Of a stretch of 64,000 nucleotides of DNA, positions 1 through 64,000 are shown in pieces. The position numbers were made by a program, and so were the translations under genes. Numbering within the stretch: position 1 is the first letter of the stretch; the number at the start of each line of letters is the position of its first letter. The stretch spans positions 62,001 through 126,000 of the IMG/VR virus record IMGVR_UViG_3300049460_000128. One strand, 5' to 3'. The notes below the pieces were generated by a model that worked only from the letters and a program-made list of their open reading frames with translations, was not told where the DNA came from and did no database searches.

Positions 1-91
1 TTCGGTACTGAAGGCGTTAAAGTCGATCATTGCTATCCTGGGAAATAATAATATGTTTTATTTATCAATTGAACTGGTAGTTCTACGGATT

Positions 92-1675
92 TCACATAAT
101 TGCAAGAGGCATTGAGTCATCATCTTCTGGACTGACAATCTCTTTCAAGCTTTCGCTGTAATCTTCGTTAAGCCAACCAATAATAGCATCAAGAATACGT
201 ACCACCAATAAGGTGGCTGAAATCAAATCATCATGTTCGCCACTCTTAGCCGCATAGCTGGCGCCGCTACTTACGAAGTTCTTGAATTGACGAATCAGTG
301 ATTGACTGTTGACTTGCATACGGCCACTTTCCATCAATGATTTCAGCTTACTGCATGCACTCAGTTTCTTCGCATTGCTGGTGTTCAGACCCTTGCGGAA
401 ACGACCACGACCCTGTCCAGCCACACGTTTTTCACTCACAAAGATACCTGGGAAGTTATGCTCACCCGTATCTTCAATGATTTGCAGTACAGCTTCGCCG
501 ATACTGTTGTTTTCAACAGTCCAGAATATCTCAGGCTCTCCTTGTTGTTCTGGATTCTCCAGCAGACTTTGATTCAACATCAACAAGGTTTGCATGAGAA
601 TTTTGATCTGCCCTCGTGGTGGAGTTTTGTTGTGCTGCCACTCAGCAACTTGAATCATTTCAGGTACTTGAAATACCTGAATAGCCGCATAGTCACCACC
701 TGTACCCAAACATGGATCCAATCCCAACAGGAAGGTCTTATTTGGTTCAGGCTCGCAGAACCAACGTACTTGACCGGTATAGAATTCTGGTTCGCTGTAA
801 CGCAGTTGCACCAATGTCAGAGCATCAATTAAGGTCTCGTCATCTGATACGAATTCGCATTCAAATTCCTGTTGGAATCGTGCGGCACCCAAACTGGCGC
901 GGAATGGTGCAGCCCATGCTTCATCTCGATCTGGGTGACGATCCCACTTGACCTTGATAGGAAAGAAACCATTTGCACCTTCGCCATTTGGCAGCTGATT
1001 ACCAAATTCGTCAGTATTTTGATTTGCTCCACGCCAGATCTTAGCAAATTGGTCTTCGTCATTCTTTGGCGTTGATGTGATAATGCAGCCACCACCAGTA
1101 GCCAGAACAGGCTGAATAGCAGTCCAGAATTCGTTTGCCATACTTGGACGCACGAATGCAAACTCGTCGCAGTACAGAAGGGTAATGGACAGACCACGAC
1201 CAGCATCGGCGGTGGTTGCACGCGCAGTAATGGCCGAACCATTGTCGAATGAGATGGTACCTTTGTTGTACTCCATCACACCAGCTCGTAAATGGTTTGG
1301 GCATTCCTCGTAGCCGTATCGAATACGGTCCATAATCTCCATAGCCTGATTGAACTTATTAGCAGCAATCAGAATCTTGGTGTCTGGGACAAACATTGCA
1401 CGCCACAGCAGATATGCAGCAGCCACGGTAGTTTTACCCATTTGTCGTCCAGTCAATGATACACAGAAGCGATGATTGTGGTACGCTTCAATCATCTCGT
1501 GCTGGAATGGATACAACACGAGTGGAATAGAGCCCTTGATTGGGTGCTGAACTTTCAGGAAATTCTCGATGAAATAAAGTGGATCATCCAGGCATTTTTC
1601 CAGTTCTTCTCGTTGTGTTTTGGTGAAAGGAACCTTACTGTGTCCTTTCTTGGTGAGTTGATACTCGTTAGCCAT
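92..1675 (-). CDS. terL: Terminase large subunit (T4 gp17-like)
   Basis: Walker A GRQMGKTT, Walker B LLYCDEFAF, TSTP coupling motif, C-terminal RNase H nuclease (GLDPCLG...HDDL). Confidence 0.95.
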   Translation of the reverse strand: MANEYQLTKKGHSKVPFTKTQREELEKCLDDPLYFIENFLKVQHPIKGSIPLVLYPFQHEMIEAYHNHRFCVSLTGRQMGKTTVAAAYLLWRAMFVPDTKILIAANKFNQAMEIMDRIRYGYEECPNHLRAGVMEYNKGTISFDNGSAITARATTADAGRGLSITLLYCDEFAFVRPSMANEFWTAIQPVLATGGGCIITSTPKNDEDQFAKIWRGANQNTDEFGNQLPNGEGANGFFPIKVKWDRHPDRDEAWAAPFRASLGAARFQQEFECEFVSDDETLIDALTLVQLRYSEPEFYTGQVRWFCEPEPNKTFLLGLDPCLGTGGDYAAIQVFQVPEMIQVAEWQHNKTPPRGQIKILMQTLLMLNQSLLENPEQQGEPEIFWTVENNSIGEAVLQIIEDTGEHNFPGIFVSEKRVAGQGRGRFRKGLNTSNAKKLSACSKLKSLMESGRMQVNSQSLIRQFKNFVSSGASYAAKSGEHDDLISATLLVVRILDAIIGWLNEDYSESLKEIVSPEDDDSMPLAIM

Positions 1676-1700
1676 AAAGCCTCACAAATCAATAGTCGTT

Positions 1701-1725
1701 AAAAAAGGCATCATGGATGCCTTTT
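1701..1725. terminator. Rho-independent terminator (bidirectional-looking)
   Basis: aaaaaa-GGCATC-atg-GATGCC-tttt. Confidence 0.7.
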
Positions 1726-1743
1726 CATATGGTTGACTTGTAT

Positions 1744-2670
1744 TTAGTCGCTCAATTTCGAGATATACTCAGTCAAGCTAGATTTGAAGTCATTGATCAA
1801 GCCGTTGAAGTGTTGGGCAGCAACCTTACCCTCAACATCGCCATCTTTCATAGCCTGGTTGTACATGCTTTGGATCTTGGTCTTCATCGCGGTCAAGTCA
1901 GCATTCAAGCTGCTAAGGGCGTCAACTGATTGTTGTGATGCACCGAAGAAATTATTCACGGCCACATCTTCGTCAATTGATTGCTCACCGCTTTCCATGA
2001 CGTGCTGGTAGTAAGCCATGACCTTCTGTTGGTCTTCAGGCGTGTTGCCTTCAGTCTCCAGCTTGTACAAGAAGTCAGTTGCATCAGTACCGCGCAGCAT
2101 CACCGAGGTGCCTTCTTGTGTATCGTTAATCTGGATGTTACCCAGCGCATCAGTCGTGAATGTGAAGCGGCTATCAGTTGGCATATCAAAGAATTCGTTC
2201 AATTCTTCTTCATCGCCATCCGAGGTTAGATCTTCACTAAGCTTCATACTCAGTTGATCGACGATCTTGGCACACATATCAATAGCTTGCGACTCATCAA
2301 CTGCTTGGCCGGTCGCTTGCTTGACCAATTTCATGCAAGCTTGTGCGCTCTTGAGTCGAACATTACCAACAGCGATGTCTGAATCGGAAATGCCGATGTT
2401 GTTCAGAATGCCATGTACTTTGTCCAATACATCATTGGAGATGATGGAACCCATGTCTGCACGTTCGTCCACTTCTTCAGCAGTATCGTCAACCATTGGG
2501 TTGTCACCCATGTTGTTGGTGATACGATCTGGCATATCAGCACGACCTTTGAAGGTAAAGGAACCAATAGTGTCAGCGCCTGCTGCCTTTGGTGGGGCCA
2601 GTGTGGTGTTCTCCTCAACCTTGCCATAATTGAGCAAGCGTGCGAGCAGGGAAGTATTAATTTCACTCAT
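1744..2670 (-). CDS. Hypothetical acidic protein, probably virion/head-associated
   Basis: 308-aa ORF co-oriented in the late head/tail block; acidic; no family recognised. Confidence 0.7.
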   Translation of the reverse strand: MSEINTSLLARLLNYGKVEENTTLAPPKAAGADTIGSFTFKGRADMPDRITNNMGDNPMVDDTAEEVDERADMGSIISNDVLDKVHGILNNIGISDSDIAVGNVRLKSAQACMKLVKQATGQAVDESQAIDMCAKIVDQLSMKLSEDLTSDGDEEELNEFFDMPTDSRFTFTTDALGNIQINDTQEGTSVMLRGTDATDFLYKLETEGNTPEDQQKVMAYYQHVMESGEQSIDEDVAVNNFFGASQQSVDALSSLNADLTAMKTKIQSMYNQAMKDGDVEGKVAAQHFNGLINDFKSSLTEYISKLSD

Positions 2671-2672
2671 GT

Positions 2673-3443
2673 TTAACCTTTACGAATAGTGTTTGGTGTA
2701 GACGCCTTGACAACTTGTTTGCCACCCTTAGTCAAGTATGTGTGCTTGACGGTGTCGCCGGAATTGTCATAGTTGCCCGTTGGTGCTGGCTCTTTGGCAT
2801 CAGCATCTTGTTTCTTGGTTTTTGGTACTTTGATATCACGATTGAAATCATCAGCCTTGACATCGTTCTTTGGCATATCCATCCAGGCGAACAATGGAGC
2901 GGGCGCGTCAACTTGTTCTGGTTGGTGTTCTGCTTGCAGAGTTTTCAAGTATGAGAGCAGGCGATTGTTGTAGTCATTACCATAATAGTTTTGACCATCG
3001 GCTGTTTGCTCTGCGTCTGAATACACGGAGTCAGTGCTCAAAAGAGGCTCGCGTTCCAGTCCTTTCTTTTCAGCATTGGCTTCAAGCTCGCGCTCTTGTG
3101 CAATGCGGTTGCCTTCGATTTCAATTGGTTCGTTATCGCAACGAACGACTACATATTTTTCAGGAATATTCATGATGTTACGAATATCCTGTTGCATGAT
3201 GTACGAACTGCATGGCAAGGTGGTTGCCACGTCGATCATATACACTTCAACATTTTGCAGGTCTGAGAAGTCCAGAGGATTCTTTTGCAAAATGGAACGT
3301 GATGGTTTTGAGATGCTCAACAGTCTGAATTTCGTCAAATACGCGGCGATCTGAGCAACAATTTCAGAAGTCAGTGGCGATGCTGTTTTGATACGATAGT
3401 TATAGACCTTTTGGCTCTCGGCTAAGTATTTTTTAAAATCCAT
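2673..3443 (-). CDS. Hypothetical protein, probably virion-associated
   Basis: 256-aa ORF with GGAG RBS and upstream TAAATA; starts MDFKKYLAE (T4 capsid-targeting-like). Confidence 0.75.
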   Translation of the reverse strand: MDFKKYLAESQKVYNYRIKTASPLTSEIVAQIAAYLTKFRLLSISKPSRSILQKNPLDFSDLQNVEVYMIDVATTLPCSSYIMQQDIRNIMNIPEKYVVVRCDNEPIEIEGNRIAQERELEANAEKKGLEREPLLSTDSVYSDAEQTADGQNYYGNDYNNRLLSYLKTLQAEHQPEQVDAPAPLFAWMDMPKNDVKADDFNRDIKVPKTKKQDADAKEPAPTGNYDNSGDTVKHTYLTKGGKQVVKASTPNTIRKG

Positions 3444-3532
3444 GGAGTGCTCCCGTCAATAATCCTATTTAGCGTACCAGACGGAATGAAAGTATGTGTT
3501 AACGATATGAGCCAAGTGTCATACTCCAATAG

Positions 3533-3554
3533 AAAAAGGGCCCTAGGGCCCTTC
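3533..3554. terminator. Terminator hairpin
   Basis: aaaaa-GGGCCC-ta-GGGCCC-tt palindrome downstream of the 3574-4092 gene. Confidence 0.6.
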
Positions 3555-3573
3555 TCGTCAATCCTGTGACCTT

Positions 3574-4092
3574 TTACTGGCCGCGAATCTTTTTGATCAG
3601 ATCATTTCGATCGGCAATGATTACCGCTTCTTGCTCAATTATCTCGTTACCTTCACCTGACTTTTGACGCAACAACGCTTTCAGTTTCTCGTTTTCGAGT
3701 TTAAGCTTCTGTGCTTTCAATTGCGCATCACGCTTTGAATTCTTGGCATCCAGGGCCAATTTGTACATACCAGCTGCGGTCTCAAATATACGACCAGCTG
3801 AACGAGTGTCAACGTTATAGCCAAGATCCATCAAGTCTTGTGCATGTTGGAGTGTCTGGCCATAAATGTCATCAGCACTATCGGCGTGATCTTTTGCTTC
3901 GACGACGTCTGGGTCTTGACGGACTGTAATTGGAGATTCCAAGGCAGCAGTCAAAGCATCAACGTCAGCATTACCTTCTGCTTCCAGCAATTCATCCTCG
4001 GTGAGCGAATCATGATCATCCGTTTCACGAGGAGCCTTTAACAGATCTTCCAGTGTTGGCAAGTCCAAGGCTTCTTGAATAGTTCTACTCAT
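3574..4092 (-). CDS. Putative terminase small subunit (gp16-like)
   Basis: 172 aa, helical/coiled-coil centre and C-terminal 'IIADRNDLIKKI'; lies near TerL; product is an inference. Confidence 0.45.
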   Translation of the reverse strand: MSRTIQEALDLPTLEDLLKAPRETDDHDSLTEDELLEAEGNADVDALTAALESPITVRQDPDVVEAKDHADSADDIYGQTLQHAQDLMDLGYNVDTRSAGRIFETAAGMYKLALDAKNSKRDAQLKAQKLKLENEKLKALLRQKSGEGNEIIEQEAVIIADRNDLIKKIRGQ

Positions 4093-4535
4093 TTTCGTTT
4101 ATTTCCTTTGGCAAAGAGCTGATCTTCAGTTAACACACGGAATGTCAGGCCATGCTTGGCACACCATGCAGCAGCGGCTTGCCATTTGGCTTTGTTTACC
4201 GCCAATGTTAATTTATCTCGCTTGCTCTTGGCACGATCGTCATATGCTTCCTTGGCGGGTTTGATCTCAATCAATTCAGCACGACGATTACCAGTCTTAT
4301 CTGTGAATACAACCATGAGATCTGGAATGTAGAAAGTCCATTTGTTCGTCAACGGATGCAAGTAAGGAATGCTGAGACTCTCACTCGCCCATTGAGTTAC
4401 ATTTGGATGTGCATCCAGAACACGGAATACCGACAATTCCCAGCTTGACCTAAAAGTGATAGGCAGCGTTCCAATATACTTGGCTGCATTTACTGGTTGA
4501 TAATGCCCTTGACTAAACTTACTCATTATGCCCAA
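4089..4535 (-). CDS. gp4: Head completion nuclease (T4 gp4 / TnsA-like)
   Basis: SKFSQGHYQPVN..KY.G...FRSSWE...WASES..IPY...YIPD...LIEIKP signature. Confidence 0.9.
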   Translation of the reverse strand: MGIMSKFSQGHYQPVNAAKYIGTLPITFRSSWELSVFRVLDAHPNVTQWASESLSIPYLHPLTNKWTFYIPDLMVVFTDKTGNRRAELIEIKPAKEAYDDRAKSKRDKLTLAVNKAKWQAAAAWCAKHGLTFRVLTEDQLFAKGNKRK

Positions 4536-5863
4536 TCCGAATAATCATCGCCGTCACTAATGTCGGGCAAATCGATTGTACCAACTGCACTATCTTGTAA
4601 TACTGAAGTAGAGTATGAAGAGAATGCAGATGATATTGAACTACCATTTGATATCTTTTGCGCTTGACCTTTGGCAATATCATACAACGATGAACTAACG
4701 CCAGTACTCGAACCTGGGTTACTTGCCACTTTACCGATAAGGGTATTCAGGGCCCCAGGGATCTTACTGGTTACTTGATTCAAAGTGGACGTAGGCACGC
4801 CAGGAATAGACAAGCCATTAGTCAATGACGAGATCGCATTGCCGAAGTTCATATTACCAAACGAACTCAACACAGACGAGGTATTACCTGGAAGCTTTGA
4901 CAGCAATGCTGTATTGCTACCAAGCGCACTTGTGATTGATGAAAATGCGGAGGTCAACCCAGCATTTTTGTTTATCGTATTACCAACAGCTGAAAAGTTA
5001 TTGAATGCGTTTGAAATTGATTTGGTTTCAAACGGCAAATTTGACGAACGAGTAGCCCCACGAGTCTCGCTCGTGGGCTCGTAAACGTCACCAACGAAGT
5101 TACGATCAGTCAAAAGACTCTTAATGAAGTCAGAGGCTTTCGCATCTGTCATTGAGACTGGAACGTTGTCGTTGTTATAGATGATTGTTTCGTACTCCAA
5201 TGTCATTGTAATGCCATGACCATGCACACTGCCGTAATCCATTTCGTCCGGGTCGAAACTGGAGATTTTTGGATTGATCAAATCAAATTGCGTGTATGTA
5301 CCATTCGAGAACTGATAGCACTCGATTTTAGAGAAGAAACCCTTCGGCGAATTTCTAGTCGCCTCAGTTTGCTCTTCGTTTGGAAGAGTTAGGCCAAACC
5401 CTGTACCACCGGTGTTCTTGAAGTCAGTGTTTGTGAGATCATAATCCCAATCATTAGCAGTGGTCTTGCGGAAATCACCAAAGTAGAATGCCGCATATTC
5501 GTGCCACATTTGCATGACCATCTGATCAGAGGTATCATGAAACTCAATCTTGACTGCACCAAATTTGATATTGGTTTGAACTAAACGTTTTTTGTTATAC
5601 TGATTAAGCGATTGCATATCAGCAGAAATACGTGGGCGATCAAACCGCTTAACGGCAAACTGAAGGCCAGTTTCCCATTTAGGCGGAGTGTTGGTTGTCG
5701 TCCCACGCACAAAGCGGATCAAGAATAGGAACTGAGGACGTGGTGCATTGAGGGCATACTTTCCGCCATCAAAGCGATCACCATCGAATCCAAAAATTCG
5801 ATAAGCTTGTCCGGGGCTACGCTGAAATAGCGGTGCCCCTTTGTCGTTCGTAGTCTTGGCCAT
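4526..5863 (-). CDS. Baseplate tail-tube initiator/cap (gp54/gp48-like)
   Basis: Tube-like N-terminal half (RPRISADMQSLNQYNKKR...IEFHD...LDY..) directly after the tube gene; S/N/G-rich C-terminus. Confidence 0.6.
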   Translation of the reverse strand: MAKTTNDKGAPLFQRSPGQAYRIFGFDGDRFDGGKYALNAPRPQFLFLIRFVRGTTTNTPPKWETGLQFAVKRFDRPRISADMQSLNQYNKKRLVQTNIKFGAVKIEFHDTSDQMVMQMWHEYAAFYFGDFRKTTANDWDYDLTNTDFKNTGGTGFGLTLPNEEQTEATRNSPKGFFSKIECYQFSNGTYTQFDLINPKISSFDPDEMDYGSVHGHGITMTLEYETIIYNNDNVPVSMTDAKASDFIKSLLTDRNFVGDVYEPTSETRGATRSSNLPFETKSISNAFNNFSAVGNTINKNAGLTSAFSSITSALGSNTALLSKLPGNTSSVLSSFGNMNFGNAISSLTNGLSIPGVPTSTLNQVTSKIPGALNTLIGKVASNPGSSTGVSSSLYDIAKGQAQKISNGSSISSAFSSYSTSVLQDSAVGTIDLPDISDGDDYSDWA

Positions 5864-5866
5864 CTA

Positions 5867-6454
5867 TTAAACGCCCGAACCTGGCAACAGACTCGAAGCA
5901 ACGTTTGCTGGCATAAGTTCGCCTGCCTGGGTTGCGATATCGTAACGAATATCCAGATCAATGTGCATAGCATCGCTGCTGCTGTAATCCAGATCGCCAT
6001 ACGAAACGCCAGTCAGGAAGCAACCTTCCAGGTACCATTGTTCGATAACCGTATCATTACCACCGTCCATCTGTTCGATGTACATGTTGAACTTGTAGTT
6101 CACACCAGCCAATGGGCTGGTCTGCTCAAAGTGGTTCTGTTGTTTCTGAACTTGGTGACCCACCAATTTGGAAACACTGTTGGTTACGTCGTCGCGAACG
6201 GTGATCTTTACTGGATCCCATTTTGGCTTAGACATGTAGTACGCGATCGAGTTGTAGCTCTCGACCTCTTTTTCCGCGTACTTGACGCCAGGGCGGCTGG
6301 CAGAAATGACCTGTTGGGTCAATTCAATACCACCTGCAATCGGACCAAAGTTGATCACGCGAACACGGAACTTATATTTTACTTTTGGCTGAAGGATGCT
6401 ACCACGACCGGTACCACCGCCCAACGGAACGCCAAATTTACTCAAAACCGTCAT
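5867..6454 (-). CDS. gp19: Tail tube protein (gp19-like)
   Basis: QPKVKYKFRV...W.L.GCF...YGDLDYSSSD...I.YD pattern, 195 aa, near the sheath gene. Confidence 0.85.
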   Translation of the reverse strand: MTVLSKFGVPLGGGTGRGSILQPKVKYKFRVRVINFGPIAGGIELTQQVISASRPGVKYAEKEVESYNSIAYYMSKPKWDPVKITVRDDVTNSVSKLVGHQVQKQQNHFEQTSPLAGVNYKFNMYIEQMDGGNDTVIEQWYLEGCFLTGVSYGDLDYSSSDAMHIDLDIRYDIATQAGELMPANVASSLLPGSGV

Positions 6455-6549
6455 ATGAAATACTCCATAATGAAACTAATGTAGTATTTATGAATGGCGA
6501 TGAATCAGTAAAATGACAATATTTATATGACACCAGAACAGTGCCATGG

Positions 6550-6786
6550 AAGTTGTCAGTATGCCGAATGCTTCAATTTAAAGCTAATCAATGCTTTTCG
6601 GGCACGGTCGAGTCCAACCGGCATACTGACTTTGCTCTAGCCTCTTTCACCTGTCATTTCAGGGACAATCGATACCCCTCGCTGCGACGCAAGGCCTACC
6701 TTTATGTGAGTCGCACCCACCTCCCAGTCTCCGGTATCGATCTTATGGGTTCAGGAATAATTCCTTGCCGGCCACCCTTACGGATA
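6550..6786 (-). ncRNA. Candidate structured non-coding RNA
   Basis: 12-bp perfect stem 6555-6566/6619-6630; 9-bp stem 6668-6676/6733-6741 with nested 6-bp stem 6683-6688/6710-6715; GTAA tetraloop on the minus strand; upstream sigma70-like promoter. Confidence 0.5.
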
Positions 6787-6791
6787 AAAAC

Positions 6792-6819
6792 ATTATACAT
6801 GCTGGACGCCATCCTGCAA
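6792..6819 (-). promoter_or_regulatory. Sigma70-like promoter
   Basis: Minus strand TTGCAG-16 nt-TATAAT. Confidence 0.55.
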
Positions 6820-6975
6820 TTATTTTCTTGGCTTCTGGCTATGGTTCAATTCTATGATCTCCAGAAACACCAAGTACGGATTGTCCGATCGCGGTGGTTC
6901 ACTGGGAGAACGATCTGGTGATAGGCGAGCTGGACGAATACGCCCATACTTGCGGGTTTTTCGCAAGAAGTCGCC

Positions 6976-7197
6976 ATGACCCTTAAAGAGACGTTCGCAA
7001 TAGAAAGTATACGATTTCACATGCCTGACACTGACATGTTGGCGATTGAATCTATAGCCCAAAGACTCCAGGTATTTGGTCCACTTTTGACGAACCGTAT
7101 GTGCATTACCACTATCAAGGAACACGGTCTTCTTCAATGTAAGATTGTGGATGCGGATTTTGAAATTACGAATGGGCATCTGGCTTCTCTCCCTTAA
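6976..7197 (+). CDS. Small hypothetical protein (strand uncertain; competes with 6820-7179 minus)
   Basis: 73-aa ORF converging on the 7305-7331 terminator. Confidence 0.3.
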   Translation: MTLKETFAIESIRFHMPDTDMLAIESIAQRLQVFGPLLTNRMCITTIKEHGLLQCKIVDADFEITNGHLASLP

Positions 7198-7304
7198 AAT
7201 AATGGTAGAGAGCGGATAAAAATTCAGACAAATGGAGTATCATCGTGACAGTATATTGAAAAGAGCCATGAAATCATAATTGATCTCAATACCATTTAGC
7301 CAAT

Positions 7305-7331
7305 AAAAAACCGCCCCTAAGAGCGGTTTTT
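7305..7331. terminator. Terminator after the tail sheath gene
   Basis: aaaaaaCCGC-ccctaaga-GCGGttttt. Confidence 0.7.
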
Positions 7332-7345
7332 CTGAGTGCTGACTA

Positions 7346-10210
7346 TTAGGTCAACGAATCGCCTGAGTTACGGATACGAACTGGCAAGTAGATGAACTCA
7401 ACCGACTTGATCGGTTGGATGTACATGTCACACCACAATTCGTTACGGTTACGACGTTCTGCGGTGTTGTTCGACGTATCGCAAACAACTGCGAAGTCTT
7501 CCAGGGCGCGCAGACCAACCAAACCAATCAGGAAGCGTTCGATAGTAGTCTTGAATGCATCACGAGTCTGCAAGTCATTCTGTTCGAACAAGAACGGCTT
7601 GGAGATATTGTCCAACTGGTAACGCAGGTAGTTGGCCAAACGAGCAACGTTGATACGATCCAAGGCGCTAGCAACTGGGCTCAAAGTCTTCTGTCCATAC
7701 ACTACCAGACCACGATTCGGGATGTAAGCAATCGGGTTGATCTTGTTCTGGTACAAGACGTCGCGCTGACCTTGGTTCAAGATTACTGGCTTGTATTCAC
7801 CTTCAGAAGTCAAGTAACCAACTGATGCTGCATTGGTAACCAAACCACGGTTGAAACCAGCAGGAGCGAACCACTGATAAGCAACTTGGTCATTGTACGC
7901 AATCGTACGCAGAGCAATGGTCGAAGGTGGGACCATAATTTCGGTACCATCAACGTTAGTGCTCAGACCCCATGGGTAATAGACACCCACGTTCGTGTTG
8001 CTAGAAGTCAAACCATCATCGCCGTTACTTGCGGCATTGTTGGCATTCGTTGCCCAACGTTGGATCGAAGTGCTGTCTGGTGTCAGACGTGCTGGGGTGT
8101 CACCAACAATGAACGAAACTTCTTTCTGGTCAGTGTTGAGGGTGATCATCTCATCGATCAGTTCTGGGTAGCCAGGAGCTGCCAACAGGTTGTAGTAAAC
8201 CATTTCCGAACGGATCTCTTGATTACCAGCCACCACCGCAGCCATAGCACGAACAACCATAGTACGCTGAGCTTTACGGCCCATGTATGGTGAACCGTCA
8301 ACTGCATTGCCGCTTGTGGTTACCCAACGACCAACATTGGTTACTGGTGGGAAGACAACAGTGTCCAGACCAACCGTGTAAGTGTTCAGCGAAAAGTCGG
8401 TGTTCGCATCGTAGCCACCTTCAGCGAAGTATGTGCCTTTCCATTCTTTGACGTTGTAGGTACCAAAGCGGGTGTTGAACAACAGAGTACCAGCCGAGTG
8501 TGTACGTGGATCAACGCAGTCTGGATCAACGAAGTTACTCAGAACCAGATCGTTTTCGCTTGTGCTGTTACGAACGTAGTCGATAGTTGCACCAGTGTAG
8601 TTCGGACCTGAGTCTTGACGTGCATCAGCAAACACGATGCCGTATGGTGTGGTTTGATCAGTATTGTCGATCAGAACCCAACGACGGGAGTTGGCTTGAT
8701 AGCGATACAGTTTTGGGTAGTTTTCCAGATCGCTGGAATCCAACCACAGATCGTTGTCAACCAGTGACGAACCATCCAATTGATAGTTTGGTGCCGAGCC
8801 AGCAATTTGCACGCCGTGCTTATCGGTCATTGGATACATCTTGCGATAACCCAACCACTGATCGCCATCACATACCATGATGTCAGCTTGGAAATTGGTG
8901 TTGAACCACATACGACCATCTACTGGGTCAGTGGAAGGTTCAACGTAGCTTTGTTCGTAAACCAACTGCGACCATGCACTACCTTGCCATACGCGCAATT
9001 GTTGACCAGCCAATGGATTTTGACTTGTGCCTTCAACGTTGTACTTAACGTAAACGGTGCCGTTAGTTGGTGTTGCGCCCAGGGCGGCGTTTGCGGCCAC
9101 ATCATCCGCGTACATTGGCGCATCAGCGACAACGAAAGCACCAACGGACGAGCTGTAGTATTTCACTACGAACTTAGTGCCGCTGTTAAGAGCTGTGGTC
9201 TTGATCCATACGTCACCAGAAATGCTTCCTTGAGGAACACGATTGTGGGTAGCATAAGTCAGTTTGACGCTTTTGGTGACGCCTGCTGACAACTGCATGG
9301 ATGCCAATGGGGTGCCGGTAACGTTCTGGAGTTCAACACTGTCCAGGATGAAGTTAAAACTGATACGACCAGCCGAGTCATTGGTTGCAATGATTTTATT
9401 GTTCAAGCTTGGTGCTGCTGCGATTGCGGCATTGATATCCGTAATGGCCTGTTGAACGCCGTTTGAAGTCAATACGATCACGACACCATTGATACTGAAC
9501 GAATCGTTTGGTGTGATGTTGGTGATACCCGTCGAGCCACGGATGATGTTGCGGGTCATCTTCCAGTTATTGGAACCAACCAGATACCACACGCCGTTCA
9601 ATTTCTCGAACATGCGGTTAGTGGCTTCAATGGTCACAACTGCGAAGTCGCCGTCTTCACCGAATGCAGCTTGTGGGAAACCAGTCGCGATGTCGTAGTT
9701 TGTTGCATCGCTTACAACCAAGATTGGTTGTTTCAGGAATGGGTCCAAGCTCGATGCGCCAGTGCTCTGGAACACACCAAACTGAGTGTTGACCAGATCC
9801 AGCCAGTAAGTACCGTTCAGTGGGGCACCACGTGGGGCTGAAACACTTGCATCCAGTTCTGCCAGATCGATGTCTGCACGAACCACGTATGCGGCGTTGT
9901 TGATACCCAGGAATTGGTATGCAGCGTGCAGACCATATTCATTAAGTTCATGGGCGTGAACTGGTGTACCTTGCACGGTGGCAAAGAATGGATCACCGAA
10001 TGTTTGATTCAATTCGCGTTGGCTGGTAGCCAGGTACAGCTTGCCGGCTTCACTTGGGACGGTGCCAGGAGCGATACCAACACCAGTTGGCGATGCTTTG
10101 TTATTGCGTGTTGCAAAAACGATCAATGGGACCGTGCCGGGACCGGCACTACCATAAATGGCTTCATTGATGATCTGTACATCTACGCCAGGTGAGACTA
10201 AAGTTGCCAT
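7346..10210 (-). CDS. gp18: Contractile tail sheath protein (gp18-like) with large internal insertion
   Basis: N-terminal MATLVSPGVDV; C-terminal WFAPAGFNRG...INPI...GQKTL...LDRINVARL...FEQND. Confidence 0.95.
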   Translation of the reverse strand: MATLVSPGVDVQIINEAIYGSAGPGTVPLIVFATRNNKASPTGVGIAPGTVPSEAGKLYLATSQRELNQTFGDPFFATVQGTPVHAHELNEYGLHAAYQFLGINNAAYVVRADIDLAELDASVSAPRGAPLNGTYWLDLVNTQFGVFQSTGASSLDPFLKQPILVVSDATNYDIATGFPQAAFGEDGDFAVVTIEATNRMFEKLNGVWYLVGSNNWKMTRNIIRGSTGITNITPNDSFSINGVVIVLTSNGVQQAITDINAAIAAAPSLNNKIIATNDSAGRISFNFILDSVELQNVTGTPLASMQLSAGVTKSVKLTYATHNRVPQGSISGDVWIKTTALNSGTKFVVKYYSSSVGAFVVADAPMYADDVAANAALGATPTNGTVYVKYNVEGTSQNPLAGQQLRVWQGSAWSQLVYEQSYVEPSTDPVDGRMWFNTNFQADIMVCDGDQWLGYRKMYPMTDKHGVQIAGSAPNYQLDGSSLVDNDLWLDSSDLENYPKLYRYQANSRRWVLIDNTDQTTPYGIVFADARQDSGPNYTGATIDYVRNSTSENDLVLSNFVDPDCVDPRTHSAGTLLFNTRFGTYNVKEWKGTYFAEGGYDANTDFSLNTYTVGLDTVVFPPVTNVGRWVTTSGNAVDGSPYMGRKAQRTMVVRAMAAVVAGNQEIRSEMVYYNLLAAPGYPELIDEMITLNTDQKEVSFIVGDTPARLTPDSTSIQRWATNANNAASNGDDGLTSSNTNVGVYYPWGLSTNVDGTEIMVPPSTIALRTIAYNDQVAYQWFAPAGFNRGLVTNAASVGYLTSEGEYKPVILNQGQRDVLYQNKINPIAYIPNRGLVVYGQKTLSPVASALDRINVARLANYLRYQLDNISKPFLFEQNDLQTRDAFKTTIERFLIGLVGLRALEDFAVVCDTSNNTAERRNRNELWCDMYIQPIKSVEFIYLPVRIRNSGDSLT

Positions 10211-10270
10211 AAGAATTCTCCTTAACTGCTTATTGGGAATATTTATTCACCAAGTGAGGATTCTTCGTAC

Positions 10271-10299
10271 AAAAAGGCCTCGAATATTCGAGGCCTTTT
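10271..10299. terminator. Terminator hairpin
   Basis: aaaaaGGCCTCGAA-TA-TTCGAGGCCtttt. Confidence 0.75.
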
Positions 10300-10318
10300 C
10301 TTTAGTCCATCCCAAGAA

Positions 10319-10891
10319 TCAAATGGGTTTCACATAATCCATTAGTTTCCTGATTGCGTCCTTACCATTTTGTTTCAAGTCCCTGCTACCAATACCAGCC
10401 CAAATGCCCGTAGGCTTTGGTGGCGCTTCGATTTGATCCCATGTTGACCCATTGTATTGGAACCAAGAGTCTTGATCCTGATCAAACACATAGACATTAT
10501 GGTTACCTGGGTGCAGTTGAGTGAACATCGTGGTCGCCCAAGCCGTACCGCCTTGCACCACATTGTCCTTGATCGTCGTCACAGCATAGCAGCTTGACGA
10601 CCATGCAACCTGATAGTAGTTGCGTTGAATCAATGACTTGACCCAAGGCTTACCAGGTGGATGTTTCTTCAAAGCCACCGCCGCAACCTTGATTGCTTCA
10701 TCGGCTTCTTTCAACTGTGCATCATTGAGACGCACCAGCTCTATTTCAGGGGCTTGACTGCGATGCCCACTGAAGCTCCAATGGATAACATTGTGACCGA
10801 TCAAGCCAGCACACATTCCCCATTGTACGTCCGCACCATCGGCGCCACCTGATAGGCAACAGTTGGCCATTGATTGAAAAAGTTCCTGCAT
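10319..10891 (-). CDS. Hypothetical protein, possible SLOG/DprA-like Rossmannoid fold
   Basis: N-terminal LSGGADGAD glycine loop and C-terminal AGIGSR. Confidence 0.5.
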   Translation of the reverse strand: MQELFQSMANCCLSGGADGADVQWGMCAGLIGHNVIHWSFSGHRSQAPEIELVRLNDAQLKEADEAIKVAAVALKKHPPGKPWVKSLIQRNYYQVAWSSSCYAVTTIKDNVVQGGTAWATTMFTQLHPGNHNVYVFDQDQDSWFQYNGSTWDQIEAPPKPTGIWAGIGSRDLKQNGKDAIRKLMDYVKPI

Positions 10892-11044
10892 TTATACCTC
10901 AATAGTGAATACTAATTTCCCAGCCTGGAATGAAAATGGTGCTTGATCCCTTACACCATTTCACATAACCAAACGGCGAAGGATGACTTGACGGGAGGCG
11001 TCGTAACAGCGCTACACTCCAACGTTTGGTTATCCGCATACGTT

Positions 11045-11257
11045 TCATTTCTTTCGTGGGAACAAGTATTTGAACTTGAAGTCTTCATTTATTGGGTCAC
11101 TGACATCCTCGAACGCTTTACGACGCATCCTTCGATACCGTCGCTCACTGAACATCGAGTACAGACCGCCAATCAATGCAATACCAACTTCAACAACGAC
11201 GCCCAACAACCAGAAACCAATTATGATTCCAACAATCCATTCAATGATTACTACCAT
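11045..11257 (-). CDS. Small membrane protein
   Basis: Hydrophobic N-terminal helix then basic tail. Confidence 0.55.
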   Translation of the reverse strand: MVVIIEWIVGIIIGFWLLGVVVEVGIALIGGLYSMFSERRYRRMRRKAFEDVSDPINEDFKFKYLFPRKK

Positions 11258-11455
11258 TTACCAACCTCGCTTCACGTCGTGCCATACTTCCACGATCGAA
11301 TCGTAGACTAAACTCAGAATCCACATTACCAGCATCACTGACAGCCCCAGGAAAAAGAACACGTATTCAAACACCCGCTTCGCAACTGTCCACGATAATG
11401 CCAGCAAGATACTGGCACTCACCAACACACCTGCGATCATAAGAAATTTGATCAC
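11258..11455 (-). CDS. Small membrane protein (2 predicted TM helices)
   Basis: 65 aa, two hydrophobic stretches, coupled to neighbours. Confidence 0.55.
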   Translation of the reverse strand: MIKFLMIAGVLVSASILLALSWTVAKRVFEYVFFFLGLSVMLVMWILSLVYDSIVEVWHDVKRGW

Positions 11456-11763
11456 TTACCGTCATCCTGGTTACGTTGTTCTGCGGCCAACACACGTTGC
11501 TCTAACGCATACAAGCGAGCTTCAAATGTCATCCAAACTTCAACCATCGAAGCACCACGAAGCTGGGCATTGATGATATGTTGACGTTCATCCATGTTTG
11601 ATTTAAATTCTTTCTCACGAATCCGATATGGCGTTTCGGGTGTTTTTTCCTCATAGCCAAGAGCAGTGCGGATCATCAAATATGCTAGACGACATAGCAA
11701 ATATGCACCAAAACCCATTAAGCCAAATATGATGACCATCGCCACAATAGCACCTGCACTCAT
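11452..11763 (-). CDS. Small membrane protein
   Basis: N-terminal TM helix, coiled-coil C-terminus; overlaps neighbours by 4 nt. Confidence 0.6.
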   Translation of the reverse strand: MSAGAIVAMVIIFGLMGFGAYLLCRLAYLMIRTALGYEEKTPETPYRIREKEFKSNMDERQHIINAQLRGASMVEVWMTFEARLYALEQRVLAAEQRNQDDGK

Positions 11764-12395
11764 TCTGCCGCCTTTCTTATAGCCGACTGAAGGTCAGCAA
11801 TTGTTTTATCATTTTCGATCAGGGCATCAACGGCAATATGATTCCATGCCCATTCACTTGAGTGAATGTGTGCATACTTGGTTTCCATGATTGTCTTTGC
11901 ACCTACTCGCACCACCTCATCAGTGCTGTTGATACGTACTGATGTTGAGAAGAATTCAGGCTCATCGCCTTTCTTGATTCGAACCAGTTTACCACCAAAG
12001 CGTTGCACCAACGACGTTTCGTTTTCGTAACGACAGTCAGTGATTACCACCTTGTCGTGACCGCTGTTGAGAATACGACGCTCCACATTGGAAATCCAAA
12101 TGTTGTCGTTGAAATTGGCCCTGATAATATCAGTTCCGATTCTAGTCATTGCCAACCTTGGTGTGAAGTTTGGGATGCCCAATTCTTTTGCCCACCAGCT
12201 GTCGACTTGCTCTCGCCATTCCCGGCTTTCCTTGGTGTCACCAATGAGCATATGGCGCGGCCAATCGAACATGGCCGACAATACATCCTTTAGCGCATCT
12301 GCGAACGCATACTTGACGTATCCGTCGTCAATGAGTGCTTGTGCTGCTGTATCCTTTCCGGCTCCTTTGAAGCCCAAAATACCTACGATTTTCAT
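11760..12395 (-). CDS. Deoxynucleoside monophosphate kinase (T4 gp1-like)
   Basis: GILGFKGAGKDT P-loop, FADALK, TPR..M..IGTD, VITDCRYENE, HSSE. Confidence 0.9.
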   Translation of the reverse strand: MKIVGILGFKGAGKDTAAQALIDDGYVKYAFADALKDVLSAMFDWPRHMLIGDTKESREWREQVDSWWAKELGIPNFTPRLAMTRIGTDIIRANFNDNIWISNVERRILNSGHDKVVITDCRYENETSLVQRFGGKLVRIKKGDEPEFFSTSVRINSTDEVVRVGAKTIMETKYAHIHSSEWAWNHIAVDALIENDKTIADLQSAIRKAAE

Positions 12396-12466
12396 ATAGA
12401 GTTCTCACATTTAATACTGCCTTGCAGTCAACTATTTTACAGAAAGTTGAATGTGATTCAATATAC

Positions 12467-13084
12467 TTACTCGTTATCTTCTTCCTGATAATCGTCGTCG
12501 AAGACTGCATCATCCATCAGCGAATTATCGGCCGGGTATGAGCGGGTATTTTCCGTGTACTGATCCACGTAGGCATCCATGTTCACAAATTTGGTATGAG
12601 TACCTACCAGTTTGACGCGCATGCAAAGGTCATCATCTGTGAAGAAAATCCAGTCGTTGTACTTGCGGTAATGACGACTGCTGAAACCCAAAGTCTTCAT
12701 GGTTTCGCGGAAGGAAGCGTATTCGCTTGGGGGAATTTGTGCCGCGTATTTGAATTGATATTCTGAGTTGCGATTGGCTAATTGCTTGAAACCAGTAACA
12801 AAATTACGTCCGTAGTCTTTTTGCATGGACGCCAATAGCTTTGACAATTCGACAGTGGCAACCGGATCATATGCACATACGACCCTGGTTATCACCTCGA
12901 ATGCGATGACTTGTGCTGTATCGATCCATTTGTGGATCCCAGCACGTTTATTGCTCAATTGTGCATTGATTGCCGTACCAACATCTTCTAACGATCGGTA
13001 TGCAATCCCGTTGGTGCTAAACTGAGAACTGTAACCAGTCCAATATTCGTTTGAATCTGACTTCTTGATTTTGTAGTGGATCAT
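12467..13084 (-). CDS. Hypothetical protein
   Basis: 205-aa ORF; contains WIFFTDDDLCMRVKL motif. Confidence 0.7.
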   Translation of the reverse strand: MIHYKIKKSDSNEYWTGYSSQFSTNGIAYRSLEDVGTAINAQLSNKRAGIHKWIDTAQVIAFEVITRVVCAYDPVATVELSKLLASMQKDYGRNFVTGFKQLANRNSEYQFKYAAQIPPSEYASFRETMKTLGFSSRHYRKYNDWIFFTDDDLCMRVKLVGTHTKFVNMDAYVDQYTENTRSYPADNSLMDDAVFDDDYQEEDNE

Positions 13085-13092
13085 TATTGTTA

Positions 13093-13410
13093 TTATTGTA
13101 TCTCACCATGATCCTCCTTGAAAGGGTTATTGGTAGACCAGATCTTAAACATAACCTGATCCTCCGACCATTCAAACACATACAGGACTTTGTCATCGTG
13201 TTTTTCACCACGATACCACCAGCCACTCGTGTGCTCAATCAGCCACTTATCAATAAAATCCAATTGGATCGCATCGATATTAAGCTTCAACTTCATCCAG
13301 ACAAACGGCGGCTTTATATCGCGCCATTCATCCCCACTTAGTCTCTTACCCATAAACCCTTTCAAGGCATCTGGCAACTTGTCTATGGCGCTATTATGCT
13401 CAGCAGACAA
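13093..13410 (-). CDS. Hypothetical protein
   Basis: 105-aa ORF ending in VFEWSEDQVMFKIW motif. Confidence 0.6.
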   Translation of the reverse strand: MSAEHNSAIDKLPDALKGFMGKRLSGDEWRDIKPPFVWMKLKLNIDAIQLDFIDKWLIEHTSGWWYRGEKHDDKVLYVFEWSEDQVMFKIWSTNNPFKEDHGEIQ

Positions 13411-13457
13411 GGTATCGTCAATAAAGAAACAAACTGTATTACAGTTCAGTTACCAGC

Positions 13458-13829
13458 TTAAATGCTCTTCAGCAATTCATCGATCTTCTTGGCTTTGTCC
13501 AGCACCTGTTGCAGATCGTCCTTACAGATGATGCGCATGCTGTAAAAGATCGGATTACCGTTGATCCCACGAGGGCCAGCCTTGTCGTAATATTCGAAGC
13601 AGAAGATCGAGCCCGAGTTTTGCAGTTGCTTGCTGGTGATTTCGTCCATGAAGAACAACGGCATGAACACCATGCCCAGCATGCTGATATCGCTGTCGCG
13701 AATCATCCACGAGCCGAAGATCTTGTCGGCGTGGTAGTCTTTTGCAAATTGGGAGAGTTCTTCTGGAGTGTAGCGATGGACTTCAGGGTTAGCTGGAACT
13801 TCGCCGTGTTCTAATACTTCGATGGACAT
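13458..13829 (-). CDS. Hypothetical protein
   Basis: Probable start MSIEVLEHG after GGAG RBS. Confidence 0.65.
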   Translation of the reverse strand: MSIEVLEHGEVPANPEVHRYTPEELSQFAKDYHADKIFGSWMIRDSDISMLGMVFMPLFFMDEITSKQLQNSGSIFCFEYYDKAGPRGINGNPIFYSMRIICKDDLQQVLDKAKKIDELLKSI

Positions 13830-13898
13830 ATCGTCTCCATGAACCAAAAATCGTATGGTACATGAAAACGATATCATTTACAAGTGAATCAGGTCATT

Positions 13899-15245
13899 TT
13901 ACAGGTGGATCCGCCAGAAACCTGGGTTGTATTCACCACTGATGGCCATAATCCAAGAACCGTTAAGGAAACGCAATTGCTTGCTGGTGCGCAAATTAAC
14001 CAAGTATTCACTGGTGTGGGTTGTGTTCGCGCTAAATGAAACAGTCCAACCAGTCATCGTATACTCAATGATGTCGTTCGCATATGCGGTAAGATTACCC
14101 CAAGCTTCACATGGCCCAATGTCTTCCAAGACGAGGTAACGCTGCCCAAGCGTCGCTGCCGGCAATTGCACACCTGGAATGTGAACCAATGGATCAATCA
14201 AGCCATTGACTGGTGGTTGAGTATTGGCTGGTAATGTGTCAATGTCAATCTGCCAGAACAAAACATTCGGACGACTACTATCAAGTTGAATGGTACCCAC
14301 GATATCAAGATCATCTGCTTGTTCGATATCGGCACGAAGTCGCAATTGTGATTGAGCTGGAGTAACGGTGCCATATTGATACAACAGGCGTTCCCAACTT
14401 GGTACTGGTGCATTTTCTGGTCCCAGTAGCGTAACTTCACCACCGTCAACACTGATGTGATAGTCACCAGGAGTAACAATCACTCGACCAACCTGTTCAG
14501 CATCACTCGATACGACCATGGTGTCTTCTGAATTCGTGGCGTCAACCGTACCAGCATAGATGTTGGTGACAATCTGTTCAATGACACGCTGCTGTGTGAC
14601 CTTAGCTGGTGGGCTGATCCACAATGGCAGTTTGAAGATAAACGTCATGATGTCGATTTCATCAGACGTACCAACTGGCATCGATCGTGATGACCACGCA
14701 ATACTGTCGAGGGTCATAGTAGTCATTGCTGACCAGTCCAATGGATTATCAGAGTTCTGAATATCAAAGCCCACATTGAATGCCATAACGATTTGCTCAA
14801 ACAACATGTGCTTCTGATTCTCGTTCGAGGTCCAAATATCAACTTGAAGTGTCATATCCATTGGGTGAGGCATCATACGATCAACGGTATACTTGGCACC
14901 AGGATCACTCGTGTATTTGCCAGTCGTTGGATCGACGGCCAATTCATGAACATGCAAGGTACTGATGTGTCCAGGATTTTGAGTACGTGATCGGTCAATT
15001 GCCATATCCTTAATGAATACGGTAATCATTGGTGTACTCAACAGCGAGTTTTCACTGTTGTTCTGGATGATCGATGCTACTTGCTTGTTCTGACTCGCCA
15101 TGCGACATGGCACTACCTGGTAACGAGGAGTACCATCAGCATTCTTCCCGGCTTCAATCTGAAAGCCCGAGAAGGCACGAACTACTTGGAGCAGGAAACG
15201 GCGTACTTGACCATCGTAGAAAAATGGAATCGCATCAAATGCCAT
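13899..15245 (-). CDS. gp15: Tail sheath stabiliser/terminator (T4 gp15-like) with C-terminal extension
   Basis: FFYDGQVRRFL.Q..R.FS, VPCRMA, P.P....LQVDIWTSNENQK....EQI...FN, F.LP.WISPP. Confidence 0.8.
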   Translation of the reverse strand: MAFDAIPFFYDGQVRRFLLQVVRAFSGFQIEAGKNADGTPRYQVVPCRMASQNKQVASIIQNNSENSLLSTPMITVFIKDMAIDRSRTQNPGHISTLHVHELAVDPTTGKYTSDPGAKYTVDRMMPHPMDMTLQVDIWTSNENQKHMLFEQIVMAFNVGFDIQNSDNPLDWSAMTTMTLDSIAWSSRSMPVGTSDEIDIMTFIFKLPLWISPPAKVTQQRVIEQIVTNIYAGTVDATNSEDTMVVSSDAEQVGRVIVTPGDYHISVDGGEVTLLGPENAPVPSWERLLYQYGTVTPAQSQLRLRADIEQADDLDIVGTIQLDSSRPNVLFWQIDIDTLPANTQPPVNGLIDPLVHIPGVQLPAATLGQRYLVLEDIGPCEAWGNLTAYANDIIEYTMTGWTVSFSANTTHTSEYLVNLRTSKQLRFLNGSWIMAISGEYNPGFWRIHL

Positions 15246-15900
15246 GGTTGTCACCTTGTTGTTTTAGCGCTTTTCTTTTAGCATGAGCTTCGCGCATTTT
15301 TTGTTTGGTTTCTTCGGGAAGTTTTTTCCCTTTTTTTGCCGCAGACATACGATCTTTCATTTCTTGAGTCCGAACCCAAGCACTCATATTCTGTTTGGCT
15401 GTTTCGTCTCGTTTCTGCCCTTTCAATTTTTCTACACGTTTAGTAATCCATTCGTCACTTTGTGTCTTACCTTTGTGTGAGTTACTTTTTCCTCGCATAG
15501 CATCATGATTGGCAGTCCGTTGCAATTTAGCCTTTTCACTAGTCTGCAAAGCAACTCGAATGTTATCTAAGTGTTCTTTACTTTTTACTTTGCCAGTCAT
15601 CAATGCGGATATTCGTTTGGCATTTTCTGCTTTGAGTCTATCGTACATTCGCCCTGAGATTTTAGTGTCAAGTCTATGAACCATATACCAAAGTGCAGTG
15701 AGCATTGGTCCCTTATGAATTTTGGCCAACAATAAATGAGCCACGAAATGTTCCCGGGCTGTCAATTCAACAATATTGCTTTCGACATCAGTACCACCCA
15801 TTGATTGCTGTATTATGTGGTGACGTTCTTTATAACCGTTAACGGTTTGACGTAATTTCGCCTTTTCAATTAATGCTGAATATATGTGTTGATAGTTCAT
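15235..15900 (-). mobile_element. Free-standing HNH homing endonuclease with NUMOD3-like basic repeats
   Basis: Y.ERHHII..SMGG.D...N.V.LTAREHFVAH.LL motif, then K-rich 'H...I' repeats; 3' end overlaps the gp15 start. Confidence 0.85.
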
Positions 15901-15909
15901 ATCACCTCA

Positions 15910-15942
15910 ATAGAATGGCACCAGTTGGTGCCATTCTATTTA
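15910..15942 (-). promoter_or_regulatory. 14-bp perfect hairpin overlapping a TAAATA late promoter, beside the HNH RBS
   Basis: atagaatggcacca-gt-tggtgccattctat (15910-15939); tattta at 15937-15942; GAGGTGA RBS at 15902-15908. Confidence 0.6.
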
Positions 15943-15975
15943 CTTACTGCCCATCGTAGAAGAAGTCAATTAGAG

Positions 15976-16392
15976 TCATACGATGTGCTTACCTGCTTGC
16001 AATTCGGCCAAGGTCAAACCACCGGTGTATTGGACGTGTGCCAATTCCTTGAATGACTTCCAACGGCCTGCCCATTCCAAGCCAACAGATTCAGCCAACT
16101 CACCGCAACGAGTGAAGGTCTTTGTGTCATTCCAGTTGATCTTACCGTTAACCACTGGGGCAAAGTCCAATGCACAACGATAGTTGTGATACGATTGACC
16201 CGCTTTGGCATTGGTCACAATCGCACCTTTGGTGGTACGACCCTGGTTATACAATGCGGTTTGACTCTCGAAGTCACGATACGTGGATGTGACGATTACG
16301 TCAATGCCTTCTGCATGACATGCTGCGATAAACGCAAGGGCTTTTTCTTTAACGACCGGCAACAGGTCATCAAGGTTTCTACTGTTAATCAT
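15976..16392 (-). CDS. Endolysin, peptidase M15C (L-Ala-D-Glu endopeptidase)
   Basis: TSTYR..E.Q..LY.QGRT..G..VTNAK.GQSYHNY..A.D, W.GRW....E..HVQ. Confidence 0.9.
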   Translation of the reverse strand: MINSRNLDDLLPVVKEKALAFIAACHAEGIDVIVTSTYRDFESQTALYNQGRTTKGAIVTNAKAGQSYHNYRCALDFAPVVNGKINWNDTKTFTRCGELAESVGLEWAGRWKSFKELAHVQYTGGLTLAELQAGKHIV

Positions 16393-16403
16393 AATGATTC
16401 TCC

Positions 16404-17555
16404 TTAGAAGTCAGCACGCGGTCTGATGGTCGCGCTGAGTGGTTGTTTCTCATCAAACGTACGGGCTGGCTCAACATTGTTGGCAGCGATCGTGGTTTGA
16501 TTCTTGTTGTTGATAAACGACTTGAGCAAGCGATGGGCCATACTCCAATCTTCCTGGCGATAATCAATCTCAATACGAACCCACTTTGAACCCATACGCT
16601 TGAACAAGCTATGTGGATCATAATCGGTGCGCAGGAAGAAATCGCCTTCAGTTGGTCCAATTGGGAAACTATTACCAGATCCAACCAATTGTGCGTTATT
16701 GGGTGGTACACCATCGCCAGCAAATACCCATGGGGCCTGAGTGGACAACTCGTCTCCTGGTACCACATAGAACTGACGCGTGTCGAAGTTTCTAGCACTG
16801 ACGTGCTTCTTGGCTTCTTCCACGATGTCATTGTTGAGACCCAACTGAGTACCAACATTGCTCATGATGTCTTGCAGTTTGGTGTCTGTCTCCAGGCCAA
16901 ATGGATCGATGGCATTCTGATCCAGAATGTCCTGATACTCCTGACTAGCCGTCATAGGCTTGACTTTAACTCGCCACACATGGGAGAACCAAGTCTGGCT
17001 ATAACCCTCAGTAGAACGGGCTGCATCTTCCACCACGTAGAACTTGTTCATGGCTGGCTTATCGCCCAACGCATACTCGTCACGTTGGTGTGGCAATTCA
17101 ATTACATCACCCGACATCAATTTTCTACCCAGGATAGAAACCATGTCGTTGGTGTGGAAGAAGATAGTGAGGTTGTCGTTATCCAGGAAGAGACCAAATT
17201 GGCGAAGATCGAACTCAGTATCCTGAATACTGTAAATGGCCTTCAACTCAATGATGTCTGGTGCATATCTGCGGTCACGATTCTCCAAGAGCAATACGTC
17301 TTGGATCAAGGTCTCACCACCATCGTAGCTCTGGGCTTGCGTACCGTCAGCGTTGAGGATAGGTGTAACCCCATCGTCTTCGAACAATGGCTGACCTTCT
17401 ACGACGGCTCCGTTGACTTCCTTGGGCCCCAGGTACTTGTGGATCCAAGCAGCAGTGCCACCGATCTGAAATTGTTCCCTGATTGTATTGTCCAGGAACT
17501 TGAAATCATTCTTTTTGAGGCCATTGCCCCATATGCTCAAACGTGGCATATCCAC
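16404..17555 (-). CDS. gp14: Neck / head closure protein (T4 gp14-like)
   Basis: IQD.L.LENRDR.Y, D.EFDL.QFGLF....L...FH.NDM...LGRKLMSGDVIELPH pattern. Confidence 0.7.
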   Translation of the reverse strand: MDMPRLSIWGNGLKKNDFKFLDNTIREQFQIGGTAAWIHKYLGPKEVNGAVVEGQPLFEDDGVTPILNADGTQAQSYDGGETLIQDVLLLENRDRRYAPDIIELKAIYSIQDTEFDLRQFGLFLDNDNLTIFFHTNDMVSILGRKLMSGDVIELPHQRDEYALGDKPAMNKFYVVEDAARSTEGYSQTWFSHVWRVKVKPMTASQEYQDILDQNAIDPFGLETDTKLQDIMSNVGTQLGLNNDIVEEAKKHVSARNFDTRQFYVVPGDELSTQAPWVFAGDGVPPNNAQLVGSGNSFPIGPTEGDFFLRTDYDPHSLFKRMGSKWVRIEIDYRQEDWSMAHRLLKSFINNKNQTTIAANNVEPARTFDEKQPLSATIRPRADF

Positions 17556-17646
17556 CTCATATGAAAGCCATATTTAGTCGTATGGTGCCATATGAAATAA
17601 TGGTGTTTTTGAGGATTCTGATCGATTTCCTGTCAAGTTTTTAAAA

Positions 17647-17669
17647 ACCTACCTGGAGTTTACGACATC
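17647..17669 (+). repeat. Intergenic 23-bp element, copy 1
   Basis: acctacctggagtttacgacatc, identical at 40971-40993. Confidence 0.9.
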
Positions 17670-17967
17670 GATATCATTGTTTTTTAGTGATTCCTCAAGA
17701 ATCATAGTCTTCATGATCTTCTTCTTTCTTCATGAAAGTATCAATCATTAGGCTAGTACCAAGAGACTATATGTGTCATACCTGAGTTCTTGTCTAGTAG
17801 TTCTTCCTCGAGTGGTAATGCTGTCATATCGGGATAGTATTCGTAGCTGGTGTAGTTCCTACTTTCCAGCTACTTGATTGATGGACTATTGGGGTTATTT
17901 TGTTACCTGGGGGTTATTTGTGTGGTTTGTGATAAATATCTTGGTATCCTTTATGGGAGTTTGGTAT

Positions 17968-18735
17968 ATGAGTGAGATCAGGAAGAAGTTGATTACCGAG
18001 ATGCAATTGAGTCTTGGTAGTGGGATGATTGATATTGAGTTAGATCCGGAGCATTATGAGTTTTGTGTTCAGGTTGCATTGGATCGATATCGTCAGCGGA
18101 GTACGAATGGTGTTGAGGAGTCGTTTATTTTTTTGGAGATTCAGCCCAACGTAGCTGTGTATTATTTGCCTGAGGCGGTTCAGGAGGTTCGTAAGATATA
18201 TCGTCGTGGATCGGGATCGGCTGGTAATACTGGAGTGGGGATTGATCCGTTCAATCAAGCGTTCATCAACAACATGTATATGATTGGTAATCCGTCGAAT
18301 ACGGGTATGAATTCTGGTGGTACTGGTTTTTTAGCCACGTATGAATTGAGTATGCAGTTTCAATCTATAGTTGGTACCATGTTTGGTCGAGAGGTCATGT
18401 ATACGTGGAATCCGGAGTCCAAGAAGTTGACATTGCATCGTAAGTTTACGGCTGCTGAGGAGGTGTTGTTGTGGGCGTACAATGATAAGCCGGACGATAT
18501 GATTATTAGGGATCGTATGAGTAAGGTTTGGATTCGTGATTATGCGGTTGCTCGTGCCAAGGTCATATTAGGTGAAGCGCGTTCGAAGTTTCAGCAGATT
18601 GCTGGTCCTCAGGGTGGATCGTCTTTAAATGGTGATGCCATGAAGGAGGAGGGTAAGGCGGAGATGGAGCGTCTTGATAAGGAGTTGACTGATTTGGTAG
18701 ACCAGAGTATGGGGTATGGCATTATCATTGGATGA
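17968..18735 (+). CDS. gp13: Neck / head-tail adaptor (T4 gp13-like)
   Basis: LG.GMIDIELDPEHYE, W...Y..A..K..LGEARSKF..IAGPQGG.SLNGD.MK.EG; start MSEIRKK after GGGAG RBS and TAAATA. Confidence 0.8.
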   Translation: MSEIRKKLITEMQLSLGSGMIDIELDPEHYEFCVQVALDRYRQRSTNGVEESFIFLEIQPNVAVYYLPEAVQEVRKIYRRGSGSAGNTGVGIDPFNQAFINNMYMIGNPSNTGMNSGGTGFLATYELSMQFQSIVGTMFGREVMYTWNPESKKLTLHRKFTAAEEVLLWAYNDKPDDMIIRDRMSKVWIRDYAVARAKVILGEARSKFQQIAGPQGGSSLNGDAMKEEGKAEMERLDKELTDLVDQSMGYGIIIG

Positions 18736-19093
18736 TGTTATACTGGCTTTTTTGATCATCTGGTGTACCATGACAGTATTTCATTATGATAGATTCAGTA
18801 GGCCACCTGGTATGGAGTTGCCATATATGTTTCAGTATGTGATTGATCTTCGTCGGTTGTTGACATTAGATCAACGTCTGGCTACAGGCTGGCAGCAACA
18901 GTGCTTGATGCAGGATATCAAGAATGCTATCGTTAATTATATGAGGCAATTTGAGGATCCATACACGATGGATTTTCAGTTTGATTACGTGTATATGAAG
19001 ACGGTTGGTGATGAATGGTTGGTTCTTAGTAAATTGGCAGGTCATCCATGGTATCGTGCGATCATTGAGACCAACGTCATAACACCAGAGTGA
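18716..19093 (+). CDS. Hypothetical protein ('Y..DEW...KL.G' family)
   Basis: YVYMKTVGDEWLVLSKLAGH; start uncertain. Confidence 0.55.
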   Translation: MALSLDDVILAFLIIWCTMTVFHYDRFSRPPGMELPYMFQYVIDLRRLLTLDQRLATGWQQQCLMQDIKNAIVNYMRQFEDPYTMDFQFDYVYMKTVGDEWLVLSKLAGHPWYRAIIETNVITPE

Positions 19094-19161
19094 AATATCC
19101 ATTGTTGTAAGTCAATGTGGCTACCAGTATACTGGTAGCCATTTTACCATTTGGCACAAAT

Positions 19162-19539
19162 ATGGAATACGATTTTCTGATCAGTGATCATAGTGAGTGG
19201 GCGCATCCAGAGTATCAATACAGGGTCATATACCATTTGGGTAAGGAGTATAATTTTGGGTATGCGGGCTATAAGTCTCAAGCAGATCTTCAGATTATGC
19301 AGGATAGCAACTATACTAAAATTCTGGGGTATTTGAACCAGATGATGGTTGAGGATGCCTATAAGGCGGTTCGTATGGTTGACTTATTGATTGTCTACTG
19401 TAATGAGTGGATTGATGACGTCACGTTGAAGCTTGCATGTGGGGAAGACATTCATTTCATCAAGCCTGCTTTTGTTGAGAAATTGGGGTTACCTGAGACT
19501 GAGCATCAGGCAATTATTCGTCTTATGGGTGGTGCATGA
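19162..19539 (+). CDS. Hypothetical protein ('YC..W...KL' family)
   Basis: WAHPEYQYRV and IVYCNEWIDDVTLKLACG. Confidence 0.7.
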   Translation: MEYDFLISDHSEWAHPEYQYRVIYHLGKEYNFGYAGYKSQADLQIMQDSNYTKILGYLNQMMVEDAYKAVRMVDLLIVYCNEWIDDVTLKLACGEDIHFIKPAFVEKLGLPETEHQAIIRLMGGA

Positions 19540-19982
19540 AAGCCAACAAATATAATCCCAAGATTCCAGTTCGTTCGTTTGGCCTGCCACCTGATTGGCT
19601 GCATCCTGAGCTTGCGTATCGGGTTACGATTGATATCAAGCCCAAGATTGTTAAGATTCAATATCCACTTGGGTCTCAATACTCTTACTCTTTGGCTGGC
19701 CACTATATCATTATGAGTCCCAGCCATTTCAATGAGTATGAGTATGACGAAAACAAGGCGCAGGTGATCAGGGACGTGTCGTCATTGTTGCCAGGTCGTC
19801 ATGCCGTGCATTCGATCATGAAGGATCGGGTGTTGGTGTATTGTGACGAATGGATTGATCCTGTTGTCTTAAAGCTCGCCAGGATTGAGAATATGGGTCG
19901 TTGGGCGATTGAGAATCGTCGTCATATTCCGGATCAGAAGATCAATCATTTGGCGAATAGTTTAGTATCGAGGATAGTATGA
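19536..19982 (+). CDS. Hypothetical protein ('YC..W...KL' family)
   Basis: WLHPELAYRV and LVYCDEWIDPVVLKLARI. Confidence 0.7.
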   Translation: MKANKYNPKIPVRSFGLPPDWLHPELAYRVTIDIKPKIVKIQYPLGSQYSYSLAGHYIIMSPSHFNEYEYDENKAQVIRDVSSLLPGRHAVHSIMKDRVLVYCDEWIDPVVLKLARIENMGRWAIENRRHIPDQKINHLANSLVSRIV

Positions 19983-20131
19983 GTGAGATTGAGTGGTTGT
20001 TGTTCTGGCCGTGTTGGTTTTTGACTCGGATGTGGATCACCCGTAAGTGGCCGTTGGGACGAACGATTACGGTTGGTTTCATCATATCGATTAGCATCTA
20101 TGTCGCATTGTTGATTTTTGCATTTTGCTAA
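19979..20131 (+). CDS. Small membrane protein (50 aa, below ORF-track cut-off)
   Basis: MSEIEWLLFWPCWFLTRMWITRKWPLGRTITVGFIISISIYVALLIFAFC; ATGA overlap with the upstream stop. Confidence 0.5.
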   Translation: MSEIEWLLFWPCWFLTRMWITRKWPLGRTITVGFIISISIYVALLIFAFC

Positions 20132-20180
20132 AAGGATTTTGCCACCTTATACTGAGTGCCAATTTACCTAAGGAGCAGTT

Positions 20181-20681
20181 ATGGAAGCCAAGCATTATAG
20201 TGCAATGAAATCAGCCGCTAGTTTGGCATGGCGTGCTGGTATGGATTTGAGTGAAGTGGATGATTTCTCAGGTAAGGGAACGTGCATCTGGTTGAACGAC
20301 ACGCATGATGTCCAACTGTGTTTTTTCATACAGGGTACGGATGAGACCAATATGCGTTGTGGCTTTATGATTCCAAGTTCAGAATCAGGCCTCATGCAGC
20401 TTTTGGATCATCAGATCACCGACTTGACTATCCCCATCTATTTGGATCATCAAATGTTGAATCACAAAATGAATCGTACTACGGTTCAACGTGGTGAGCG
20501 AGTGAACTCGCGTATCTATTTGAACTATCAAGATCTTGACCTATCATTTGACATGGACACTGATGGCCTGGCGCGTGTCATGAGTGAGATTATGTTGTCA
20601 TTGGAGCCTGCCATTCACACGTATGTGACCATGCGTGATCTTCATATGTTCAACAAAGCCTACATGGAGTTGTTGCCTTGA
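20181..20681 (+). CDS. Hypothetical protein
   Basis: 166-aa ORF with AAGGAG RBS. Confidence 0.7.
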   Translation: MEAKHYSAMKSAASLAWRAGMDLSEVDDFSGKGTCIWLNDTHDVQLCFFIQGTDETNMRCGFMIPSSESGLMQLLDHQITDLTIPIYLDHQMLNHKMNRTTVQRGERVNSRIYLNYQDLDLSFDMDTDGLARVMSEIMLSLEPAIHTYVTMRDLHMFNKAYMELLP

Positions 20682-21055
20682 ACTATCAAACCTTTGATTA
20701 TCCCTTCTATCCAGAAGGCTGGCCGCATACTGAGTATCAGTATCGAGTGACTTTTCGGACGTCGTTAAGGGAAGATCAATGGCATTATGACGCGGCTCAT
20801 AACGAGGCTGATTCGTATTTGCATGCTGGTAGGTTGACGGATATGATCACCAGTCATTTGCATCTTTGGGAAATGCGTACTGAGGTACGGGATGGTGGGT
20901 TGATTTTGTATTGCAAGGAGGTTGGATGGTTGGCCATTTTGAAGATGGCCCATGGTAGCGATCTGAAGTCGCCCATCCAATCACTTGCTCGTATCGAATC
21001 GTGGAGTACCCATGAGCGGCCGATATCAAAGCACATGGATTTGTTGAATAAATAA
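20678..21055 (+). CDS. Hypothetical protein ('YC..W...KL' family)
   Basis: WPHTEYQYRV and ILYCKEVGWLAILKMAHG. Confidence 0.7.
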   Translation: MNYQTFDYPFYPEGWPHTEYQYRVTFRTSLREDQWHYDAAHNEADSYLHAGRLTDMITSHLHLWEMRTEVRDGGLILYCKEVGWLAILKMAHGSDLKSPIQSLARIESWSTHERPISKHMDLLNK

Positions 21056-21080
21056 AAACTTTCAGGATTCCTGATATCAG

Positions 21081-21965
21081 GTGGTTATGGACTGGATGCG
21101 GTTTTTACCGTGTGATCGAACGGCAAAGATTCCACGACAGTTAATTGAGTTGCCCCGGTGCGAGCTGGGGCAATCTCCTTTGGAGCTAGCCATTCAGGCG
21201 GTCAATGATATTGTGGCCAAGTATCCAGCCCCCTATACCTTGATGTTGAGTGGTGGCATTGATAGTCAGGCGATGTTATATGCTTGGGTGAAAGCTGGAG
21301 TTGAGTTTAATACCTTGACGTTTCAATATGGTCATTACAACCTTCATGACATAGAAGCCCTTCAGAGATTTGTTGATGCATTGGCATTACCAATCACATT
21401 GACCTATATGGATTTCAACGTGATATCATTTTTGGAAAATGAATACGATCAGTATGCTACCAAGTATGACTGTTCGAGTCCCCAGATTTGCACTCATATA
21501 CGGTGTAGTGAATGGGTCAAAGAGGGTACTGTGGTGTTCAGTGGCAATTTCGTCATGAGTCCCACAAATGGTGGTCCCATGTTGAGTCATGCCATATTGG
21601 GAATAAGGCGATATGCCGAGATCGAGCAAAGATCGATCGTGCCATTTTTCTTCCTGCATACGCCACAGTTGGCATATTCGTTTATCCCGTATGAAATTCG
21701 GGGTGCAAAATCTGCTTATGAAATGAAGACTGGTATGTATAGGGCAGCAGGCTTTCCCATATTGCCGCAAGCTGACAAGTATACGGGATTTGAACGTATC
21801 AAGGATCAATATGACAACATTGACGTATCGCTGAAAACCAAACTTCAATATGCAGAAAAGCCCAGTACCAGGCCCTTTGATCTAATATACCGGTATCCAT
21901 ATGAAACTAAATTCAATGACCCAAGAGTAGATTTTATCTTCTCTTTCCTAAAGGATAAGCCATGA
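21081..21965 (+). CDS. PP-loop ATP pyrophosphatase (asparagine synthase/QueC-like superfamily), paralog A
   Basis: LMLSGGIDSQA PP-loop; shares YxCxSPQ and KYTGFExIK with 33744-34649. Confidence 0.75.
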   Translation: MVMDWMRFLPCDRTAKIPRQLIELPRCELGQSPLELAIQAVNDIVAKYPAPYTLMLSGGIDSQAMLYAWVKAGVEFNTLTFQYGHYNLHDIEALQRFVDALALPITLTYMDFNVISFLENEYDQYATKYDCSSPQICTHIRCSEWVKEGTVVFSGNFVMSPTNGGPMLSHAILGIRRYAEIEQRSIVPFFFLHTPQLAYSFIPYEIRGAKSAYEMKTGMYRAAGFPILPQADKYTGFERIKDQYDNIDVSLKTKLQYAEKPSTRPFDLIYRYPYETKFNDPRVDFIFSFLKDKP

Positions 21966-23545
21966 ACTATATTATAGACTTTGAACCACATGTTAGTGCT
22001 GTGCAGATCAGCCAATACATGACTGACAATAATCTGACTGTGTTGTCAGTCTATGATCATTTTGAACACGTCTACGTTGTCACTGGTGCCATTCCACCAA
22101 AGACTGATGCAGTTGCGTCCGTTGTGATCGATGACACACATGCCATTAAACTGTTGGATGTAGTGCCGATTACCGACGATGCCCCTGAAATTACGTTTGA
22201 TCATGACGATCAAAATTGGTGGAAAGTAGTAAGCTTGATTCAAACTGATCTTGATGCGCCTACAACAACTATGAAACGCAAAGGTCATAGTGTTAACGTG
22301 TATCTGGTTGACAGCGGCATTACCGCATTGCATCCAGAATTTGCGGATTCTGATATCACAAACTTGTTCTCGGTGAATGGCACCTTTGACGATCTAACGG
22401 GTCATGGTACCGCCTTGGCGTCCTTGATCACTGGTAAGACTTGCAGTATTGCCGACCCAGCCCTGAAGGTTGTTAAGATCTTTGACAATAGTGGCAATGT
22501 CAAACAAAGCCAATTGTTGGCTGCAATGGATGCAATCATTGCTGATGTGGTGGCTAATCCAACCAAATTAGCAATTGCGAACATGAGTTGGGCAATTCCA
22601 CGTAATGAATATTTGGATGCCAAAATTCAATTGATGATTGATCGTGGTATCGTTGTTGTTGCGGCAGCGGGCAATAGTGGTTTGTCAATTGACGACGTTA
22701 CCCCAGCGGCCATTGATCAAGTGATCACGATTGGCGCGTATGACCAATCGTTCCACCCATGTGACTTCTCCAGCTATACTGGCACATCTGATCTGAACTA
22801 TACTGAGGGTGCTACCAACAATGGTGCATTGGATGGTTGGGCACCTGGTGAAAAGATCTACGTCGCCAATGTGAGTGGTGGCTACAGCTATGCGGTTGGT
22901 ACCAGTTTGTCGGCTGCTATCCATACTGCCATTTGTGCATATAATGGCATGCAGATGTTAGATGCTGATGGTGCCGTACTGACCTGTATCGAAAGCATTG
23001 TGACTGATACCAAAGCGATGTCATTGAGTCGTAAAGATTTGATGGTATATCCGGATAGCAAATATAATGACTCAGTCAACAAGGTGTCGACTTGTTTCAA
23101 TGTATTCACAGCTAGCCAGCGTGTCCCTAAACTGGTTGAGAATATTGCATTCACGGTCGGCATTCCAAACTGTCGTCGTTTGTTCCATCCATTGATGACT
23201 GCAAGTTATGAAGTATTGGGTGAAATCCCGGAAGGTCTGACTTTGTATCGTGGTATGCTTTATGGTTCGCCGACAACTGATCAAGTTGACTATGAATTGA
23301 AAACATTTGAAGTGGATGTTACCACTATGGATGGGCATACAATAAACCAGTTGGTGAATATTCTGATCAAGCAACCAGAATACGACCCGACCTTGTTGCC
23401 AGCGAATGATCCAGTATTGTCAGTCATGTACATGACTTGTTCTGGTTTCACATGTGGTAGCTGCGGTGGTAGTAATTCGTGTGGGTGCGGTAATACCAAA
23501 GCTGGTGGTTGCGAATGCCTGTGCCTGGGCTGCGATTGCCCGTAA
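21962..23545 (+). CDS. Subtilisin-like S8 serine protease with N-terminal prodomain and Cys-rich C-terminal tail
   Basis: Triad VDSG / GHGT / GTSLSAA plus AAAGN oxyanion Asn; 10 Cys in the last 35 aa. Confidence 0.9.
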   Translation: MNYIIDFEPHVSAVQISQYMTDNNLTVLSVYDHFEHVYVVTGAIPPKTDAVASVVIDDTHAIKLLDVVPITDDAPEITFDHDDQNWWKVVSLIQTDLDAPTTTMKRKGHSVNVYLVDSGITALHPEFADSDITNLFSVNGTFDDLTGHGTALASLITGKTCSIADPALKVVKIFDNSGNVKQSQLLAAMDAIIADVVANPTKLAIANMSWAIPRNEYLDAKIQLMIDRGIVVVAAAGNSGLSIDDVTPAAIDQVITIGAYDQSFHPCDFSSYTGTSDLNYTEGATNNGALDGWAPGEKIYVANVSGGYSYAVGTSLSAAIHTAICAYNGMQMLDADGAVLTCIESIVTDTKAMSLSRKDLMVYPDSKYNDSVNKVSTCFNVFTASQRVPKLVENIAFTVGIPNCRRLFHPLMTASYEVLGEIPEGLTLYRGMLYGSPTTDQVDYELKTFEVDVTTMDGHTINQLVNILIKQPEYDPTLLPANDPVLSVMYMTCSGFTCGSCGGSNSCGCGNTKAGGCECLCLGCDCP

Positions 23546-23559
23546 TTCTCTAGGAACAT

Positions 23560-24879
23560 ATGGATATTAGTGTTATTGGCGGCGGTTATGTGGGCGTAAT
23601 CACCGCCATTTCCTTGGCTCAAATGTATGATCACAAGGTGATTGTAGTTGAACCTGACGAAGAAAAATTAGCCCATCTTCAACGTGGCTTGATGCCATTT
23701 CATGAACCATATTCTGAGCCTGTACTCCAGAGTATGGTTTACCGTAGTAGGCTGATGTTTGTGCCTGCACTCACGAGTCAATTTGGAACCATTCAGATCA
23801 TTGCTGTGGGGACTCCTGCCAAGCAGGATGGTTCAACTGACCTCACCCAAGTATTTGATGCTGCGACTACGATTGCTCGTTTGATGGATCAAGACACCAT
23901 CATTGCAATCAAATCAACGGTGCCGGTTGGCACTTGCGAGAAGATTGAGCAATTGATCAGCCATATCTTGATTGAACGTGGAGTCGTGTATATGTGGGAA
24001 GTCATCAGCAATCCTGAATTTTTGAGCCAAGGTCGTGCGATGGCGGATGCTCGTTCGCCTGATCGAATTATCATTGGTGCCAATACGTCATTTGGGCGTT
24101 TATATGGCAAAGTATTCCAGCACTCAAGTGCCATTGAATACGTGAGTCAAAAAGCTGGCGAGATGATCAAGTACATGTCAAATGCCATTCTGGCTACTAA
24201 AATTTCAATCATGAATGAAGCAGCGGCGTTTGCTGAGCATCATGGTATTGACATCATGGAAGTGGTTGATGGTGTTGGACGAGATGAACGAATTGGAATG
24301 TCGCATTTGACTCCAGGCATTGGATATGGTGGGTCCTGCTTACCAAAAGATGTCAGTAGCTTGCTTCACCAAGGACGCGAAGCCAATACACCATTCACTG
24401 TTTTGGAGACAGTTAGCGCGATTAATAATGATCAACACAGTCAGCTGTGTAAAAAGGTCATACGACGTTTTGGTGACGATCTCGTCAATCTCCGGGTCGG
24501 TATTTGGGGTGTATCTTTCAAACGTGATACCGATGATATGCGGAATGCCAAGTCGATTCCAATCATCAAGTTTTTACTCGAGCGTGGTGCCACTGTTGTA
24601 TTGCATGATCCCAAAGCAGTTTTCACTTGCATGGACATTATGGATACTGTATTATCAGCTGAACAAGTGAACCGTCTTTCGTTTAACATGGACAAGATGG
24701 TTGTTGCAACGAATGTTGATGCCTTGTTGTTGTTGAGTGACTGGGAAGAATATGACAATATTGATACCATGCGCTTACTGGGCATTATGAAACAACCATG
24801 TTTGTTTGATGGGCGTAATTTCTGGCAACGAGATTACATGATCCAAGAAGGTTTCGAATATCACGCTATAGGACGATAA
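23560..24879 (+). CDS. ugd: UDP-glucose 6-dehydrogenase
   Basis: IGGGYVG NAD site, IAVGTP, KSTVPVG, SNPEFL.QG, GIGYGGSCLPKD, FKRDTDDMR, FDGRN. Confidence 0.92.
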   Translation: MDISVIGGGYVGVITAISLAQMYDHKVIVVEPDEEKLAHLQRGLMPFHEPYSEPVLQSMVYRSRLMFVPALTSQFGTIQIIAVGTPAKQDGSTDLTQVFDAATTIARLMDQDTIIAIKSTVPVGTCEKIEQLISHILIERGVVYMWEVISNPEFLSQGRAMADARSPDRIIIGANTSFGRLYGKVFQHSSAIEYVSQKAGEMIKYMSNAILATKISIMNEAAAFAEHHGIDIMEVVDGVGRDERIGMSHLTPGIGYGGSCLPKDVSSLLHQGREANTPFTVLETVSAINNDQHSQLCKKVIRRFGDDLVNLRVGIWGVSFKRDTDDMRNAKSIPIIKFLLERGATVVLHDPKAVFTCMDIMDTVLSAEQVNRLSFNMDKMVVATNVDALLLLSDWEEYDNIDTMRLLGIMKQPCLFDGRNFWQRDYMIQEGFEYHAIGR

Positions 24880-24880
24880 C

Positions 24881-25036
24881 ATGAGCAACGAAGCACAGTA
24901 TCAAGCTGGTCGGGAGTATGCGGAGTTTTGGATCCGTACTGGTGGCGATTTGGTAGTTCAAGACAGCCCCGATAGCTGGTCTGATGCTAAGTGCAACGGC
25001 TTTCATGATCGTCTTACCGAAGAACGCAACAAATAA
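24881..25036 (+). CDS. Small hypothetical protein (51 aa)
   Basis: MSNEAQYQAGREYAEFW...ERNK read directly from the DNA. Confidence 0.5.
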   Translation: MSNEAQYQAGREYAEFWIRTGGDLVVQDSPDSWSDAKCNGFHDRLTEERNK

Positions 25037-25048
25037 TTGAAAGCACAT

Positions 25049-25339
25049 ATGAGCAAACAAAACAAACCAGCCGACAAGCCAAAAGAACCATCTGTGATCG
25101 CAGATCGTATCGTGATCATGGCTCCTGAAGCCAGCGTTAAAGCCGGTCTGCAATTCTTCCGTGACAAGGTCTCGGCCGAAGATCAGGCAGTGCGCGAAGG
25201 TTACAAGCCATTGTCGGTGCTTGACGCTAAAGAACTGCTCCTCGCCCTGCATGCGGCTTGCCGCGTGGCCACCGGTGCTGAACACACGAATGCACTGATC
25301 CAAGGGCAGAAGCTGTTGGACCGTCACGGTATCAAGTAA
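25049..25339 (+). CDS. Hypothetical protein
   Basis: 96-aa ORF, C-ending-codon rich. Confidence 0.65.
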   Translation: MSKQNKPADKPKEPSVIADRIVIMAPEASVKAGLQFFRDKVSAEDQAVREGYKPLSVLDAKELLLALHAACRVATGAEHTNALIQGQKLLDRHGIK

Positions 25340-25614
25340 TGGAACGCTTCGTCCTAGAATATCAGCAGTCTGACGGGTGTACGTATTCATGCACCAATAC
25401 ACTGCCCGTTCAGTATTCTTCCGGTGAAGCTTTACTGGTCGACTTAGAGACAGCAATGCGTAAGGGTGTGGACGACCAAGTGTCTGAAGTGAAATTTGCT
25501 GGTTATGATTTCTACCCACCAGATTTCTTCTACGTGGACACACGCACCCAGGCGACGGTCTTCTCAGGCCCCAAGATTCTCACCATTGATGAATGGTTTG
25601 CAGAAAATGGTTGA
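25339..25614 (+). CDS. Hypothetical protein
   Basis: 91-aa ORF, translationally coupled. Confidence 0.65.
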   Translation: MERFVLEYQQSDGCTYSCTNTLPVQYSSGEALLVDLETAMRKGVDDQVSEVKFAGYDFYPPDFFYVDTRTQATVFSGPKILTIDEWFAENG

Positions 25615-25993
25615 TGACAAGATTGTGTATGTGGTCCCCGAGGGGCCATCTTGGGAATATAACATCCAACATGGTTTCAAGATGCGTATTCGATTCACGA
25701 TGGATCGGACACAAGTCAGTCAAATGGGCCGGGCTACGATCATGCACCCAAGATCATTTTATGATCATACTAAGGCTCGTAAAAAGCTCTACGAACAATA
25801 CCGAGAGGTTGCAGCCAAGTTATTAGGGCAACGTAAGGTTGGCTGGAATGCTCGTACGTACAAGACCAATGACAACGATGTGTTGATCTATTGCCATGAT
25901 TACGATTGGTTGGCAGTCGCCCGCTTGCAAGGCCACGAGTTCATCGTGCAGACGCTAACCGCAATTGAATATGTGAAGGAAGAAAATGGGTAA
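25607..25993 (+). CDS. Hypothetical protein ('YC..W...KL' family)
   Basis: LIYCHDYDWLAVARLQGH; start MVDDKIV overlapping the upstream gene. Confidence 0.65.
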   Translation: MVDDKIVYVVPEGPSWEYNIQHGFKMRIRFTMDRTQVSQMGRATIMHPRSFYDHTKARKKLYEQYREVAAKLLGQRKVGWNARTYKTNDNDVLIYCHDYDWLAVARLQGHEFIVQTLTAIEYVKEENG

Positions 25994-26309
25994 CGTGTCA
26001 TACGACTATTTCCGCAAAGACCATCCTCAATATCCAGACGAATACGGGGATCGTTTCAGATCAGTTTACGTCTGTAGTGTGCCTGGAGTTCACAACAGCA
26101 CATTCTCGATCTATGCGGATGAACTGCGGCTGATTCGTGAGCTTGCTAAGTACGGTGAGCCAGTGTTCATCGACTGCGGTGAATTGGAGCTGGTTGACAA
26201 AGTAATCAAATGGTATCCGCAATATAAGGACAAGGTGCGCCACGATCCTTGGTATGAAGATTCCATTAGCTTCGTCGCAGTATCATCCGCGAAAGCCCCC
26301 GGCTTCTAA
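25986..26309 (+). CDS. Hypothetical protein
   Basis: 107-aa ORF, coupled. Confidence 0.65.
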   Translation: MGNVSYDYFRKDHPQYPDEYGDRFRSVYVCSVPGVHNSTFSIYADELRLIRELAKYGEPVFIDCGELELVDKVIKWYPQYKDKVRHDPWYEDSISFVAVSSAKAPGF

Positions 26310-26377
26310 CCTGGTTTTTGGTATTTTTGCCAATTCAAGTATACCAGTCATACTGTCTTTTTACACAAAGGGACAGT

Positions 26378-26929
26378 ATGAAAATCACTCATGCAACTGC
26401 CGCTCAGGCAAAAATCCGCAACATCTATCACATCGACCTCGAAACTTATCACGGCGATGCCGATGGTGACAGCAAGATCACCATCAAGGTAGCTCCTGAA
26501 AACATCAAACAAGTCATAGCCGAGATCATGCTGGTTCAAGCTCAGTTCCATGGTCGTGGTGGCTGTCGCACCATGTACGACCAGATGAATTACTTCGGCA
26601 TGACGTATGAAGCCTATGAGGCAAATGGCGACACACATGATGGTTATTGGGAATGGTTTGATCGTGAGGGCGACTATCCATACGACTATGAATCGGGTCA
26701 ACAGAATTACACGCTTAGTTCATATAAGATTTGGTGGTACGATGACAATGGCGTCAAGTTCAAGGTAACGGCAGAAGATGACACTGGATTGCTGGAAGAA
26801 TTCAAAAAGATGAATGAAGCATTTCATCTGGGTAGTTATGCTCATTGGGAAGATGGTACTGAGGGCATCGATGACATGTTCGCAGAGTATCGTGCATCGG
26901 CCATCGAGCTTGTTAAGAAGCACATTTAA
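26378..26929 (+). CDS. Hypothetical acidic protein
   Basis: Start MKITHAT after AAAGGGA RBS. Confidence 0.7.
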   Translation: MKITHATAAQAKIRNIYHIDLETYHGDADGDSKITIKVAPENIKQVIAEIMLVQAQFHGRGGCRTMYDQMNYFGMTYEAYEANGDTHDGYWEWFDREGDYPYDYESGQQNYTLSSYKIWWYDDNGVKFKVTAEDDTGLLEEFKKMNEAFHLGSYAHWEDGTEGIDDMFAEYRASAIELVKKHI

Positions 26930-27012
26930 TTAAGCTGGTAGACTTGTAATAGTGTAAAGAACTCAGGTATGGGATAAATATCGTAGCAGTCCCATACCCA
27001 CAAGGTGCAATC

Positions 27013-27132
27013 ATGGTAATTTACCCAAGTTCAAAAGACTTGTTTCGCCAATATATCAATAGCCCAGAACGCAAGTTAATGTCGTTCCAAGACTGGCTCC
27101 AAAATGTACTTCCAACACTTCCCAGACCCTAA
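27013..27132 (+). CDS. 39-aa sORF behind a TAAATA late promoter
   Basis: MVIYPSSKDLFRQYINSPERKLMSFQDWLQNVLPTLPRP; AAGGTG RBS; GATAAATA ~35 nt upstream. Confidence 0.45.
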   Translation: MVIYPSSKDLFRQYINSPERKLMSFQDWLQNVLPTLPRP

Positions 27133-27173
27133 TTCATTTAACTCTTGATTTTTCACTTGATTTTTAGTACCAT

Positions 27174-27425
27174 ATGAACTTCATTGGAGGACTTATGGCA
27201 ACGAATCACGTAGGGAAGATCAAGGATCGCGCACGCGAGGTTATCACCCAACCGGATAGCATTCCGACTATCCTGGACATTCCACCGCCGGATCATACGT
27301 TCCAGTATCCCAAGGTGGATGCAGACATGACGGAAGAACAGCGACGCCGGGCATTCGCCAAGATGGAACAGATCGCTGAAGCGGAATCTCTTGATCTGCT
27401 GGCTCGTGTGATGGTACATCGCTAA
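27174..27425 (+). CDS. Hypothetical protein
   Basis: GGAGG RBS suggests the start is MATNH (27195). Confidence 0.6.
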   Translation: MNFIGGLMATNHVGKIKDRAREVITQPDSIPTILDIPPPDHTFQYPKVDADMTEEQRRRAFAKMEQIAEAESLDLLARVMVHR

Positions 27426-27446
27426 ACCACATTCACTTCATAGTTC

Positions 27447-27475
27447 TTGACTCTTTGTATTATGGCATGTATTCT
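27447..27475 (+). promoter_or_regulatory. Sigma70-like promoter
   Basis: TTGACT-17 nt-TATTCT upstream of the exonuclease/nadE/pth operon. Confidence 0.6.
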
Positions 27476-27510
27476 TACATGAAAATAATAACAATGAGAA
27501 CAAGAAAAAT

Positions 27511-28086
27511 ATGTCAATCTGGAGCGTAGATGTAGAATCTGACGGCCCTTGCCCCGGCAAGCACTCGATGATTAGTTTTGGGATGGTGCGAGTTGATGAT
27601 CAACTTACTACCACGTTTGGTGGCCGCCTCAAGCCAATTAGCGATATTTGGGTACCTGATGCCTTAGCGGTGTCTGGATTCACCCGCGAGGATACACTGT
27701 TGTTTGATGACCCTGCGGTTGTCATGCAGCAAGCAGCAGACTTCATTGCTGCAAATAATGTTGGGGATCGTCCAGTTTTCATTTCCGATAACAACGGATA
27801 CGATTGGATGTTCATGCACTATTATTTCCACATGTATTTGAATCACAATCCATTTGGTTGGAGTTCACGCCGCATTGGTGACTTCTACTGTGGCTTGCGT
27901 AAGAATTTCCGGGCAAGTGGTCGTGACTGGCACAAATTCCGTAAGACCCGTCACACACATGATCCGGTCGATGATGCAAAGGGCAACGCTGAAGCACTCG
28001 TGGGTATGTGTCACAAGTGGCAAATTGAATTGCCTGGTGTCACCCTGCAACCATTAACCAATCCAGTTCAACCAAGGCAAAAATGA
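27511..28086 (+). CDS. DEDDh 3'-5' exonuclease
   Basis: DVESDGP (ExoI), SDNNGYDW (ExoII), HDPVDDA (ExoIII). Confidence 0.85.
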   Translation: MSIWSVDVESDGPCPGKHSMISFGMVRVDDQLTTTFGGRLKPISDIWVPDALAVSGFTREDTLLFDDPAVVMQQAADFIAANNVGDRPVFISDNNGYDWMFMHYYFHMYLNHNPFGWSSRRIGDFYCGLRKNFRASGRDWHKFRKTRHTHDPVDDAKGNAEALVGMCHKWQIELPGVTLQPLTNPVQPRQK

Positions 28087-28901
28087 ATCAAGAACAAAAA
28101 CGAATGCAGGCACAGATTATCGCAGCATTGGGCGTTCAGCCGGTGATCGATCCTGTATTGGAGATCATCAAACGTGTGGGTTTCCTCGCGTCGGCGCTGC
28201 GTGCTGCAAACAAAGAATCCTATATCCTGGGTATAAGCGGTGGCGTCGATTCGACGACCTCCGGTCGCCTGGCAGTTCTGGCCTGTGAACAACTCCGCGG
28301 CCTGGACTATCACGCACAGTTCATCGCTGTGCGTTTGCCGTACGGCGAGCAACGTGACGAAGCAGATGCGCAACGTGCGCTTGACTTCATCAAGCCCCAC
28401 AAAGTGATCACCGTGAACATCAAGCCGGCTGTCGATGCGATCATGGCGTCCATGGATCTGGCCGGCTTGACTGACAAGCAGATCGACTTCCTGAAAGGCA
28501 ATGTGAAAGCGCGTCAGCGCATGATCGTGCAATATGCACTCGCGGGTCAGTACAATGGCCTGGTGATCGGCACCGATCATGCCAGCGAAGCACTGATGGG
28601 CTTCTTCACCAAGCACGGCGATGGCGCGGCCGACATTGTGCCGAAAGCCACGCTGGAAAAAGAGCAAGTCCGTGAAGTAGCGGCTGAGTTGGGTGCGCCT
28701 TCTGAGCTGGTTGGCAAACCACCAACTGCTGACCTGGAAGACCTGAATCCAGGTTTGCTGGACGAAGTTGCGTATGGCGTAACCTATGCGACGATCAGCA
28801 AATTCCTGCGCGGTCTGGACATCAGCGAAAACGATGCCGCAATCATCATCAAGCAATACTACAGTACCGCGCACAAGCGTAGTCTGGCTCCTGGTATCTG
28901 A
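28083..28901 (+). CDS. nadE: NH3-dependent NAD+ synthetase
   Basis: LGISGGVDST, AVRLPYG.Q.DE.DA, GNVKARQRM..QY, GTDHASE...GFFTK.GDGAAD, PTADLED. Confidence 0.93.
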   Translation: MNQEQKRMQAQIIAALGVQPVIDPVLEIIKRVGFLASALRAANKESYILGISGGVDSTTSGRLAVLACEQLRGLDYHAQFIAVRLPYGEQRDEADAQRALDFIKPHKVITVNIKPAVDAIMASMDLAGLTDKQIDFLKGNVKARQRMIVQYALAGQYNGLVIGTDHASEALMGFFTKHGDGAADIVPKATLEKEQVREVAAELGAPSELVGKPPTADLEDLNPGLLDEVAYGVTYATISKFLRGLDISENDAAIIIKQYYSTAHKRSLAPGI

Positions 28902-28912
28902 AAGGAAACAAT

Positions 28913-29335
28913 ATGACCAAAGTGACACACCCCGTTCCCGACTATTACTTCTTCGTGCTGATGCGTACCGATCTGGCATCCATGAATCCAGGTAAGGCTG
29001 TTGCCCATGGCGCACATGCTGCCTCGATGTTCGAGATGGCCATGAAGGAAGTCAAGGATCACAAGATCCAGGCTGCATTGACCAAGTGGCGCGAATCGGC
29101 CGGCACGTTCGGTACTGCGATCACCTTGGCTGTCAACGATCGTGAACTGCATGAAAGTGTGGACAACCTCACCGCTGCTGGTTACCTGGCCGGTGTCGTA
29201 CATGACCCCACTTACCCAATCACCGATGGTCAGACGTTCCACCTGATCCCGCTCGACACCTGTGGTTGGGCGTTTGTGGACAAAGACGACCCAGTTGCCA
29301 AAGCTCTGCGTGCTCGCCTGAGTCTGATGGCGTAA
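28913..29335 (+). CDS. Peptidyl-tRNA hydrolase type 2 (Pth2)-like
   Basis: LMRTDLASMNPGKAVAHGAHAA and later VVHD...T.G. Confidence 0.75.
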   Translation: MTKVTHPVPDYYFFVLMRTDLASMNPGKAVAHGAHAASMFEMAMKEVKDHKIQAALTKWRESAGTFGTAITLAVNDRELHESVDNLTAAGYLAGVVHDPTYPITDGQTFHLIPLDTCGWAFVDKDDPVAKALRARLSLMA

Positions 29336-29349
29336 GCGAGGTCGTATTC

Positions 29350-29378
29350 AAAAAAGCCCAGCAGTGCTGGGCTTTTTT
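29350..29378 (+). terminator. Rho-independent terminator
   Basis: aaaaaaGCCCAGCA-g-TGCTGGGCtttttt. Confidence 0.85.
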
Positions 29379-29416
29379 CATGTATGATTGCTTCATACAT
29401 GATGGTGCCATATACT
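29379..29416 (+). promoter_or_regulatory. Sigma70-like promoter with a palindromic operator over the -35 box
   Basis: TTGCTT-17-TATACT; CATGTATGA-ttgct-TCATACATG at 29379-29401. Confidence 0.55.
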
Positions 29417-29423
29417 CGCAAGT

Positions 29424-29729
29424 ATGGAAATCATCGAAACTATTCCCGCCTTTAAAAAATATTGGTCAGACGACCATATCAGTCACCATTTCAAATATGG
29501 AGTTGTGGTCCGGTATGCACACATGACGAAAGCGATTGACGCTTTCGTGACTATCTACTGCGGATTTGACAGTACGGTATGGACCTACCGTAAGACCCAC
29601 ACGGTAGGTGATCTGAATATCGTATATGTGCATGACTTGGATTGGCAGGTCATTGCTAAACTGCATGGGATTGACTTTATTCCAATGGTCACTTCAATCT
29701 TGGTGAATCCGAGGTTCAATGATGTATGA
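29424..29729 (+). CDS. Hypothetical protein ('Y..D.DW...KL.G' family)
   Basis: IVYVHDLDWQVIAKLHGIDF. Confidence 0.7.
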   Translation: MEIIETIPAFKKYWSDDHISHHFKYGVVVRYAHMTKAIDAFVTIYCGFDSTVWTYRKTHTVGDLNIVYVHDLDWQVIAKLHGIDFIPMVTSILVNPRFNDV

Positions 29730-29994
29730 CGTGGTAGTCAAACGTTGTCTGGGGCTTGGGCTTGGTAAGTATGAGGTCGTGATTCCGCTCACTTACTTCA
29801 ATCAAATATACTCGGTATCCATGTATGCGCCGACATTCAAAGATGCGTATCATGATGCCAAAGATCATATAAGCAAGCAGCCATATTTGAAAGATGCGAA
29901 GTTCTACTATCTGGATCAGGATGCTCAACGTAGTAAATATGATCTATGGGATGATGGCATTGTGATGATGTTGATTCTCTTATTGAGTGAATAA
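29719..29994 (+). CDS. Small protein, C-terminal DD-helix family
   Basis: APTFKDAY; ends LWDDGIVMMLILLLSE. Confidence 0.65.
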   Translation: MMYDVVVKRCLGLGLGKYEVVIPLTYFNQIYSVSMYAPTFKDAYHDAKDHISKQPYLKDAKFYYLDQDAQRSKYDLWDDGIVMMLILLLSE

Positions 29995-30445
29995 GATCAT
30001 GTTTGAAGCTGCAAAACAAGAAGAGCGAGAGTTGATGAATGCTCGCATTTGGGAAGATGAAACCAAGCATCGTTTCCAATGGGCACTCATTAGTGTCTTT
30101 CCCTGCAAGGTGAATGGTGACACTGGCTGGCGTCACCATATTGAGAAGCTATTGGGACCTGAAGGTCAGGAATGGGTGCTTGGTAATTATCAAGGCTACA
30201 TCAAACGAGCAGCCGATTATGAGTTTACAACGCAGATGGAATGGTGGGATGAACCAGCCATGCGTTGTATTGTGATCTACTGCGATCACACGCTTGACTC
30301 CATCCAGGTACTTGAGCGATTGATCGATGGTGATAAAAGCAACTTCACACCATCATTATTGCTTGGATTCAAATCACCGCAATACCTTGATGGTGAGCCT
30401 TGGCAAGATCACATCATCACCAAGACCTTGTTCATGGGGTCTTGA
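29987..30445 (+). CDS. Hypothetical protein
   Basis: 152-aa ORF with IVIYCDH motif. Confidence 0.65.
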   Translation: MNKIMFEAAKQEERELMNARIWEDETKHRFQWALISVFPCKVNGDTGWRHHIEKLLGPEGQEWVLGNYQGYIKRAADYEFTTQMEWWDEPAMRCIVIYCDHTLDSIQVLERLIDGDKSNFTPSLLLGFKSPQYLDGEPWQDHIITKTLFMGS

Positions 30446-31259
30446 ACTCCGATTCGTATTCTTCAACGAATCTATGATGTCCCATCATGTTGATCATCTG
30501 GGTAGCCCAAGATTGATCTCTGTCTGGATGAGCTTGCCAATTGATCTTCACCTTAGCAAAGCCATTATTATTCCCAGTCCACAAATCATAAAATATTCCC
30601 TTGGGCGCACTCGCACCTGAGGTTGCCAATACCACTTTAGTTCGCCCGGTGGACAAACATGGTTGTATGTTTGTCCAAAATTCTTCCATCGGGCTGTGTG
30701 AAATGAAACCCATGCTATCGATATACAGAGATGATATCGTATGCCCCCGCCCGCAAGTGTTAGATGCCACCGCAAAATGGATAGATGAACCATTGTCAAA
30801 CTCAATGGCCTGTTTGTTGTTCATTAGAATCTTAGGATAGATGCCTAACAGATGGTGATGCATGAATTCAATTCGTCTACGATGCTCTTGCGTCATCGCG
30901 TAGGTACGATCAACCATGAATATTTTTCGATTAGGCTGTCGTAGGGCATCCCACAAAGCACTAGCGCTGAGCATTGATGTGGTACCAAGTTGACGTCCTG
31001 ATTGGATGATCACTCGATCGTTCTTTTGGATGATATCAAGGGCGGCGGTCTGGTAGTCGTGTACCTGGAATGGGATTGCACCCTTTATAGGATGTTGAGT
31101 GAAGCAGTTTGCCATAAAGAGTGGCAAACTTTCCAGTTGATCACTGATGAGCAGATAGGCTTCTATCTTGCTTGCACAAACTATCAGTTCGTCAATGGCT
31201 ACGGTTGGGAATAATTCTCGAGCTTTAGAGAGTGCTCGCTCTTTGATGTCAATATTCAT
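30432..31259 (-). CDS. Terminase large subunit ATPase-domain paralog with degenerate Walker motifs and no nuclease domain
   Basis: QHPIKG.IP, GRQLGTT, LYIDSMGF, EFW..IQP.L.TG, W..HPDRD..W...RF.EEYESEF all match TerL at 92-1675. Confidence 0.85.
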   Translation of the reverse strand: MNIDIKERALSKARELFPTVAIDELIVCASKIEAYLLISDQLESLPLFMANCFTQHPIKGAIPFQVHDYQTAALDIIQKNDRVIIQSGRQLGTTSMLSASALWDALRQPNRKIFMVDRTYAMTQEHRRRIEFMHHHLLGIYPKILMNNKQAIEFDNGSSIHFAVASNTCGRGHTISSLYIDSMGFISHSPMEEFWTNIQPCLSTGRTKVVLATSGASAPKGIFYDLWTGNNNGFAKVKINWQAHPDRDQSWATQMINMMGHHRFVEEYESEFKTP

Positions 31260-31395
31260 ATGTCCTCATAATGTCAGGTTGCATTACAGCCCAGGGATCG
31301 TTTACCGTCCAAGGTCACATATTTAGTTGACATCTTGCCACTTTGGTAAAGGTTGCAACATGTTAGAATGGCAAAAATAATTACGCAATTTTGCC

Positions 31396-31734
31396 ATGCA
31401 GCCAGCCGTCACATCTGAAGTCCAATTTCAAGCAATCACTCCCGAACACAGTAATCAAATGATTTGGTACGGGCGCATTGATGTGTATACCGCCAACGGG
31501 TCACGCCTGTTGAAGCAAGAATTTTCTGATCACGAATTCCAGAAGACCATTGAGTGGGCTCGTGATTGGCATACTACTGAAGATCTGGTTCCCAGTCGGG
31601 TGTTGTTGATCCCAGTGAGTATGGTTCAAACTTGGTCTGGCATTCACAAAGTGCATCATGATGCGAAGGCCGTACCAATCGATGACCTGTTCGACGATGA
31701 CTGTATTGTTATGGCAAGGCTGTCCATCATATGA
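31396..31734 (+). CDS. Small protein, C-terminal DD-helix family
   Basis: Ends LFDDDCIVMARLSII. Confidence 0.7.
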   Translation: MQPAVTSEVQFQAITPEHSNQMIWYGRIDVYTANGSRLLKQEFSDHEFQKTIEWARDWHTTEDLVPSRVLLIPVSMVQTWSGIHKVHHDAKAVPIDDLFDDDCIVMARLSII

Positions 31735-32039
31735 GCAAAGTCAAAAGCGCCATCATTGAATATACGGCGGCGAGATCAGTATATCAATCGTATTGGTCAG
31801 TGAACATCTATCCAAGCATGGATGGAATTGCTATGCCATTTGTTAGGACATTGGATCAGGTCATCACATACTTGCGTAAACTGGCACCAACATATGACAT
31901 ACACTACGAGTCAATTAAACTGGTGACACACGGTGTGACGAGTAATGGTGAGCATGATCCAAATCCCATCCTCATCAATGAAATCAACAACATATGGGAC
32001 GACGACGAACTGACTGTATTGAGATTGCGAGTGGCATGA
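31731..32039 (+). CDS. Small protein, C-terminal DD-helix family
   Basis: RTLDQVITYL; ends IWDDDELTVLRLRVA. Confidence 0.7.
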   Translation: MSKVKSAIIEYTAARSVYQSYWSVNIYPSMDGIAMPFVRTLDQVITYLRKLAPTYDIHYESIKLVTHGVTSNGEHDPNPILINEINNIWDDDELTVLRLRVA

Positions 32040-32362
32040 TGTATGACATTCTCGTCAGCTACATGCATCATCTGTCGCATCCGTGGTTCGGCATCATGGT
32101 GCCATGTGGTATGGCTATTGATACCAACATCGACGACTTCATACGCGCCGTTACCTTTGCTGACATAATTGAACGGACCAGAGTAGCGATACGGGCTGAT
32201 TCACGATCATGCAACAAAATCATTTTTACCAAAGGTCCCGTATATGTTGAAAATTTTCCTGACTTTCATACAGCCGAGCGACGCATCTATCCATCAATGC
32301 TGGTAGTTGATGACATATGGGATGATGCTGCCTTGGCTATCGTACGATTGAGTATATCATGA
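32036..32362 (+). CDS. Small protein, C-terminal DD-helix family
   Basis: Start MMYDILV; VTFADIIE; ends IWDDAALAIVRLSIS. Confidence 0.7.
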   Translation: MMYDILVSYMHHLSHPWFGIMVPCGMAIDTNIDDFIRAVTFADIIERTRVAIRADSRSCNKIIFTKGPVYVENFPDFHTAERRIYPSMLVVDDIWDDAALAIVRLSIS

Positions 32363-32712
32363 TTCCATATGGCCACTACCTGCTTGACTTGGTAATTTCG
32401 TATCGCCCCCATAATCAAAAAATGGGTCCATGGTTTGCTAGATGGTACGTGGCAAATCAGATCATCGATGATGCATATATCTACACACACGCGCCAACAT
32501 TTCATGACATAGTCGAGGAGATGAAAAAGTGGTTAACACGCGATCAATTACCACTTAATCGCATCTTTGTCATGCGTGGCATGTTAAATGAAGATCGGCA
32601 TGTTGACTTCATGAGTGCTGCCAGAAAGCTGCAAGATGGTATAGTGGAGATTGACTCATTGGAAGATGACGATCAATTGGTTTTGGCCAGACTTTCAATT
32701 GCGGAGAATTGA
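32359..32712 (+). CDS. Small protein, C-terminal DD-helix family
   Basis: APTFHDIVEEM; ends LEDDDQLVLARLSIAEN. Confidence 0.7.
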   Translation: MIPYGHYLLDLVISYRPHNQKMGPWFARWYVANQIIDDAYIYTHAPTFHDIVEEMKKWLTRDQLPLNRIFVMRGMLNEDRHVDFMSAARKLQDGIVEIDSLEDDDQLVLARLSIAEN

Positions 32713-33036
32713 TTGAACAAAGAAGTGATAATTGTGTCTAGCCATGACGGGAATCGAACCTGGTCCGGCTTTGTGATCAATGCAGGCGATAATTCACCCA
32801 ACGAACACATGAGTGTTTACACGGCGTCGTTTCACACTGTATTGTCTGGTGTTAGACAATTGGTGGAAGAAAACAACTACAAGGTGTCTCGTGTGATCTT
32901 AAAGGTGGGCCCCCTCAGATCGGACAAATACCCCAAGTTCTTCCAAGATCCAAGAGTCATATACCCCGACATGTCCTTGATTGAAGACTTGTTCGATGAC
33001 AATGAGTTTGCGGTTGCTCTTCTTAGCTGTCAGTAG
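32713..33036 (+). CDS. Small protein, C-terminal DD-helix family
   Basis: ASFHTVLSGV; ends LFDDNEFAVALLSCQ. Confidence 0.7.
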   Translation: MNKEVIIVSSHDGNRTWSGFVINAGDNSPNEHMSVYTASFHTVLSGVRQLVEENNYKVSRVILKVGPLRSDKYPKFFQDPRVIYPDMSLIEDLFDDNEFAVALLSCQ

Positions 33037-33136
33037 GCGGATCAGTGGGCTTAACCTTGGCCACCCGTTCATGACTGTGCTGTTGACCCAGTGCCAGTTT
33101 GATCGTCGATAAATATGGCACCATTATGGGTACGTT

Positions 33137-33760
33137 ATGACAATATCAGATTTAATCGTTAATTTTGGAGATGTGATTCAATTACGGGATCAAGGCTTTG
33201 ATATACCCAAAATGCAACGTGTGTTGGATGCAAGTGCTGAATGGAAGCAATATAATCCACGTAAGCCAATCAATCGATTTGGTCTATCTATCACATCTGC
33301 TGATGGCGGCTATTCAGGGGTCCCTGACCTAGACTCGTTGCGCGAGTACAATACGCTCAACGATACCGCATTCAACGAGCGCAGCTTCCGAACCAGAACT
33401 TCAATTTGTGATGAACTTGAGTTGCATCCTTTTTTGGATTTGTGGAAGCTGTGGTTAGGTCGATCACACTTTTTGCGGATGGATGCCGGTGGTTTCTTTC
33501 CACCACATCGTGACAATGGATTGACATTTCCACCGAACACTATTCGAATTCTGGTGCCAATTCGTTGGCAGAAGAATCATGCTGTTTGGATACAAGATGG
33601 TAAAATACTGCATCTGGAAGAAGGTCAGGCGTATTTCATCAACACCATGAAAGAACATTCGATCTTCTCGTATCAGGATAACTCCATATTGATGGTGCTG
33701 AATGTGGCAGTAAGTTCTGAGACGATATTGCAGGTAGCACAGAATGCAAAAGTTCTTTGA
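33137..33760 (+). CDS. 2OG-Fe(II) oxygenase (aspartyl/asparaginyl beta-hydroxylase-like)
   Basis: FFPPHRD (HxD), RILVPI, YFINTMKEHS (distal His); TAAATA upstream. Confidence 0.8.
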   Translation: MTISDLIVNFGDVIQLRDQGFDIPKMQRVLDASAEWKQYNPRKPINRFGLSITSADGGYSGVPDLDSLREYNTLNDTAFNERSFRTRTSICDELELHPFLDLWKLWLGRSHFLRMDAGGFFPPHRDNGLTFPPNTIRILVPIRWQKNHAVWIQDGKILHLEEGQAYFINTMKEHSIFSYQDNSILMVLNVAVSSETILQVAQNAKVL

Positions 33761-34649
33761 TGACGATTGGCTGACGTTCCAGGTTGACTATGATGGACTC
33801 ACGGTAGGTCAGTCCGCATTGATATGGAAAATTGCTGACGACATCGGAATGTCAGCAGACGTCGGAATCAGTCGTATGGTCGACGGAATTAAAAAAATGC
33901 AGCTGGGCATCAACCCAGTCGTATCGTTGAGTGGTGGGGTGGATAGTCAAGCGGTATGCTTGCTGCTCCGTGCAGCCAATATCGATTTCAAGATAGCTAT
34001 CATGCAATATGAAAATGATCTCAACGATATGGATGTCTCGAGTGCGGTCAGCTTCTGTGAAACAAAAGGGTTCAACTACGAGATAATCAAATTCAATGTT
34101 ATCCCATTCCTCACCCAGGAACTTTCAGTATATGTTGCACTGTATGAATGTCCTTCACCACAGTTTGCAGTTCACTTCAAGTTTTATGAAATGTTGATGA
34201 CACGTGGTGCGTCATCTATCCTTGCAGGTGGTAGTGCTCCATATTGGCTCAAAGATCGTTTGGTGTATCCCATCACCATATCACAAAACGCATGGACGGT
34301 ATTTGCCCGCAAAAACGATTTCAATCTATATGGAAACGTGCTGGGTTGGAGCCCGGATATTGCTATACCACTTATTAAGAACTCACCAAACGTCAATGGA
34401 TATGGTGAGACTCTGACTGGTAGATACGCATCTAAGATCGCCGGTATGCTTGCGGTTGGGCTTGATGTTATCGCACAGCCCAACAAATATACAGGGTTTG
34501 AAAAGATCAAACAACTATTTGCCCAGCACACGGGTGATCCACTATTCTTTGACAAATCGTTCCGCTATCGGTTTTTCAGAACACATCCTGATTTAGCTGG
34601 CGTATTGCTGCCCAACCTACCGTTCGAGACCGCAATCAAAACTCTATGA
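33744..34649 (+). CDS. PP-loop ATP pyrophosphatase, paralog B
   Basis: VSLSGGVDSQA; YECPSPQ and KYTGFEKIK shared with 21081-21965. Confidence 0.75.
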   Translation: MQKFFDDDWLTFQVDYDGLTVGQSALIWKIADDIGMSADVGISRMVDGIKKMQLGINPVVSLSGGVDSQAVCLLLRAANIDFKIAIMQYENDLNDMDVSSAVSFCETKGFNYEIIKFNVIPFLTQELSVYVALYECPSPQFAVHFKFYEMLMTRGASSILAGGSAPYWLKDRLVYPITISQNAWTVFARKNDFNLYGNVLGWSPDIAIPLIKNSPNVNGYGETLTGRYASKIAGMLAVGLDVIAQPNKYTGFEKIKQLFAQHTGDPLFFDKSFRYRFFRTHPDLAGVLLPNLPFETAIKTL

Positions 34650-35313
34650 TTTCAAAATTAGGTAAAGATGCGTCGTTCGATATCAAGATGTCTTCGCCTA
34701 AATTATGTTGACTAGTATATGACACAGTTAAGATGAGATCATTTTCATCTGGTACAGATCTGATCAGGATTTTCTTTTTGGTGGTATCCCATGCTACCGT
34801 CTCTTGATTGTGCATCGTCATATAATCGTCTACTTGAAAAGCGACAGGCCAGAATTCTGAAACGTGTTCACCATTCATATACTTGCTGATTCGTTCTTTG
34901 ATCAGGAAACGTCCAGGTACAGTTAGTGATAATTTATCCTGGTTATCAAGTATGATAGGCCAACCCAACACATGCTTGAATTCAACTGCATCATCCACCA
35001 CATCATCGGCGAAAAATACATTGGTCTTTTTTGCATTGGCTTTTAAACGAATCAACACACCAGACAGCCACATATCGTAATTGGCCAAGCATGAGTATTC
35101 CAAGAGACCAGGTGCGTATATGACTTTCTTACCAGTAGCTGTTGCCACTTCTTCTGCAAAAAAGAGGCTTCGTTTATCGTGACGACTTATATTACCAGAT
35201 ACCAATATGTAATCTGGCTTTTCCGTGCTACTAAGTGAAACTACTTCGGAGATTTGTTTGTCTGCAAATTCAATCAACTTGAGTTGTAGGTTTCTGATCA
35301 CCAGTAGTTTCAT
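34636..35313 (-). CDS. Degenerate calcineurin-like metallophosphoesterase-fold protein
   Basis: PDYILVSGNIS and IYAPGLLEY resemble the GD and GNHE motifs, with ligands substituted. Confidence 0.5.
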   Translation of the reverse strand: MKLLVIRNLQLKLIEFADKQISEVVSLSSTEKPDYILVSGNISRHDKRSLFFAEEVATATGKKVIYAPGLLEYSCLANYDMWLSGVLIRLKANAKKTNVFFADDVVDDAVEFKHVLGWPIILDNQDKLSLTVPGRFLIKERISKYMNGEHVSEFWPVAFQVDDYMTMHNQETVAWDTTKKKILIRSVPDENDLILTVSYTSQHNLGEDILISNDASLPNFEIIEF

Positions 35314-35371
35314 ATGGATGGTTTCTTAGTTTATAAATAAAGTATTATTTATTTTAACCACCGAGAACACT

Positions 35372-36706
35372 ATGGCCTATAACACCAATAATTTCATAAA
35401 ATCCACCACATTTATGGACTTAACTAGTTCGGCACTGTGGGCTCAGAATCGTATTGTGAATCGATATCGCCCATTGATTGCAAATCCTTTGATGGCAAAG
35501 CTGTCCAGCGATACTCCGGTAGAAGTCATTGTAATGGACTCTGGAATTCAACGCAATCATGTTGAATTCGCGCAAGCAACAATTGAAGACCTGTATTTTG
35601 TGCCAAACCTCCTGAACATCAGCGATGAGACTGGACACGGTACTGCAATGGCGTCTTTGATTGCTGGTGTAACTGTTGGGGTTGATCCAACTGCAACCTT
35701 GAAAATTGTCAAAATCTTTGGGGCAAGCTACGATACTTCCGAGGCTGAAATATTAGATGCCTTTGATGCAATCATTGCCTATCATGCATCAACACCAAAC
35801 GTCACGAAGATTTTGAACATGAGCTGGGCAATTCCTGCCAACGATTCAGTTAAAATCAAACTCAAGATGCTATCAGACGCTGGCGTGATATTGGTGGCTG
35901 CTGCGGGCAACTATCCTCAGTGCATTGATGACACTCTGCCGGCAGGTTTCGCCGGAGCAGTCACGGTTGCTGGATCGAAGCAATCTGACGAAGAATACAC
36001 GCAAGTATATGGTGTCAACAAGAAGATTGACATCTATGCACCAGCCGAACAGGTTTGTGTGGCGGCATTTGAAGACAACGTTGGTTATGCGACCACTGAC
36101 GGGTCATCTAGTTCGGCGGCTTTGGCTTCTGGTGTATTGAGCCTCACGCGCAAAACATTTGCCCATACCGTATCTAGTGATGATGTGAAACTGGCCACGA
36201 TGCAAAACGGTACAATTGGTGCCTTATTGGTGAATGACCGTGTGAGCTTTACTGAAAACCGTTTGTTGTATCGTCCTGATGTGAACTCTGTGCCTAGCGA
36301 TCAAGACTATTATGCAGGTAACATCACAATTGGTTCAGGTGCGGTGATCAACGTATCGTTGAATACGTTTATGCCAATCGAACAGTTTGAAAACATCTTT
36401 GACAAGTTGACGTTTGCTCTTGAGGTTGATTCTGAGTTTAGTTCATCAATTAGTGTTGGCCCACAGGGCGCCCTGACTATCGTTGACCCAGTATCGTACG
36501 TTCTTCCGCAAGACAGTGTGGTGAAAAAGGTGTCGTTCTATGTAACAGCCTCGACCACGACTATCACTATGACATCGCCAAAGATTCACTACTTCTTGTC
36601 ATCAATTGATAGTACAGATCAGGATATTGCAGCCCTTACCGATCAATTGAATTCACAAACATATTTGATCCCATTGACATTGAGTCAACTTAATAACTTC
36701 AAATAA
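35372..36706 (+). CDS. Subtilisin-like S8 serine protease, paralog 2 (no Cys tail)
   Basis: MDSG / GHGT / AAAGN / DGSSSSAA; TATAAATA upstream at ~35332. Confidence 0.85.
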   Translation: MAYNTNNFIKSTTFMDLTSSALWAQNRIVNRYRPLIANPLMAKLSSDTPVEVIVMDSGIQRNHVEFAQATIEDLYFVPNLLNISDETGHGTAMASLIAGVTVGVDPTATLKIVKIFGASYDTSEAEILDAFDAIIAYHASTPNVTKILNMSWAIPANDSVKIKLKMLSDAGVILVAAAGNYPQCIDDTLPAGFAGAVTVAGSKQSDEEYTQVYGVNKKIDIYAPAEQVCVAAFEDNVGYATTDGSSSSAALASGVLSLTRKTFAHTVSSDDVKLATMQNGTIGALLVNDRVSFTENRLLYRPDVNSVPSDQDYYAGNITIGSGAVINVSLNTFMPIEQFENIFDKLTFALEVDSEFSSSISVGPQGALTIVDPVSYVLPQDSVVKKVSFYVTASTTTITMTSPKIHYFLSSIDSTDQDIAALTDQLNSQTYLIPLTLSQLNNFK

Positions 36707-36709
36707 GTT

Positions 36710-37471
36710 ATGATTGAACCAACCAAAGTTGCGACCGTCAAATGCTCATTTCTCCTTAACGAAGTTGACGTATTTGAAATCAAAAACTTCTTAACTGACG
36801 CCGAGTTTGCCCGTATTCGAGAGTTCATCGAAGCGTATATTGGGCATACGGGTGTAAGTCAAAATGGTGACCGTCGAACCATCGTTGATGACGATGGGCG
36901 ACGTGTTTTCACTCTTGAATATTATGGTAACCGTCCGTTTCGTCTAGTGTGGAATTTGGGCCATACTCCAAAATACTGGCAGCAAAATCCATCAACCATC
37001 AATGAGTTTTTCAACAAGGCACTACGGGATAATGTTCATCCTTTGGTATATCGTTATTTGATGAAATGCAAGAATGAAATTGCTTTGTTCCAAGGTGATT
37101 GGCTACCCATCAGATGTGTCATCAATGTGTTGGGAAATGGGCTGTGCCTTGATATACACGGTGATGGTAATTTTCACGAAGTTGACTTGGAAAAACCCGC
37201 ACAGGTTGTGAGCACAACTCTGTATATGCGATTGCCCGCTGCTGGTGGTAAATTGTTTTTCTCTGATGGGTTCATGATGACCCCTGAAGAAAATAGCTTA
37301 GTCATGTTTGACGGTCAAGCGGTGTTACATGGGGTATCTGAAACACGAGATCCCGATCCAAATTTCATCCGCGTCGCCATGACAACCAGATGGTGCCGTA
37401 TTCAAGACCTGCTATTCCCAACAGTGACACCAATGCTGTATCCCCCAACTGATTTTGACGCGGGGATGTGA
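36710..37471 (+). CDS. 2OG-Fe(II) oxygenase (prolyl-hydroxylase-like)
   Basis: DIHGD (HxD), GGKLFF, LVMFDG...HGV, R. Confidence 0.8.
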   Translation: MIEPTKVATVKCSFLLNEVDVFEIKNFLTDAEFARIREFIEAYIGHTGVSQNGDRRTIVDDDGRRVFTLEYYGNRPFRLVWNLGHTPKYWQQNPSTINEFFNKALRDNVHPLVYRYLMKCKNEIALFQGDWLPIRCVINVLGNGLCLDIHGDGNFHEVDLEKPAQVVSTTLYMRLPAAGGKLFFSDGFMMTPEENSLVMFDGQAVLHGVSETRDPDPNFIRVAMTTRWCRIQDLLFPTVTPMLYPPTDFDAGM

Positions 37472-38067
37472 TGCACAATCCGCTAAACATAAATCAAGCT
37501 TTCTTATTTGATCTGTTGAGTCCAGATGGTGAGTCAGTCATCGTGGAAGATATTCCACAGGAGGTGGCTGAATGCTTTATAGCCGAAACGTTAAAGTATG
37601 CTGAAGATGAACCACCACAAGACTCAACATGGCCACGAACTAGGAAGCAATCGAAAGTTCAGATTGTACAGAATACCGATTACCTGAAGGTCGCTGCCCA
37701 CATAGCACAACATGCAATTTTGAACAACTGGAAAATCAATGGCGAGATGTCAGTGTCTGACTTTGGTTTCTTTTGCTATAAGGCCAATTCGCACTTTCCC
37801 GCGCATTGTGATAATGCCAATATTCTCGATGATGGTACCGTTGAGTTCTTTTCTGAACATCGCAAAATAACGTGTATAACCTATTTGAACGATTATGCGA
37901 TTGATTACGAGGGTGGCGAGCTTTGCTTCCCCGAGCTTGATTTGGAGTTCAAACCAAGAAAATACAGTATGATCATTTTCCCGTCTAATGTATATTTTAG
38001 GCATGCGGTAAACCTCATAACCAAAGGCGAACGAACCATATTCGCTTTTTTCCTGGATGTAAAATAA
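37468..38067 (+). CDS. 2OG-Fe(II) oxygenase (P4H/PKHD-like)
   Basis: FPAHCD, YLND...DYEGGEL.F, IIFPSN..FRHAV..ITKGER. Confidence 0.9.
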   Translation: MMHNPLNINQAFLFDLLSPDGESVIVEDIPQEVAECFIAETLKYAEDEPPQDSTWPRTRKQSKVQIVQNTDYLKVAAHIAQHAILNNWKINGEMSVSDFGFFCYKANSHFPAHCDNANILDDGTVEFFSEHRKITCITYLNDYAIDYEGGELCFPELDLEFKPRKYSMIIFPSNVYFRHAVNLITKGERTIFAFFLDVK

Positions 38068-38654
38068 TGACTTTTGATAACCTACTTGCTGACTCTGGTC
38101 CGAGGATTGGCGTTTTCGTATCAGGTGGCCTTGATAGTGCTTTTCTCCTTTACCTGTTGATGCGTGAAAATCAAACGCTTGGTAAAAAGATAGTGGTCTT
38201 CACCGTTCCCAAAGCAGACGGCAGTGTTCATTATGCCTCCAAGGTAGTATCGCATATTGCCAACATGTTGAATGTGGAACCTCCACAAATGCTATTGGCG
38301 GGCGATCCCAACTTATCCCACGACATCATCGTATTCAGTGCATGGTGGTCAGTGTCGATGCGAAACCTGGTTGATACTATTTTCTTAGCTGACAACATTA
38401 CTCCCGATCTGGAGCTTTCTGGTCTTGCCCCAGTTCGTTCACGAGTCACTCATCTTATGGTGAGACAGCCACTATTCGATTACACGAAGGACATTTTGGT
38501 GAATAGCATTTTTCAGTATGGAGTCGAGTCATTGATTGACGTTACGCATACTTGCACGGAGCGCGCCCGTGGCCGCTGCAAAATGTGTTGGCAATGTAAT
38601 GAACGCGCATGGGCATTCACACATGCGAACCGTGTTGACACTGGCGATGAGTAA
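38067..38654 (+). CDS. QueC-like PP-loop protein (7-cyano-7-deazaguanine synthase family)
   Basis: VSGGLDSA PP-loop; C-terminal THTC-x7-CKMCWQC-ER Zn motif. Confidence 0.75.
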   Translation: MTFDNLLADSGPRIGVFVSGGLDSAFLLYLLMRENQTLGKKIVVFTVPKADGSVHYASKVVSHIANMLNVEPPQMLLAGDPNLSHDIIVFSAWWSVSMRNLVDTIFLADNITPDLELSGLAPVRSRVTHLMVRQPLFDYTKDILVNSIFQYGVESLIDVTHTCTERARGRCKMCWQCNERAWAFTHANRVDTGDE

Positions 38655-39255
38655 CGATATTCTGCTTCCTGATTTGTTGGATCCAGTAGCACACAATGAA
38701 CTAGCATTCGATGCTGACCGGTTGCTATCTGAGTTTCAACAAATGGCGAGTATGATTCAACACAGTGCTTGGTATAGGATCAGTATCAACTATTCATATT
38801 ATGACGACGACAATGCACCAATCGATACCGTATTTTCTCCTAGCTGTGAGAAACTCACAACCGAGTTTGATAATTTGGAATCCCATAAGACCTTACAGTT
38901 GATGCAGTCGTGGAATAGTGATAACATCCTGAAACCCTTTCAGGGTTCATACACTGCGTCAGTTGTTCAAAGGTTGGATTCATATTTCCGACAATATGGC
39001 GAACGTGTCACTATAGCCAAATTCACAATCTTGCATAGTCGTGAATGCTATGTGGTTCATAGCGATTTTATGCAATATCGATATCATGTCCCGGTAAAGA
39101 CAAACGAACACGTTTACTTTATGGCTGACCGAGTGCTGATTCAAATGCAACAGGCTGGCAAGCTGTACCGCATAAGAACGGATAACCAGCACACAGTTAT
39201 GAATGCCGGCAACGAATCCAGAATTCACTTGATCATAGACACATGCAAACTCTAA
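38647..39255 (+). CDS. 2OG-Fe(II) oxygenase (Asp/Asn beta-hydroxylase-like)
   Basis: YVVHSD, RYHVPVKTN, RTDNQHTVMN, RIHLI. Confidence 0.75.
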   Translation: MSNDILLPDLLDPVAHNELAFDADRLLSEFQQMASMIQHSAWYRISINYSYYDDDNAPIDTVFSPSCEKLTTEFDNLESHKTLQLMQSWNSDNILKPFQGSYTASVVQRLDSYFRQYGERVTIAKFTILHSRECYVVHSDFMQYRYHVPVKTNEHVYFMADRVLIQMQQAGKLYRIRTDNQHTVMNAGNESRIHLIIDTCKL

Positions 39256-39875
39256 ACATATTCAAATTAGACACTCAATTGGTATTTGATGCCAATCGTT
39301 TATGTTCTGAATTCCATCACTTCACAGCAACCATACCCAGAAGAGCCAGTCAACCTCAACGATATTGTGTCAACTACAGTGAAATGGATGTTGATGATGA
39401 AATGAGTTTGATTGCATTTACGAGTGGGAAAAGCCCAGCATTGGAAGAGTTGAAACAAACTATATTGGGTGATTACGAGTATCAATACGACGACCCCGCC
39501 AGTATAGCGTTCTTGCAAACGTGGACACCAGAGAATTTGTTAAAGGTGTATCACGGTACCTATACGGCCGACGTAGTCAAGCAAGTGGCTGAATGGGTAA
39601 GGGCCCGAGGTGGCATTTTGGGACCAATCCAATATTTTGAAATTCCTCCTTGCTACTGCTACATCTATCATCACGATAAGCCATCATTTTTCAACCTCCA
39701 CATACCAATTCAAACTCAGGTTGGTAATTTCTTCATTGCTGAAAATGAGCTGGGAACCATGCTTGATGCTGGACACCTATATGCTCTGAACACTACTGGT
39801 TATCACACCGCTCTGAATTCGTCCAAGCAGACACGAATTCATCTCGTCTTTACCGTTCTGAATAATTCCCTGTAA
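39243..39875 (+). CDS. 2OG-Fe(II) oxygenase (Asp/Asn beta-hydroxylase-like), tandem paralog
   Basis: YIYHHD, LHIPIQT, LNTTGYHTALN, RIHLV. Confidence 0.75.
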   Translation: MQTLNIFKLDTQLVFDANRLCSEFHHFTATIPRRASQPQRYCVNYSEMDVDDEMSLIAFTSGKSPALEELKQTILGDYEYQYDDPASIAFLQTWTPENLLKVYHGTYTADVVKQVAEWVRARGGILGPIQYFEIPPCYCYIYHHDKPSFFNLHIPIQTQVGNFFIAENELGTMLDAGHLYALNTTGYHTALNSSKQTRIHLVFTVLNNSL

Positions 39876-39954
39876 GACATACCACCAAATACGCCATTTA
39901 GTTGGTGCTTTGGTGTCGTGCCAGTTCAATCAATCGTGCTATGCTATGGGCGAT

Positions 39955-40395
39955 TCAAATCAATGGGTTTGGATCAATTGGCGGTGTTGCCTTGGCAGCT
40001 CGCCGTTTAGCCGCACGTTCAGTTGCTTCGCTGGATGTTTTGGCTGTGTGGCAAGGATGACACAGTGTCTGGAGATTACCCATCTGCCAGAAAGACAAGT
40101 CACCCTGTGCTTCGATTAACGGCTTGATGTGATCCATATGCCATTTTGGAAGACCTTTGCGGGCACAAATGGTACCACACGATTTGCATTTGCCTTGGTC
40201 GCGTCTCCAGACAGCCTGGCGTGTTTTCGTGGGCCAGAAGAGCAGTTTGTACTCGGCGACGCATTTGACGTGCCAACGCGCTTTGCTGACTTTACCGCGA
40301 GCAGTGTTGCCGATAGCTTCATTGCACCAACGGCATGTGCCCAAGGGTGCAGTTTCAAAGTGAGGGGGAAGGGGAGGGATACGATGTTTACTCAT
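39955..40395 (-). CDS. HNH endonuclease with N-terminal Zn-finger-like CxxC
   Basis: CRWC...HVKC; RRDQGKCKSCG...MDHIKPL...NLQTLCHPCH; start MSKHRIP. Confidence 0.85.
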   Translation of the reverse strand: MSKHRIPPLPPHFETAPLGTCRWCNEAIGNTARGKVSKARWHVKCVAEYKLLFWPTKTRQAVWRRDQGKCKSCGTICARKGLPKWHMDHIKPLIEAQGDLSFWQMGNLQTLCHPCHTAKTSSEATERAAKRRAAKATPPIDPNPLI

Positions 40396-40405
40396 ACGGA
40401 TATTT

Positions 40406-40699
40406 ATGACTGATATACGGCTAGTGCCATTTACAACAACAATTACAATACGGCAGTGTGCAGCGAACGTATGGCATTCTGAAGTGAAGGAACAACATGC
40501 AACCAGATTTTCCGTTTCGTATTTTCGATTCCACCACACGCTCGCTGAAGTGAGAACATATTACGAGAATGAATACAAGATCAAGTTGACTAAGGTTCAG
40601 TATATCTTGGAAGCAGACGGCGACACCAAGACGTTAGAAGATGATGCTGACTGGGTTATGGCAACATTGACATACCGCCCATTAAAGGATCAGGCATGA
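40406..40699 (+). CDS. Small protein, DDxDW family
   Basis: HTLAEVRTYY; ends LEDDADWVMATLTYRP. Confidence 0.75.
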   Translation: MTDIRLVPFTTTITIRQCAANVWHSEVKEQHATRFSVSYFRFHHTLAEVRTYYENEYKIKLTKVQYILEADGDTKTLEDDADWVMATLTYRPLKDQA

Positions 40700-40956
40700 A
40701 TCTTGGTACTATTCAACCTTTACGTGGGCGTAGTGCAAACGGTGAATGGGTGACCTATTGCGAGATCATCGTCTTCATCAATGAGTCACGTTGTGATAGG
40801 ACTGGCACCATTATGATATGGGATGACGTATGGGAAGCCATGAAGTCATTTGATACCAAATATGGCGACATCAAATGGACATGGCAAGATTCACATGGCG
40901 AGATTGAACTCGATACTGACGCAAACTTGATTTTGTGGAAACTGTCAAAGTTCTGA
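40696..40956 (+). CDS. Small protein, DD-helix family
   Basis: Ends LDTDANLILWKLSKF. Confidence 0.65.
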   Translation: MNLGTIQPLRGRSANGEWVTYCEIIVFINESRCDRTGTIMIWDDVWEAMKSFDTKYGDIKWTWQDSHGEIELDTDANLILWKLSKF

Positions 40957-40970
40957 TCGAATTTCAAAAT

Positions 40971-40993
40971 ACCTACCTGGAGTTTACGACATC
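40971..40993 (+). repeat. Intergenic 23-bp element, copy 2
   Basis: Identical to 17647-17669; here it also forms a ctacctg/caggtag hairpin. Confidence 0.9.
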
Positions 40994-41066
40994 AGGTAGT
41001 CATTTCTTGACAGGATTCCTCAAAAATCCTCATATCTATGATCTCAACAATCTCTTGATTGTATCA

Positions 41067-41948
41067 TCATTGGTGTCCTTTACTCTTCATAAAAGCATCG
41101 AGGTCATCCATTGGAGTATTGTCAGTATTGGGTTTAACCATGTTGTTCATTGATGTTTTGCTTGCATTGGACTTCATAGCTTTCTTACCTTCGTTCTCAT
41201 CACGGAATAGTTTCTCATCGAACTTATAGAATGCACGATTCAGCATTAGGTCATCTGTATTTGCTATTGGGTCCAGGATAACCAGTTGATCGTCTCGCAT
41301 GATGAAGTTTTCGTCGTGTAGGTCTAGGGTGAAGCCCAATTGTTTGATGTCATGTAGGGTGGTCAGGAACAACTTTAGTTCATCGCCCAGGATATCTGGT
41401 TTATAGTTCATGTGATGATAACCGGACAGGTATTTGGTGAATTGGGTCAGGATAGGTATTTCGGAGTCTTGTAGGCGATCGAAGTAGAAGAGTGCGGTAG
41501 CCAGTTTGATGGTTGTTATATCAACTTCGCCGTCGTCTATTTCTGCGAATTGTTCTTCATATGGTTGGTATTTGAGGTCGAAGCGATAGTTGAGGATTGA
41601 TCTATTGCTTGCCAGTTTTTCCATTTTGACGAAGTTCACATAGTCTGGTGCGTCAGCGTGTCGGATGAAGAAAGCTGGCATCTTTTTTATCTGGCTAGTG
41701 AACTTTGGCAATAGTGGGTTGCTTTCATGTGTCTTGCAGTATTGTACGAATGCTGTGTATGCTGAGTCCAGAAGCCAGAATTTATAAACGGAGTCACCGA
41801 TCATTACAGCGGCGCCGTTAGCGCCTTGTCCCAGGAGTTTGATAGGGCCGTTGCCGTAAGTTGCTCGGAATTGGTCCAGGACTTCGGTGGCGGTCATATC
41901 GTGGAAACGTTTAACGCCTGTGAGTTCCATGAGTTCTTTGTATCGCAT
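41067..41948 (-). CDS. Protein kinase-like protein (Ser/Thr kinase/APH fold)
   Basis: LLGQGANGAA Gly loop, VYKF Lys, DLHDENF catalytic loop, VILDP metal motif. Confidence 0.8.
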   Translation of the reverse strand: MRYKELMELTGVKRFHDMTATEVLDQFRATYGNGPIKLLGQGANGAAVMIGDSVYKFWLLDSAYTAFVQYCKTHESNPLLPKFTSQIKKMPAFFIRHADAPDYVNFVKMEKLASNRSILNYRFDLKYQPYEEQFAEIDDGEVDITTIKLATALFYFDRLQDSEIPILTQFTKYLSGYHHMNYKPDILGDELKLFLTTLHDIKQLGFTLDLHDENFIMRDDQLVILDPIANTDDLMLNRAFYKFDEKLFRDENEGKKAMKSNASKTSMNNMVKPNTDNTPMDDLDAFMKSKGHQ

Positions 41949-41978
41949 TTGGTAATTCCCTAGAAATCAATATTTATT

Positions 41979-42215
41979 ATGAAGCAATATCGTATTAGTC
42001 AGACCAAGTGGACGGAGCGGATGTTTTGGACGTATATGATTGATGAGCGTCGTGCTCGTGGTCCGTATTTTGAGATGACGATTGTTCGTTGTTTGCGGGA
42101 GATCATGATTGATGTTGGTGATATGCCGTTTGTCATTAACATTGACCTTCCAGGGATCAAGGAGTTATTGGAGGATGAATCGCAGGTTGTTATGGCGATG
42201 TTGCGTCATACATAG
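41979..42215 (+). CDS. Small protein, DDxDW family
   Basis: RCLREIM; ends LEDESQVVMAMLRHT. Confidence 0.7.
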   Translation: MKQYRISQTKWTERMFWTYMIDERRARGPYFEMTIVRCLREIMIDVGDMPFVINIDLPGIKELLEDESQVVMAMLRHT

Positions 42216-42264
42216 TGGCAAATGGGGTTTTGATTAATTGGATGGATATTGTTAGCATTGCCAC

Positions 42265-42549
42265 ATGAACAGATATGCTTTTATAAAGACAATGGATAAG
42301 AATGGCTGTTTCGCCTATTGGGACGGGTACATTCTTCGTGATGGTGAATCACTGATGACGGCTGTATACCATCGTAGATCCAAATGGTGGGTGCAATGCC
42401 TCATGGATGCGTATGATATCATGATCGAGGATGGTTACATAGCTGACCATATTGAGTATGAAGTCAATTTGTGTGAACCAAATGGTGTAGTGATTACGAC
42501 GATTACCAATGAGGGTGATTGGGCGTTAGCGAGATTAACATATGAATAA
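42265..42549 (+). CDS. Small protein, DDxDW family
   Basis: Ends ITNEGDWALARLTYE. Confidence 0.75.
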   Translation: MNRYAFIKTMDKNGCFAYWDGYILRDGESLMTAVYHRRSKWWVQCLMDAYDIMIEDGYIADHIEYEVNLCEPNGVVITTITNEGDWALARLTYE

Positions 42550-42778
42550 AGTTTTGTTTCCGAGTTTTCAACACACGAGTGGAGTTGGCGTGTATGCCCA
42601 TGGTATCAATTGGCCGCGAGAAGATGGCGAGTTGTTGCGGTATTTTTTCAAAGATCGTGAATCGGTGTTGCGATATTTTGCCAGCCGTCTGTCGTTATTT
42701 CCAGGCGTGGAATTTTACTTCGTTGATCCGGAAGGCAATGAAAGTCTTATTACGCCCGACAAATGGATCAATGAATAA
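42542..42778 (+). CDS. Small protein, array member with truncated C-terminal motif
   Basis: KDRESVLRYF; ends ITPDKWINE. Confidence 0.6.
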   Translation: MNKVLFPSFQHTSGVGVYAHGINWPREDGELLRYFFKDRESVLRYFASRLSLFPGVEFYFVDPEGNESLITPDKWINE

Positions 42779-43067
42779 ACTGATTCTTGTTGTTCATCCG
42801 TTACCAGGCATTCATCGTGCCTGGACCAACCAGTCTAGTATTTGGTGTGTATATGGCCCAAACAATAGTAAGTGGCCTGTGATCAATGGTCATGCTGAGA
42901 TTGCGTATGTGTACAGTTTGCGGGAAGTCTATGACCGCTTTATGACACCAGAGGGTCAGGCAAAATATGGTGGTCCGTTTGAGACTGTTGTTCGTATTGA
43001 GGGTCAACCGGAAGATGTGCTGATCAGTGATGCTGATTGGGCAGTTGCCATGTTGAAATACAGCTAG
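42771..43067 (+). CDS. Small protein, DDxDW family
   Basis: Start MNKLILV; YSLREVYDRF; ends ISDADWAVAMLKYS. Confidence 0.75.
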   Translation: MNKLILVVHPLPGIHRAWTNQSSIWCVYGPNNSKWPVINGHAEIAYVYSLREVYDRFMTPEGQAKYGGPFETVVRIEGQPEDVLISDADWAVAMLKYS

Positions 43068-43102
43068 TTGTTATCTGGCAACCATACCAGTACCATGCTG
43101 GT

Positions 43103-43417
43103 ATGCACACTTTTATCATTGCCAAAATGCCCGCAGACTCGTTGGGTTGGACTTCGTATACCCTTTGGAGTACTGAGTCAATTGACACGCTCAAATGCTG
43201 TTATGATGATGGTGTGGGCATTGTGGATCATTTTTCCGAGTATCACAAATGGGCGAAAGCCATCTACGACAATCCAGGTGCGGGTCGTGTGATTCTTACC
43301 GTTGATAGTCAGACCATTGATCATCAGACTGGTAATCCGGGTGATGATATATGTCATGTTGAAATTACAAGTGATGCCGATTGGGCTGTTGCTGTTTTGA
43401 GTTATCCAATTGCATGA
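43103..43417 (+). CDS. Small protein, DDxDW family (start uncertain)
   Basis: Ends ITSDADWAVAVLSYPIA. Confidence 0.7.
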   Translation: MHTFIIAKMPADSLGWTSYTLWSTESIDTLKCCYDDGVGIVDHFSEYHKWAKAIYDNPGAGRVILTVDSQTIDHQTGNPGDDICHVEITSDADWAVAVLSYPIA

Positions 43418-43716
43418 AAAAACCCACCATTCCTCGTTTACCATTTCGTTTTATCCATATTGAGTTGACTAGGCCAACCCTGCGCCTCATTTATTTCTAC
43501 CCCAAGTGGGAAGTATCTGGATATAGGGGTGAGTTGACGCAGTTTCGCAATGTCGTTAATCGTGGTGCCACATTACGGGAAGTTAAGACATTGCTCGATG
43601 CTGATCCATATGTTGTTTCGACCACTCAGATAACTATATTGGATGGCGGACGTCGAATACCGGTTCTTACTGATGAGGATTGGGTTATGTTGATCTTGGG
43701 AGAGTCGCCGTCTTGA
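43414..43716 (+). CDS. Small protein, DDxDW family
   Basis: RGATLREVKTLL; ends LTDEDWVMLILGESPS. Confidence 0.75.
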   Translation: MKKPTIPRLPFRFIHIELTRPTLRLIYFYPKWEVSGYRGELTQFRNVVNRGATLREVKTLLDADPYVVSTTQITILDGGRRIPVLTDEDWVMLILGESPS

Positions 43717-43725
43717 TGGTGACTT

Positions 43726-43974
43726 ATGAGACGAATAAAGGTTAGAAAGTTTGACATATATCAGGAATTTAGCTCAATAGCGTGTTACGACCGGCATTTT
43801 GCCTTTCATAGCTACTGGGTGTCATTGCGGGACTGTTATGACGCACTGGTGACGAATGGTGACGTCTCTGGACGTTATAGGATAGAGATTAAGCTCGAAG
43901 GCGAAACAATGGTACTTGAGGATGATGGCGATTGGGCAGTTGCATTGATAAAGTGGAGTCATGTTAAGTTTTGA
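43726..43974 (+). CDS. Small protein, DDxDW family
   Basis: VSLRDCYDAL; ends LEDDGDWAVALIKW. Confidence 0.75.
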   Translation: MRRIKVRKFDIYQEFSSIACYDRHFAFHSYWVSLRDCYDALVTNGDVSGRYRIEIKLEGETMVLEDDGDWAVALIKWSHVKF

Positions 43975-44194
43975 TTATTATTTGATGCTTAGAAGCGATC
44001 GTACCGTTGATGTGTACGATCGCCACCATACTGCCCATGGTACGTATTCATCGATTGCTAAATGTCAGGAGTTCTTGATGCCTTGGGTTCTATCACGTAA
44101 GGAAACGGTTGGTACAATATCAGATGGCAAATGGATTCCACTAATGGATGACGGTGACTGGGTGATGTTTTTATTGAGTCGTTCAAATGGCTGA
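43961..44194 (+). CDS. Small protein, DDxDW family
   Basis: YSSIAKCQEFL; ends LMDDGDWVMFLLSRSNG. Confidence 0.75.
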   Translation: MLSFDYYLMLRSDRTVDVYDRHHTAHGTYSSIAKCQEFLMPWVLSRKETVGTISDGKWIPLMDDGDWVMFLLSRSNG

Positions 44195-44468
44195 CACTAC
44201 ATCCAATTCTCAAGGTTGGTCTCGTGAAAACGAAATTAGGATAGGTCCTTTCATTATTGATGGGGTTTGTTGTGCATGGGTTATCTGGGGTCATGACCGA
44301 ACCTATACCAAATGGATACAAAGTTTGAGTTCGTTGGTTGAGTGCAGGGAGTATTTGATGACACGTAATCTTTTGGGTGATGTAACATTGAGTATTATGG
44401 ATTATCCATCGTTCCAATTGGTGGATGAGACGGATTGGGCATTGGCTATGTTGACGCACGGACGGTAA
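44187..44468 (+). CDS. Small protein, DDxDW family
   Basis: LSSLVECREYL; ends LVDETDWALAMLTHGR. Confidence 0.75.
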   Translation: MADTTSNSQGWSRENEIRIGPFIIDGVCCAWVIWGHDRTYTKWIQSLSSLVECREYLMTRNLLGDVTLSIMDYPSFQLVDETDWALAMLTHGR

Positions 44469-44469
44469 A

Positions 44470-44736
44470 ATGGTTGATATCCCACATGTAACGCACATAA
44501 CGGTGGTTGAAGGGCGGTTGGCCAACTACCACAATATTGAGTGGATCGTTGTGATTCTTGATCCTTACTTGCTCACCGGCTTTACCTCGATTCGGGAGAT
44601 GTATGAGCACCTGCGCGATAAGAATTATTTTGCGGGCGAATTTATGATGACGATCAAGCATGGCTCGTTTGGTACTATCAACATCACCCATGAAAATTTG
44701 GAAGAGCAGATGGCGATTGCGTTTTTGACCTTATGA
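44470..44736 (+). CDS. Small protein, DD-helix family
   Basis: GFTSIREMYEHL; ends THENLEEQMAIAFLTL. Confidence 0.7.
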   Translation: MVDIPHVTHITVVEGRLANYHNIEWIVVILDPYLLTGFTSIREMYEHLRDKNYFAGEFMMTIKHGSFGTINITHENLEEQMAIAFLTL

Positions 44737-44972
44737 ATCAAGTCTACATCAACGACCTCCATCATCATGATTTCGTATTTTTCACGGTGCGTCATGGGCC
44801 GCATTTTGGAAGCATGACGACCAAAATATTCAACACGTTCCATGACGCATGTCGCTTTGCCCTAAACTCCCACGACATTGAGCGCCCATATGAGGCATCG
44901 GTGGTTATAGGCAACACCTTATACAAGCCCGAGAATGAAGAAGATTGGGCTATTTTGTTATTGACCGCATGA
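44733..44972 (+). CDS. Small protein, DDxDW family
   Basis: FNTFHDACRFA; ends PENEEDWAILLLTA. Confidence 0.75.
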   Translation: MNQVYINDLHHHDFVFFTVRHGPHFGSMTTKIFNTFHDACRFALNSHDIERPYEASVVIGNTLYKPENEEDWAILLLTA

Positions 44973-45520
44973 AACCAAGACTCGAAATTAGGCTAAGTTG
45001 GTCGCAAGATGTGTTTCAAGTCTACATCGAAGATCGAATACAAGGTCAAGTGGTCCATGAATCTCGTAGATTCATGCGTCAACAATTGGGCTCATTGGAA
45101 ATGGTGCCAGTTGTACTGCAACACTTGGGCTTGCGAATAGAAGATCATGCCTGTTATGTGATACACGAAGGGGCATATCGTCGTGTAATAACCAATGATG
45201 GTCCCGCACCACCTAGAGGTGGTGGCCTCCAGGGTGCTGATTGTTTTGAAACCTTTGATGATTTGCGGGCATTGCATCACAAATATAATCCCACCATACA
45301 TTACGTCAACTCCATGACCCTAGTAATTGAACGCAAGAACGGCTACTTCCAGATTCGTCAATTGGGTGGTCCCACCTGGCATTGGCCTGAAACCATGCAG
45401 GAAGCCAAACGTCTAATGCTTCAAAGTCATCCTCGCTATCAACATGGCTATGTTGTTGATGGGGATTTTCACGAACTCGAGACTGATGAGGATTGGGTCA
45501 TGGCTGCATTGACGTTATGA
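44969..45520 (+). CDS. Double-length DDxDW family member (possible fusion of two units)
   Basis: FETFDDLRAL and PETMQEAKRL; ends LETDEDWVMAALTL. Confidence 0.7.
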   Translation: MKPRLEIRLSWSQDVFQVYIEDRIQGQVVHESRRFMRQQLGSLEMVPVVLQHLGLRIEDHACYVIHEGAYRRVITNDGPAPPRGGGLQGADCFETFDDLRALHHKYNPTIHYVNSMTLVIERKNGYFQIRQLGGPTWHWPETMQEAKRLMLQSHPRYQHGYVVDGDFHELETDEDWVMAALTL

Positions 45521-45774
45521 TTGAACTGAACATTTATCCACGCATGTCATGGAATTATGACCAAGGCAAGCAGACTCTGAACTATGTCGCACAAGTGTTC
45601 AATGGTCGAGAGATTCGTATGGCTCTGAGCTATGATACTGTTTACGAATGCTATACCGCCTTGCGTGAGTGTGGGTTCCTTGAACGAGATTATACCGCTT
45701 GTGTTATGATCGATGGGGTGGTGCATCATCCGACTGACGATACCACGTGGATGATGGTATTGTTGAGTAGCTAA
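45517..45774 (+). CDS. Small protein, DDxDW family
   Basis: YDTVYECYTAL; ends PTDDTTWMMVLLSS. Confidence 0.75.
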   Translation: MIELNIYPRMSWNYDQGKQTLNYVAQVFNGREIRMALSYDTVYECYTALRECGFLERDYTACVMIDGVVHHPTDDTTWMMVLLSS

Positions 45775-45843
45775 AACATATTGATACCGTGATGTGGTAT
45801 GCCTATCCTGTATTTTTAACTACAAACCACATCATACACCATC

Positions 45844-46563
45844 ATGTCAGCTCAACCAGAACTCGTGCCAAATCTGCACAATATCATCACTCTGCCAGAT
45901 ACCAAAGCTCCAAACAAAAAGCATCCCAGTAACAAAGACAACTTCACCTACGGGATTGTTACCAATCTAATCAGTGACGAAATCAAAGATCATTCCATCT
46001 TCACTATGGACAACTCTGCTCGTTTCAGTATGACGGTCACTCGTCCGGTATGTCTGGGTACGCAGGACAATATTCCAGGCAGCAACAAGAAAAAGAACAA
46101 AGCCTACAATGTGGCTGGCGTATACATTATCTGGCAAGTGAAGCGTGCTGAAATTCTCCACTTTCTCCTGAAATTCGACAATGGTGATTTGGACTACATG
46201 TTCAAGAACTACGCTTGCTATTTTGGTGAATCTGATACTGCAAAACCAAGCGATGGCATTGGTGGTCGGGTCAACAGTCTGCGTCGTGATGTTGTAAAGC
46301 AATTGGCTGCAAATGTGGCTCCTGCTAGGTCAACCAGCAAAGAAGCCAGTGCGTATAAGCTTGCCCAACAGATGCTGGCCAACTATGCGTTGTATGTTGA
46401 ACCAAATGCTGGTTTCACTACTGCGGTTGATTGTCTGTTTGCCAGTTACGTTGATATTGCTACCATCCAGGGGTATAATGGCCAAGCTGTTGAGAGTGAC
46501 TGGGTTGAGCGTACTCTCATCATGACTTACAAACACAATGGTTTACTGGTGAATCAAAAATAA
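45844..46563 (+). CDS. Divergent GIY-YIG-like nuclease
   Basis: AGVYIIW ... CYFGES ... GGRV pattern. Confidence 0.45.
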   Translation: MSAQPELVPNLHNIITLPDTKAPNKKHPSNKDNFTYGIVTNLISDEIKDHSIFTMDNSARFSMTVTRPVCLGTQDNIPGSNKKKNKAYNVAGVYIIWQVKRAEILHFLLKFDNGDLDYMFKNYACYFGESDTAKPSDGIGGRVNSLRRDVVKQLAANVAPARSTSKEASAYKLAQQMLANYALYVEPNAGFTTAVDCLFASYVDIATIQGYNGQAVESDWVERTLIMTYKHNGLLVNQK

Positions 46564-46571
46564 GGAAGTAT

Positions 46572-46859
46572 ATGGGTAAGGTGGTACATTTGATCTTGAA
46601 TAAGAAATCAAACCATTCGGATCAGATCTTGATTCTGGAGCATGGGTATCCAGAGTTGGTATGGGATCATTCGTTAGACCTTACCCCCATTGAAGCCTTG
46701 ACAGAGGTTAAGCGGATATACTTGCATCACATTGAACGTGGTAATCAAGTATTGGTCAGCACCTGTCATGAATACCGTCGTAAGCAAGATGGCAATGAGT
46801 TGCGCCCCCTCGACGTTATGGATGACGATGCTATGATTGTTGAGGCATTGAGTCGATGA
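46572..46859 (+). CDS. Small protein, DD-helix family
   Basis: LTPIEALTEV; ends VMDDDAMIVEALSR. Confidence 0.65.
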   Translation: MGKVVHLILNKKSNHSDQILILEHGYPELVWDHSLDLTPIEALTEVKRIYLHHIERGNQVLVSTCHEYRRKQDGNELRPLDVMDDDAMIVEALSR

Positions 46860-47116
46860 ATATCACTTTTGAACCAATCAGTGCAGACTTCAGAGATACA
46901 GGTCACTCGACATCCGTTACCTATATGTCATCAAATACCGAGAGCCGCGTCGTCATCGGGTGCTTGAATCTTAAGCTTGGCGTTAATTTATGGCTCCATG
47001 ATATGGAACGTAAATTTGATTACTTGGCCGATTCTCTGACCGTTGAATGGCACGATGGTGAAGTTTTTGCCATTAGATCTGAATTAGATTTGGTTTTGGC
47101 CTTGCTTCGCTTTTAA
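46856..47116 (+). CDS. Small protein, DD-helix family
   Basis: Ends IRSELDLVLALLRF. Confidence 0.65.
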   Translation: MNITFEPISADFRDTGHSTSVTYMSSNTESRVVIGCLNLKLGVNLWLHDMERKFDYLADSLTVEWHDGEVFAIRSELDLVLALLRF

Positions 47117-47520
47117 GCCAAGTAGCCAAATTTCCTTGCATTCGCGATCGCATCAGGGCTCATAGCAACCGGAATAGTTGTTGCGCCCTGATCCCGTAGG
47201 TATGAGAAGCGATGTCTACCATTACTAAATGTCACACGTCCTTTTTCATCCACATACGCTTCACTGGCTTCGACGGTCTCGCCAGTTTTCAGGAATTCAC
47301 CAAAGCCCTGATAGCGTTTACCAATTCCTTGTGTACCACCTGTACCAATATAGAATTCAGTGTCTTTGCTCCAGGCATGGTTGAACGGTTGCACCAATAT
47401 GTCTACCAGTGTGTCCTGGTGACGCTGGGACGACAGGCTGAGCTTAAAGGGAATCGGTGTGTCAGATTGTGGCAATGACACGCTATGTGACCGCTCGTTT
47501 ATGATTTCTGTGTATCGCAT
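47113..47520 (-). CDS. ParB-like nuclease-domain protein
   Basis: VTFSNGRHRF motif (cf. DGHHR); start MRYTEIINE with TAAATA upstream. Confidence 0.6.
   Translation of the reverse strand: MRYTEIINERSHSVSLPQSDTPIPFKLSLSSQRHQDTLVDILVQPFNHAWSKDTEFYIGTGGTQGIGKRYQGFGEFLKTGETVEASEAYVDEKGRVTFSNGRHRFSYLRDQGATTIPVAMSPDAIANARKFGYLA
47114..47130 (+). repeat. 17-bp direct repeat, copy 1
   Basis: taagccaagtagccaaa, also at 48285-48301. Confidence 0.85.
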
Positions 47521-47663
47521 GATTGGTTCCGAAAGTTGATATTTATGCGTGGTGGGCCAAGGCCAATTGAGTCTGAAAAGTTGAAATGCCGCATATTGAG
47601 GCTTGCTGGTTATTGTATACAATATGGCACCAACACAGTAATCAACAACAACAAAAACTACAA

Positions 47664-48278
47664 ATGACTACTAGCCCGCAACCACAACCACAACACGCCA
47701 CCATTATTCAACTGCCAGTCAGTCAACCAGCAATCAGCAATGACACTTGGATTTCCAAATACGAAGGATGCGGCATCTCGATCAAATTTGGTAAATTCTT
47801 GAAGTTGCTTGATCGTGATGCATGGCGCCACTTCAGAGATGGCAAGGGCATTTATGCCCTGTATTATATACCAGACGCGTTGATGACTCAGTTGAATACC
47901 TTGCCTGTAGTAAACGAACATGTAATTTATGTTGGTGAATCCAGTCATTGTTTATACGGGCGTTTCAATAAATTCAAAGCCACTTTGAATCAATTGATGC
48001 AACATCGTGTAGCTAGTACCGGAACCACGGGTGGCTCATTGATTCCTCGTAGTAGTCATAGCGCCGCCTCTCACTTCTTCAACGAAGTGAGCGCCAGCAC
48101 ATCTGATGTATACTATGATAAGGACACCCACGATTTTATTCGTGTTGATGGTTATACGCTCATGGTCAGGATTGCAGTTGAACAATCCAATTGGATTTAT
48201 GACACCGCAGACCATGAGCGTTCGTTCTTGACTGCCGTGAAGGCAATTAATCCACCACGTTTGTATAATATCAAATAA
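47664..48278 (+). CDS. GIY-YIG-like endonuclease
   Basis: KGIYALY ... VIYVGES ... YGRF. Confidence 0.65.
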   Translation: MTTSPQPQPQHATIIQLPVSQPAISNDTWISKYEGCGISIKFGKFLKLLDRDAWRHFRDGKGIYALYYIPDALMTQLNTLPVVNEHVIYVGESSHCLYGRFNKFKATLNQLMQHRVASTGTTGGSLIPRSSHSAASHFFNEVSASTSDVYYDKDTHDFIRVDGYTLMVRIAVEQSNWIYDTADHERSFLTAVKAINPPRLYNIK

Positions 48279-48284
48279 CAGAAC

Positions 48285-48301
48285 TAAGCCAAGTAGCCAA
48301 A
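48285..48301 (+). repeat. 17-bp direct repeat, copy 2
   Basis: taagccaagtagccaaa; the minus strand reads RKFGYLA-stop, as in the ParB-like gene end. Confidence 0.85.
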
Positions 48302-48316
48302 CTTTCTGATAGTCGT

Positions 48317-48344
48317 AAAAAAGCCCGGATATCCGGGCTTTTTT
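48317..48344. terminator. Terminator after the major capsid gene
   Basis: aaaaaaGCCCGGAT-ATCCGGGCttttt. Confidence 0.85.
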
Positions 48345-48380
48345 GTTTGTCTTCAAAGCGACCACTAGGGTCGCTAATGA

Positions 48381-49586
48381 TTACAGGAACTTCAGCGAAG
48401 CGGTGTTCATACCGACCAGACCCAGGTAGTCAGCAGCGTTACCCAGTGACGAAGCAGCGTTCGTCAGTTCCAGGTAGCCGTAACGGGTCATGAACGATAC
48501 AACTGGTTCGAAGGTGTTTGGATCAATGATCACACCGCTCGAGGTCAGTGGTACGTATGGGCAGTAGTAAGCTGCGGCGTCGATCTCGCCTGGGCCTTTG
48601 TAACCAACCAGAACTGGGGTGCTATCGCTAGCGTACTGGTCGACGTAAACGCGCATCGAGTTGTTCAGCATACCAACGAACTTGGTGTTAGTTGGAGCTT
48701 CGAACGTGCCTTCGGTAGTACGGGCGAAAGCCGAAGTAGTAGCCGATTGCAGAATGGTCAGTGCGGTTGGGGAAACAACAACCCAGTTACCTGCGCCACG
48801 ACGGGTACGTGCAGCGATCAAGTTAGCTTGACGGTTGATCAGAACTGCCAGAGCAGCGTGAACGTCACCGACGAAGGTTGGGGTGCCCGAAACAGCGGCT
48901 TGGTCAAACACAGCGGTTGCTGCACCTGGCAGTGCGCGCAGGGAAGTCAGGATTTCCTGGTCGATTTCGGCGGTAATTTCTTGCGCCAGTGCAGCCATGA
49001 TTTCTGCTTCGATGTCGATACCTTGTTGAGCTTGCGAATCTTGCGCAGCTTCAAAGGTCCAACGAGCGCTCAGACGACGTGTTTTCGCCTCAACGACTTC
49101 TTTCAGAATCTGGATGCTCAAACGCTTACCAGCAGTACCTTCCAGGGTCGAGGTTGCTTCAGCTTTTGGAGCTGTTGCATCGCCGTTACCCGAGTAAGCA
49201 CGAGCGATATCGTATGGTGACAGTGCTTCTTTACCAGCGGTAACGCCAGCGAACGAATCAGCGTAACGAACGCGCAGGGTGTGGATCTGTGCCACTGGCG
49301 AAGTCATTGGCTGAACACCAATAATTTCGTTAGCGATCACGGTTGGCATCACACGACGGATAACCGGCAGGATAACCTTGTTCAGGGTAGCGATGTTAGC
49401 GCTGTTGGTTGCACCCGAAGTTGCATTTTCCATCAGCTTCAGTTCACGATAGGTATTATCGAGAACGGTTTCCATCATACGCTTCTTGGTTGGGTTTACC
49501 GAACCATCTTGATTGTGAGTCAGATCTTTGCCTTCGCAGAGCATTTTTTTAGTTACTGACCACTGGGATTCAAACAGTTTACTCAT
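48381..49586 (-). CDS. gp23: Major capsid protein (T4 gp23-like)
   Basis: ILPVIRRVMPTVIANEIIGVQPM, VEAKTRRLSARWTFEAAQD, AALAQEITAEIDQEIL, YCPYVPL, FMTRYG. Confidence 0.96.
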   Translation of the reverse strand: MSKLFESQWSVTKKMLCEGKDLTHNQDGSVNPTKKRMMETVLDNTYRELKLMENATSGATNSANIATLNKVILPVIRRVMPTVIANEIIGVQPMTSPVAQIHTLRVRYADSFAGVTAGKEALSPYDIARAYSGNGDATAPKAEATSTLEGTAGKRLSIQILKEVVEAKTRRLSARWTFEAAQDSQAQQGIDIEAEIMAALAQEITAEIDQEILTSLRALPGAATAVFDQAAVSGTPTFVGDVHAALAVLINRQANLIAARTRRGAGNWVVVSPTALTILQSATTSAFARTTEGTFEAPTNTKFVGMLNNSMRVYVDQYASDSTPVLVGYKGPGEIDAAAYYCPYVPLTSSGVIIDPNTFEPVVSFMTRYGYLELTNAASSLGNAADYLGLVGMNTASLKFL

Positions 49587-49604
49587 GAGTATAACTCCTA
49601 AAAA

Positions 49605-51191
49605 TTACTTTCTAATACCTGCAAGCTTCAGAATTTCTGCGGTCTCTTTGGACACTTCTTCTTCGACTTGTGGTTGGACTGTTTCAAGCAGTCGATTATT
49701 TCGCTGATCGCCAGTTACAGCTACGCAGCTCTTCGGCTTAACAGATGTCTCACTCAAAGTTTGACGTACTGGCAATGCCACCTTTTTGCTACCCTCATTG
49801 AGGACTGCTGGAAGGTATTTATTAAATGCTTCTTTTAACTGTGCGGTTTTGACAGTTTCCAGCAGTTCTTGCATAACGGCGCGCTTTTCGCGACCCAGTG
49901 GGGTCAGGAGTTCGCTCATTACACGATTACGTGCTGCCGACTCTTCAGCCAGTTTGGTTTTGCGGGCAGCCGCATCCATAGCTTGGTGAGATTCGGAAAG
50001 TTTGCGTTTGACGGAGCTCAGTTCCGAGTTCAGTGACTCGACGACTTTTTCCATCTTTTTAACTTCGGTGCCTTCGCTGAAGTACGAGGTCATGAACTCT
50101 GTAGCCACGGCTTCAAAGATACGGCGACCAAACATATTCTGACGATTGCGTTCCAGGTCTTCATGCAGTTGCTTCATTTCCACTTTCATGGATTCAGTAA
50201 CTTTCTTGTCGACCAGTTTTGCAGCTTCGCGAACGAAGTTACGCTGGGTTTCAGCCAACTTAGTACGGGCTTCTGCAACCAATTCAACCTTCTTAGCAAC
50301 GAGTGCTTTCTTGTCTTCTTGGAATTCACGCAGTTCTTTTGAGACTTGACCGACAACGAATTGATCGATCTTTGCCACACGTTCAACCATAGCTTCTTGC
50401 AGTTTGGCGCGTTCGGTACGCAGGGACTCTGCGACTTGTTCACGTTGTGCTGTCAATGCCATGTGTTCTTCGTTAACCAGTTGTTGCTTCTGACGGAGCA
50501 CGCCCATCTCTTCATCCAACTTGGTTACTACAAATTTGCGCATCAGAGCCATTTGTTCGTTCAAGCGTTTCTTGTATTCGGCTTTGTTGGTAGCATTAGC
50601 TTCTGCCAACTTGACTTTCATACCACGAACTGCTGCACGGTCTTGAGCGAATTCGGACAGTTCCTTATTCAGCTGCTTGACGATGAACGATTCCATGACT
50701 TTGGCGTGTTCACGATTACGAGCTTGGTACTGGGCTTTGATCGTTGCATTAGCTTCAGCGAGTTTCAAACGCAGAGCCGCAGCTTGACGTTTGTCTTCGG
50801 CGAATTCCATCAGTTCGGAATTCAGCTTTTGCATTACAAAGGTTTCCAGGACTTTGGCGTGTTCTTGAACGCGAGTCTTGTATGCCACACGAGCATCCTT
50901 AACGGCTGCGTCGTAACGGGCTTGAGATTCCTTCAGCTTTTGGGCTTCAGCGATTTTCTCAGACTCGTATTTCTGAACTACATCAGTGAGCATACGATCC
51001 ATTGCTTCCACGAGTTGTCCCTTGTCGTGCTCGAAACGTTGTGCCATTTCTTCGCGGATTTGTGTTTCCACAGTTTCGCGCAGAGTAGCTACTTCGTTGT
51101 CGATACGAGCATCGAAACTCTCTTGGAGAGATTTCTGGTCGTCTTCACTGAGTAATCCAGCTTCAAACAATTTCTTGATAATGTTATCCAT
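49605..51191 (-). CDS. gp22: Prohead core scaffold protein (gp22-like)
   Basis: Long coiled-coil between the protease and MCP; start MDNIIKK after GGAG. Confidence 0.8.
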   Translation of the reverse strand: MDNIIKKLFEAGLLSEDDQKSLQESFDARIDNEVATLRETVETQIREEMAQRFEHDKGQLVEAMDRMLTDVVQKYESEKIAEAQKLKESQARYDAAVKDARVAYKTRVQEHAKVLETFVMQKLNSELMEFAEDKRQAAALRLKLAEANATIKAQYQARNREHAKVMESFIVKQLNKELSEFAQDRAAVRGMKVKLAEANATNKAEYKKRLNEQMALMRKFVVTKLDEEMGVLRQKQQLVNEEHMALTAQREQVAESLRTERAKLQEAMVERVAKIDQFVVGQVSKELREFQEDKKALVAKKVELVAEARTKLAETQRNFVREAAKLVDKKVTESMKVEMKQLHEDLERNRQNMFGRRIFEAVATEFMTSYFSEGTEVKKMEKVVESLNSELSSVKRKLSESHQAMDAAARKTKLAEESAARNRVMSELLTPLGREKRAVMQELLETVKTAQLKEAFNKYLPAVLNEGSKKVALPVRQTLSETSVKPKSCVAVTGDQRNNRLLETVQPQVEEEVSKETAEILKLAGIRK

Positions 51192-51202
51192 GGACCACTC
51201 CC

Positions 51203-51853
51203 TTAATTCTTGAGATTCTTGACCCAACTCATCAATTCCTGTTTCAGGTAATCTTTGGCGCGTTGGTCATGTTGTACTGCCTGAGCGAGATCTTCTACAA
51301 CCTTGCTCCGCTTGTTATTTAGCGTCTCGTAAACTGGCACTGGATAAGCATTTGGCGCACTTGGGCGAGCCACGATATCCACGGTAACGATCTGGAAATC
51401 GGATACTTCACCGCTTTCGTTTACGTTACCAGAACCTCGGCTACTAACACCAAGCTTCACACCACTTTCCAACAAAGTTCGAACGATATTGCCCATAGGA
51501 GTTGGCAAGATTTGCAGCTTACCCATACCTGCTGGACCATCCATCCACATCTGAGTGATGATGTGACTAACACGATCCAAGTTAATATTCAGTTCTGCTG
51601 GGTGATCCAATTCACCACAGATCGAGAGGTCATCGGAAATTTGTTGGTTGATAAAATCAACCGCACCTTTGATCTCGCTAACTGGGTACACACGCTCATT
51701 GTGATTTTTAATACCACCCTGAATAAAGATACCACTCATGTACAGCTTTTTACCGCCGGGTGTTGAGTTGTCATCTTCGTGCATCAATTGCATCTTGGCC
51801 TTATTAAAGGTCAAGTGTTCTTGCAGGAGAACGCCACCTTGTTTAATATTCAT
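51203..51853 (-). CDS. gp21: Prohead core protease (gp21-like)
   Basis: GIFIQGG.KN.N.RVYP, GELDHP, I.L.RVSH, LGVSSRGSG, TVD.VA.PSAP.A. Confidence 0.95.
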   Translation of the reverse strand: MNIKQGGVLLQEHLTFNKAKMQLMHEDDNSTPGGKKLYMSGIFIQGGIKNHNERVYPVSEIKGAVDFINQQISDDLSICGELDHPAELNINLDRVSHIITQMWMDGPAGMGKLQILPTPMGNIVRTLLESGVKLGVSSRGSGNVNESGEVSDFQIVTVDIVARPSAPNAYPVPVYETLNNKRSKVVEDLAQAVQHDQRAKDYLKQELMSWVKNLKN

Positions 51854-51934
51854 ATTGCTACTTCCATAAAAATGGTTACAGGTAATCAGCGGTCAAATAT
51901 TCAGACATGATTACCTGTTGAATACTAAACCAGC

Positions 51935-52927
51935 TTACTTCTTAGAGCCCAGGAGGCTCTTTTGACCAGCTGGGTCAGCCGACAGCTTGTTCAGTTCTGC
52001 CGAAGCATCACCTTCCTTCTTAACAGCCGATTGACCAGCAGTCGCAGTTGCTTTTACGTTCGAACGAGTTGCGATCTTCTTAGTCGAAGGAGCGTTTTCA
52101 CGGTCGTAACCACTGTGCTCATCCGATTTGATCTTCACTGGAGCACCAGCCAGACGCTTGTCAGCCGGGGTGTTCAGTGCTGGCGAAACGGTGTTCTGTT
52201 TGAACTTACCATTGCCTTGTTCACGACCGTCGCCACTTGGAATAGCAACTTTTTCCAGTTCGTCAACGATTGATTCGGACAGGTCATCGAACGAGTCATC
52301 GCCCATGCCCATGTCATCTGCTGGAGCAGCCATGTCGTCACCCATTGGGGCAGCGTCCATTGCCAGACCACCATCCAGACCTTCTTCGTCGTCATCGGTG
52401 GAAGCCATAACGTTGATTTCGCCATCGGAAGTGGTGGAGATTTGCACCATCGCTTCTTCGACTTGTTCTTCGCCTTCAACTTCGTCACCCAGGACATCTG
52501 AGTCGCCGCCCATCATTGCATCGAATTCAGCAGCCAGACGTTGGATGTCAGCTTCCAGATCCGAAACACGATCTTCGATTGGTTCTTCTTGTTCTTCTTC
52601 GCCTTCAGCCTCTTCGCCGTCGCCTTCAACATCATCAGCGGTCAGTTCGTCGGTTGCAGCTTCTTCGCCTTCTGGAGCATCAACGGCGGCAGCGCCGTCA
52701 TCAGCTGCTGGGTCCAGATCATCTTCGGCCAGTTCGTCTTCGGAGAACATTTCGTCAATTGACATAATGCCTTCCATGCTTTCGTCCAAGATGAAGTCTT
52801 CACCTTGACGCAGCGACTCGTGGATCTGGCGTGAGCGTTCCAGAATAAAATCATGGAACAATGTATCTGCTTTATCTTTTTCTTGATTGAGCAGAGCAAT
52901 CAGTGCTTTCTCTAAAATCATTCGCAT
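51935..52927 (-). CDS. Highly acidic prohead core protein (gp67/gp68-like position)
   Basis: D/E-rich 330-aa ORF upstream of the protease. Confidence 0.6.
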   Translation of the reverse strand: MRMILEKALIALLNQEKDKADTLFHDFILERSRQIHESLRQGEDFILDESMEGIMSIDEMFSEDELAEDDLDPAADDGAAAVDAPEGEEAATDELTADDVEGDGEEAEGEEEQEEPIEDRVSDLEADIQRLAAEFDAMMGGDSDVLGDEVEGEEQVEEAMVQISTTSDGEINVMASTDDDEEGLDGGLAMDAAPMGDDMAAPADDMGMGDDSFDDLSESIVDELEKVAIPSGDGREQGNGKFKQNTVSPALNTPADKRLAGAPVKIKSDEHSGYDRENAPSTKKIATRSNVKATATAGQSAVKKEGDASAELNKLSADPAGQKSLLGSKK

Positions 52928-53083
52928 TTTTAAGTCTCCCTTTTACGCTTAAAAAGTACACAACCGAAATTGTGTTCTGCTTTATTTAGCAGGCACATAA
53001 TTCGACGGCAAGATAAGAGCGAAAAAGTGGTGTTTTTATCAAAAGTACGCAGTTAATTCGACCACCAGGAAGATATGGGTCGT

Positions 53084-53110
53084 AAAAATGGCGCCTCGCG
53101 GGCGCCATTT
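53084..53110. terminator. Terminator hairpin
   Basis: aaaaaTGGCGCC-tcgcg-GGCGCCAttt. Confidence 0.75.
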
Positions 53111-53126
53111 ATGTTATTGATGTGAA

Positions 53127-53879
53127 TTAGATGGAACTCAAAAACTCATCAACTTGCTGGTCATTGTCGAAGCCCAAGTCTTCGTAGTAATCGCGTTCGC
53201 CAGTATTGATCGTGGTTGTGAGCCCATAGTAGTTACCACCCAGTTCAAAAATCTGGAGTGTGTACTGATCTTCCATTTCACAATGGATTTCAGCCAGACA
53301 GCGGCCTTGTGTGCGAATCTCCACCAAGTTGTCTTCGTTCTCACTTTTCTGACCACGCCACTCGTTATACTTCAGAAAGAAAGCCTGATGCTCTTGCTCG
53401 CTTGTGAGGTGAATTTCAGGGGCTGTTTTCATAGTCAACAACGCATCTGATTCTTCAATATCGTGTGATGCCAAAATGACACAATCAAGAGCATCCCAGG
53501 CGCGAGGAGAATTAGTCATTGCCGGATTGATGAATTCAATTGCATGTGGGTACTCGTCTTCTTCACTGTCGTACAACCACTCGTAGTCGGTATGCAAATG
53601 GAAGTTCGCATCGAGCAAGAACTTGTTGGCCATTTCCAGATTGTTATCGTGTGGTAATTTTGCTGGATCCAATTCGATGACCATCTTGGCGTCGCCTTCA
53701 GTCAAGCCAGTGTCTTCCTGCTCTGCATCGATATCTCCAGACAGCTTATCATCGTTGTCGTCTTCCGTGACTGGCTCGTCAGCAATACCCAGATGCTCGT
53801 TTACGAACGACTTAAACAAGGCATTGGCATCCTGACCTTTGATTAGTGCCTTGAGTGCTTCTTCAAAATGTTTACTCAT
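53127..53879 (-). CDS. Acidic hypothetical protein
   Basis: 250-aa ORF; its N-terminus resembles that of 51935-52927 (ALxALxxxxxDxxxxF). Confidence 0.65.
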   Translation of the reverse strand: MSKHFEEALKALIKGQDANALFKSFVNEHLGIADEPVTEDDNDDKLSGDIDAEQEDTGLTEGDAKMVIELDPAKLPHDNNLEMANKFLLDANFHLHTDYEWLYDSEEDEYPHAIEFINPAMTNSPRAWDALDCVILASHDIEESDALLTMKTAPEIHLTSEQEHQAFFLKYNEWRGQKSENEDNLVEIRTQGRCLAEIHCEMEDQYTLQIFELGGNYYGLTTTINTGERDYYEDLGFDNDQQVDEFLSSI

Positions 53880-53888
53880 ATTTGCTCC

Positions 53889-54131
53889 TTACATGAGATC
53901 GCCACCACCATCATCTCCGTCTCCCGAAGGAGCACCATAGATGACAGCCAGCACGTCTTGTTGCTTCAAAGCTTCAAGGCGCCGCAATGCTCGCAGTTTC
54001 TTAAGTTTGTTGAGATCACGCAAGGTCAGCTTTGACTTGCGTGTGTCAGTGATATTACGGGTGTTGATCTTATCGGCGGATGGATCATAATGACCACCCA
54101 AGTCAATGTTATCAAATTCAAACAGTTTCAT
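53889..54131 (-). CDS. Small hypothetical protein downstream of the portal
   Basis: MKLFE...TRK.KLTL..LNKL.K.R; coupled to the portal stop. Confidence 0.7.
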   Translation of the reverse strand: MKLFEFDNIDLGGHYDPSADKINTRNITDTRKSKLTLRDLNKLKKLRALRRLEALKQQDVLAVIYGAPSGDGDDGGGDLM

Positions 54132-55894
54132 TATGCCTCCGGAGCGGCTGGTGCTGCCGCTGGTTGTTCAACGGGTGCCGCTTCTGGTGCAGCATCGCCA
54201 CCATCATCTGGTGGTGCTTCCATGGTGTCGTTATCATGCGAGAATGGATCATTGTCATTTGGCGCACGAACACCAACACTTGACAAGCCTTCTTGATCCT
54301 CGTCATTGCCATCGTTACCCGTGGCTTCTTTGACTTTGTCTGGATTCTCTTCCATCCAGAGTCGTTGATTTTCCATCAATTCTTCTTGAGTGAGATTCAG
54401 GAAACGAGTCAACTTGAAACGTTCTGCCAGTTTCGGATTGTCTTGAATCTGAACATAGACAGCCATCTGTGCAGTATCCAGTTCGACTTGACGGTATTTG
54501 GTGAAGTTTTGTGGCGGATTGAACGTAAGATCAAACAGGTCGTCATCAATCACGATGCCACTGTCTTTCAAATATGCCTTAAACTCTTTGTTGAACGTTG
54601 GGATCAAGAGGCTTTGCAGACGCATACAGTATTTGTTGAACAAATACTCTTGAATCATAGCTGCGCCCATCTTACCATCATTGAACGCTTGACCGCCTTC
54701 GTCTCCAGTTGTTCGATAGGCAGGCGGAATACGCAAACCATCACGCAGCTTTTTGCTGAAGAATTCAAGGTCAGCCAGCTCGCCAATGTTTTCACCACCA
54801 GGAAGTGTTTCGACACTTGAACCACGACCATCCAAGCCTTGGGCGAAGAAATAATCGTCCATGATTGAGATTGGGTTGTAGGCCGCATCCATGATGTTTT
54901 GACCACCGCCACCACGATTTGGAATACGACGTTGGTGAATCTCATTCTTGACTCGTTCGACGTGGGCTTGCGCCATCATTGGGTTCATGCCACCTACGTC
55001 AATCTTGAAGATACGACGCTCAGGCGCTCGTTGAACGCGATATATGATGACTGAATCTTCCAACAGTTCTTTCTGTTTGAATGTCTTGAAGATAGGCTCG
55101 AGGACACTGGAACCAAATGGCCAGTTAATATCCATACCGACGCTCAGACTCAGGTGGATAACATGCTTGGCATCAACTGTATTGCTACGATGAGTAGCAC
55201 CTTGTTGACCACGCATATTGACGCCCTGTCCAGCCAATTGGAAATCTCCACCACCACTATTTGTATGGAGTGGACCCCGAGTCAGAGGGGATGTTGTTGA
55301 ACCCACGCCATGGTAATCGCCCGGATCAGTTGGGATGGTGCCAAGCTTTTGCTGATTAACAAAATCCAAATCTTTGATGATGTATTCAACTGGCTTACGA
55401 CCTTGAGTTTCGTCTACTTTGATTAGTTCAACGTTGTAGTGGTCAATCCACAGCCACTCTTTTGTTTCTGGATCGCGAACGAAGAATTGGTCACCGTTTT
55501 TGATGGTGTTGCGGAACATATTCCACAAACGACCACGGAAGTTGTTGACTTTGATCCACTTTGCCAATGCAGTGCTGACGATGTTTACTTCAGTCTCGTT
55601 GGCACCTTTGTCGTAGCGCACCGTAAATGGATGTTCGGATTGTTCTTCGGATTGGGTACAGAAGTCAGCGATGATATCCAGAGCAGCGTTGATTTCGCTA
55701 TCACGATCCATGTCATCATACTGCATGTATCGTTGCAAACGATTGGGGTGTCCGGCATAGATTTCTGGCAGGTAGGAAGAGTAGTTGGCCCCTGATGGGT
55801 TACCAACTGCTCCTCGATCCTTGCCATTGTTAGTTTGTACTAATTCTGGAGGTGAATCCAGTTTTACGGTACGAAAGTGTTTCTTCCACGACAT
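54131..55894 (-). CDS. gp20: Portal protein (gp20-like)
   Basis: Y..MD.DSEINAALDIIA, LEDSVIIYRVQRAPERRIFKIDVG, DDYFFAQ...GRGS.VETLPGGEN.G. Confidence 0.96.
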   Translation of the reverse strand: MSWKKHFRTVKLDSPPELVQTNNGKDRGAVGNPSGANYSSYLPEIYAGHPNRLQRYMQYDDMDRDSEINAALDIIADFCTQSEEQSEHPFTVRYDKGANETEVNIVSTALAKWIKVNNFRGRLWNMFRNTIKNGDQFFVRDPETKEWLWIDHYNVELIKVDETQGRKPVEYIIKDLDFVNQQKLGTIPTDPGDYHGVGSTTSPLTRGPLHTNSGGGDFQLAGQGVNMRGQQGATHRSNTVDAKHVIHLSLSVGMDINWPFGSSVLEPIFKTFKQKELLEDSVIIYRVQRAPERRIFKIDVGGMNPMMAQAHVERVKNEIHQRRIPNRGGGGQNIMDAAYNPISIMDDYFFAQGLDGRGSSVETLPGGENIGELADLEFFSKKLRDGLRIPPAYRTTGDEGGQAFNDGKMGAAMIQEYLFNKYCMRLQSLLIPTFNKEFKAYLKDSGIVIDDDLFDLTFNPPQNFTKYRQVELDTAQMAVYVQIQDNPKLAERFKLTRFLNLTQEELMENQRLWMEENPDKVKEATGNDGNDEDQEGLSSVGVRAPNDNDPFSHDNDTMEAPPDDGGDAAPEAAPVEQPAAAPAAPEA

Positions 55895-55944
55895 AAAATA
55901 CCTCTTTAATGAGCATATTTATGGTAAAGAAACCACTCAACTTA

Positions 55945-58900
55945 TCAAATAATGTTGCCGGCCACAGTTTCCAGATTACGATTGCTCTTCTGCTGTTCAC
56001 CGATCAAATCACGCATACCGCCAACCTGTTGTTGGGTACCTTGATTCAAGTTATCCATAAGCTGCATCATAGCGCCCTTGGTTTCCAAGTTGTCTTTTTG
56101 CAGCTGAAGTGCTTGAACTTTCCATTCGGACTGTTGGGCTACCAAGGCATCAGTGTTGATCTCAGGTACCGATAGAGCATCCGGCTTGGAAGGGCCGGCA
56201 TAACTTGCTGTTGACATCTTGGCCGCATTGAACATGTCAACGTTTTGATTAGCCATTAAGTCAACTGGTGTGCTGACGTTCGCAAGGGCAGTCTGACTTG
56301 CCGTGTTGAGATCTGTGAAGCTAGTGTTGACATTCTTCGTGTACTCGTCGAACTTTTGTGTGATCGGAGCAGCGAGATCTGTCTTCGGTGGTTGTACGGC
56401 CTGATTCATGGAATCCAAAGCTGCGTCGTTGCCGCCCATCAGAGACTTCCATGCACCTGTGATGCCATTCTTGATCGAACTCCATCCAGACTTCAACCAG
56501 CCTCCAATCTTTTTCCAGCTACTCCAAACTGCACCCACATACCATTTCACACCAGCACCGATTGGCCCCAATGCATCACTCGCCTTATTGAATGCACCCG
56601 CGTAATCAAAGTCCTTGATTGCATTGATGCCATTTGAAACCACACCTGAGATGCTATCCCAGTTGTTGAAGATTGCAAGTACACCACCACCGAATACAGT
56701 ACTGATTGGACCCAACATGGCACCAGCTTTACTCAAAGCTCCAGAGTAGTCAAAGTCCTTCACTGCACCAAAAGCATCCGAGGCAAAGCCTGACAGTTGT
56801 GTCCACTTTGAACCCAAGTAGTCTACACCAGCACCGAATGCGGAACCGATTGAACCCAGCATACCAGTCACTTTGCTGAATGCGCCGGCATAATCAAAGT
56901 TCTTTACGGCACTGAACGCACCAGTAACCATACCCGTGAGATCATCCCAGTTTGCATAGATGACACCAATACCAGCACCAACGGCTGCGCCGATTGGGCC
57001 CAGCATGGCACCCATACCTGCAAATTGTGCGACAGCCTGAAGCGTCTCTTTACCCTTGAAATCCGGAGCAGCATCAAGCAACATTGATGCACCCATACCC
57101 GCGATTGCACCCACACCACCCATACCAATACCGCGAACAAGTGATCCCGCACCTTTAACCACACTTGTGCCACCGCGCATCAAACCACCAGCGACTCGTG
57201 AACCCATCATACGACCCGGCACTCGACGAACGGCACCAACAGCTTTAGATGCGCCGCTTTTCGTAGCTGCCCATCCACGCGACAGGCCGGATCGTGTTGA
57301 GGTTATAGCACGCCCGGCAAAACTACTCGTACTGGTGGCTGCACGTCGAGTCATATCACCAGCCGCGTGGCCCATACGGTACATGCGACTAGCCTTTGGT
57401 GCTTCAGTTACGTGTGGAACATGTGGCGCAGATGGATGAGGAAGCTCGTGGGGCACTGCATGATTGGCATGTGACGCCGCGTCCATAATTTTACGTGCGC
57501 TGCTGGCACGACCGGTACGACGTGTTCTACGACCTTTCTTGCCCTTTTTGCCTTTCTCATTCTTATCATGGTCGAAATCAAAGTCATTACCCTTGCCGCT
57601 ATTGTTCAGGTCAACGACCCGCAGCGCCGTGCCGTTACTGAATTTTGCAAGCGCATGTTCGAACGCATTCTGGATATTATTTTGAGTCAATGGGGCACCT
57701 TCTTTCTTGCCCCCAATACCAAATTTCTCACCCAACAGATCTTTTACTCTACCGCCATATGATGCGACTGCACCACCAGCCATTTTGGCAGTTTGCCAGG
57801 CGGCCCAGGTTACCAATGCAGCACCAAAGAAGCCAATCTTGTCAGTCAGCCATCCAAACTTCTCACCCAAGTATTCAACGACAGTCAGCACTTTACTACC
57901 GAAGCTGACCAGTCCTGCTACGCCATTCGCCAATGCTTCGCCGAATGCAATCAATTTCTCAGGTGTGATATTGTCTGACAGGAATTTACCAAACTTTTCT
58001 GCCATGCCCTGAATCTTTTTAATGAACTCGTCGAATGCTGGATCATCCGCGAATTTTTCAAAGCCTTTCATCAAATTTTCAAGGCCGTTGTAGAAACCAG
58101 TACGCAGGGCGCCTGAAACCTTGTCAATGATCACACCCAGATTTTCCAAGAACTTAGTAATGTTCTTGGTTTGGGCCAATTCCTCTGGGGACTTCTTGGC
58201 CAATTCCTGCATCTCAGAGATCATATTGATCGCAGAGGCGGCCGCCTTGTTACCGGATGCCGCTTGGAATTGCAGCGTGGCCATGTTTTTCATACCCTCA
58301 GCCACGAATTTGCGGTTGAAGTCAGCCGCATCTTGGTCATTCCAGGTATTGTTGGCCACCTTTTGCGCCATGTCGTCCATCAGGTTCGTGACGCCAAACA
58401 AACCAGCCTCAATGAATGTATTACTGGCATCACTCATTATCGCACTGCCACGGCCGGCAGTTTGAGCCAACATGGTACTAAGTGTCTTACCTGCTTCGCC
58501 CGGCAATGCAGACATGTAGATGATGGCCTTGTTCATGGCTAAGCCGTAATTGTTCTGACCATCAGAATTCATCTGAAGCAATCTAGCTCGCAGGGTCTCA
58601 TCCCGCAACGCACCTGCTGCCATCTTACTGATTGCCTCGGTAGACATACCAGTCATCTGGGCCGCTTTAGCTGTCTCGATGGACAGTGACTTCATGTTGG
58701 CGGTAGTCTTCTCGGTAGTCTGGTTTGACAGATTACCATACAGACGTTGTGTTTCCAGGTACGTGCCCAATTGAGTGTTCAACTGTTCACTAGTGAGACC
58801 CAGTTGTCCAACATCCATCAAGCTGTTACGCAGACTTTTGCTCATCTCACCAAACGCATTGGCACCAATACTCGCAACCACGGTACTATTTTGTTTCAAT

Positions 58901-59397
58901 GCGTTGGCAAAGGTTGTCAGTGACATATTGGATGCCGCTGCTGCCTTTTGCATCTCCAACATGCTGCCACCAAAGGTTTGACCAATCTGTGACAGATCCT
59001 GATACGTTTTGGTTGCATCGCTCAGAGCTGACACCATTGCAGCCATTACGCCACCAGCACCGAATGCAGCGCCGAGTGCCGAGATTGCGGTTGATGCACT
59101 ACCAGCCGATGAGCTGAGCTTTTTGAATCCGTTGAGTGATGACGTTAACCCAGTATCAAGGGATTTCATTTTCTTCTGGAGAGAACCAACCACTCCACCC
59201 AAGGCTTTGTTTTGCCCGATCAGATCCTGAATTACCTTGGCGTCACCAGACTTGGAGGAGCCACCAGAACTTTTGGCTGATTTCTCACTGGCTTTGGTGT
59301 TTTTATCAGTCGCACTTGACCCTTTGAGATGCGCCCGCGTATTCGCGTTGAGCGCATCAATCATTTTGTTTAAATCGTCGCTGGTAAGATCGGCCAT
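55945..59397 (-). CDS. Tape measure protein
   Basis: 1150 aa, A/G/S-rich, helical, with WxxxSG and FDYAGA repeats; head-to-head with the hub/chaperone gene. Confidence 0.75.
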   Translation of the reverse strand: MADLTSDDLNKMIDALNANTRAHLKGSSATDKNTKASEKSAKSSGGSSKSGDAKVIQDLIGQNKALGGVVGSLQKKMKSLDTGLTSSLNGFKKLSSSAGSASTAISALGAAFGAGGVMAAMVSALSDATKTYQDLSQIGQTFGGSMLEMQKAAAASNMSLTTFANALKQNSTVVASIGANAFGEMSKSLRNSLMDVGQLGLTSEQLNTQLGTYLETQRLYGNLSNQTTEKTTANMKSLSIETAKAAQMTGMSTEAISKMAAGALRDETLRARLLQMNSDGQNNYGLAMNKAIIYMSALPGEAGKTLSTMLAQTAGRGSAIMSDASNTFIEAGLFGVTNLMDDMAQKVANNTWNDQDAADFNRKFVAEGMKNMATLQFQAASGNKAAASAINMISEMQELAKKSPEELAQTKNITKFLENLGVIIDKVSGALRTGFYNGLENLMKGFEKFADDPAFDEFIKKIQGMAEKFGKFLSDNITPEKLIAFGEALANGVAGLVSFGSKVLTVVEYLGEKFGWLTDKIGFFGAALVTWAAWQTAKMAGGAVASYGGRVKDLLGEKFGIGGKKEGAPLTQNNIQNAFEHALAKFSNGTALRVVDLNNSGKGNDFDFDHDKNEKGKKGKKGRRTRRTGRASSARKIMDAASHANHAVPHELPHPSAPHVPHVTEAPKASRMYRMGHAAGDMTRRAATSTSSFAGRAITSTRSGLSRGWAATKSGASKAVGAVRRVPGRMMGSRVAGGLMRGGTSVVKGAGSLVRGIGMGGVGAIAGMGASMLLDAAPDFKGKETLQAVAQFAGMGAMLGPIGAAVGAGIGVIYANWDDLTGMVTGAFSAVKNFDYAGAFSKVTGMLGSIGSAFGAGVDYLGSKWTQLSGFASDAFGAVKDFDYSGALSKAGAMLGPISTVFGGGVLAIFNNWDSISGVVSNGINAIKDFDYAGAFNKASDALGPIGAGVKWYVGAVWSSWKKIGGWLKSGWSSIKNGITGAWKSLMGGNDAALDSMNQAVQPPKTDLAAPITQKFDEYTKNVNTSFTDLNTASQTALANVSTPVDLMANQNVDMFNAAKMSTASYAGPSKPDALSVPEINTDALVAQQSEWKVQALQLQKDNLETKGAMMQLMDNLNQGTQQQVGGMRDLIGEQQKSNRNLETVAGNII

Positions 59398-59496
59398 AGG
59401 TCACCTGGTAATGGTTCACTAATATTTAGTCGCACTATTAAGTAGGCATTTAATTCGACTTATAAATAACCGCAATAAACTCCCAAAGAGGAAAAC

Positions 59497-60336
59497 ATGG
59501 AAAATAACAACCCGTTAGCAAAATACTTTAGACAACCTGGTTTGTCGTGCCGCCTTCCAAGTCGCGGTAATTTTCAAGATAAAGGCAATATCACTTTCAC
59601 GGCCACCGGTGAAGTGAATGTTATGCCAATGCGTGCTGCTGACGAACTGTTGCTCAAAAGCCCAGATGCTCTGATGAGCGGTCTGGCAATCGAGAAAGTA
59701 ATCGCCAGTTGCGTTGAAGTGCGCGATGTCATGCAATTGCCAACTCAGGATATTGATACATTACTGTTGGCAATTCGTTCAGCTACCTACGGCCCAATGA
59801 TGGGTATCAGTGCGGTTTGCCCTGAGTGCGAAGCTGAGAATGAATACGAAGTTGACATCAGTCATGTACTGGATACGATCGTTGAATTGGAAGAGGAATA
59901 TGTGGTACGTCTGGATGATGCTATTGTTGTATATCTGCGTCCTTTCAACTTCCACAATTCAACACAAGCCAGTTTGGTTGCATTCCAGGAAGCCCGTAAG
60001 GTGCAAATGGCCGACAACGATCATACGAGCGATGAAGAGAAACAGCGGCAGCTGAATAGCAGTTACGAACGCATCAACGTCATGAACGTTCAGATGGTTG
60101 CTGACTGTGTGCAGAAAGTAGTTGTTCCCGAAGGCGAGATCGTTGATCGCCTTCACATTTCAGAATTTATCCATAACGTGCAGAAAAAGTGGGTGGGTAT
60201 GTTGGAAGATAAGCTGAAGAATATCAATGATGCTGGTGTAAATAAAACACATCCAGTTGCTTGCACGGCTTGCAACCATGAGTGGGAAACTACCGTCGAC
60301 TTCGATCCAGCTAGTTTTTTCGGTCAAGACTCCTAA
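59497..60336 (+). CDS. Baseplate hub subunit / tail assembly chaperone (gp26-like)
   Basis: NPLAKYFRQP...LPSRG, M.AADE.LLKSPDAL..G, D.D.LL.AIR.ATYG, CPEC, C..C.HE; TATAAATA upstream. Confidence 0.75.
   Translation: MENNNPLAKYFRQPGLSCRLPSRGNFQDKGNITFTATGEVNVMPMRAADELLLKSPDALMSGLAIEKVIASCVEVRDVMQLPTQDIDTLLLAIRSATYGPMMGISAVCPECEAENEYEVDISHVLDTIVELEEEYVVRLDDAIVVYLRPFNFHNSTQASLVAFQEARKVQMADNDHTSDEEKQRQLNSSYERINVMNVQMVADCVQKVVVPEGEIVDRLHISEFIHNVQKKWVGMLEDKLKNINDAGVNKTHPVACTACNHEWETTVDFDPASFFGQDS
60315..60321 (+). other. Candidate -1 ribosomal frameshift heptamer T TTT TTC
   Basis: The -1 frame is open from 60315 to 60551, through the downstream small ORF. Confidence 0.6.
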
Positions 60337-60374
60337 ACACTCCTCCTGAAGGCATCCCGGGTATCATTACCGGG

Positions 60375-60551
60375 ATGGAAAAGGAACAAAAGGAGCTGCG
60401 CCACATTATTCACCATTTGATGTGGGCTATGCGTGGTGGACTGACTAGAGAAGAAGCTTGGACCCTTTGCTACAAAGAACGAGCTGAGCTTTTAGAGGAC
60501 GTTAAAACCCGCATGGAAGGAGTGGAAAAGACTGGTTTACCCATTATATAA
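60375..60551 (+). CDS. Small tail assembly ORF (gp51-like / 'T' ORF), 58 aa from ATG
   Basis: MEKEQKELRHIIHHLMWAMRGGLTREEAWTL...KTGLPII read from the DNA. Confidence 0.7.
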   Translation: MEKEQKELRHIIHHLMWAMRGGLTREEAWTLCYKERAELLEDVKTRMEGVEKTGLPII

Positions 60552-60592
60552 ATGGTATCGGTAGCAACAAATTTTATAAGAAGAAAAGTTTC

Positions 60593-61111
60593 ATGACATC
60601 AAAAGCAAAAATCAAAGGTAATTCGTGGGAAAATCAACTGGCGAAATATCTCAGAGTTCTCTTCCAAGGATCATTCATCCGTGTGCCAAACTCTGGTGCA
60701 TTCATTGGCGGTAAAAATGCACACCGCAAGGACAATATGTCCGACAACCAAATTCTGGCAGCTAAGGGCGACCTTCAGACACCAGACTTCATGCCCAAGC
60801 TCGTGATTGAGTGCAAGTTCTATGCTGACTTCGCATGGCACAGCTTGTTGACTCCTGGCTATGTGCCACAGCTTGATGCCTGGATTACACAGACGAAAGA
60901 GTGTATTCAGACTGGTGACTTCTGGGTTGTGGCATTCAAGATCAATCGTCGTGGTACGTTCGTGTGCTTTGATTACACGACTGCTATCGAGAATAATTTT
61001 GCATTGGGCAACCATTCCGTGTATACCAATGCTGACGGTAAGTACATCATTACCGATCTGGAAGAAATGTTCAACAACAACAAAGATACCATTCTCAAAC
61101 TTTCCGCGTAA
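60593..61111 (+). CDS. Holliday junction resolvase (Hjc-like PD-(D/E)xK)
   Basis: K.KGNSWE, RVPNSGA, GDL, IECK. Confidence 0.85.
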   Translation: MTSKAKIKGNSWENQLAKYLRVLFQGSFIRVPNSGAFIGGKNAHRKDNMSDNQILAAKGDLQTPDFMPKLVIECKFYADFAWHSLLTPGYVPQLDAWITQTKECIQTGDFWVVAFKINRRGTFVCFDYTTAIENNFALGNHSVYTNADGKYIITDLEEMFNNNKDTILKLSA

Positions 61112-61492
61112 ATGAAACGTTCAGATAAGATCATAAACTACAAACACGGCGCACGCCGCGTCAAAGCAAAACGTCGTCGTGTAAAGGCCCGTAAGCCAGT
61201 TGAAATTAAAGAGGTATCGAATCTGAACTTGAATGTACCTGACGACTTCAACTATGTGATATACTTGGACAAGACGGTTGGCTACAGTAATCGTCTTGCT
61301 GCCACGACCGCCATACGAGATTTTTCAAACCATGGTTTTTGTGGCAAATGGAATTTCACTTATAGCGTCAACAAGTATCGCCGGGGTGTGAAAATAATGG
61401 ATCGCTTGTATCTGCAAGATGAAAGCGATTTGGTGATGCTAAGATTGTGTCACAACATTGCCGTTGATCGTATTCATAATATCATTCGTTAA
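61112..61492 (+). CDS. Hypothetical protein
   Basis: Basic N-terminus; C-terminal LYLQDESDLVMLRL motif. Confidence 0.65.
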   Translation: MKRSDKIINYKHGARRVKAKRRRVKARKPVEIKEVSNLNLNVPDDFNYVIYLDKTVGYSNRLAATTAIRDFSNHGFCGKWNFTYSVNKYRRGVKIMDRLYLQDESDLVMLRLCHNIAVDRIHNIIR

Positions 61493-61517
61493 AAAGGGGA
61501 GCAACTGCTCCCCTTTT
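61491..61517. terminator. Bidirectional terminator between convergent genes
   Basis: aaaaaGGGGAGCA-ac-TGCTCCCCtttt. Confidence 0.85.
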
Positions 61518-61518
61518 G

Positions 61519-63297
61519 TTATTTCTCGCCTTCCGCGTTGAACTTCGTAAAGCCATTCTCTTTCTTGACCATCAACACATTGCTGACTCGAGCAATCAAG
61601 TCTTCTTTGTGACTGATCAGGAAGATTGACTTCTGACGTTCAGCTGCCATTTTCTTCAACAAGCCCAATGCTGCATCAGCCCCTTGTGCATCAAGACCAT
61701 TGTCCAAGTATTCGTCAACAAACAACAGGTTGATGTTTTGGTTCAACGATTCCCAGACATCACGGAATGCCCAGCTTGTGGCCAGAATAACACGATTCAT
61801 TTCACCACGGCTCAACTGTTCAAAGTCGAAGTCGCGGCCCATCAGATCGATCTCAACACTGAGGTCACTCTTGAATGTTACTTCATGTGGCAAGCCCAGT
61901 TTTTCCAGATAGTAGTTGAGACGATGATTCAACTGATTACTGTTTTGGTCAACAATCTTCTTACGGATGAACGAGTCTTTGTTGACCAGCAGCTTCAACA
62001 AGAAGTCCTGATGCTTCAACAGCGTATTCAGTTCCACCAATGCTTCATCGTCAATTGGCTGAAGGCCAGTGCTAGACAATGTGGTAATTTGTTCCGCGTA
62101 TGGATCAACACTGCTCTCTTCCCTAAAGATCGACTCCAGGATGTTGTTGATCGTGTTTTTATGTTCCAAAGCCTGCGCGAGTGTTTGATAAACAGTGCGT
62201 GGTTCGTCACCAATCGTCACCAGACCGGCGTTCAGCTCATTTATGTACTGGTATGACGCTTCCACGTCTGCAACAGCACTGGCGAGCTCTGGTTCCAACG
62301 CAATTATCTGATCCTTGATATCTTGGATCATTTTGTCATGCTTGGCATCATGGATCTCTTGACCGCACGTATGGCACTTGTGCTCTTCAGCATGGGCCAA
62401 GTTTGAAGCCAGTCGGCCCAACATCGTGTCTTTGTTGACCAGATCTTGCTCTTGACGACGCAAGTCTTTGCTTGCTTGGTTCAACAATCCAACGAGTGTT
62501 CGATAGTCGGCCAACTTGTGGTGACTATCAATCTCGTAATCGATATTGAGGTTTTGCAGTTCTTCCAATTGACTCTCAGCCGATGCAATACGACTGTGAC
62601 GTGCATTTTGCCAAGTGTTGCTCTTGTTCGTCAGGTCGTTGATCGTATTATGGATCTTTTGATTGCTGTCCTGTGCTGCCTTGATTCGATACTCTTCCTC
62701 TTTGATCGAGTCTTTGGTATTCTTGATCAACTCTTTCAAGTTCTCACTACGCAGACTGATCTGAGTAATACCCAACAGCTCTTCGATCAACACTCGCTGA
62801 TCACCTGGGCGCAGCTTCAGGAATGGTTCCGTGTATGTGTTCATTGCCACAATGTGACGGAACATGTCGTGACTGAAACCCAGAATCTTGTTGATTTCAA
62901 CCTGAGTGTGTTTGCCCTCACCCTGACCTTCATCAGTCTCAGGTTCCATCAATTGCGTGTCATTGATAAAGTACCGGAAGAACTGTGGCTTGCGACCGCG
63001 TTCAATACGGAATTGTTTGCCATTCACTTCGAAGGAAATGTTGACAACCATATTCTTGCCGTTGATACTGTTGACCAAGTTGTCTTTCTTGATGTTGCTC
63101 AGCGGGATACCAAACAAGCCAAACGAGATGGCTTGCAGGATGGTACTTTTGCCCACGCCGTTACGGCTGTTGACACCACCAACGTCCATGTTCTCACCCA
63201 AGATCAGGGTGAGTGATTGACCGTCAAGGTCAAGTGTCTGTGGCACGTTGCCGACAGACAAGAAATTGCGCATGGTTACGCTTTTGATATTCAACAT
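61519..63297 (-). CDS. gp46: Recombination endonuclease ATPase subunit (gp46, SbcC/Rad50)
   Basis: GVNSRNGVGKST Walker A, CHTC Zn hook, LSRGE signature, LLFVDE, ISH. Confidence 0.95.
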   Translation of the reverse strand: MLNIKSVTMRNFLSVGNVPQTLDLDGQSLTLILGENMDVGGVNSRNGVGKSTILQAISFGLFGIPLSNIKKDNLVNSINGKNMVVNISFEVNGKQFRIERGRKPQFFRYFINDTQLMEPETDEGQGEGKHTQVEINKILGFSHDMFRHIVAMNTYTEPFLKLRPGDQRVLIEELLGITQISLRSENLKELIKNTKDSIKEEEYRIKAAQDSNQKIHNTINDLTNKSNTWQNARHSRIASAESQLEELQNLNIDYEIDSHHKLADYRTLVGLLNQASKDLRRQEQDLVNKDTMLGRLASNLAHAEEHKCHTCGQEIHDAKHDKMIQDIKDQIIALEPELASAVADVEASYQYINELNAGLVTIGDEPRTVYQTLAQALEHKNTINNILESIFREESSVDPYAEQITTLSSTGLQPIDDEALVELNTLLKHQDFLLKLLVNKDSFIRKKIVDQNSNQLNHRLNYYLEKLGLPHEVTFKSDLSVEIDLMGRDFDFEQLSRGEMNRVILATSWAFRDVWESLNQNINLLFVDEYLDNGLDAQGADAALGLLKKMAAERQKSIFLISHKEDLIARVSNVLMVKKENGFTKFNAEGEK

Positions 63298-64000
63298 TTA
63301 CAAGAGTCCTCGATAGATTTCAATCAACACCTCGTTGGAAATGCCGCCACTCTGAACGGAGTTCAGGCCAGCTTCAACAATCTGATCGATGGACTGGAAT
63401 ACAGTCGAGTCGTCAAATTCTTGATCTTCAACGTTTGCTTTGTTGATTGGTATAAAGTCGATTTTACGAGCCCTGAAGTGGGTTGTAAAAATGTCTTTAA
63501 CGAATTGTGCTTCATCGTACGACAAATCGATATCAATGCTGGCGCGGATGTAGCTTTTGTTGACCACGAATTGCTCTGGAGTTTCAATCATCTCGCTGAG
63601 TTTCATAGTGCGATATTTAGGAGCGTCTGCCCACTCCTTAAAGATCGGCTCTTGACCCCATTCCAGGAACATGGCACCACGGTCGTCATCCCAGACGTCA
63701 CCAAAATTGAATGGGAAGATGTTGCCAATGTAGATCACCTTACCGCGTGCTTGTCGCTTGTGGAAGTGACCACTAAACACATAGTCTTGATGCACAAAAT
63801 GTTCGTGATGCAGTTCGCCATGATCTGGCATTTCAGTCATACCGTTCATGAAGAAGTGCGGCAACTCAAAGTGACCGAAGATGTATTTGCTAGTGATGTT
63901 TGGAATTGCTTTCCATTCTTCATTAACCAACCACGGCATGATCGTCACATTGCCGATAGTGAGTGGTTCTTTGACCACCACACAGTTCTCAATATTACGA
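63298..64000 (-). CDS. gp47: Recombination endonuclease nuclease subunit (gp47, SbcD/Mre11), 5' end outside the window
   Basis: PWL, FGHFEL, FSGHFHKRQ, YIGN; frame open to the window edge. Confidence 0.9.
   Translation of the reverse strand, partial: RNIENCVVVKEPLTIGNVTIMPWLVNEEWKAIPNITSKYIFGHFELPHFFMNGMTEMPDHGELHHEHFVHQDYVFSGHFHKRQARGKVIYIGNIFPFNFGDVWDDDRGAMFLEWGQEPIFKEWADAPKYRTMKLSEMIETPEQFVVNKSYIRASIDIDLSYDEAQFVKDIFTTHFRARKIDFIPINKANVEDQEFDDSTVFQSIDQIVEAGLNSVQSGGISNEVLIEIYRGLL

Follow-up and report, generated by a model that had tools for sequence, protein, structure and literature searches.

The 64,000-nt stretch analysed here (the window, positions 62,001 to 126,000 of IMG/VR record IMGVR_UViG_3300049460_000128) belongs to a 296.6-kb jumbo phage record that is 70% complete. 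Its tail tube protein is 62% identical to that of Sinorhizobium phage Phosso, 57% to that of Agrobacterium phage Atu_ph07 and 51% to that of Pseudomonas phage PA5oct. The genes in the region of interest run on the minus strand, in the order tail sheath (7346-10210), a small ORF (6820-7179, ORF119), the candidate RNA, tail tube (5867-6454) and a second tube-like protein (4526-5863). A GC-rich hairpin flanked by A and T runs (7272-7340) lies just after the stop codon of the sheath gene. It gave weak terminator-like Rfam alignments and has a counterpart in the same arrangement in Atu_ph07, and it looks like a two-way terminator that separates the sheath gene from ORF119 and the RNA, although a simple terminator scan did not call it. 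The features of the candidate RNA gene, all on the minus strand, are as follows.

6814..6819 (-): TTGCAG, -35-like hexamer of the RNA's promoter, starting directly after the stop codon of ORF119
6792..6797 (-): TATAAT, -10 hexamer after a 16-nt spacer; the likely start, which is inferred, is near 6785
6548..6785 (-): predicted RNA of about 240 nt, both ends inferred
6775..6784 (-): P1, short 5' hairpin with a GNRA tetraloop (GUAA), specific to the window's clade
6754..6764 (-): H1 hairpin (GGAA/UUCC), ending at the invariant segment
6743..6753 (-): invariant single-stranded segment UGAACCCAUAA, of which CCCA (6746-6749) is the 5' strand of a pseudoknot
6733..6742 (-): 5' strand of helix P3, pairing with 6667-6676
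6723..6732 (-): conserved junction GGAGAC plus UGGG (6723-6726), the latter being the 3' strand of the pseudoknot
6704..6722 (-): H3 hairpin, whose loop (6709-6717) holds UGCGAC (6710-6715), which pairs with the H4 loop
6695..6703 (-): conserved junction AAAGGUA(GG) between H3 and H4
6677..6694 (-): H4 hairpin with loop GUCGCA (6683-6688), the partner of the H3 loop
6667..6676 (-): 3' strand of P3
6650..6663 (-): H5 hairpin with a hexaloop (AAAUGA here) on a nearly invariant closing G-C pair
6555..6630 (-): 3' multi-branch domain, a 12-bp closing helix (6555-6566 with 6619-6630) around three small hairpins, variable between clades
6548..6554 (-): pyrimidine-rich tail (AACUUCC) after the closing helix, a possible weak terminator (inferred)

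The original prediction, made from the sequence alone, was of an uncharacterised phage RNA of about 240 nt with its own sigma-70 promoter, upstream of a tube gene with its own promoter boxes. Every helix it listed is present in the sequence, and the interpretation is supported by what follows. Two points need correction. The 6-bp helix TGCGAC/GTCGCA, described as enclosed by a 9-bp helix (6668-6676 with 6733-6741, part of the 10-bp P3), is not a nested stem but a loop-loop (kissing) contact between two covarying hairpins. Moreover, the -35 hexamer matches the consensus at only 3 of 6 positions, and a promoter scan did not call the site; the promoter is supported by its conserved position in relatives.

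Folding of the single sequence is only suggestive, with -83.5 kcal/mol and z = -2.0 against shuffles for the minus strand and z = -1.7 for the plus strand. Rfam 15 (4227 models) gave no hit over 6550-6800 even at E up to 10, only chance hits outside the RNA, and nothing over the RNA in 11 related loci. ARAGORN found no tRNA or tmRNA in the window. A blastn search with the gap against 50,697 phage records gave no match.

The proof of structure comes from relatives. We first collected loci through the tube protein, which is independent of the RNA. Six of these hold a conserved block between a small ORF and the tube gene, and a seventh locus lacks it; the alignment already showed invariant stretches separated by helices of unrelated but complementary sequence. 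A pattern built from two invariant stretches then found 41 viral loci, among them the cultured phage Phosso, and 44 metagenome loci. Covariance models built from these (R1 and R2) confirmed 76 hits, of which 59 are distinct. The loci L015/L017 (viral) and L099 and L110 (metagenome) are chance pattern matches. The window is hit at 6646-6772 with 117.7 bits by R1 (E 3e-22, although E-values from the shortened calibration are rough) and scores 98.7 bits with the wider model R2. As the pattern fixed three motifs (CCUGAACCYAUA, GACURGG and YAANGR), their invariance in the large set, and in part that of the junction between H3 and H4, is partly by construction. They were, however, already invariant in the six loci found through the protein.

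On the 59 distinct sequences, 93.1% of cells in the core structure are paired, against 60.5% in shuffled controls, the covariation score is 0.835 against 0.202, and 681 cells show change on both sides, against 194. Controls in which the partner was slid by 1-3 columns give covariation scores of 0.05-0.12. In all, 27 of 34 pairs show compensatory change. All ten pairs of P3 change on both sides and are 95-97% paired, the four pairs of H1 are 94-96% paired with two changing on both sides, four of the five stem pairs of H3 and all six of H4 covary, and in H5 four to five of the five pairs covary with 98% pairing. The third pair of the 4-bp pseudoknot (CCYA with URGG) is C-G in 32 sequences and U-A in 27 and is never broken, and RNAalifold also picks this helix. 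The loops of H3 and H4 stay complementary across the family with quite different sequences, such as UGCGAC/GUCGCA, UUUCCA/UGGAAA, UGCUUA/UAAGCA and GCGAG/CUCGC. At least five contiguous pairs occur in 49% of own loop pairs against 14% of mismatched pairs, and the mean duplex energy is -3.95 against -1.90 kcal/mol. G-U plus U-G pairs number 157 against 16 A-C plus C-A, so the RNA strand is the minus strand of the window.

The core of about 105-130 nt is thus a junction of P3, the pseudoknot helix, H3 and H4, locked by a kissing contact and flanked by H1 and H5. The window's clade has two additions. The 5' hairpin P1 changes its stem from CC/GG to GCU/AGC and its loop from GUAA to GCAA in relatives. 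The 3' branched domain is closed in seven members of this clade by an 8-13 bp helix of unrelated sequence. At the position of the pyrimidine-rich tail, relatives have ACUUUCUUC or UUUUUUCAUC.

The gene contexts suggest a transcription unit of its own. A sigma-70-like pair lies at a fixed distance upstream in most members, with at least 9 of 12 matches in 47% of them against 10% of control windows, and at the window's site TTG is kept at the same place in 6 aligned relatives. One clade instead has a TAAATA box at -44 to -52. That clade and a few other members end in strong intrinsic terminators, whereas after the window's RNA the scan called no terminator. The proximal late-type box of the tube gene (6484-6491) is invariant in all seven aligned loci, including the one that lacks the RNA, which fits a separate transcription unit. 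In five loci a tRNA gene follows the core within about 100-170 nt, and in one of the collected loci, L026, the core, without H1, fills the 103 nt between tRNA-Ser and tRNA-Thr, so that tRNA-processing enzymes could release it there. In another locus, L014, the tRNA-Gln called 10 nt after the RNA core (5460-5541, minus strand) is unusual in being 82 nt long with its anticodon at position 38, and may be a tRNA-like module of the RNA rather than a working tRNA. The phage's own tmRNA and two adjacent tRNA-Met genes lie outside the window, the latter at 255936-256092 of the record. The tmRNA (6223-6647, complement) is called as a permuted, two-piece type with tag ANDSSFRQAVAA, an arrangement that appears to be typical of Alphaproteobacteria and would fit a rhizobial host. 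Other members of the family lie beside portal, DNA polymerase, DNA ligase or phosphoesterase genes. These contexts fit a trans-acting stable RNA and argue against a leader of one particular gene.

A recurrent neighbour is Ro60. In Phosso and Atu_ph07 the gap between sheath and tube genes holds a Ro60/TROVE gene. Of 22 records searched, 11 have a TROVE gene, and in 9 of these the RNA lies 0.9-2.7 kb upstream on the same strand. Counting the metagenome set, a TROVE gene lies downstream in about 11-13 of the loci with enough flank; a TROVE gene lies next to the RNA in about a third of relatives. One of these (L090/L101) shows no sheath or tube gene within the short flanks available, and another (L034) has a divergent TROVE-like protein. 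Rfam finds no Y RNA in eight Ro60 loci, and published bacterial and phage Y RNAs are encoded next to Ro60, often 5' of it (PMC4201824, PMC12135203). This makes the RNA the best candidate partner of these phage Ro60 proteins.

However, several findings speak against this idea. No TROVE gene was found in the window's own record, which is incomplete, but two records that are 97-100% complete also carry the RNA without Ro60. The whole clade of the window is Ro60-minus, and the Ro60 label needs at least six changes on the RNA tree. Conversely, Atu_ph07 has Ro60, but covariance models found no such RNA there. Most linked loci share the same sheath-tube synteny, so that part of the association may be inherited rather than functional. 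A doubly locked compact fold is, moreover, more typical of aptamers and ribozymes than of Y RNAs. Apart from this, RtcB is absent from the window's record, which gave only a weak, sub-threshold RNA ligase hit.

The surroundings of the Ro60 gene hold further elements. A protein of about 100 aa with no Pfam hit always sits directly before the phage Ro60 gene (for example at 2509-2832, 2382-2702 and 2970-3272 of the loci L002, L003 and L054), also in Atu_ph07, and it remains in L019 and L029/L089, where Ro60 itself is gone; it is a likely Ro60 partner protein. The small ORFs between the RNA and Ro60 in relatives have no Pfam hits. In locus L061 a wcaG RNA motif (4037-4152, plus strand; Rfam RF01761, 56 bits, above its gathering score) lies between the new RNA and the Ro60 gene, in a stretch of about 2.6 kb with almost no ORFs that may be an island of several RNA genes. 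In the clade that lacks Ro60, ORF119 could be a partner of the RNA instead. It is a small basic protein with a conserved N-terminal RNFK(V/I)R(I/F)HN motif that sits directly upstream of the RNA in the window's clade only (26-35% identity in 5 relatives). It has no Pfam or PHROG hit and no usable Atlas hit, and its AlphaFold model (pLDDT 74, mixed beta/alpha) has no PDB match.

Together, our data suggest a model in which 6548-6785 is a separate gene for a stable, compactly folded small RNA of a new family found only in phages. The host polymerase probably transcribes it from the sigma-70-type promoter directly behind ORF119, and transcription probably ends at the long helix and pyrimidine-rich tail of the 3' domain, while the tube gene further downstream has its own late-type promoter. 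In this model the RNA acts in trans through its shape, as a binding partner or scaffold, and not as a messenger, an antisense RNA or a leader of the next gene. We consider the model more likely than not, but transcript ends, action in trans and the partner are inferred; a search for sequencing runs returned only a rhizosphere metagenome DNA run, marked as the possible source, and no RNA run. The leading suggestion for a specific role, which is tentative, is that of an adaptor RNA in RNA surveillance or tRNA metabolism, working like a Y RNA with a Ro60-type protein.

At the level of RNA families the RNA is new. An exact-pattern scan of 185,579 prokaryote species genomes gave a single hit, which the covariance model rejects (14 bits), and literature searches found no description of the RNA or its motif. 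The covariance models also found nothing in Atu_ph07, PA5oct, a more distant jumbo phage or the T4 rnaC/rnaD region. The family has at least 59 distinct members from soil, rhizosphere, freshwater and other metagenomes, and supplies an annotation for a recurrent empty gap between the sheath and tube genes of Atu_ph07/Phosso-like jumbo phages.

As a kind of molecule, an orphan, ornate, phage-encoded stable RNA, it joins T4 RNAs C and D, ROOL and GOLLD. Like T4 RNAs C and D (species 1 and 2), which are stable non-tRNA small RNAs of unknown function, it can lie in tRNA arrays and might be released by tRNA processing, but there is no sequence or structure relation: model R2 with filters off scores at most 8.4 bits in the T4 tRNA region. 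ROOL and GOLLD are likewise highly structured orphan RNAs of phages and prophages, often near tRNA genes (PMC12286853), but they are 500-800 nt long and form multimeric cages, and the core described here gives no Rfam match to them. With bacterial and phage Y RNAs (YrlA, Yrn1, phiLo Yrl1/Yrl2) it shares, in many relatives, the position upstream of a Ro60 gene on the same strand, and the link to tRNA-type processing. It differs in that the family consensus lacks the conserved GNCGAA(N)G or GGUCCGA motif, which in Y RNAs lies on the 5' strand of a stem formed by the two ends (PMC4201824, PMC12135203). The long-range helix P3 has no conserved sequence, the 5' and 3' parts of the window's RNA fold separately, and there is no tRNA-like domain with T and D arms. 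Instead there is a pseudoknot and kissing-loop core, which persists in phages without Ro60 and is absent from bacteria in the scan above.

Orphan RNAs with this much conserved tertiary structure have often turned out to be ribozymes, aptamers or parts of ribonucleoproteins. A ribozyme, either self-cleaving or acting in trans on tRNA or other RNA, is an unlikely but surviving alternative, in which the double tertiary lock would build an active site. In our reading, the strand order (pseudoknot 5' strand, P3 5' strand, pseudoknot 3' strand, hairpins, P3 3' strand) resembles that of HDV-like ribozymes, of which the theta ribozymes sit next to phage tRNA genes (PMC10879173), and the junction nucleotides are highly conserved. 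However, no Rfam ribozyme family matches at E up to 10. The pseudoknot has 4 bp and starts with C-G, unlike the 6-7 bp P1 helix of HDV-like ribozymes, and there is no small hairpin between the P3 5' strand and the pseudoknot 3' strand. H1 and the segment upstream of the would-be cleavage site are conserved, so they are probably kept in the mature RNA.

A small-molecule aptamer, sequestering a metabolite or nucleotide signal in trans or acting as a riboswitch in some relatives, is slightly less likely still. A junction closed by one helix, with two hairpins whose loops kiss, is the plan of purine, lysine and similar aptamers, and the junction strands are conserved while the helices vary freely. 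Unlike purine-riboswitch-type aptamers, however, the RNA has an extra pseudoknot into the junction, and no riboswitch family matches. In the clade where a terminator and then a fresh promoter follow, and in those where tRNAs flank the RNA, there is no expression platform feeding a downstream gene. Downstream genes differ widely, and no ligand is suggested by context. More generally, a new class of catalytic or ligand-capturing RNA expressed in trans by jumbo phages, for instance one that soaks up a host signal molecule as the RNA counterpart of protein sponges, is improbable but is not ruled out by the compact, doubly locked fold with conserved junction nucleotides, the lack of known relatives and the absence of a fixed downstream gene.

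A cis-acting leader that controls the tube gene, or the Ro60 operon in relatives, is very unlikely. The RNA always lies upstream of these genes in the same orientation, and one clade has the order RNA, terminator, tube gene. But the invariant late-type box lies between the RNA and the tube start codon even in a locus without the RNA, and the RNA also occurs inside tRNA arrays and next to unrelated genes.

A protein-coding role of the 126-codon plus-strand ORF (6541-6921), or a chance set of inverted repeats, was tested and rejected, since the ORF is open only in the window, has three stops in the nearest relative (tube protein 91% identical), has no Pfam or PHROG hits, and no frame is open across the family, while substitutions in the helices are compensatory with the G-U bias of the minus strand. 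Another plus-strand ORF (6976-7197, 73 aa), antisense to ORF119, has a weak PHROG hit (E 0.003, dNMP phosphatase) that is probably spurious, because the conserved ORF is on the other strand.

The gap between sheath and tube genes is a hot spot for variable cargo. In PA5oct it holds a 538-aa gene (3296-4912 of the retrieved locus) annotated as a homing endonuclease, with a weak NUMOD3 hit, in place of the RNA or Ro60. In locus L059, a group I intron (426-643, minus strand; Rfam, 89 bits) lies just downstream of the Ro60 region, where the tube gene is expected. The 194-aa tube ORF is not intact there, so the tube gene may be interrupted by the intron.

What the first reader, a model, noticed from the sequence alone, without database searches (positions are those of the whole stretch)
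21081..23545. Subtilase carrying a C-terminal 10-Cys peptide, coupled to a PP-loop enzyme: possible self-releasing precursor
Seen: the S8 ends in CSGFTCGSCGGSNSCGCGNTKAGGCECLCLGCDCP (10 Cys in 35 aa, G/S-rich, 23438-23542). This follows a prodomain, the catalytic domain and an Ig-like segment. The upstream PP-loop gene overlaps it (ATGA) and is a clear paralog of the enzyme at 33744 (YxCxSPQ, KYTGFExIK). The second S8 (35372) stops at the equivalent position and has no Cys tail. Inference: PP-loop plus S8 is a duplicated core module. The Cys tail is a modifiable or metal/disulfide-bound core peptide that the protease may release, or a variable displayed tip. I do not recognise this architecture as a described phage system.
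Basis: partly seen in the sequence, partly recalled or inferred. Interest (0 to 1): 0.8.

Follow-up and report, generated by a model that had tools for sequence, protein, structure and literature searches.

The report
Phage protease with knotted tail, ligase partner
An uncultured giant phage carries two copies of an undescribed, widespread phage gene pair: a subtilisin-type protease whose free C-terminal end always presents one lysine (here inside a fast-evolving, probably disulfide-knotted 10-cysteine tail), always encoded beside an ATP-using amide-forming enzyme that most likely modifies that end.

Summary
The window is 64 kb of a 296.6 kb T4-like jumbo phage contig. S8-A (21962-23545) is a proteinase-K-type subtilase ending in a 35-aa, 10-Cys tail. 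At least 119 full-length relatives carry the same tail scaffold: six invariant Cys, one invariant Lys, otherwise unconstrained loops (13% identity). The Cys count is always even (96/96), which points to disulfides. Longer relatives keep the knot and add a self-cleaving cap (S74 chaperone or Hint), so the knot always ends up C-terminal. The PP-loop gene is adjacent in every A-type locus from the viral collection, in either order, and co-diverges with the S8 (r = 0.89). It is a stand-alone enzyme; its best fold matches are asparagine and beta-lactam synthetases. Pair B (33744-36706) belongs to a second subfamily: PP-loop, a conserved minus-strand gene, and an S8 with no Cys tail that ends in Lys-COOH (18/22). 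The shared feature is therefore an invariant Lys at or near a free C-terminus. Best hypothesis, inferred only: ATP-dependent amide or lactam formation on the protease's C-terminus. Peptide release is possible but not shown. I found no cultured phage, named protein or paper.

The parts
21081..21965 (+). PP-loop-A: stand-alone PP-loop ATP pyrophosphatase, asparagine/beta-lactam-synthetase-like synthetase domain. The probable start is the ATG at 21087 (292 aa).
   Evidence: SGGIDS motif and 19 invariant residues in a 69-sequence alignment. AF2 pLDDT 95.9. Best PDB fold matches are AsnB 1ct9 (E 5e-7), beta-lactam synthetase and carbapenam synthetase. ESM Atlas structural neighbours are AsnB family, TM 0.62-0.67. 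The QueC Pfam match covers only residues 54-114.
21962..23545 (+). S8-A: proteinase-K-type subtilase, 527 aa. Catalytic Asp117 (22310-22312), His148 (22403-22405), oxyanion Asn238 (22673-22675), Ser315 (22904-22906).
   Evidence: PF00082 E 4e-15. Profile match to proteinase K precursor 8rse at 1.5e-31. Foldseek matches to proteinase K and PCSK9. Triad and Asn are 100% conserved.
21962..22201 (+). N-terminal propeptide-like domain of S8-A (about aa 1-80). No signal peptide is evident.
   Evidence: AF2 beta-alpha-beta-beta topology at pLDDT about 90. The profile alignment to the proteinase K precursor starts at residue 60. Domain boundaries are approximate and the cleavage site was not determined.
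23114..23395 (+). C-terminal beta-sandwich of S8-A (aa 385-478), a variable domain.
   Evidence: Strands 392-470 at pLDDT above 90. Mean pairwise identity is 0.21 against 0.51 for the catalytic domain.
23396..23437 (+). Linker before the tail (aa 479-492, LPANDPVLSVMYMT). The family consensus is LPxDDPxxxIxL.
   Evidence: Position-specific counts. Mean pairwise identity 0.36.
23438..23542 (+). Cys-rich tail (aa 493-527). The six scaffold Cys are C493, C498, C501, C507, C517 and C519. The invariant Lys is K513 (23498-23500). Four extra Cys are C509, C521, C524 and C526. Eight residues follow Cys6.
   Evidence: Six Cys at least 99% conserved. Lys in loop 4 in 119/119. Even Cys number in 96/96, with extra Cys arriving as pairs. 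Not modelled by AF2, pLDDT 35-43. No known family match.
33744..34649 (+). PP-loop-B: paralog of PP-loop-A and a member of the B-type subfamily.
   Evidence: 28% identity, E 2e-13. It keeps all invariant residues of alignment A1. B-type PP-loops (125-190 bits) each have an S8 beside them.
34636..35313 (-). Gene X: conserved minus-strand gene lying between PP-loop and S8 in B-type modules. No recognised domain.
   Evidence: tblastn homologues occupy the same position and orientation in 17 B-type loci (L120 shown). No Pfam hit.
35372..36706 (+). S8-B: B-type subtilase, 444 aa, no Cys tail, ending ...LNNFK with Lys444 (36701-36703) as the last residue. It lacks the N-terminal domain that other B-type S8s have.
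   Evidence: PF00082 E 9e-23. 40% identity to S8-A over the catalytic domain only. C-terminal Lys in 18/22 B-type S8s. N-terminal difference shown.

Best explanation
Both loci are copies of a conserved phage gene module found almost only in phages. Its two constant parts are an active proteinase-K-type subtilase and a stand-alone PP-loop enzyme of the asparagine/beta-lactam-synthetase type. SHOWN: the two genes are adjacent in every A-type and B-type locus fetched from the viral collection (apart from one PP-loop gene at a contig end), in any order. They co-diverge, duplicate as a unit, and never occurred alone in the control sample. SHOWN: in the A-type (21081-23545) the protease ends in a 30-60 aa module with six invariant Cys, one invariant Lys and otherwise free-running loops. 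Its Cys count is always even. It is always the mature C-terminus, because every longer relative follows it with a self-cleaving cap. SHOWN: in the B-type (33744-36706) there is no Cys module, but the protein ends in hydrophobic-Lys-COOH. INFERRED: the tail is a knot of 3-5 disulfides (5 in this protein) with fast-evolving loops. INFERRED: the PP-loop enzyme adenylates a carboxylate and forms an amide bond on its partner's C-terminal end, at the only feature shared by both S8 types, an invariant Lys next to a free C-terminus. The simplest chemistry is attack of the Lys epsilon-amine on the ATP-activated C-terminal carboxylate. That would give a caprolactam-type cap in B and a side-chain-to-tail macrolactam through the knot in A. 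C-terminal amidation or acylation of the Lys are close alternatives. The product would be a protease whose variable C-terminal tip is chemically locked. What that tip binds, and the benefit to the phage, are unknown.
For: Linkage: 44 non-identical A-type pairs have a gap of 0-1051 bp, 25 with the PP-loop downstream and 19 upstream. In the reverse search, 35 of 36 A-type PP-loop genes have an A-type S8 beside them; the exception lies at a contig end. Every B-type PP-loop gene has a B-type S8. Among 80 DUF6171 loci, S8 and PP-loop occur together in 11 and alone in 0. Co-divergence: r = 0.89, with 0 of 2000 Mantel permutations reaching it; tandem pairs in L034 are each other's nearest neighbour for both genes. 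Enzyme type: invariant SGGxDS, GFExxK and FDxxxR. The best fold matches are AsnB, beta-lactam synthetase and carbapenam synthetase at E 5e-7 to 5e-5 and TM 0.44-0.52, against 0.32-0.39 for the sulfurtransferases LarE and TtuA. Atlas structural neighbours are AsnB family. At 292 aa the protein has no glutaminase domain, so the nitrogen nucleophile must be ammonia or a substrate amine. Tail: six Cys and one Lys invariant; Cys number even in 96/96 while Cys counts in the protein body are odd or even about equally. Free C-terminus: 0-11 residues (mode 2) follow Cys6. Every extension of the tail region in the 120 proteins is an S74 chaperone domain with the Ser-x4-Lys junction SDRRLK, a Hint domain starting Cys-Phe after a Gly linker, or, in P0074, an insertion inside the knot with only weak Hint-like matches below the Pfam cut-offs. 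B-type: the last residue is Lys in 18/22 and Lys lies within the last three in 20/22, while preceding residues vary. Precedent from the literature: QueC-family PP-loop enzymes modify a partner protein's terminus in type IV CBASS and QatABCD (doi 10.1101/2025.04.06.647259; PMC13279940). From established knowledge: beta-lactam and carbapenam synthetases make intramolecular amides by carboxylate adenylation.
Against: No biochemical, proteomic or transcript data exist; the only public run holding this DNA is probably the source sample. The substrate assignment rests on co-occurrence and conserved residues alone. The fold preference for AsnB-type enzymes over other PP-loop enzymes is modest (TM about 0.5), and the PP-loop profile finds no PDB relative by sequence. 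The C-terminal residue of A-type tails is not conserved, so the enzyme would have to recognise the knot and not a terminal motif. The protein has no signal peptide, so disulfides could form only after lysis or with a helper. The candidate helper, DUF6171, is absent from this window. AF2 does not fold the tail. An invariant Lys can equally be a P1 residue or a ligand-binding residue. Co-divergence is partly expected for any two genes in the same genome.
Confidence: 0.4

Rival explanations
1. Self-releasing precursor. The tail is a core peptide that is modified by the PP-loop enzyme, cut off at the conserved linker by the S8 in cis or trans, and released as a knotted peptide of about 4 kDa (toxin, signal or inhibitor). 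In long variants the Hint or S74 domain acts as a self-removing follower. This adds a release step to the best explanation and does not contradict it.
For: The core is flanked by a protease on one side and, in about 20% of relatives, by a self-cleaving domain on the other. A semi-conserved linker LPxDDPxxxIxL precedes Cys1. Loops evolve freely on a fixed Cys scaffold, as in secreted knotted peptides. Several paralogous pairs with different tails occur in one genome. Protease plus Asn-synthetase-like enzyme is the logic of lasso-peptide maturation, and a core fused to its own enzyme has a precedent in borosins (established knowledge).
Against: No invariant cleavage site exists; the linker residues are only 30-55% conserved. 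B-type modules have the same enzyme pair but no comparable core. The beta-sandwich just upstream co-varies in variability with the tail (0.21 and 0.13 identity), as expected for one two-part recognition tip. There are no data on any released peptide.
Confidence: 0.2
2. Targeting tip with an unrelated neighbour. The beta-sandwich plus knot is simply a variable binding module that directs a lysis-released or virion-borne protease to a host surface or matrix protein. The PP-loop enzyme acts on some other substrate (a small molecule, nucleotide, or another protein that the S8 then processes).
For: The two most variable regions are the C-terminal beta-sandwich and the tail. S74 intramolecular chaperone domains are typical of the distal ends of phage tail fibres and spikes (Pfam PF13884). 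Here and in L003 the module follows the gp13-like neck gene in a co-oriented block. Architecture resembles PCSK9 and proprotein convertases: prodomain, S8, C-terminal Cys-rich domain.
Against: This does not explain adjacency in all sampled loci across two to three subfamilies, in every gene order, with co-divergence. It does not explain the invariant Lys or Lys-COOH. In other phages the module sits among DNA polymerase, NUDIX, GNAT and 2OG-oxygenase genes and not among structural genes.
Confidence: 0.18
3. Autoinhibitory pseudo-substrate. The invariant Lys is a P1 residue that occupies the protease's own S1 pocket. In B-type it would bind like a product (C-terminal Lys-COOH). In A-type it would bind like a canonical disulfide-rich serine-protease inhibitor loop. 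This keeps the enzyme latent until a trigger arrives.
For: Small disulfide-rich domains with an exposed Lys or Arg are the classic 'standard mechanism' inhibitors, and subtilase propeptide C-termini stay bound in the active site in a product-like way (established knowledge). Lys is invariant in both types while its surroundings vary. Conserved acidic residues follow the oxyanion Asn (I-D-D/E...TPA) in both S8 types.
Against: This gives no role to the always-adjacent ATP-dependent enzyme and no reason for self-cleaving caps after the A-type knot. Proteinase-K-type S1 pockets are usually hydrophobic.
Confidence: 0.12
4. Metal or sulfur-relay tail. The Cys-rich tail binds Zn, Cu or an Fe-S cluster (metallothionein-like), or carries persulfide sulfur to a PP-loop sulfurtransferase of the LarE, TtuA or ThiI type.
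For: Many CxC motifs are present. The protein is made in a reducing cytoplasm without a signal peptide. AF2 fails on the tail, as it often does for metal-dependent folds. LarE and TtuA are among the fold matches at E about 1e-4. The PP-loop enzyme has one near-invariant Cys, C129.
Against: Strictly even Cys numbers with pairwise gains (96/96) are not required by metal sites. B-type modules have the same enzyme but no Cys-rich tail. AsnB-type enzymes match better than sulfurtransferases. No Fe-S-type Cys triad is present in the PP-loop protein.
Confidence: 0.07

Closest known systems
Lasso-peptide maturation (B protease plus C Asn-synthetase-like lactam synthetase, with a small RRE protein)
   Same: A protease is paired with an ATP-dependent Asn-synthetase-fold enzyme expected to form an isopeptide or lactam. 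A small (~85 aa) third protein often accompanies the pair in relatives (DUF6171, 39/48 loci).
   Different: The protease is a serine S8, not a transglutaminase-fold Cys protease. The PP-loop protein lacks the N-terminal domain. The candidate substrate is the C-terminus of the protease itself, not a separate leader-core peptide. DUF6171 is a Cys-rich protein, not a PqqD-type RRE, and is absent from this window. The proposed bond (Lys side chain to C-terminus) is the reverse of lasso topology.
Beta-lactam synthetase and carbapenam synthetase (AsnB-derived intramolecular amide synthetases)
   Same: They are among the best structural matches (AsnB itself is the top hit). Their chemistry is carboxylate adenylation followed by attack of an amine in the same molecule.
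   Different: They act on small molecules and keep an N-terminal domain of about 200 aa. Similarity here is at fold level only (13-17% identity, TM about 0.45-0.5).
QueC-family protein-modifying enzymes (Cap9 in type IV CBASS, QatC in QatABCD)
   Same: These are PP-loop enzymes that form a specific pair with a partner protein and modify (Cap9) or are proposed to modify (QatC) its flexible terminus (doi 10.1101/2025.04.06.647259; PMC13279940). QueC is the only Pfam match of PP-loop-A.
   Different: They are bacterial defence proteins that act on an N-terminal Gly motif with a 7-deazaguanine carboxylate. The match here is confined to the PP-loop motif region and falls far below the family cut-off. 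The partner is a protease and the conserved feature is a C-terminal Lys.
Borosin-type self-modifying precursors (OphMA)
   Same: A candidate core peptide is fused to the C-terminus of an enzyme of its own pathway.
   Different: There the fused enzyme is a methyltransferase and a separate prolyl oligopeptidase releases the peptide. No modification or release has been shown here.
PCSK9 and proprotein convertases; cystine-knot mini-proteins (knottins, cyclotides)
   Same: Same domain order: prodomain, S8 catalytic domain, beta-rich domain, Cys-rich C-terminal region, with PCSK9 among the top fold matches. The tail is a six-Cys scaffold with free loops, like knotted mini-proteins.
   Different: The Cys-rich region has no sequence relationship to either. 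The tail is only 30-60 aa. Disulfide connectivity is unknown. The protein is phage-encoded and cytoplasmically synthesised.
Phage tail-fibre and tailspike C-terminal intramolecular chaperone (Peptidase_S74), and Hint/Hedgehog-type autoprocessing domains
   Same: About 20% of relatives place exactly these self-cleaving domains directly after the knot, with the canonical Ser-x4-Lys or Gly-Cys junctions.
   Different: They are not present in the window's protein, which simply ends 8 residues after Cys6. The upstream part is a protease, not a fibre shaft.

Membership tests
Subtilase, MEROPS S8 (proteinase K-like) | Asp-His-Ser triad in that order plus the oxyanion Asn | tested here: met
   D117, H148, N238 and S315 are invariant in 85-120 relatives. 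PF00082 E 4e-15. S8-B: PF00082 E 9e-23; motifs DSGI, HGT, GN and GSS are seen in its sequence.
Subtilase, MEROPS S8 (proteinase K-like) | Subtilisin alpha/beta fold with an N-terminal propeptide | tested here: met
   AF2 pLDDT 87.8. Foldseek matches proteinase K at TMt 0.83 and PCSK9. The profile aligns to the proteinase K precursor from residue 60. Propeptide cleavage itself cannot be tested here.
PP-loop ATP pyrophosphatase / adenine nucleotide alpha-hydrolase superfamily | SGGxDS PP-loop motif on a Rossmann-like fold | tested here: met
   S55-G-G-x-D-S60 is invariant in 69 sequences. All fold matches are PP-loop enzymes.
QueC (PF06508 / TIGR00364) | Full-length match above the family cut-off, including the C-terminal Zn-binding Cys cluster | tested here: not met
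   TIGR00364 scores 25.5 bits against a cut-off of 150.3. The Pfam match covers residues 54-114 only. No CxxCxxC motif is present. The PDB profile search finds no QueC.
Asparagine synthetase B / beta-lactam synthetase class | Synthetase-domain fold | tested here: met
   These are the top Foldseek hits: 1ct9 at E 5e-7, then 1mbz, 1jgt and 1q15. Atlas structural neighbours are AsnB family at TM 0.62-0.67. The support is at fold level only.
Asparagine synthetase B / beta-lactam synthetase class | N-terminal Ntn glutaminase (or glutaminase-like) domain, and a PF00733 sequence match | tested here: not met
   The protein is 292 aa with no N-terminal domain. PF00733 is not matched by the window proteins. 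It is matched weakly by a B-type relative (E 0.0027) and by 14% of one Atlas cluster.
Lasso-peptide biosynthetic system | Transglutaminase-fold Cys protease B, PqqD-type RRE, and a separate precursor with an N-terminal leader | tested here: not met
   The protease is S8. No PqqD or B-protein match was found in neighbouring ORFs. No small precursor ORF was seen. The candidate core is the C-terminus of the protease.
Disulfide-rich (knottin-like) mini-domain | Conserved even-numbered Cys scaffold with variable loops | tested here: met
   Six invariant Cys. Counts of 6, 8 or 10 in 96/96, with extra Cys gained in pairs. Loop identity 0.13.
Disulfide-rich (knottin-like) mini-domain | Knotted 1-4, 2-5, 3-6 connectivity; oxidised state in vivo | not testable with these tools
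   AF2 gives pLDDT 35-43 for the tail. There is no signal peptide. No match to any known Cys-rich family.
RiPP precursor / self-releasing core peptide | Demonstrated post-translational modification and proteolytic release of the core | not testable with these tools
   Genomic association only. No RNA or protein data.
Metallothionein-like metal-binding tail | Cys-rich CxC/CxxC sequence binding metal clusters, with no parity constraint | tested here: inconclusive
   The composition fits. Strict even parity with pairwise gains argues for disulfides. Metal content cannot be tested here.
Diversity-generating retroelement target | Template repeat near-identical to the variable region, plus a reverse transcriptase | tested here: not met
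   No repeat of the tail-coding DNA exists in the 64 kb window. Tail divergence between the two closest relatives (about 71% identity over the 35 residues by my count) is similar to the whole protein (65%).
Known anti-phage defence systems (PADLOC) | Full-length match to a defence-system protein model | tested here: not met
   Only partial, generic matches: QueC 5e-5, subtilase 2e-13, IetS 6e-6 over the catalytic core. IteS_antiphage scores 22.9 bits against a cut-off of 900.

The most novel reading that the evidence does not exclude
Phages carry an unrecognised protein-maturation system. In it a stand-alone beta-lactam-synthetase-like PP-loop enzyme cyclises the free C-terminus of its partner subtilase onto an invariant lysine. 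The product would be a lysine-caprolactam cap in B-type proteins and a side-chain-to-tail macrolactam threaded through a cystine knot in A-type proteins. That would be a new post-translational modification producing cyclotide-like, fast-evolving knotted tips, which may also be released as free peptides. The module is diversified into several paralogous pairs per genome.
Probability: 0.25. Interest if true: 0.9.

Novelty: categorically new. Interest (0 to 1): 0.8.

Why it matters
If the inference holds, this would be a new enzyme-substrate pairing: a PP-loop amide synthetase acting on a protease C-terminus. It could also be a new protein modification. It is present in hundreds of uncultured, mostly jumbo, T4-like phages, yet it is unnamed in the sampled public records (all labelled 'hypothetical protein') and was absent from the searchable literature. 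It would extend the recent finding that PP-loop (QueC-family) enzymes modify protein termini from bacterial defence to phages, and from N-termini to C-termini. The tail is a natural library of hundreds of different loop sets on one six-Cys/one-Lys scaffold. That is of interest for peptide engineering and suggests an arms-race interaction with an unknown target. Even if the mechanism is wrong, three things need an explanation: the pairing in all sampled loci, the invariant Lys, and the repeated use of self-cleaving caps to expose the C-terminus. The hypothesis can be tested directly with two plasmids and a mass spectrometer.

Tried and rejected
- **Cultured relatives:** megablast and tblastn against 50,697 phage records found no full-length S8-A relative and no PP-loop relative of either type.
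- **QueC identity of the PP-loop gene:** rejected. The match covers the motif region only.
- **Sequence-level PDB relative for the PP-loop profile:** none found.
- **Defence-system membership:** only generic partial hits.
- **DGR-type hypermutation of the tail:** rejected. There is no template repeat.
- **Separate small precursor gene between PP-loop-B and S8-B:** rejected. The gap holds a conserved minus-strand gene.
- **Degenerate PP-loop partners in Hint-capped variants** (expected if the Hint thioester replaced adenylation): rejected. The partners keep SGGxDS and GFExxK.
- **DUF6171 as a defining third component:** rejected. It accompanies 39 of 48 pairs, is absent from this window and from L003, and mostly occurs without the pair (69 of 80 loci).
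- **Tail as a known Cys-rich family:** no match by Pfam or ESM Atlas.
- **Names from public records:** all are 'hypothetical protein'.
- **Expression evidence:** only one DNA run holds the sequence, probably the source sample.
- **Cellular homologues:** two weak PP-loop hits in Bdellovibrionales MAGs; the only one with usable flanks has no S8 within 4 kb, and the other sits on a 1.15 kb contig.
- **Literature:** five searches found nothing on this module.
- **Not possible here:** inspecting the S1 pocket or the tail's position in the model (coordinates are not exposed), and predicting the complex (structure cap reached).

Full report
**1. What the window is**

The finding lies in contig IMGVR_UViG_3300049460_000128 (296,594 bp). 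The only public run that holds this DNA is a rhizosphere metagenome, probably the source sample. The 64 kb window carries T4-type structural genes:
- large terminase, 92-1675 (-)
- tail tube, 4526-5863 (-)
- sheath, 7346-10210 (-)
- gp15, 13899-15254 (-)
- gp13-like neck protein, 17878-18735 (+)
- portal, 54131-55894 (-)

Between the neck gene and the portal lies a plus-strand block of accessory genes. It holds both PP-loop/S8 pairs, a UDP-glucose dehydrogenase, a canonical NadE and 2OG-Fe(II) oxygenases. No GenBank phage is close at DNA level.

**2.

- PP-loop-A (21081 or 21087 to 21965) overlaps S8-A (21962-23545) by ATGA.
- S8-A is 527 aa. It ends with 10 Cys in its last 35 residues, encoded at 23438-23542.
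- The AlphaFold model, built on an 85-sequence alignment, has pLDDT 87.8. It is confident for a propeptide-like domain, the catalytic domain and a C-terminal beta-sandwich. Only residues 487-527 fall below pLDDT 50.
- By profile and by fold the enzyme is proteinase-K/PCSK9-like.
- PP-loop-B is a paralog (28% identity, E 2e-13).
- S8-B resembles S8-A only across the catalytic domain (40% identity) and has no Cys tail.

**3. The tail is a family-wide scaffold**

A search of 5.8 billion proteins found 488 relatives. The best 120 are 36-65% identical over the full length.

- *Invariant residues.* The triad, the oxyanion Asn and six tail Cys (C493, C498, C501, C507, C517, C519) are conserved in at least 99% of the 120 and invariant in the 85-row alignment. 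A Lys lies in loop 4 in 119/119, usually 2-6 residues before Cys5. Cys5 and Cys6 are nearly always CxC.
- *Free C-terminus.* Only 0-11 residues (mode 2) follow Cys6.
- *Variability.* Non-Cys tail positions are the least conserved part of the protein (mean pairwise identity 0.13). The other regions score 0.51 (catalytic domain), 0.37 (propeptide) and 0.21 (beta-sandwich).
- *No targeted mutagenesis.* Between the two closest relatives the tail (about 71% identical by my count) diverges no faster than the whole protein (65%). No template repeat exists. The variability therefore reflects relaxed constraint on a fixed scaffold.
- *Cys parity.* In 96 of 96 proteins without a C-terminal cap the tail holds 6, 8 or 10 Cys, never an odd number. 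Extra Cys occur as pairs at recurring places, for example loop 1 plus loop 4 in 28 proteins. Cys counts in the rest of the protein are odd or even about equally. I read this as 3-5 disulfides.
- *Caveats.* Only about seven distinct gain patterns exist, so the number of independent events is small. The protein also has no signal peptide.

**4. Natural experiments at the C-terminus**

- About 20% of relatives are longer. All keep the knot.
- One group follows it with a Peptidase_S74 intramolecular chaperone. The junction is ...CxC(x1-4)-SDRRLKxNI, which has the Ser-x4-Lys spacing of the autocleavage dyad. Two of the three S74 caps rescanned here score above the Pfam cut-off; the third (P0067) is weak at 18.3 bits.
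- Another group follows it with a Hint domain that begins Cys-Phe after a Gly-rich linker.
- One protein (P0074) has a 140-aa insertion with only weak Hint-like matches inside loop 3.
- No member has a C-terminal extension that lacks such a cap. The mature protein is therefore always expected to end a few residues after Cys6.

**5. Linkage**

- In 44 non-identical A-type loci a PP-loop homologue lies on the same strand, 0-1051 bp from the S8. It is downstream in 25 and upstream in 19.
- Unrelated S8 genes caught by the same search have none.
- Starting from the PP-loop profile, 35 of 36 A-type PP-loop genes have an A-type S8 beside them. The exception lies at a contig end.
- Pairwise identities of the two proteins correlate (r = 0.89; 0 of 2000 permutations reached this). 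Tandem pairs in one contig are each other's nearest relatives for both genes, so the pair duplicates as a unit. Shared genome ancestry contributes to this correlation.
- Some genomes carry two or three pairs (L003; contig 3300028588_000819).
- In an independent sample of 80 DUF6171 loci, S8 and PP-loop appeared together 11 times and alone 0 times.

**6. What the PP-loop protein is**

- The family is coherent: 257 clusters (at 50% identity) at E <= 1e-30, nearly all 280-330 aa. It is essentially viral.
- SGGxDS, N85, D88, C-x-SPQ, GFExxK and FDxxxR are conserved.
- Pfam QueC matches only the PP-loop motif region, and the profile finds nothing in the PDB by sequence.
- The model is very confident (pLDDT 95.9).
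- Its best structural matches are the synthetase domains of asparagine synthetase B, beta-lactam synthetase and carbapenam synthetase (E 5e-7 to 5e-5, TM 0.44-0.52). LarE, TtuA, GMP synthetase and NAD synthetase score lower.
- The ESM Atlas independently lists AsnB-family proteins as its nearest named structural neighbours.
- I conclude that it is a carboxylate-adenylating amide synthetase without a glutaminase domain. It is not a member of the QueC or AsnB families as defined.

**7. Pair B is a second subfamily, and it is informative**

- A more distant PP-loop clade (125-190 bits) is also always accompanied by an S8.
- In 17 loci a conserved minus-strand gene lies between the two. The window's ORF at 34636-35313 (-) is its homologue, so it is part of the module and not an insertion. 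It has no recognisable domain.
- B-type S8s have no Cys tail. Instead they end in a conserved motif ...ALTD.NS.SFF......[ILF]K. The last residue is Lys in 18/22 and Lys lies within the last three in 20/22, while the residues before it vary.
- The window's S8-B ends ...LNNFK.
- The feature common to every S8 that travels with this enzyme is therefore an invariant Lys at or close to a free C-terminus.

**8. Accessory partner**

- A small DUF6171 protein (invariant C-x2-C-x9-C-x2-C-x-C-x12-CP..KW) lies within 1.5 kb of 39 of 48 pairs, in all gene orders. It tracks with the Cys-rich S8 types.
- It is absent from the whole window and from the closest relative, L003.
- The family is far larger than the module and mostly occurs without it.
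- It may help fold or oxidise the knot. This is speculation.

**9. Mechanism**

*Shown:* module composition, linkage, scaffold conservation, Cys parity, terminal position of the tail, C-terminal Lys in the B-type, and enzyme fold class.

*Inferred:* the PP-loop enzyme acts on its partner's C-terminal end. This is the only hypothesis I found that uses all the conserved features together:
- an amide-forming adenylating enzyme that needs an amine donor
- an invariant Lys
- a free carboxylate kept close to it, if necessary by self-cleavage

Lys-to-C-terminus lactam formation is the simplest version. Amidation, or acylation of the Lys, remain possible. Precedents exist for PP-loop enzymes modifying a partner protein's terminus (Cap9, QatC; doi 10.1101/2025.04.06.647259, PMC13279940).

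*Confidence:* about 0.4 for 'PP-loop modifies the S8 C-terminal region'. Within that, about 0.25 for the specific lactam.

*Rivals:* peptide release (0.2; compatible with the above), a targeting tip with an unrelated neighbour (0.18), an autoinhibitory P1-Lys (0.12) and a metal or sulfur-relay tail (0.07).

**10. Novelty**

- No cultured phage has either module type.
- Among 185,579 species genomes there are two weak PP-loop hits in Bdellovibrionales MAGs. The one with usable flanks has no S8 within 4 kb; the other is on a 1.15 kb contig.
- Public records call the proteins 'hypothetical'.
- Five literature searches returned nothing on this pairing. That includes a 2026 neighbourhood survey of the whole PF06508 superfamily.
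- The components belong to known superfamilies, but I know of no described system with this composition or architecture.

Noticed in passing
window 17604-17669 and 40928-40993: A 66-nt direct repeat (74% identity, with an identical 3' core ACCTACCTGGAGTTTACGACATC). One copy sits just before the plus-strand accessory block that holds both pairs, and the other inside it at about 41 kb. It could be a shared promoter or a recombination site.
   Followed up: no
window 35372-36706 and 34636-35313: The window's S8-B (444 aa) lacks the roughly 85-160 aa N-terminal propeptide-like domain that other B-type S8s have (524-604 aa). Gene X is also shorter here (225 aa against 311 aa). The catalytic motifs are intact, so this may be a trimmed variant and not a decayed one.
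   Followed up: partly
L005, L069-L072 and 39 of 48 A-type loci; absent from the window: DUF6171 (about 85 aa, six invariant Cys, virus-dominated, no literature) usually flanks the A-type pair in any gene order. It is missing from this window and from L003. The family has at least 561 viral-contig hits, mostly without the pair.
   Followed up: yes
relatives P0008, P0014, P0025, P0064, P0067, P0083 and others; P0074: Self-cleaving Peptidase_S74 or Hint domains are appended directly after the Cys knot in about 20% of relatives. One protein (P0074) has a 140-aa insertion with only weak Hint-like matches inside loop 3 of the knot.
   Followed up: yes
L110 (IMGVR_UViG_3300025015_000009, 318 kb): An odd module: an S8 with a different Cys-rich end (...WGTSCGGYCGSYSDSNCDMVP), two PP-loop genes in tandem, and a DUF6171 gene. 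It may be an intermediate or fourth type.
   Followed up: no
L058 7227-7817: A 196-aa QueC-like PP-loop protein with a CxxCxxC motif directly follows the B-type S8 in the 343 kb contig. Separate QueC/Asn_synthase-like genes of 210-233 aa sit next to GNAT acetyltransferases near the module in L005 and L071.
   Followed up: no
window 23560-24879, 28083-28901, 36710-38067: Auxiliary metabolic genes lie in the same block: UDP-glucose dehydrogenase (immediately downstream of S8-A, also in L003), a canonical NAD synthase NadE, an endonuclease-V-like gene and a 2OG-Fe(II) oxygenase. Tandem 2OG oxygenases recur near the module in other phages.
   Followed up: partly
window 56553-56911 and 50640-50882: In-frame periodic repeats: 3 copies at 144-nt spacing inside the 1150-aa tape-measure-like ORF, and 2 copies at 153-nt spacing inside the 540-aa ORF at 49605-51227.
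   Followed up: no
L229 (CBIHNI010000001.1, 428 kb contig of a Bdellovibrio MAG): This is the only substantial cellular-genome hit to the PP-loop family (151 bits). No S8 lies within 4 kb, and a 968-aa ORF follows it. It could be a mis-binned phage or a cellular relative with another partner.
   Followed up: partly

What the first reader, a model, noticed from the sequence alone, without database searches (positions are those of the whole stretch)
30432..31259. Second terminase: nuclease-less ATPase domain with degenerate Walker A and B
Seen: it aligns by eye with residues ~30-275 of TerL (QHPIKG, GRQxG, EFW..IQP, HPDRD..W, RFxxExE). Walker A Lys is Thr (GRQLGTT vs GRQMGKTT), Walker B Glu is Ser (LYIDSMGF vs LYCDEFAF), and it stops exactly where the nuclease domain would begin. 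It lies antisense within the accessory array. Known: Avs1-3 NLR-like defence systems are triggered by binding large terminase. Inference: a probably inactive decoy or dominant-negative against terminase-sensing immunity, or a packaging regulator.
Basis: partly seen in the sequence, partly recalled or inferred. Interest (0 to 1): 0.65.

Follow-up and report, generated by a model that had tools for sequence, protein, structure and literature searches.

The report
Catalytically dead large-terminase paralogue, late-expressed
A soil jumbo phage carries, besides its normal DNA-packaging enzyme (TerL), a conserved half-size copy that keeps the ATPase fold but has lost the catalytic residues and the nuclease domain and sits behind a late promoter, so it is a maintained "pseudo-terminase" that most likely acts by binding rather than by burning ATP.

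Summary
Window 30432-31259(-) encodes a 275-aa protein that is 33% identical to residues 32-275 of the phage's own TerL (92-1675(-)). It folds like the T4 gp17 ATPase domain and stops at the ATPase/nuclease hinge. It has Thr for the Walker A Lys and Ser for the catalytic Glu.

It is not a decaying fragment. I found nine distinct members (234-284 aa) in related rhizosphere/soil jumbo phages, including the cultured Sinorhizobium phage Phosso, where it is annotated "terminase small subunit". All nine lack both catalytic residues, and none has the alternative lambda-type P-loop Lys. All end at the same point and all ORFs are intact although synonymous sites are saturated (omega about 0.2 in the one measurable pair).

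In every member with flanking sequence the gene stands alone, antisense to its neighbours. All nine carry a T4-type late-promoter core (TAAATA), the motif that also precedes the portal, sheath and TerL-operon genes here. The genome encodes a gp55-type late sigma factor.

Best reading: a late, non-essential, non-catalytic TerL mimic that modulates packaging by binding. The Avs-decoy idea is weak, because isolated TerL ATPase domains and T4 vs.8 activate Avs2/Upx. The mechanism remains inferred.

The parts
30432..31259 (-). CDS of the TerL ATPase-domain paralogue (275 aa, P0002; stop codon 30432-30434). Walker A GRQLGTT (Thr93 in place of Lys). Walker B LYID followed by Ser182 in place of the catalytic Glu. 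No nuclease domain.
31263..31267 (-). Shine-Dalgarno GAGGA, 3 nt before the ATG
   Evidence: sequence read directly
31319..31332 (-). Late-promoter-like block TGTCAACTAAATAT. The [ACT]TAAATA core starts 67 nt upstream of the ATG. The block is invariant upstream of the orthologs in L004, L008 and L009.
31354..31372 (-). Second conserved upstream block GCCATTCTAACATGTTGCA in the shared divergent intergenic region. It contains TGCCA...TGGCA-like inverted arms in the relatives. Function unknown.
92..1675 (-). The phage's bona fide large terminase, used as comparator (527 aa, P0001): intact GRQMGKT, LYCDE and TST motifs plus the Terminase_6C nuclease domain.
3466..3472 (-). Late-promoter core CTAAATA, 29 nt upstream of the first gene (2673-3443) of the same-strand run of genes that ends in TerL.

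Best explanation
The gene encodes a pseudo-ATPase: a paralogue of the TerL ATPase domain that keeps the fold but cannot hydrolyse ATP and cannot cut DNA.

It retains several pocket and scaffold residues:
- the adenine-contacting Gln;
- the P-loop Arg and Gly;
- the Walker A Ser/Thr;
- usually the Walker B Asp.

It is transcribed late from its own T4-type late promoter, at the same time as TerL, the portal and the capsid genes. I infer that it works by binding a partner that normally contacts the TerL ATPase domain (TerL itself, the portal, an unidentified small terminase, or DNA). In that way it would tune packaging initiation or motor assembly as a non-essential accessory factor. Its conserved acidic N-terminal helical segment probably provides a protein-protein contact.

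Shown: homology, fold, loss of catalytic residues across the family, purifying selection, conserved late-type promoter motif, patchy distribution.

Inferred: late expression in vivo, the lack of ATPase activity, and the binding and packaging role.
For: - **Identity:** Terminase_6N hit; 33% identity and E=7e-43 to the phage's own TerL. AlphaFold model pLDDT 78; the best PDB matches are T4 gp17 ATPase domains (E about 5e-13, TMq 0.70).
- **Dead site, conserved as such:** nine members with T,T,T,S,I,I,I,I,I at the Walker A Lys position and S,Q,N,A,N,A,N,N,D at the catalytic Glu position. The TerL-invariant GRG Arg and the TST motif are mostly lost. Q70, R89, G92, L102, W103, N156, I160 and G260 are kept.
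- **Selection:** all ORFs are intact and end at the same place. Omega is about 0.2 for window vs L004. In every other pair dS is saturated while pN is 0.42-0.61. dN is 0.99, against 0.26 for the TerL N-domain over the same window-Phosso divergence.
- **Late promoter:** [ACT]TAAATA occurs 84 times in the genome. 50 occurrences lie in the 6.4% that is intergenic, and 47 lie upstream of a same-strand gene. Those genes include the portal, the sheath, the 1150-aa protein and the head of the TerL operon.
- **Promoter conservation:** the motif lies upstream of all nine family members, inside conserved blocks. A gp55-type late sigma factor is encoded just outside the window.
- **N-terminus:** the first 50 residues are acidic in the eight full-length members, and 72% identical in the Phosso subgroup against 51% for the core.
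- **Independent support for short TerL-like partners:** other metagenomic phages carry a short TerL-like ORF directly upstream of TerL, mostly with degenerate catalytic residues.
Against: - There is no direct evidence of binding. The TerL + paralogue complex prediction gave no verdict.
- There is no RNA or proteome data.
- The gene is far from the TerL operon and sits among accessory genes.
- It is absent from a complete 424-kb relative whose TerL N-domain is 79% identical, so it is dispensable in at least one lineage. That fits an accessory or arms-race gene as well as a regulator.
- Its roughly four-fold faster protein evolution than TerL is also what a host-interaction gene would show.
- The late motif is 67 nt from the ATG, further than the typical 20-40 nt.
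Confidence: 0.4

Rival explanations
1. Immune-related TerL mimic. Made alongside TerL, it interferes with host sensors that recognise the TerL ATPase domain (Avs1-3, Upx). It could soak them up non-productively, or it could shield TerL.
For: - It keeps the TerL ATPase fold while being enzymatically harmless.
- It is accessory and patchily distributed, and it evolves faster than TerL.
- It is timed with TerL.
- The authors of PMC13601566 speculate that terminase-like proteins such as vs.8 might be anti-defence proteins.
Against: - In the same paper, isolated TerL ATPase domains activate EcAvs2 (>1000-fold depletion) and all Upx homologs tested.
- T4 vs.8 is toxic with EcAvs2, so it is an activator, not a blocker.
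- EcAvs2 contacts the ATP held by TerL's Walker motifs, and SeAvs3 is described as reading active-site residues and the bound ATP. This protein lacks the Walker A Lys and the catalytic Glu, so tight competitive binding is not expected.
- A sensor that oligomerises on binding is triggered, not titrated, by a mimic.
- The host and its defence systems are unknown.
Confidence: 0.2
2. Functional small-terminase equivalent, as annotated in phage Phosso. It would be a TerL-derived, non-catalytic subunit that recognises phage DNA and/or stimulates TerL at packaging initiation.
For: - The Phosso ortholog is deposited as 'terminase small subunit'.
- Pfam finds no T4-type TerS in the window's record. The two genes upstream of TerL have no TerS hit.
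- Other phages place a short TerL-like ORF exactly where TerS normally sits.
- Late expression fits.
Against: - It matches no TerS family, only TerL families.
- Its N-terminus is acidic rather than a basic DNA-binding module.
- It is not adjacent to TerL.
- It is absent from a complete close relative, which an essential TerS should not be.
- The window's record is only about 70% complete, so a real TerS may lie elsewhere.
Confidence: 0.12
3. Inter-phage weapon. It would be a dominant-negative TerL fragment that poisons the packaging motors of co-infecting related phages or satellites, while the phage's own motor is insensitive.
For: - A dead subunit with a retained fold is the classic design of a dominant-negative.
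- The distribution is accessory and patchy, and the evolution is fast.
Against: - There is no evidence of competitors or satellites.
- Late expression is late for exclusion.
- It would have to spare its own 33%-identical TerL, for which nothing is known.
Confidence: 0.08
4. Non-functional relic of a TerL duplication or of a split terminase gene.
For: - Catalytic residues and the nuclease domain are lost.
- One member (P0005, L009) is shorter, 234 aa, and sits on a very long branch.
Against: - There are nine intact ORFs of nearly the same length at 23-52% identity, with saturated synonymous sites and pN below pS.
- The start, stop, RBS and promoter are conserved.
- No downstream nuclease-encoding half and no intein-like junction is present, unlike the split TerLs seen in L071, L083 and L089.
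Confidence: 0.02

Closest known systems
T4 gp17-type large terminase (TerL), N-terminal ATPase domain (Pfam PF03237 Terminase_6N; PDB 2o0h, 2o0j, 3cpe)
   Same: - Clear homology and the same fold.
- It covers the ATPase domain up to the hinge.
- It keeps the adenine-contacting Gln, the P-loop Arg/Gly/Thr, the NGS strand, EFW..IQP and the HPDRD..W..G..F..E.EF segment.
   Different: - No nuclease domain.
- Walker A Lys, catalytic Glu, the GRG Arg (6 of 9 members) and most of the TST coupling motif are lost across the family.
- The N-terminal segment is remodelled and acidic, with about 13 extra residues.
- It lacks the roughly 16-residue loop that TerLs of this clade have near position 230.
- It evolves about 4 times faster.
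T4 vs.8 (phrog_1488), an uncharacterised ATPase-only TerL-like protein reported to activate EcAvs2 (PMC13601566)
   Same: - A stand-alone TerL-ATPase-like protein.
- It is encoded away from the terminase genes.
- Its function is unknown.
   Different: - vs.8 keeps its Walker A/B motifs (GRQSGKS, IIDE).
- It has no significant sequence similarity to this protein (BLASTP E=0.064).
- It belongs to a different PHROG.
- It is 219 aa.
Small terminase (TerS), the label given to the Phosso ortholog
   Same: - A small, non-nuclease packaging-associated label.
- Late expression.
- No recognisable TerS elsewhere in the record.
   Different: - No TerS family match.
- TerL-derived fold.
- Acidic N-terminus.
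- Not adjacent to TerL.
- Absent in a complete relative.
Short TerL-like ORFs immediately upstream of TerL in uncultured large phages (L022, L059, L044, L062)
   Same: - Nuclease-less, about 270-315 aa.
- Walker A Lys replaced (V, I, L, I).
- Catalytic Glu replaced in three of four (C, D, N).
   Different: - They are adjacent to TerL and on the same strand.
- They form a separate clade nested in their own TerL lineage in the ML tree, though a single origin is not rejected (AU p=0.38).
- The L022 copy keeps DE and has a lambda-type upstream Lys, so it may be active.
Catalytically inert paralogous subunits of ring or oligomeric ATPases, e.g. clamp-loader delta-prime (general knowledge; analogy only)
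   Same: - A dead paralogue of an oligomeric P-loop ATPase.
- It is retained under selection and is presumed to act through contacts.
   Different: - There is no evidence here of incorporation into the motor.
- It belongs to a different ATPase superfamily branch.

Membership tests
Large terminase TerL (T4 gp17 type) | ATPase-domain homology and fold (Terminase_6N) | tested here: met
   Pfam E=2.4e-12, above the cut-off. Foldseek to gp17 ATPase: E about 5e-13, TMq 0.70. hhalign to a TerL profile: E=1e-59.
Large terminase TerL (T4 gp17 type) | Walker A lysine, either canonical GKT/S or the lambda-type Lys at the front of the P-loop | tested here: not met
   Thr93 aligns with gp17 K166. None of 9 family members has Lys there. 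The alternative position holds S, S, S, L or H.
Large terminase TerL (T4 gp17 type) | Catalytic glutamate after the Walker B Asp (gp17 E256) | tested here: not met
   Ser182. The family has S,Q,N,A,N,A,N,N,D, against Glu in all 36 TerLs compared.
Large terminase TerL (T4 gp17 type) | C-terminal RNase H-like nuclease domain (Terminase_6C) | tested here: not met
   The protein ends at the hinge. There is no Terminase_6C hit. No downstream in-frame or adjacent nuclease ORF exists.
Small terminase TerS | Match to a TerS family | tested here: not met
   Only TerL families hit in Pfam and PHROGs, for the window protein and for the Phosso ortholog.
Small terminase TerS | Basic N-terminal DNA-binding module | tested here: not met
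   The N-terminal 50 aa are acidic, pI 4.4-6.0 in 8 of 9 members.
Small terminase TerS | Ring oligomer that binds pac/cos DNA and stimulates TerL | not testable with these tools
   This needs biochemistry. The TerL + paralogue complex prediction gave no verdict.
T4 vs.8 family (phrog_1488) | Sequence membership in the family | tested here: not met
   BLASTP E=0.064, confined to the P-loop. vs.8 hits phrog_1488 only. This protein hits TerL PHROGs only.
Anti-Avs decoy or anti-defence protein | Binds a TerL sensor without activating it and rescues the phage | not testable with these tools
   There is no assay here. Published data on related constructs point to activation (PMC13601566).
T4-type late gene | TATAAATA-like late promoter upstream, and a gp55-type sigma factor in the genome | tested here: met
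   ACTAAATA lies 67 nt upstream, within a block conserved in orthologs. Late sigma factor: phrog_12791, E=2e-75. Actual timing was not measured.

The most novel reading that the evidence does not exclude
The protein is a dedicated non-catalytic subunit or mimic of the packaging ATPase. Two versions are possible. In the first, it takes a place in, or docks on, the TerL motor/portal complex as an obligate 'dead' regulatory subunit, which would make this a heteromeric viral packaging motor. In the second, it is a TerL look-alike that has shed the active-site features read by TerL-sensing immune receptors and protects the real TerL. Either would be a new functional class of phage protein derived from TerL. 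It has probably arisen more than once, given the TerL-adjacent short copies in other phages.
Probability: 0.15. Interest if true: 0.8.

Novelty: new variant of a known kind. Interest (0 to 1): 0.55.

Why it matters
TerL is the most conserved protein of tailed phages. It is the engine of genome packaging and a main target of bacterial pattern-recognition immunity (Avs1-3, Upx).

A paralogue that keeps the fold, has been catalytically dead since before the window-phage/Phosso split, and is expressed with the packaging genes implies that the TerL ATPase domain has a selectable function independent of ATP hydrolysis. That function would be regulatory, structural or immunological.

The only comparable protein discussed in the literature, T4 vs.8, keeps its Walker motifs and is explicitly called an open question.

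Because one member sits in a cultured phage (Phosso, on Sinorhizobium meliloti), the question is directly testable by knockout, pull-down and sensor co-expression.

The finding also corrects database labels. 'Terminase small subunit' rests on no homology evidence found here: only large-terminase families match. 'Terminase' is homologous but non-catalytic.

It also warns that a missing canonical Walker A Lys alone does not mark a dead TerL, because many full-length TerLs use a lambda-type P-loop.

Tried and rejected
1. **Complex prediction, TerL + paralogue.** No verdict (score 0.00); not evidence either way.
2. **IMG/VR scan with the single protein.** Found nothing. The scan with the 4-member alignment and the JGI metagenome scan returned only TerLs at 36% identity or less. 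No further family members came from those collections; the members came from the word-indexed protein search and from Phosso.
3. **Nucleotide megablast of the locus against isolate phages.** No match.
4. **phrog_5989 as a possible 'short terminase' family.** Rejected, because the real TerL N-half matches it better (1e-56).
5. **Kinship with T4 vs.8.** Rejected by sequence.
6. **Origin of the duplication.** The ML tree places the family outside the sampled TerLs on long branches. AU tests reject neither a sister position to the phage's own TerL clade (p=0.25) nor union with the TerL-adjacent short copies (p=0.38). The origin is unresolved.
7. **Synteny comparison with the paralogue-free relative G001.** Uninformative, because even the neighbouring NAD synthase is absent there.
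8. **Expression data.** Only one DNA run (rhizosphere metagenome, probably the source) holds the locus.
9. **The exhaustive representative search.** Deliberately not run. With the family profile, ordinary TerLs out-score distant members (160-190 vs 100 bits), so its top-150 list would be TerLs. The operators also flagged its cost.
10. **Sigma-70 promoter and terminator scan around the gene.** Nothing above shuffled expectation for the gene's own strand.

Full report
**1.

Window 30432-31259(-) is an intact 275-aa ORF. It has a GAGGA ribosome-binding site 3 nt before the ATG. It matches Pfam Terminase_6N (E=2.4e-12; 47 bits against a cut-off of 22) and several PHROG TerL families (best 1.3e-22).

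The phage's real large terminase is at 92-1675(-): 527 aa, with Terminase_6N plus the Terminase_6C nuclease domain. BLASTP between the two gives 33% identity over 246 residues, E=7e-43, pairing paralogue 46-272 with TerL 32-275.

An AlphaFold model (pLDDT 78) finds T4 gp17 ATPase-domain structures as its best PDB matches (E about 5e-13, TMq 0.70). An HMM alignment to gp17 places the paralogue's Thr under K166 of SRQLGKT and its Ser under the catalytic E256 of YIDE. The protein ends three residues after the last TerL-aligned position, before the nuclease domain begins.

The window is part of a 296.6-kb IMG/VR jumbo-phage record with exactly two Terminase_6N matches.

**2. It is a conserved family, not debris.**

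The word-indexed protein search found three short homologs (273, 272 and 234 aa). A search with the five-member alignment found five more of 281-284 aa. One of them, P0007, appears by the alignments to be the Phosso protein itself. Sinorhizobium phage Phosso (469 kb) carries its copy at 249808-250653, deposited as "terminase small subunit".

Across the nine distinct sequences:
- The Walker A Lys position reads T,T,T,S,I,I,I,I,I.
- The catalytic Glu position reads S,Q,N,A,N,A,N,N,D.
- All stop within a few residues of the same point.

A caveat arose from the metagenome scan. Many full-length TerLs have K[SA]RQLG[IL]ST, i.e. the Lys moved to the front of the P-loop as in lambda gpA (that comparison is from my own knowledge), with DE intact. 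A missing canonical Lys alone therefore proves nothing. The family has S, S, S, L or H at that alternative position and also lacks the Glu, so the inactive call stands.

I compared 36 TerLs with the family position by position. The family keeps Q70, R89, G92, L102, W103, N156, G157, I160, G260 and F272. It also keeps the Walker A Ser/Thr at position 94 in all nine members. It has lost K93 and E182 in all nine, and the GRG arginine in six of nine. Most of the TST motif is also lost. This is the pattern of a pseudoenzyme that preserves the fold and perhaps nucleotide binding; the nucleotide-binding part is inference.

**3. Selection.**

All ORFs are open. For window vs L004, dN=0.44 and dS is about 2.2, so omega is about 0.2. 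For all other pairs synonymous sites are saturated (pS 0.77-0.90) while pN is 0.42-0.61. Between the window phage and Phosso the paralogue's dN is 0.99, against 0.26 for the TerL N-domain. It is therefore constrained but evolves about four times faster than TerL.

**4. Origin.**

In an ML tree of ATPase domains the family is monophyletic (99/93) on long branches and does not nest with the phage's own TerL clade. AU tests do not reject a sister position to that clade (p=0.25). Because Phosso and the window phage both have the gene, the duplication predates their split.

A complete 424-kb relative (G001) has a TerL N-domain 79% identical to the window's. It has no copy detectable with the family profile. 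PA5oct-like phages also show only one place per record. The gene is therefore dispensable in some lineages. Among about 50,700 isolate phage genomes only Phosso has a member.

**5. Expression signals.**

K-mer enrichment over 188 upstream regions singled out the T4 late-promoter core (ACTAAATA in 12 regions vs 0.44 expected; TATAAATA in 9 vs 0.33). [ACT]TAAATA occurs 84 times in the genome. 50 occurrences are in the 6.4% that is intergenic, and 47 lie upstream of a same-strand gene.

Genes carrying the motif include:
- the portal (54131-55894);
- the sheath (7346-10210);
- the 1150-aa protein (55945-59397);
- the first gene of the TerL operon (2673-3443).

The paralogue has ACTAAATA 67 nt upstream. 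The block TGTCAACTAAATAT is invariant upstream of the orthologs in L004, L008 and L009, although the coding sequences are saturated at synonymous sites. The Phosso-type members have [CA]ATAAATA at -37 to -40 inside a conserved GTTAACTGG...ATAAATA block.

The genome encodes a late sigma factor (phrog_12791, E=2e-75; phrog_234, 1.6e-18) just beyond the window's end. In the eight members with usable flanking gene calls, the gene stands alone and antisense to both neighbours. That arrangement makes sense if it is a late gene embedded in a differently timed block. No RNA data exist for this phage, so late expression is inferred.

**6. The N-terminus.**

Residues 1-45 form two helices. This segment is acidic in the eight full-length members. 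In the Phosso subgroup it is more conserved than the ATPase core (72% vs 51% identity). A profile-profile alignment matches it only with low confidence to TerL's N-terminal helices, with about 13 extra residues. I read it as a protein-interaction module. It does not look like a basic TerS DNA-binding domain.

**7. Mechanism.**

The best-supported reading is a late, non-catalytic TerL mimic that acts by binding a partner of the TerL ATPase domain and so modulates packaging (confidence 0.4).

- The isolated ATPase domain of five terminases strongly activates EcAvs2.
- The ATPase domain alone activates all Upx homologs tested.
- T4's ATPase-only TerL-like protein vs.8, which has intact Walker motifs, is toxic with EcAvs2.
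- EcAvs2 contacts the ATP held by TerL's Walker motifs, and SeAvs3 is described as reading active-site residues and the bound ATP.

A mimic lacking those features is more likely to be unseen than to be a high-affinity sink, and a mimic that is bound should trigger the sensor. The same authors do speculate that such proteins may be anti-defence factors, so I keep this rival at 0.2.

A TerS-equivalent role (0.12) fits the Phosso label and the lack of a recognisable TerS. It fits poorly with the acidic N-terminus, the distance from TerL and the absence from G001. A dominant-negative weapon against competitors (0.08) and a relic (0.02) complete the list.

**8. Comparison with what is known.**

The protein is a homolog of TerL but fails three defining features of a functional large terminase: the Walker A Lys, the catalytic Glu and the nuclease domain. 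It is not a member of the vs.8 family (BLASTP E=0.064; different PHROG).

The literature I could search contains no analysis of a catalytically dead TerL paralogue. The AP-J-162 genome paper merely lists "three terminases". I rate it a new variant of a known kind, namely stand-alone TerL-ATPase-like proteins.

A second, apparently independent class surfaced in uncultured phages. These are short TerL-like ORFs directly upstream of TerL, mostly with degenerate catalytic residues. They suggest that non-catalytic TerL derivatives are a recurrent solution.

**9. Limits.**
- There is no binding, expression or activity measurement.
- The complex prediction gave no verdict.
- The window's record is about 70% complete.
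- The origin of the duplication is unresolved.
- The exhaustive representative search was not run, because TerLs out-score distant members with the family profile and the operators flagged its cost.

Noticed in passing
window 29719-29994 and 31396-33036 (+); also L004 1505-3119 and L008 2067-3406: A tandem array of 5-6 paralogous small ORFs (about 90-120 aa). They share a C-terminal motif, acidic run + L..[VI].RL[SR][IV] (e.g. DDDCIVMARLSII, DDDELTVLRLRVA, DDAALAIVRLSIS). The array lies on both sides of the paralogue and is conserved in relatives. The members scanned (31396-31734, 31731-32039, 32359-32712) have no Pfam hit, and 31396-31734 has no PHROG hit.
   Followed up: partly
L022 2994-3941, L059 4913-5857, L044 1203-2069, L062 4539-5438: A different class of short (about 270-315 aa) nuclease-less TerL-like ORFs. 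They sit immediately upstream of, and partly overlap, a normal TerL in uncultured large phages, one of them a complete 363-kb genome. The Walker A Lys is replaced by V, I, L or I, and the catalytic Glu by C, D or N in three of four. The L022 copy keeps DE and has a lambda-type upstream Lys. No isolate phage has them.
   Followed up: partly
L071 5935-6864, L083 5920-6858, L089 3923-4855, L082/L130 4791-5660: TerL genes that break right after the ATPase domain. The ORF continues as C-L-x-G... for about 35 residues and then stops. This looks like the N-half of a split intein or an intein junction in TerL. From memory, atypical split inteins are known in metagenomic TerL genes. I did not look for the C-terminal half.
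   Followed up: no
L085-L088 and most of L112-L184: Many full-length TerLs of uncultured aquatic phages have a deviant P-loop, K[SA]RQLG[IL]ST. The Lys is at the front and Ile/Leu occupies the canonical Lys position, with DE intact. So 'no GKT' does not mean an inactive terminase.
   Followed up: partly
whole genome G000; late sigma factor at G000:C1:126710-127774(-), just beyond the window's end: A T4-like late transcription system. [ACT]TAAATA is about 20-fold enriched in intergenic DNA and precedes the structural genes. A gp55-type late sigma factor (354 aa) is encoded.
   Followed up: yes
window 21962-23545, 23560-24879, 28083-28901, 28913-29335, 35372-36706: Auxiliary genes around the paralogue: two subtilisin-like S8 peptidases, a UDP-glucose/GDP-mannose dehydrogenase, an NAD synthase and a PTH2-like peptidyl-tRNA hydrolase. 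The NAD synthase is absent from the complete relative G001.
   Followed up: no
L004/L005/L007 1068-1508 vs L006: An HNH endonuclease gene sits inside the small-ORF array in three otherwise identical contigs. No gene is called there in a fourth contig from the same study, although a position-by-position comparison found no base differences. So this may be a gene-calling difference rather than a mobile insertion.
   Followed up: no
L098 4190-4215, L185, L187 and L188 upstream regions; window 31354-31372: Conserved non-coding blocks in the divergent intergenic region upstream of the paralogue, beyond the promoter core. They read GGTTAACGCATT[GC]TTA and GTTAACTGG in the Phosso subgroup, and GCCATT[CT]TA[AG]CATGT[TG]GCA in the window subgroup. 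They are possible regulator sites or the divergent gene's promoter.
   Followed up: no
PV764938.1 249808-250653 (Phosso); AP-J-162 paper PMC11242549: Database labels for this family are inconsistent. It appears as 'terminase small subunit' in Phosso, as 'hypothetical protein' in compost metagenomes, and possibly as one of the 'three terminases' listed for AP-J-162. None reflects a TerL-derived, non-catalytic protein.
   Followed up: partly
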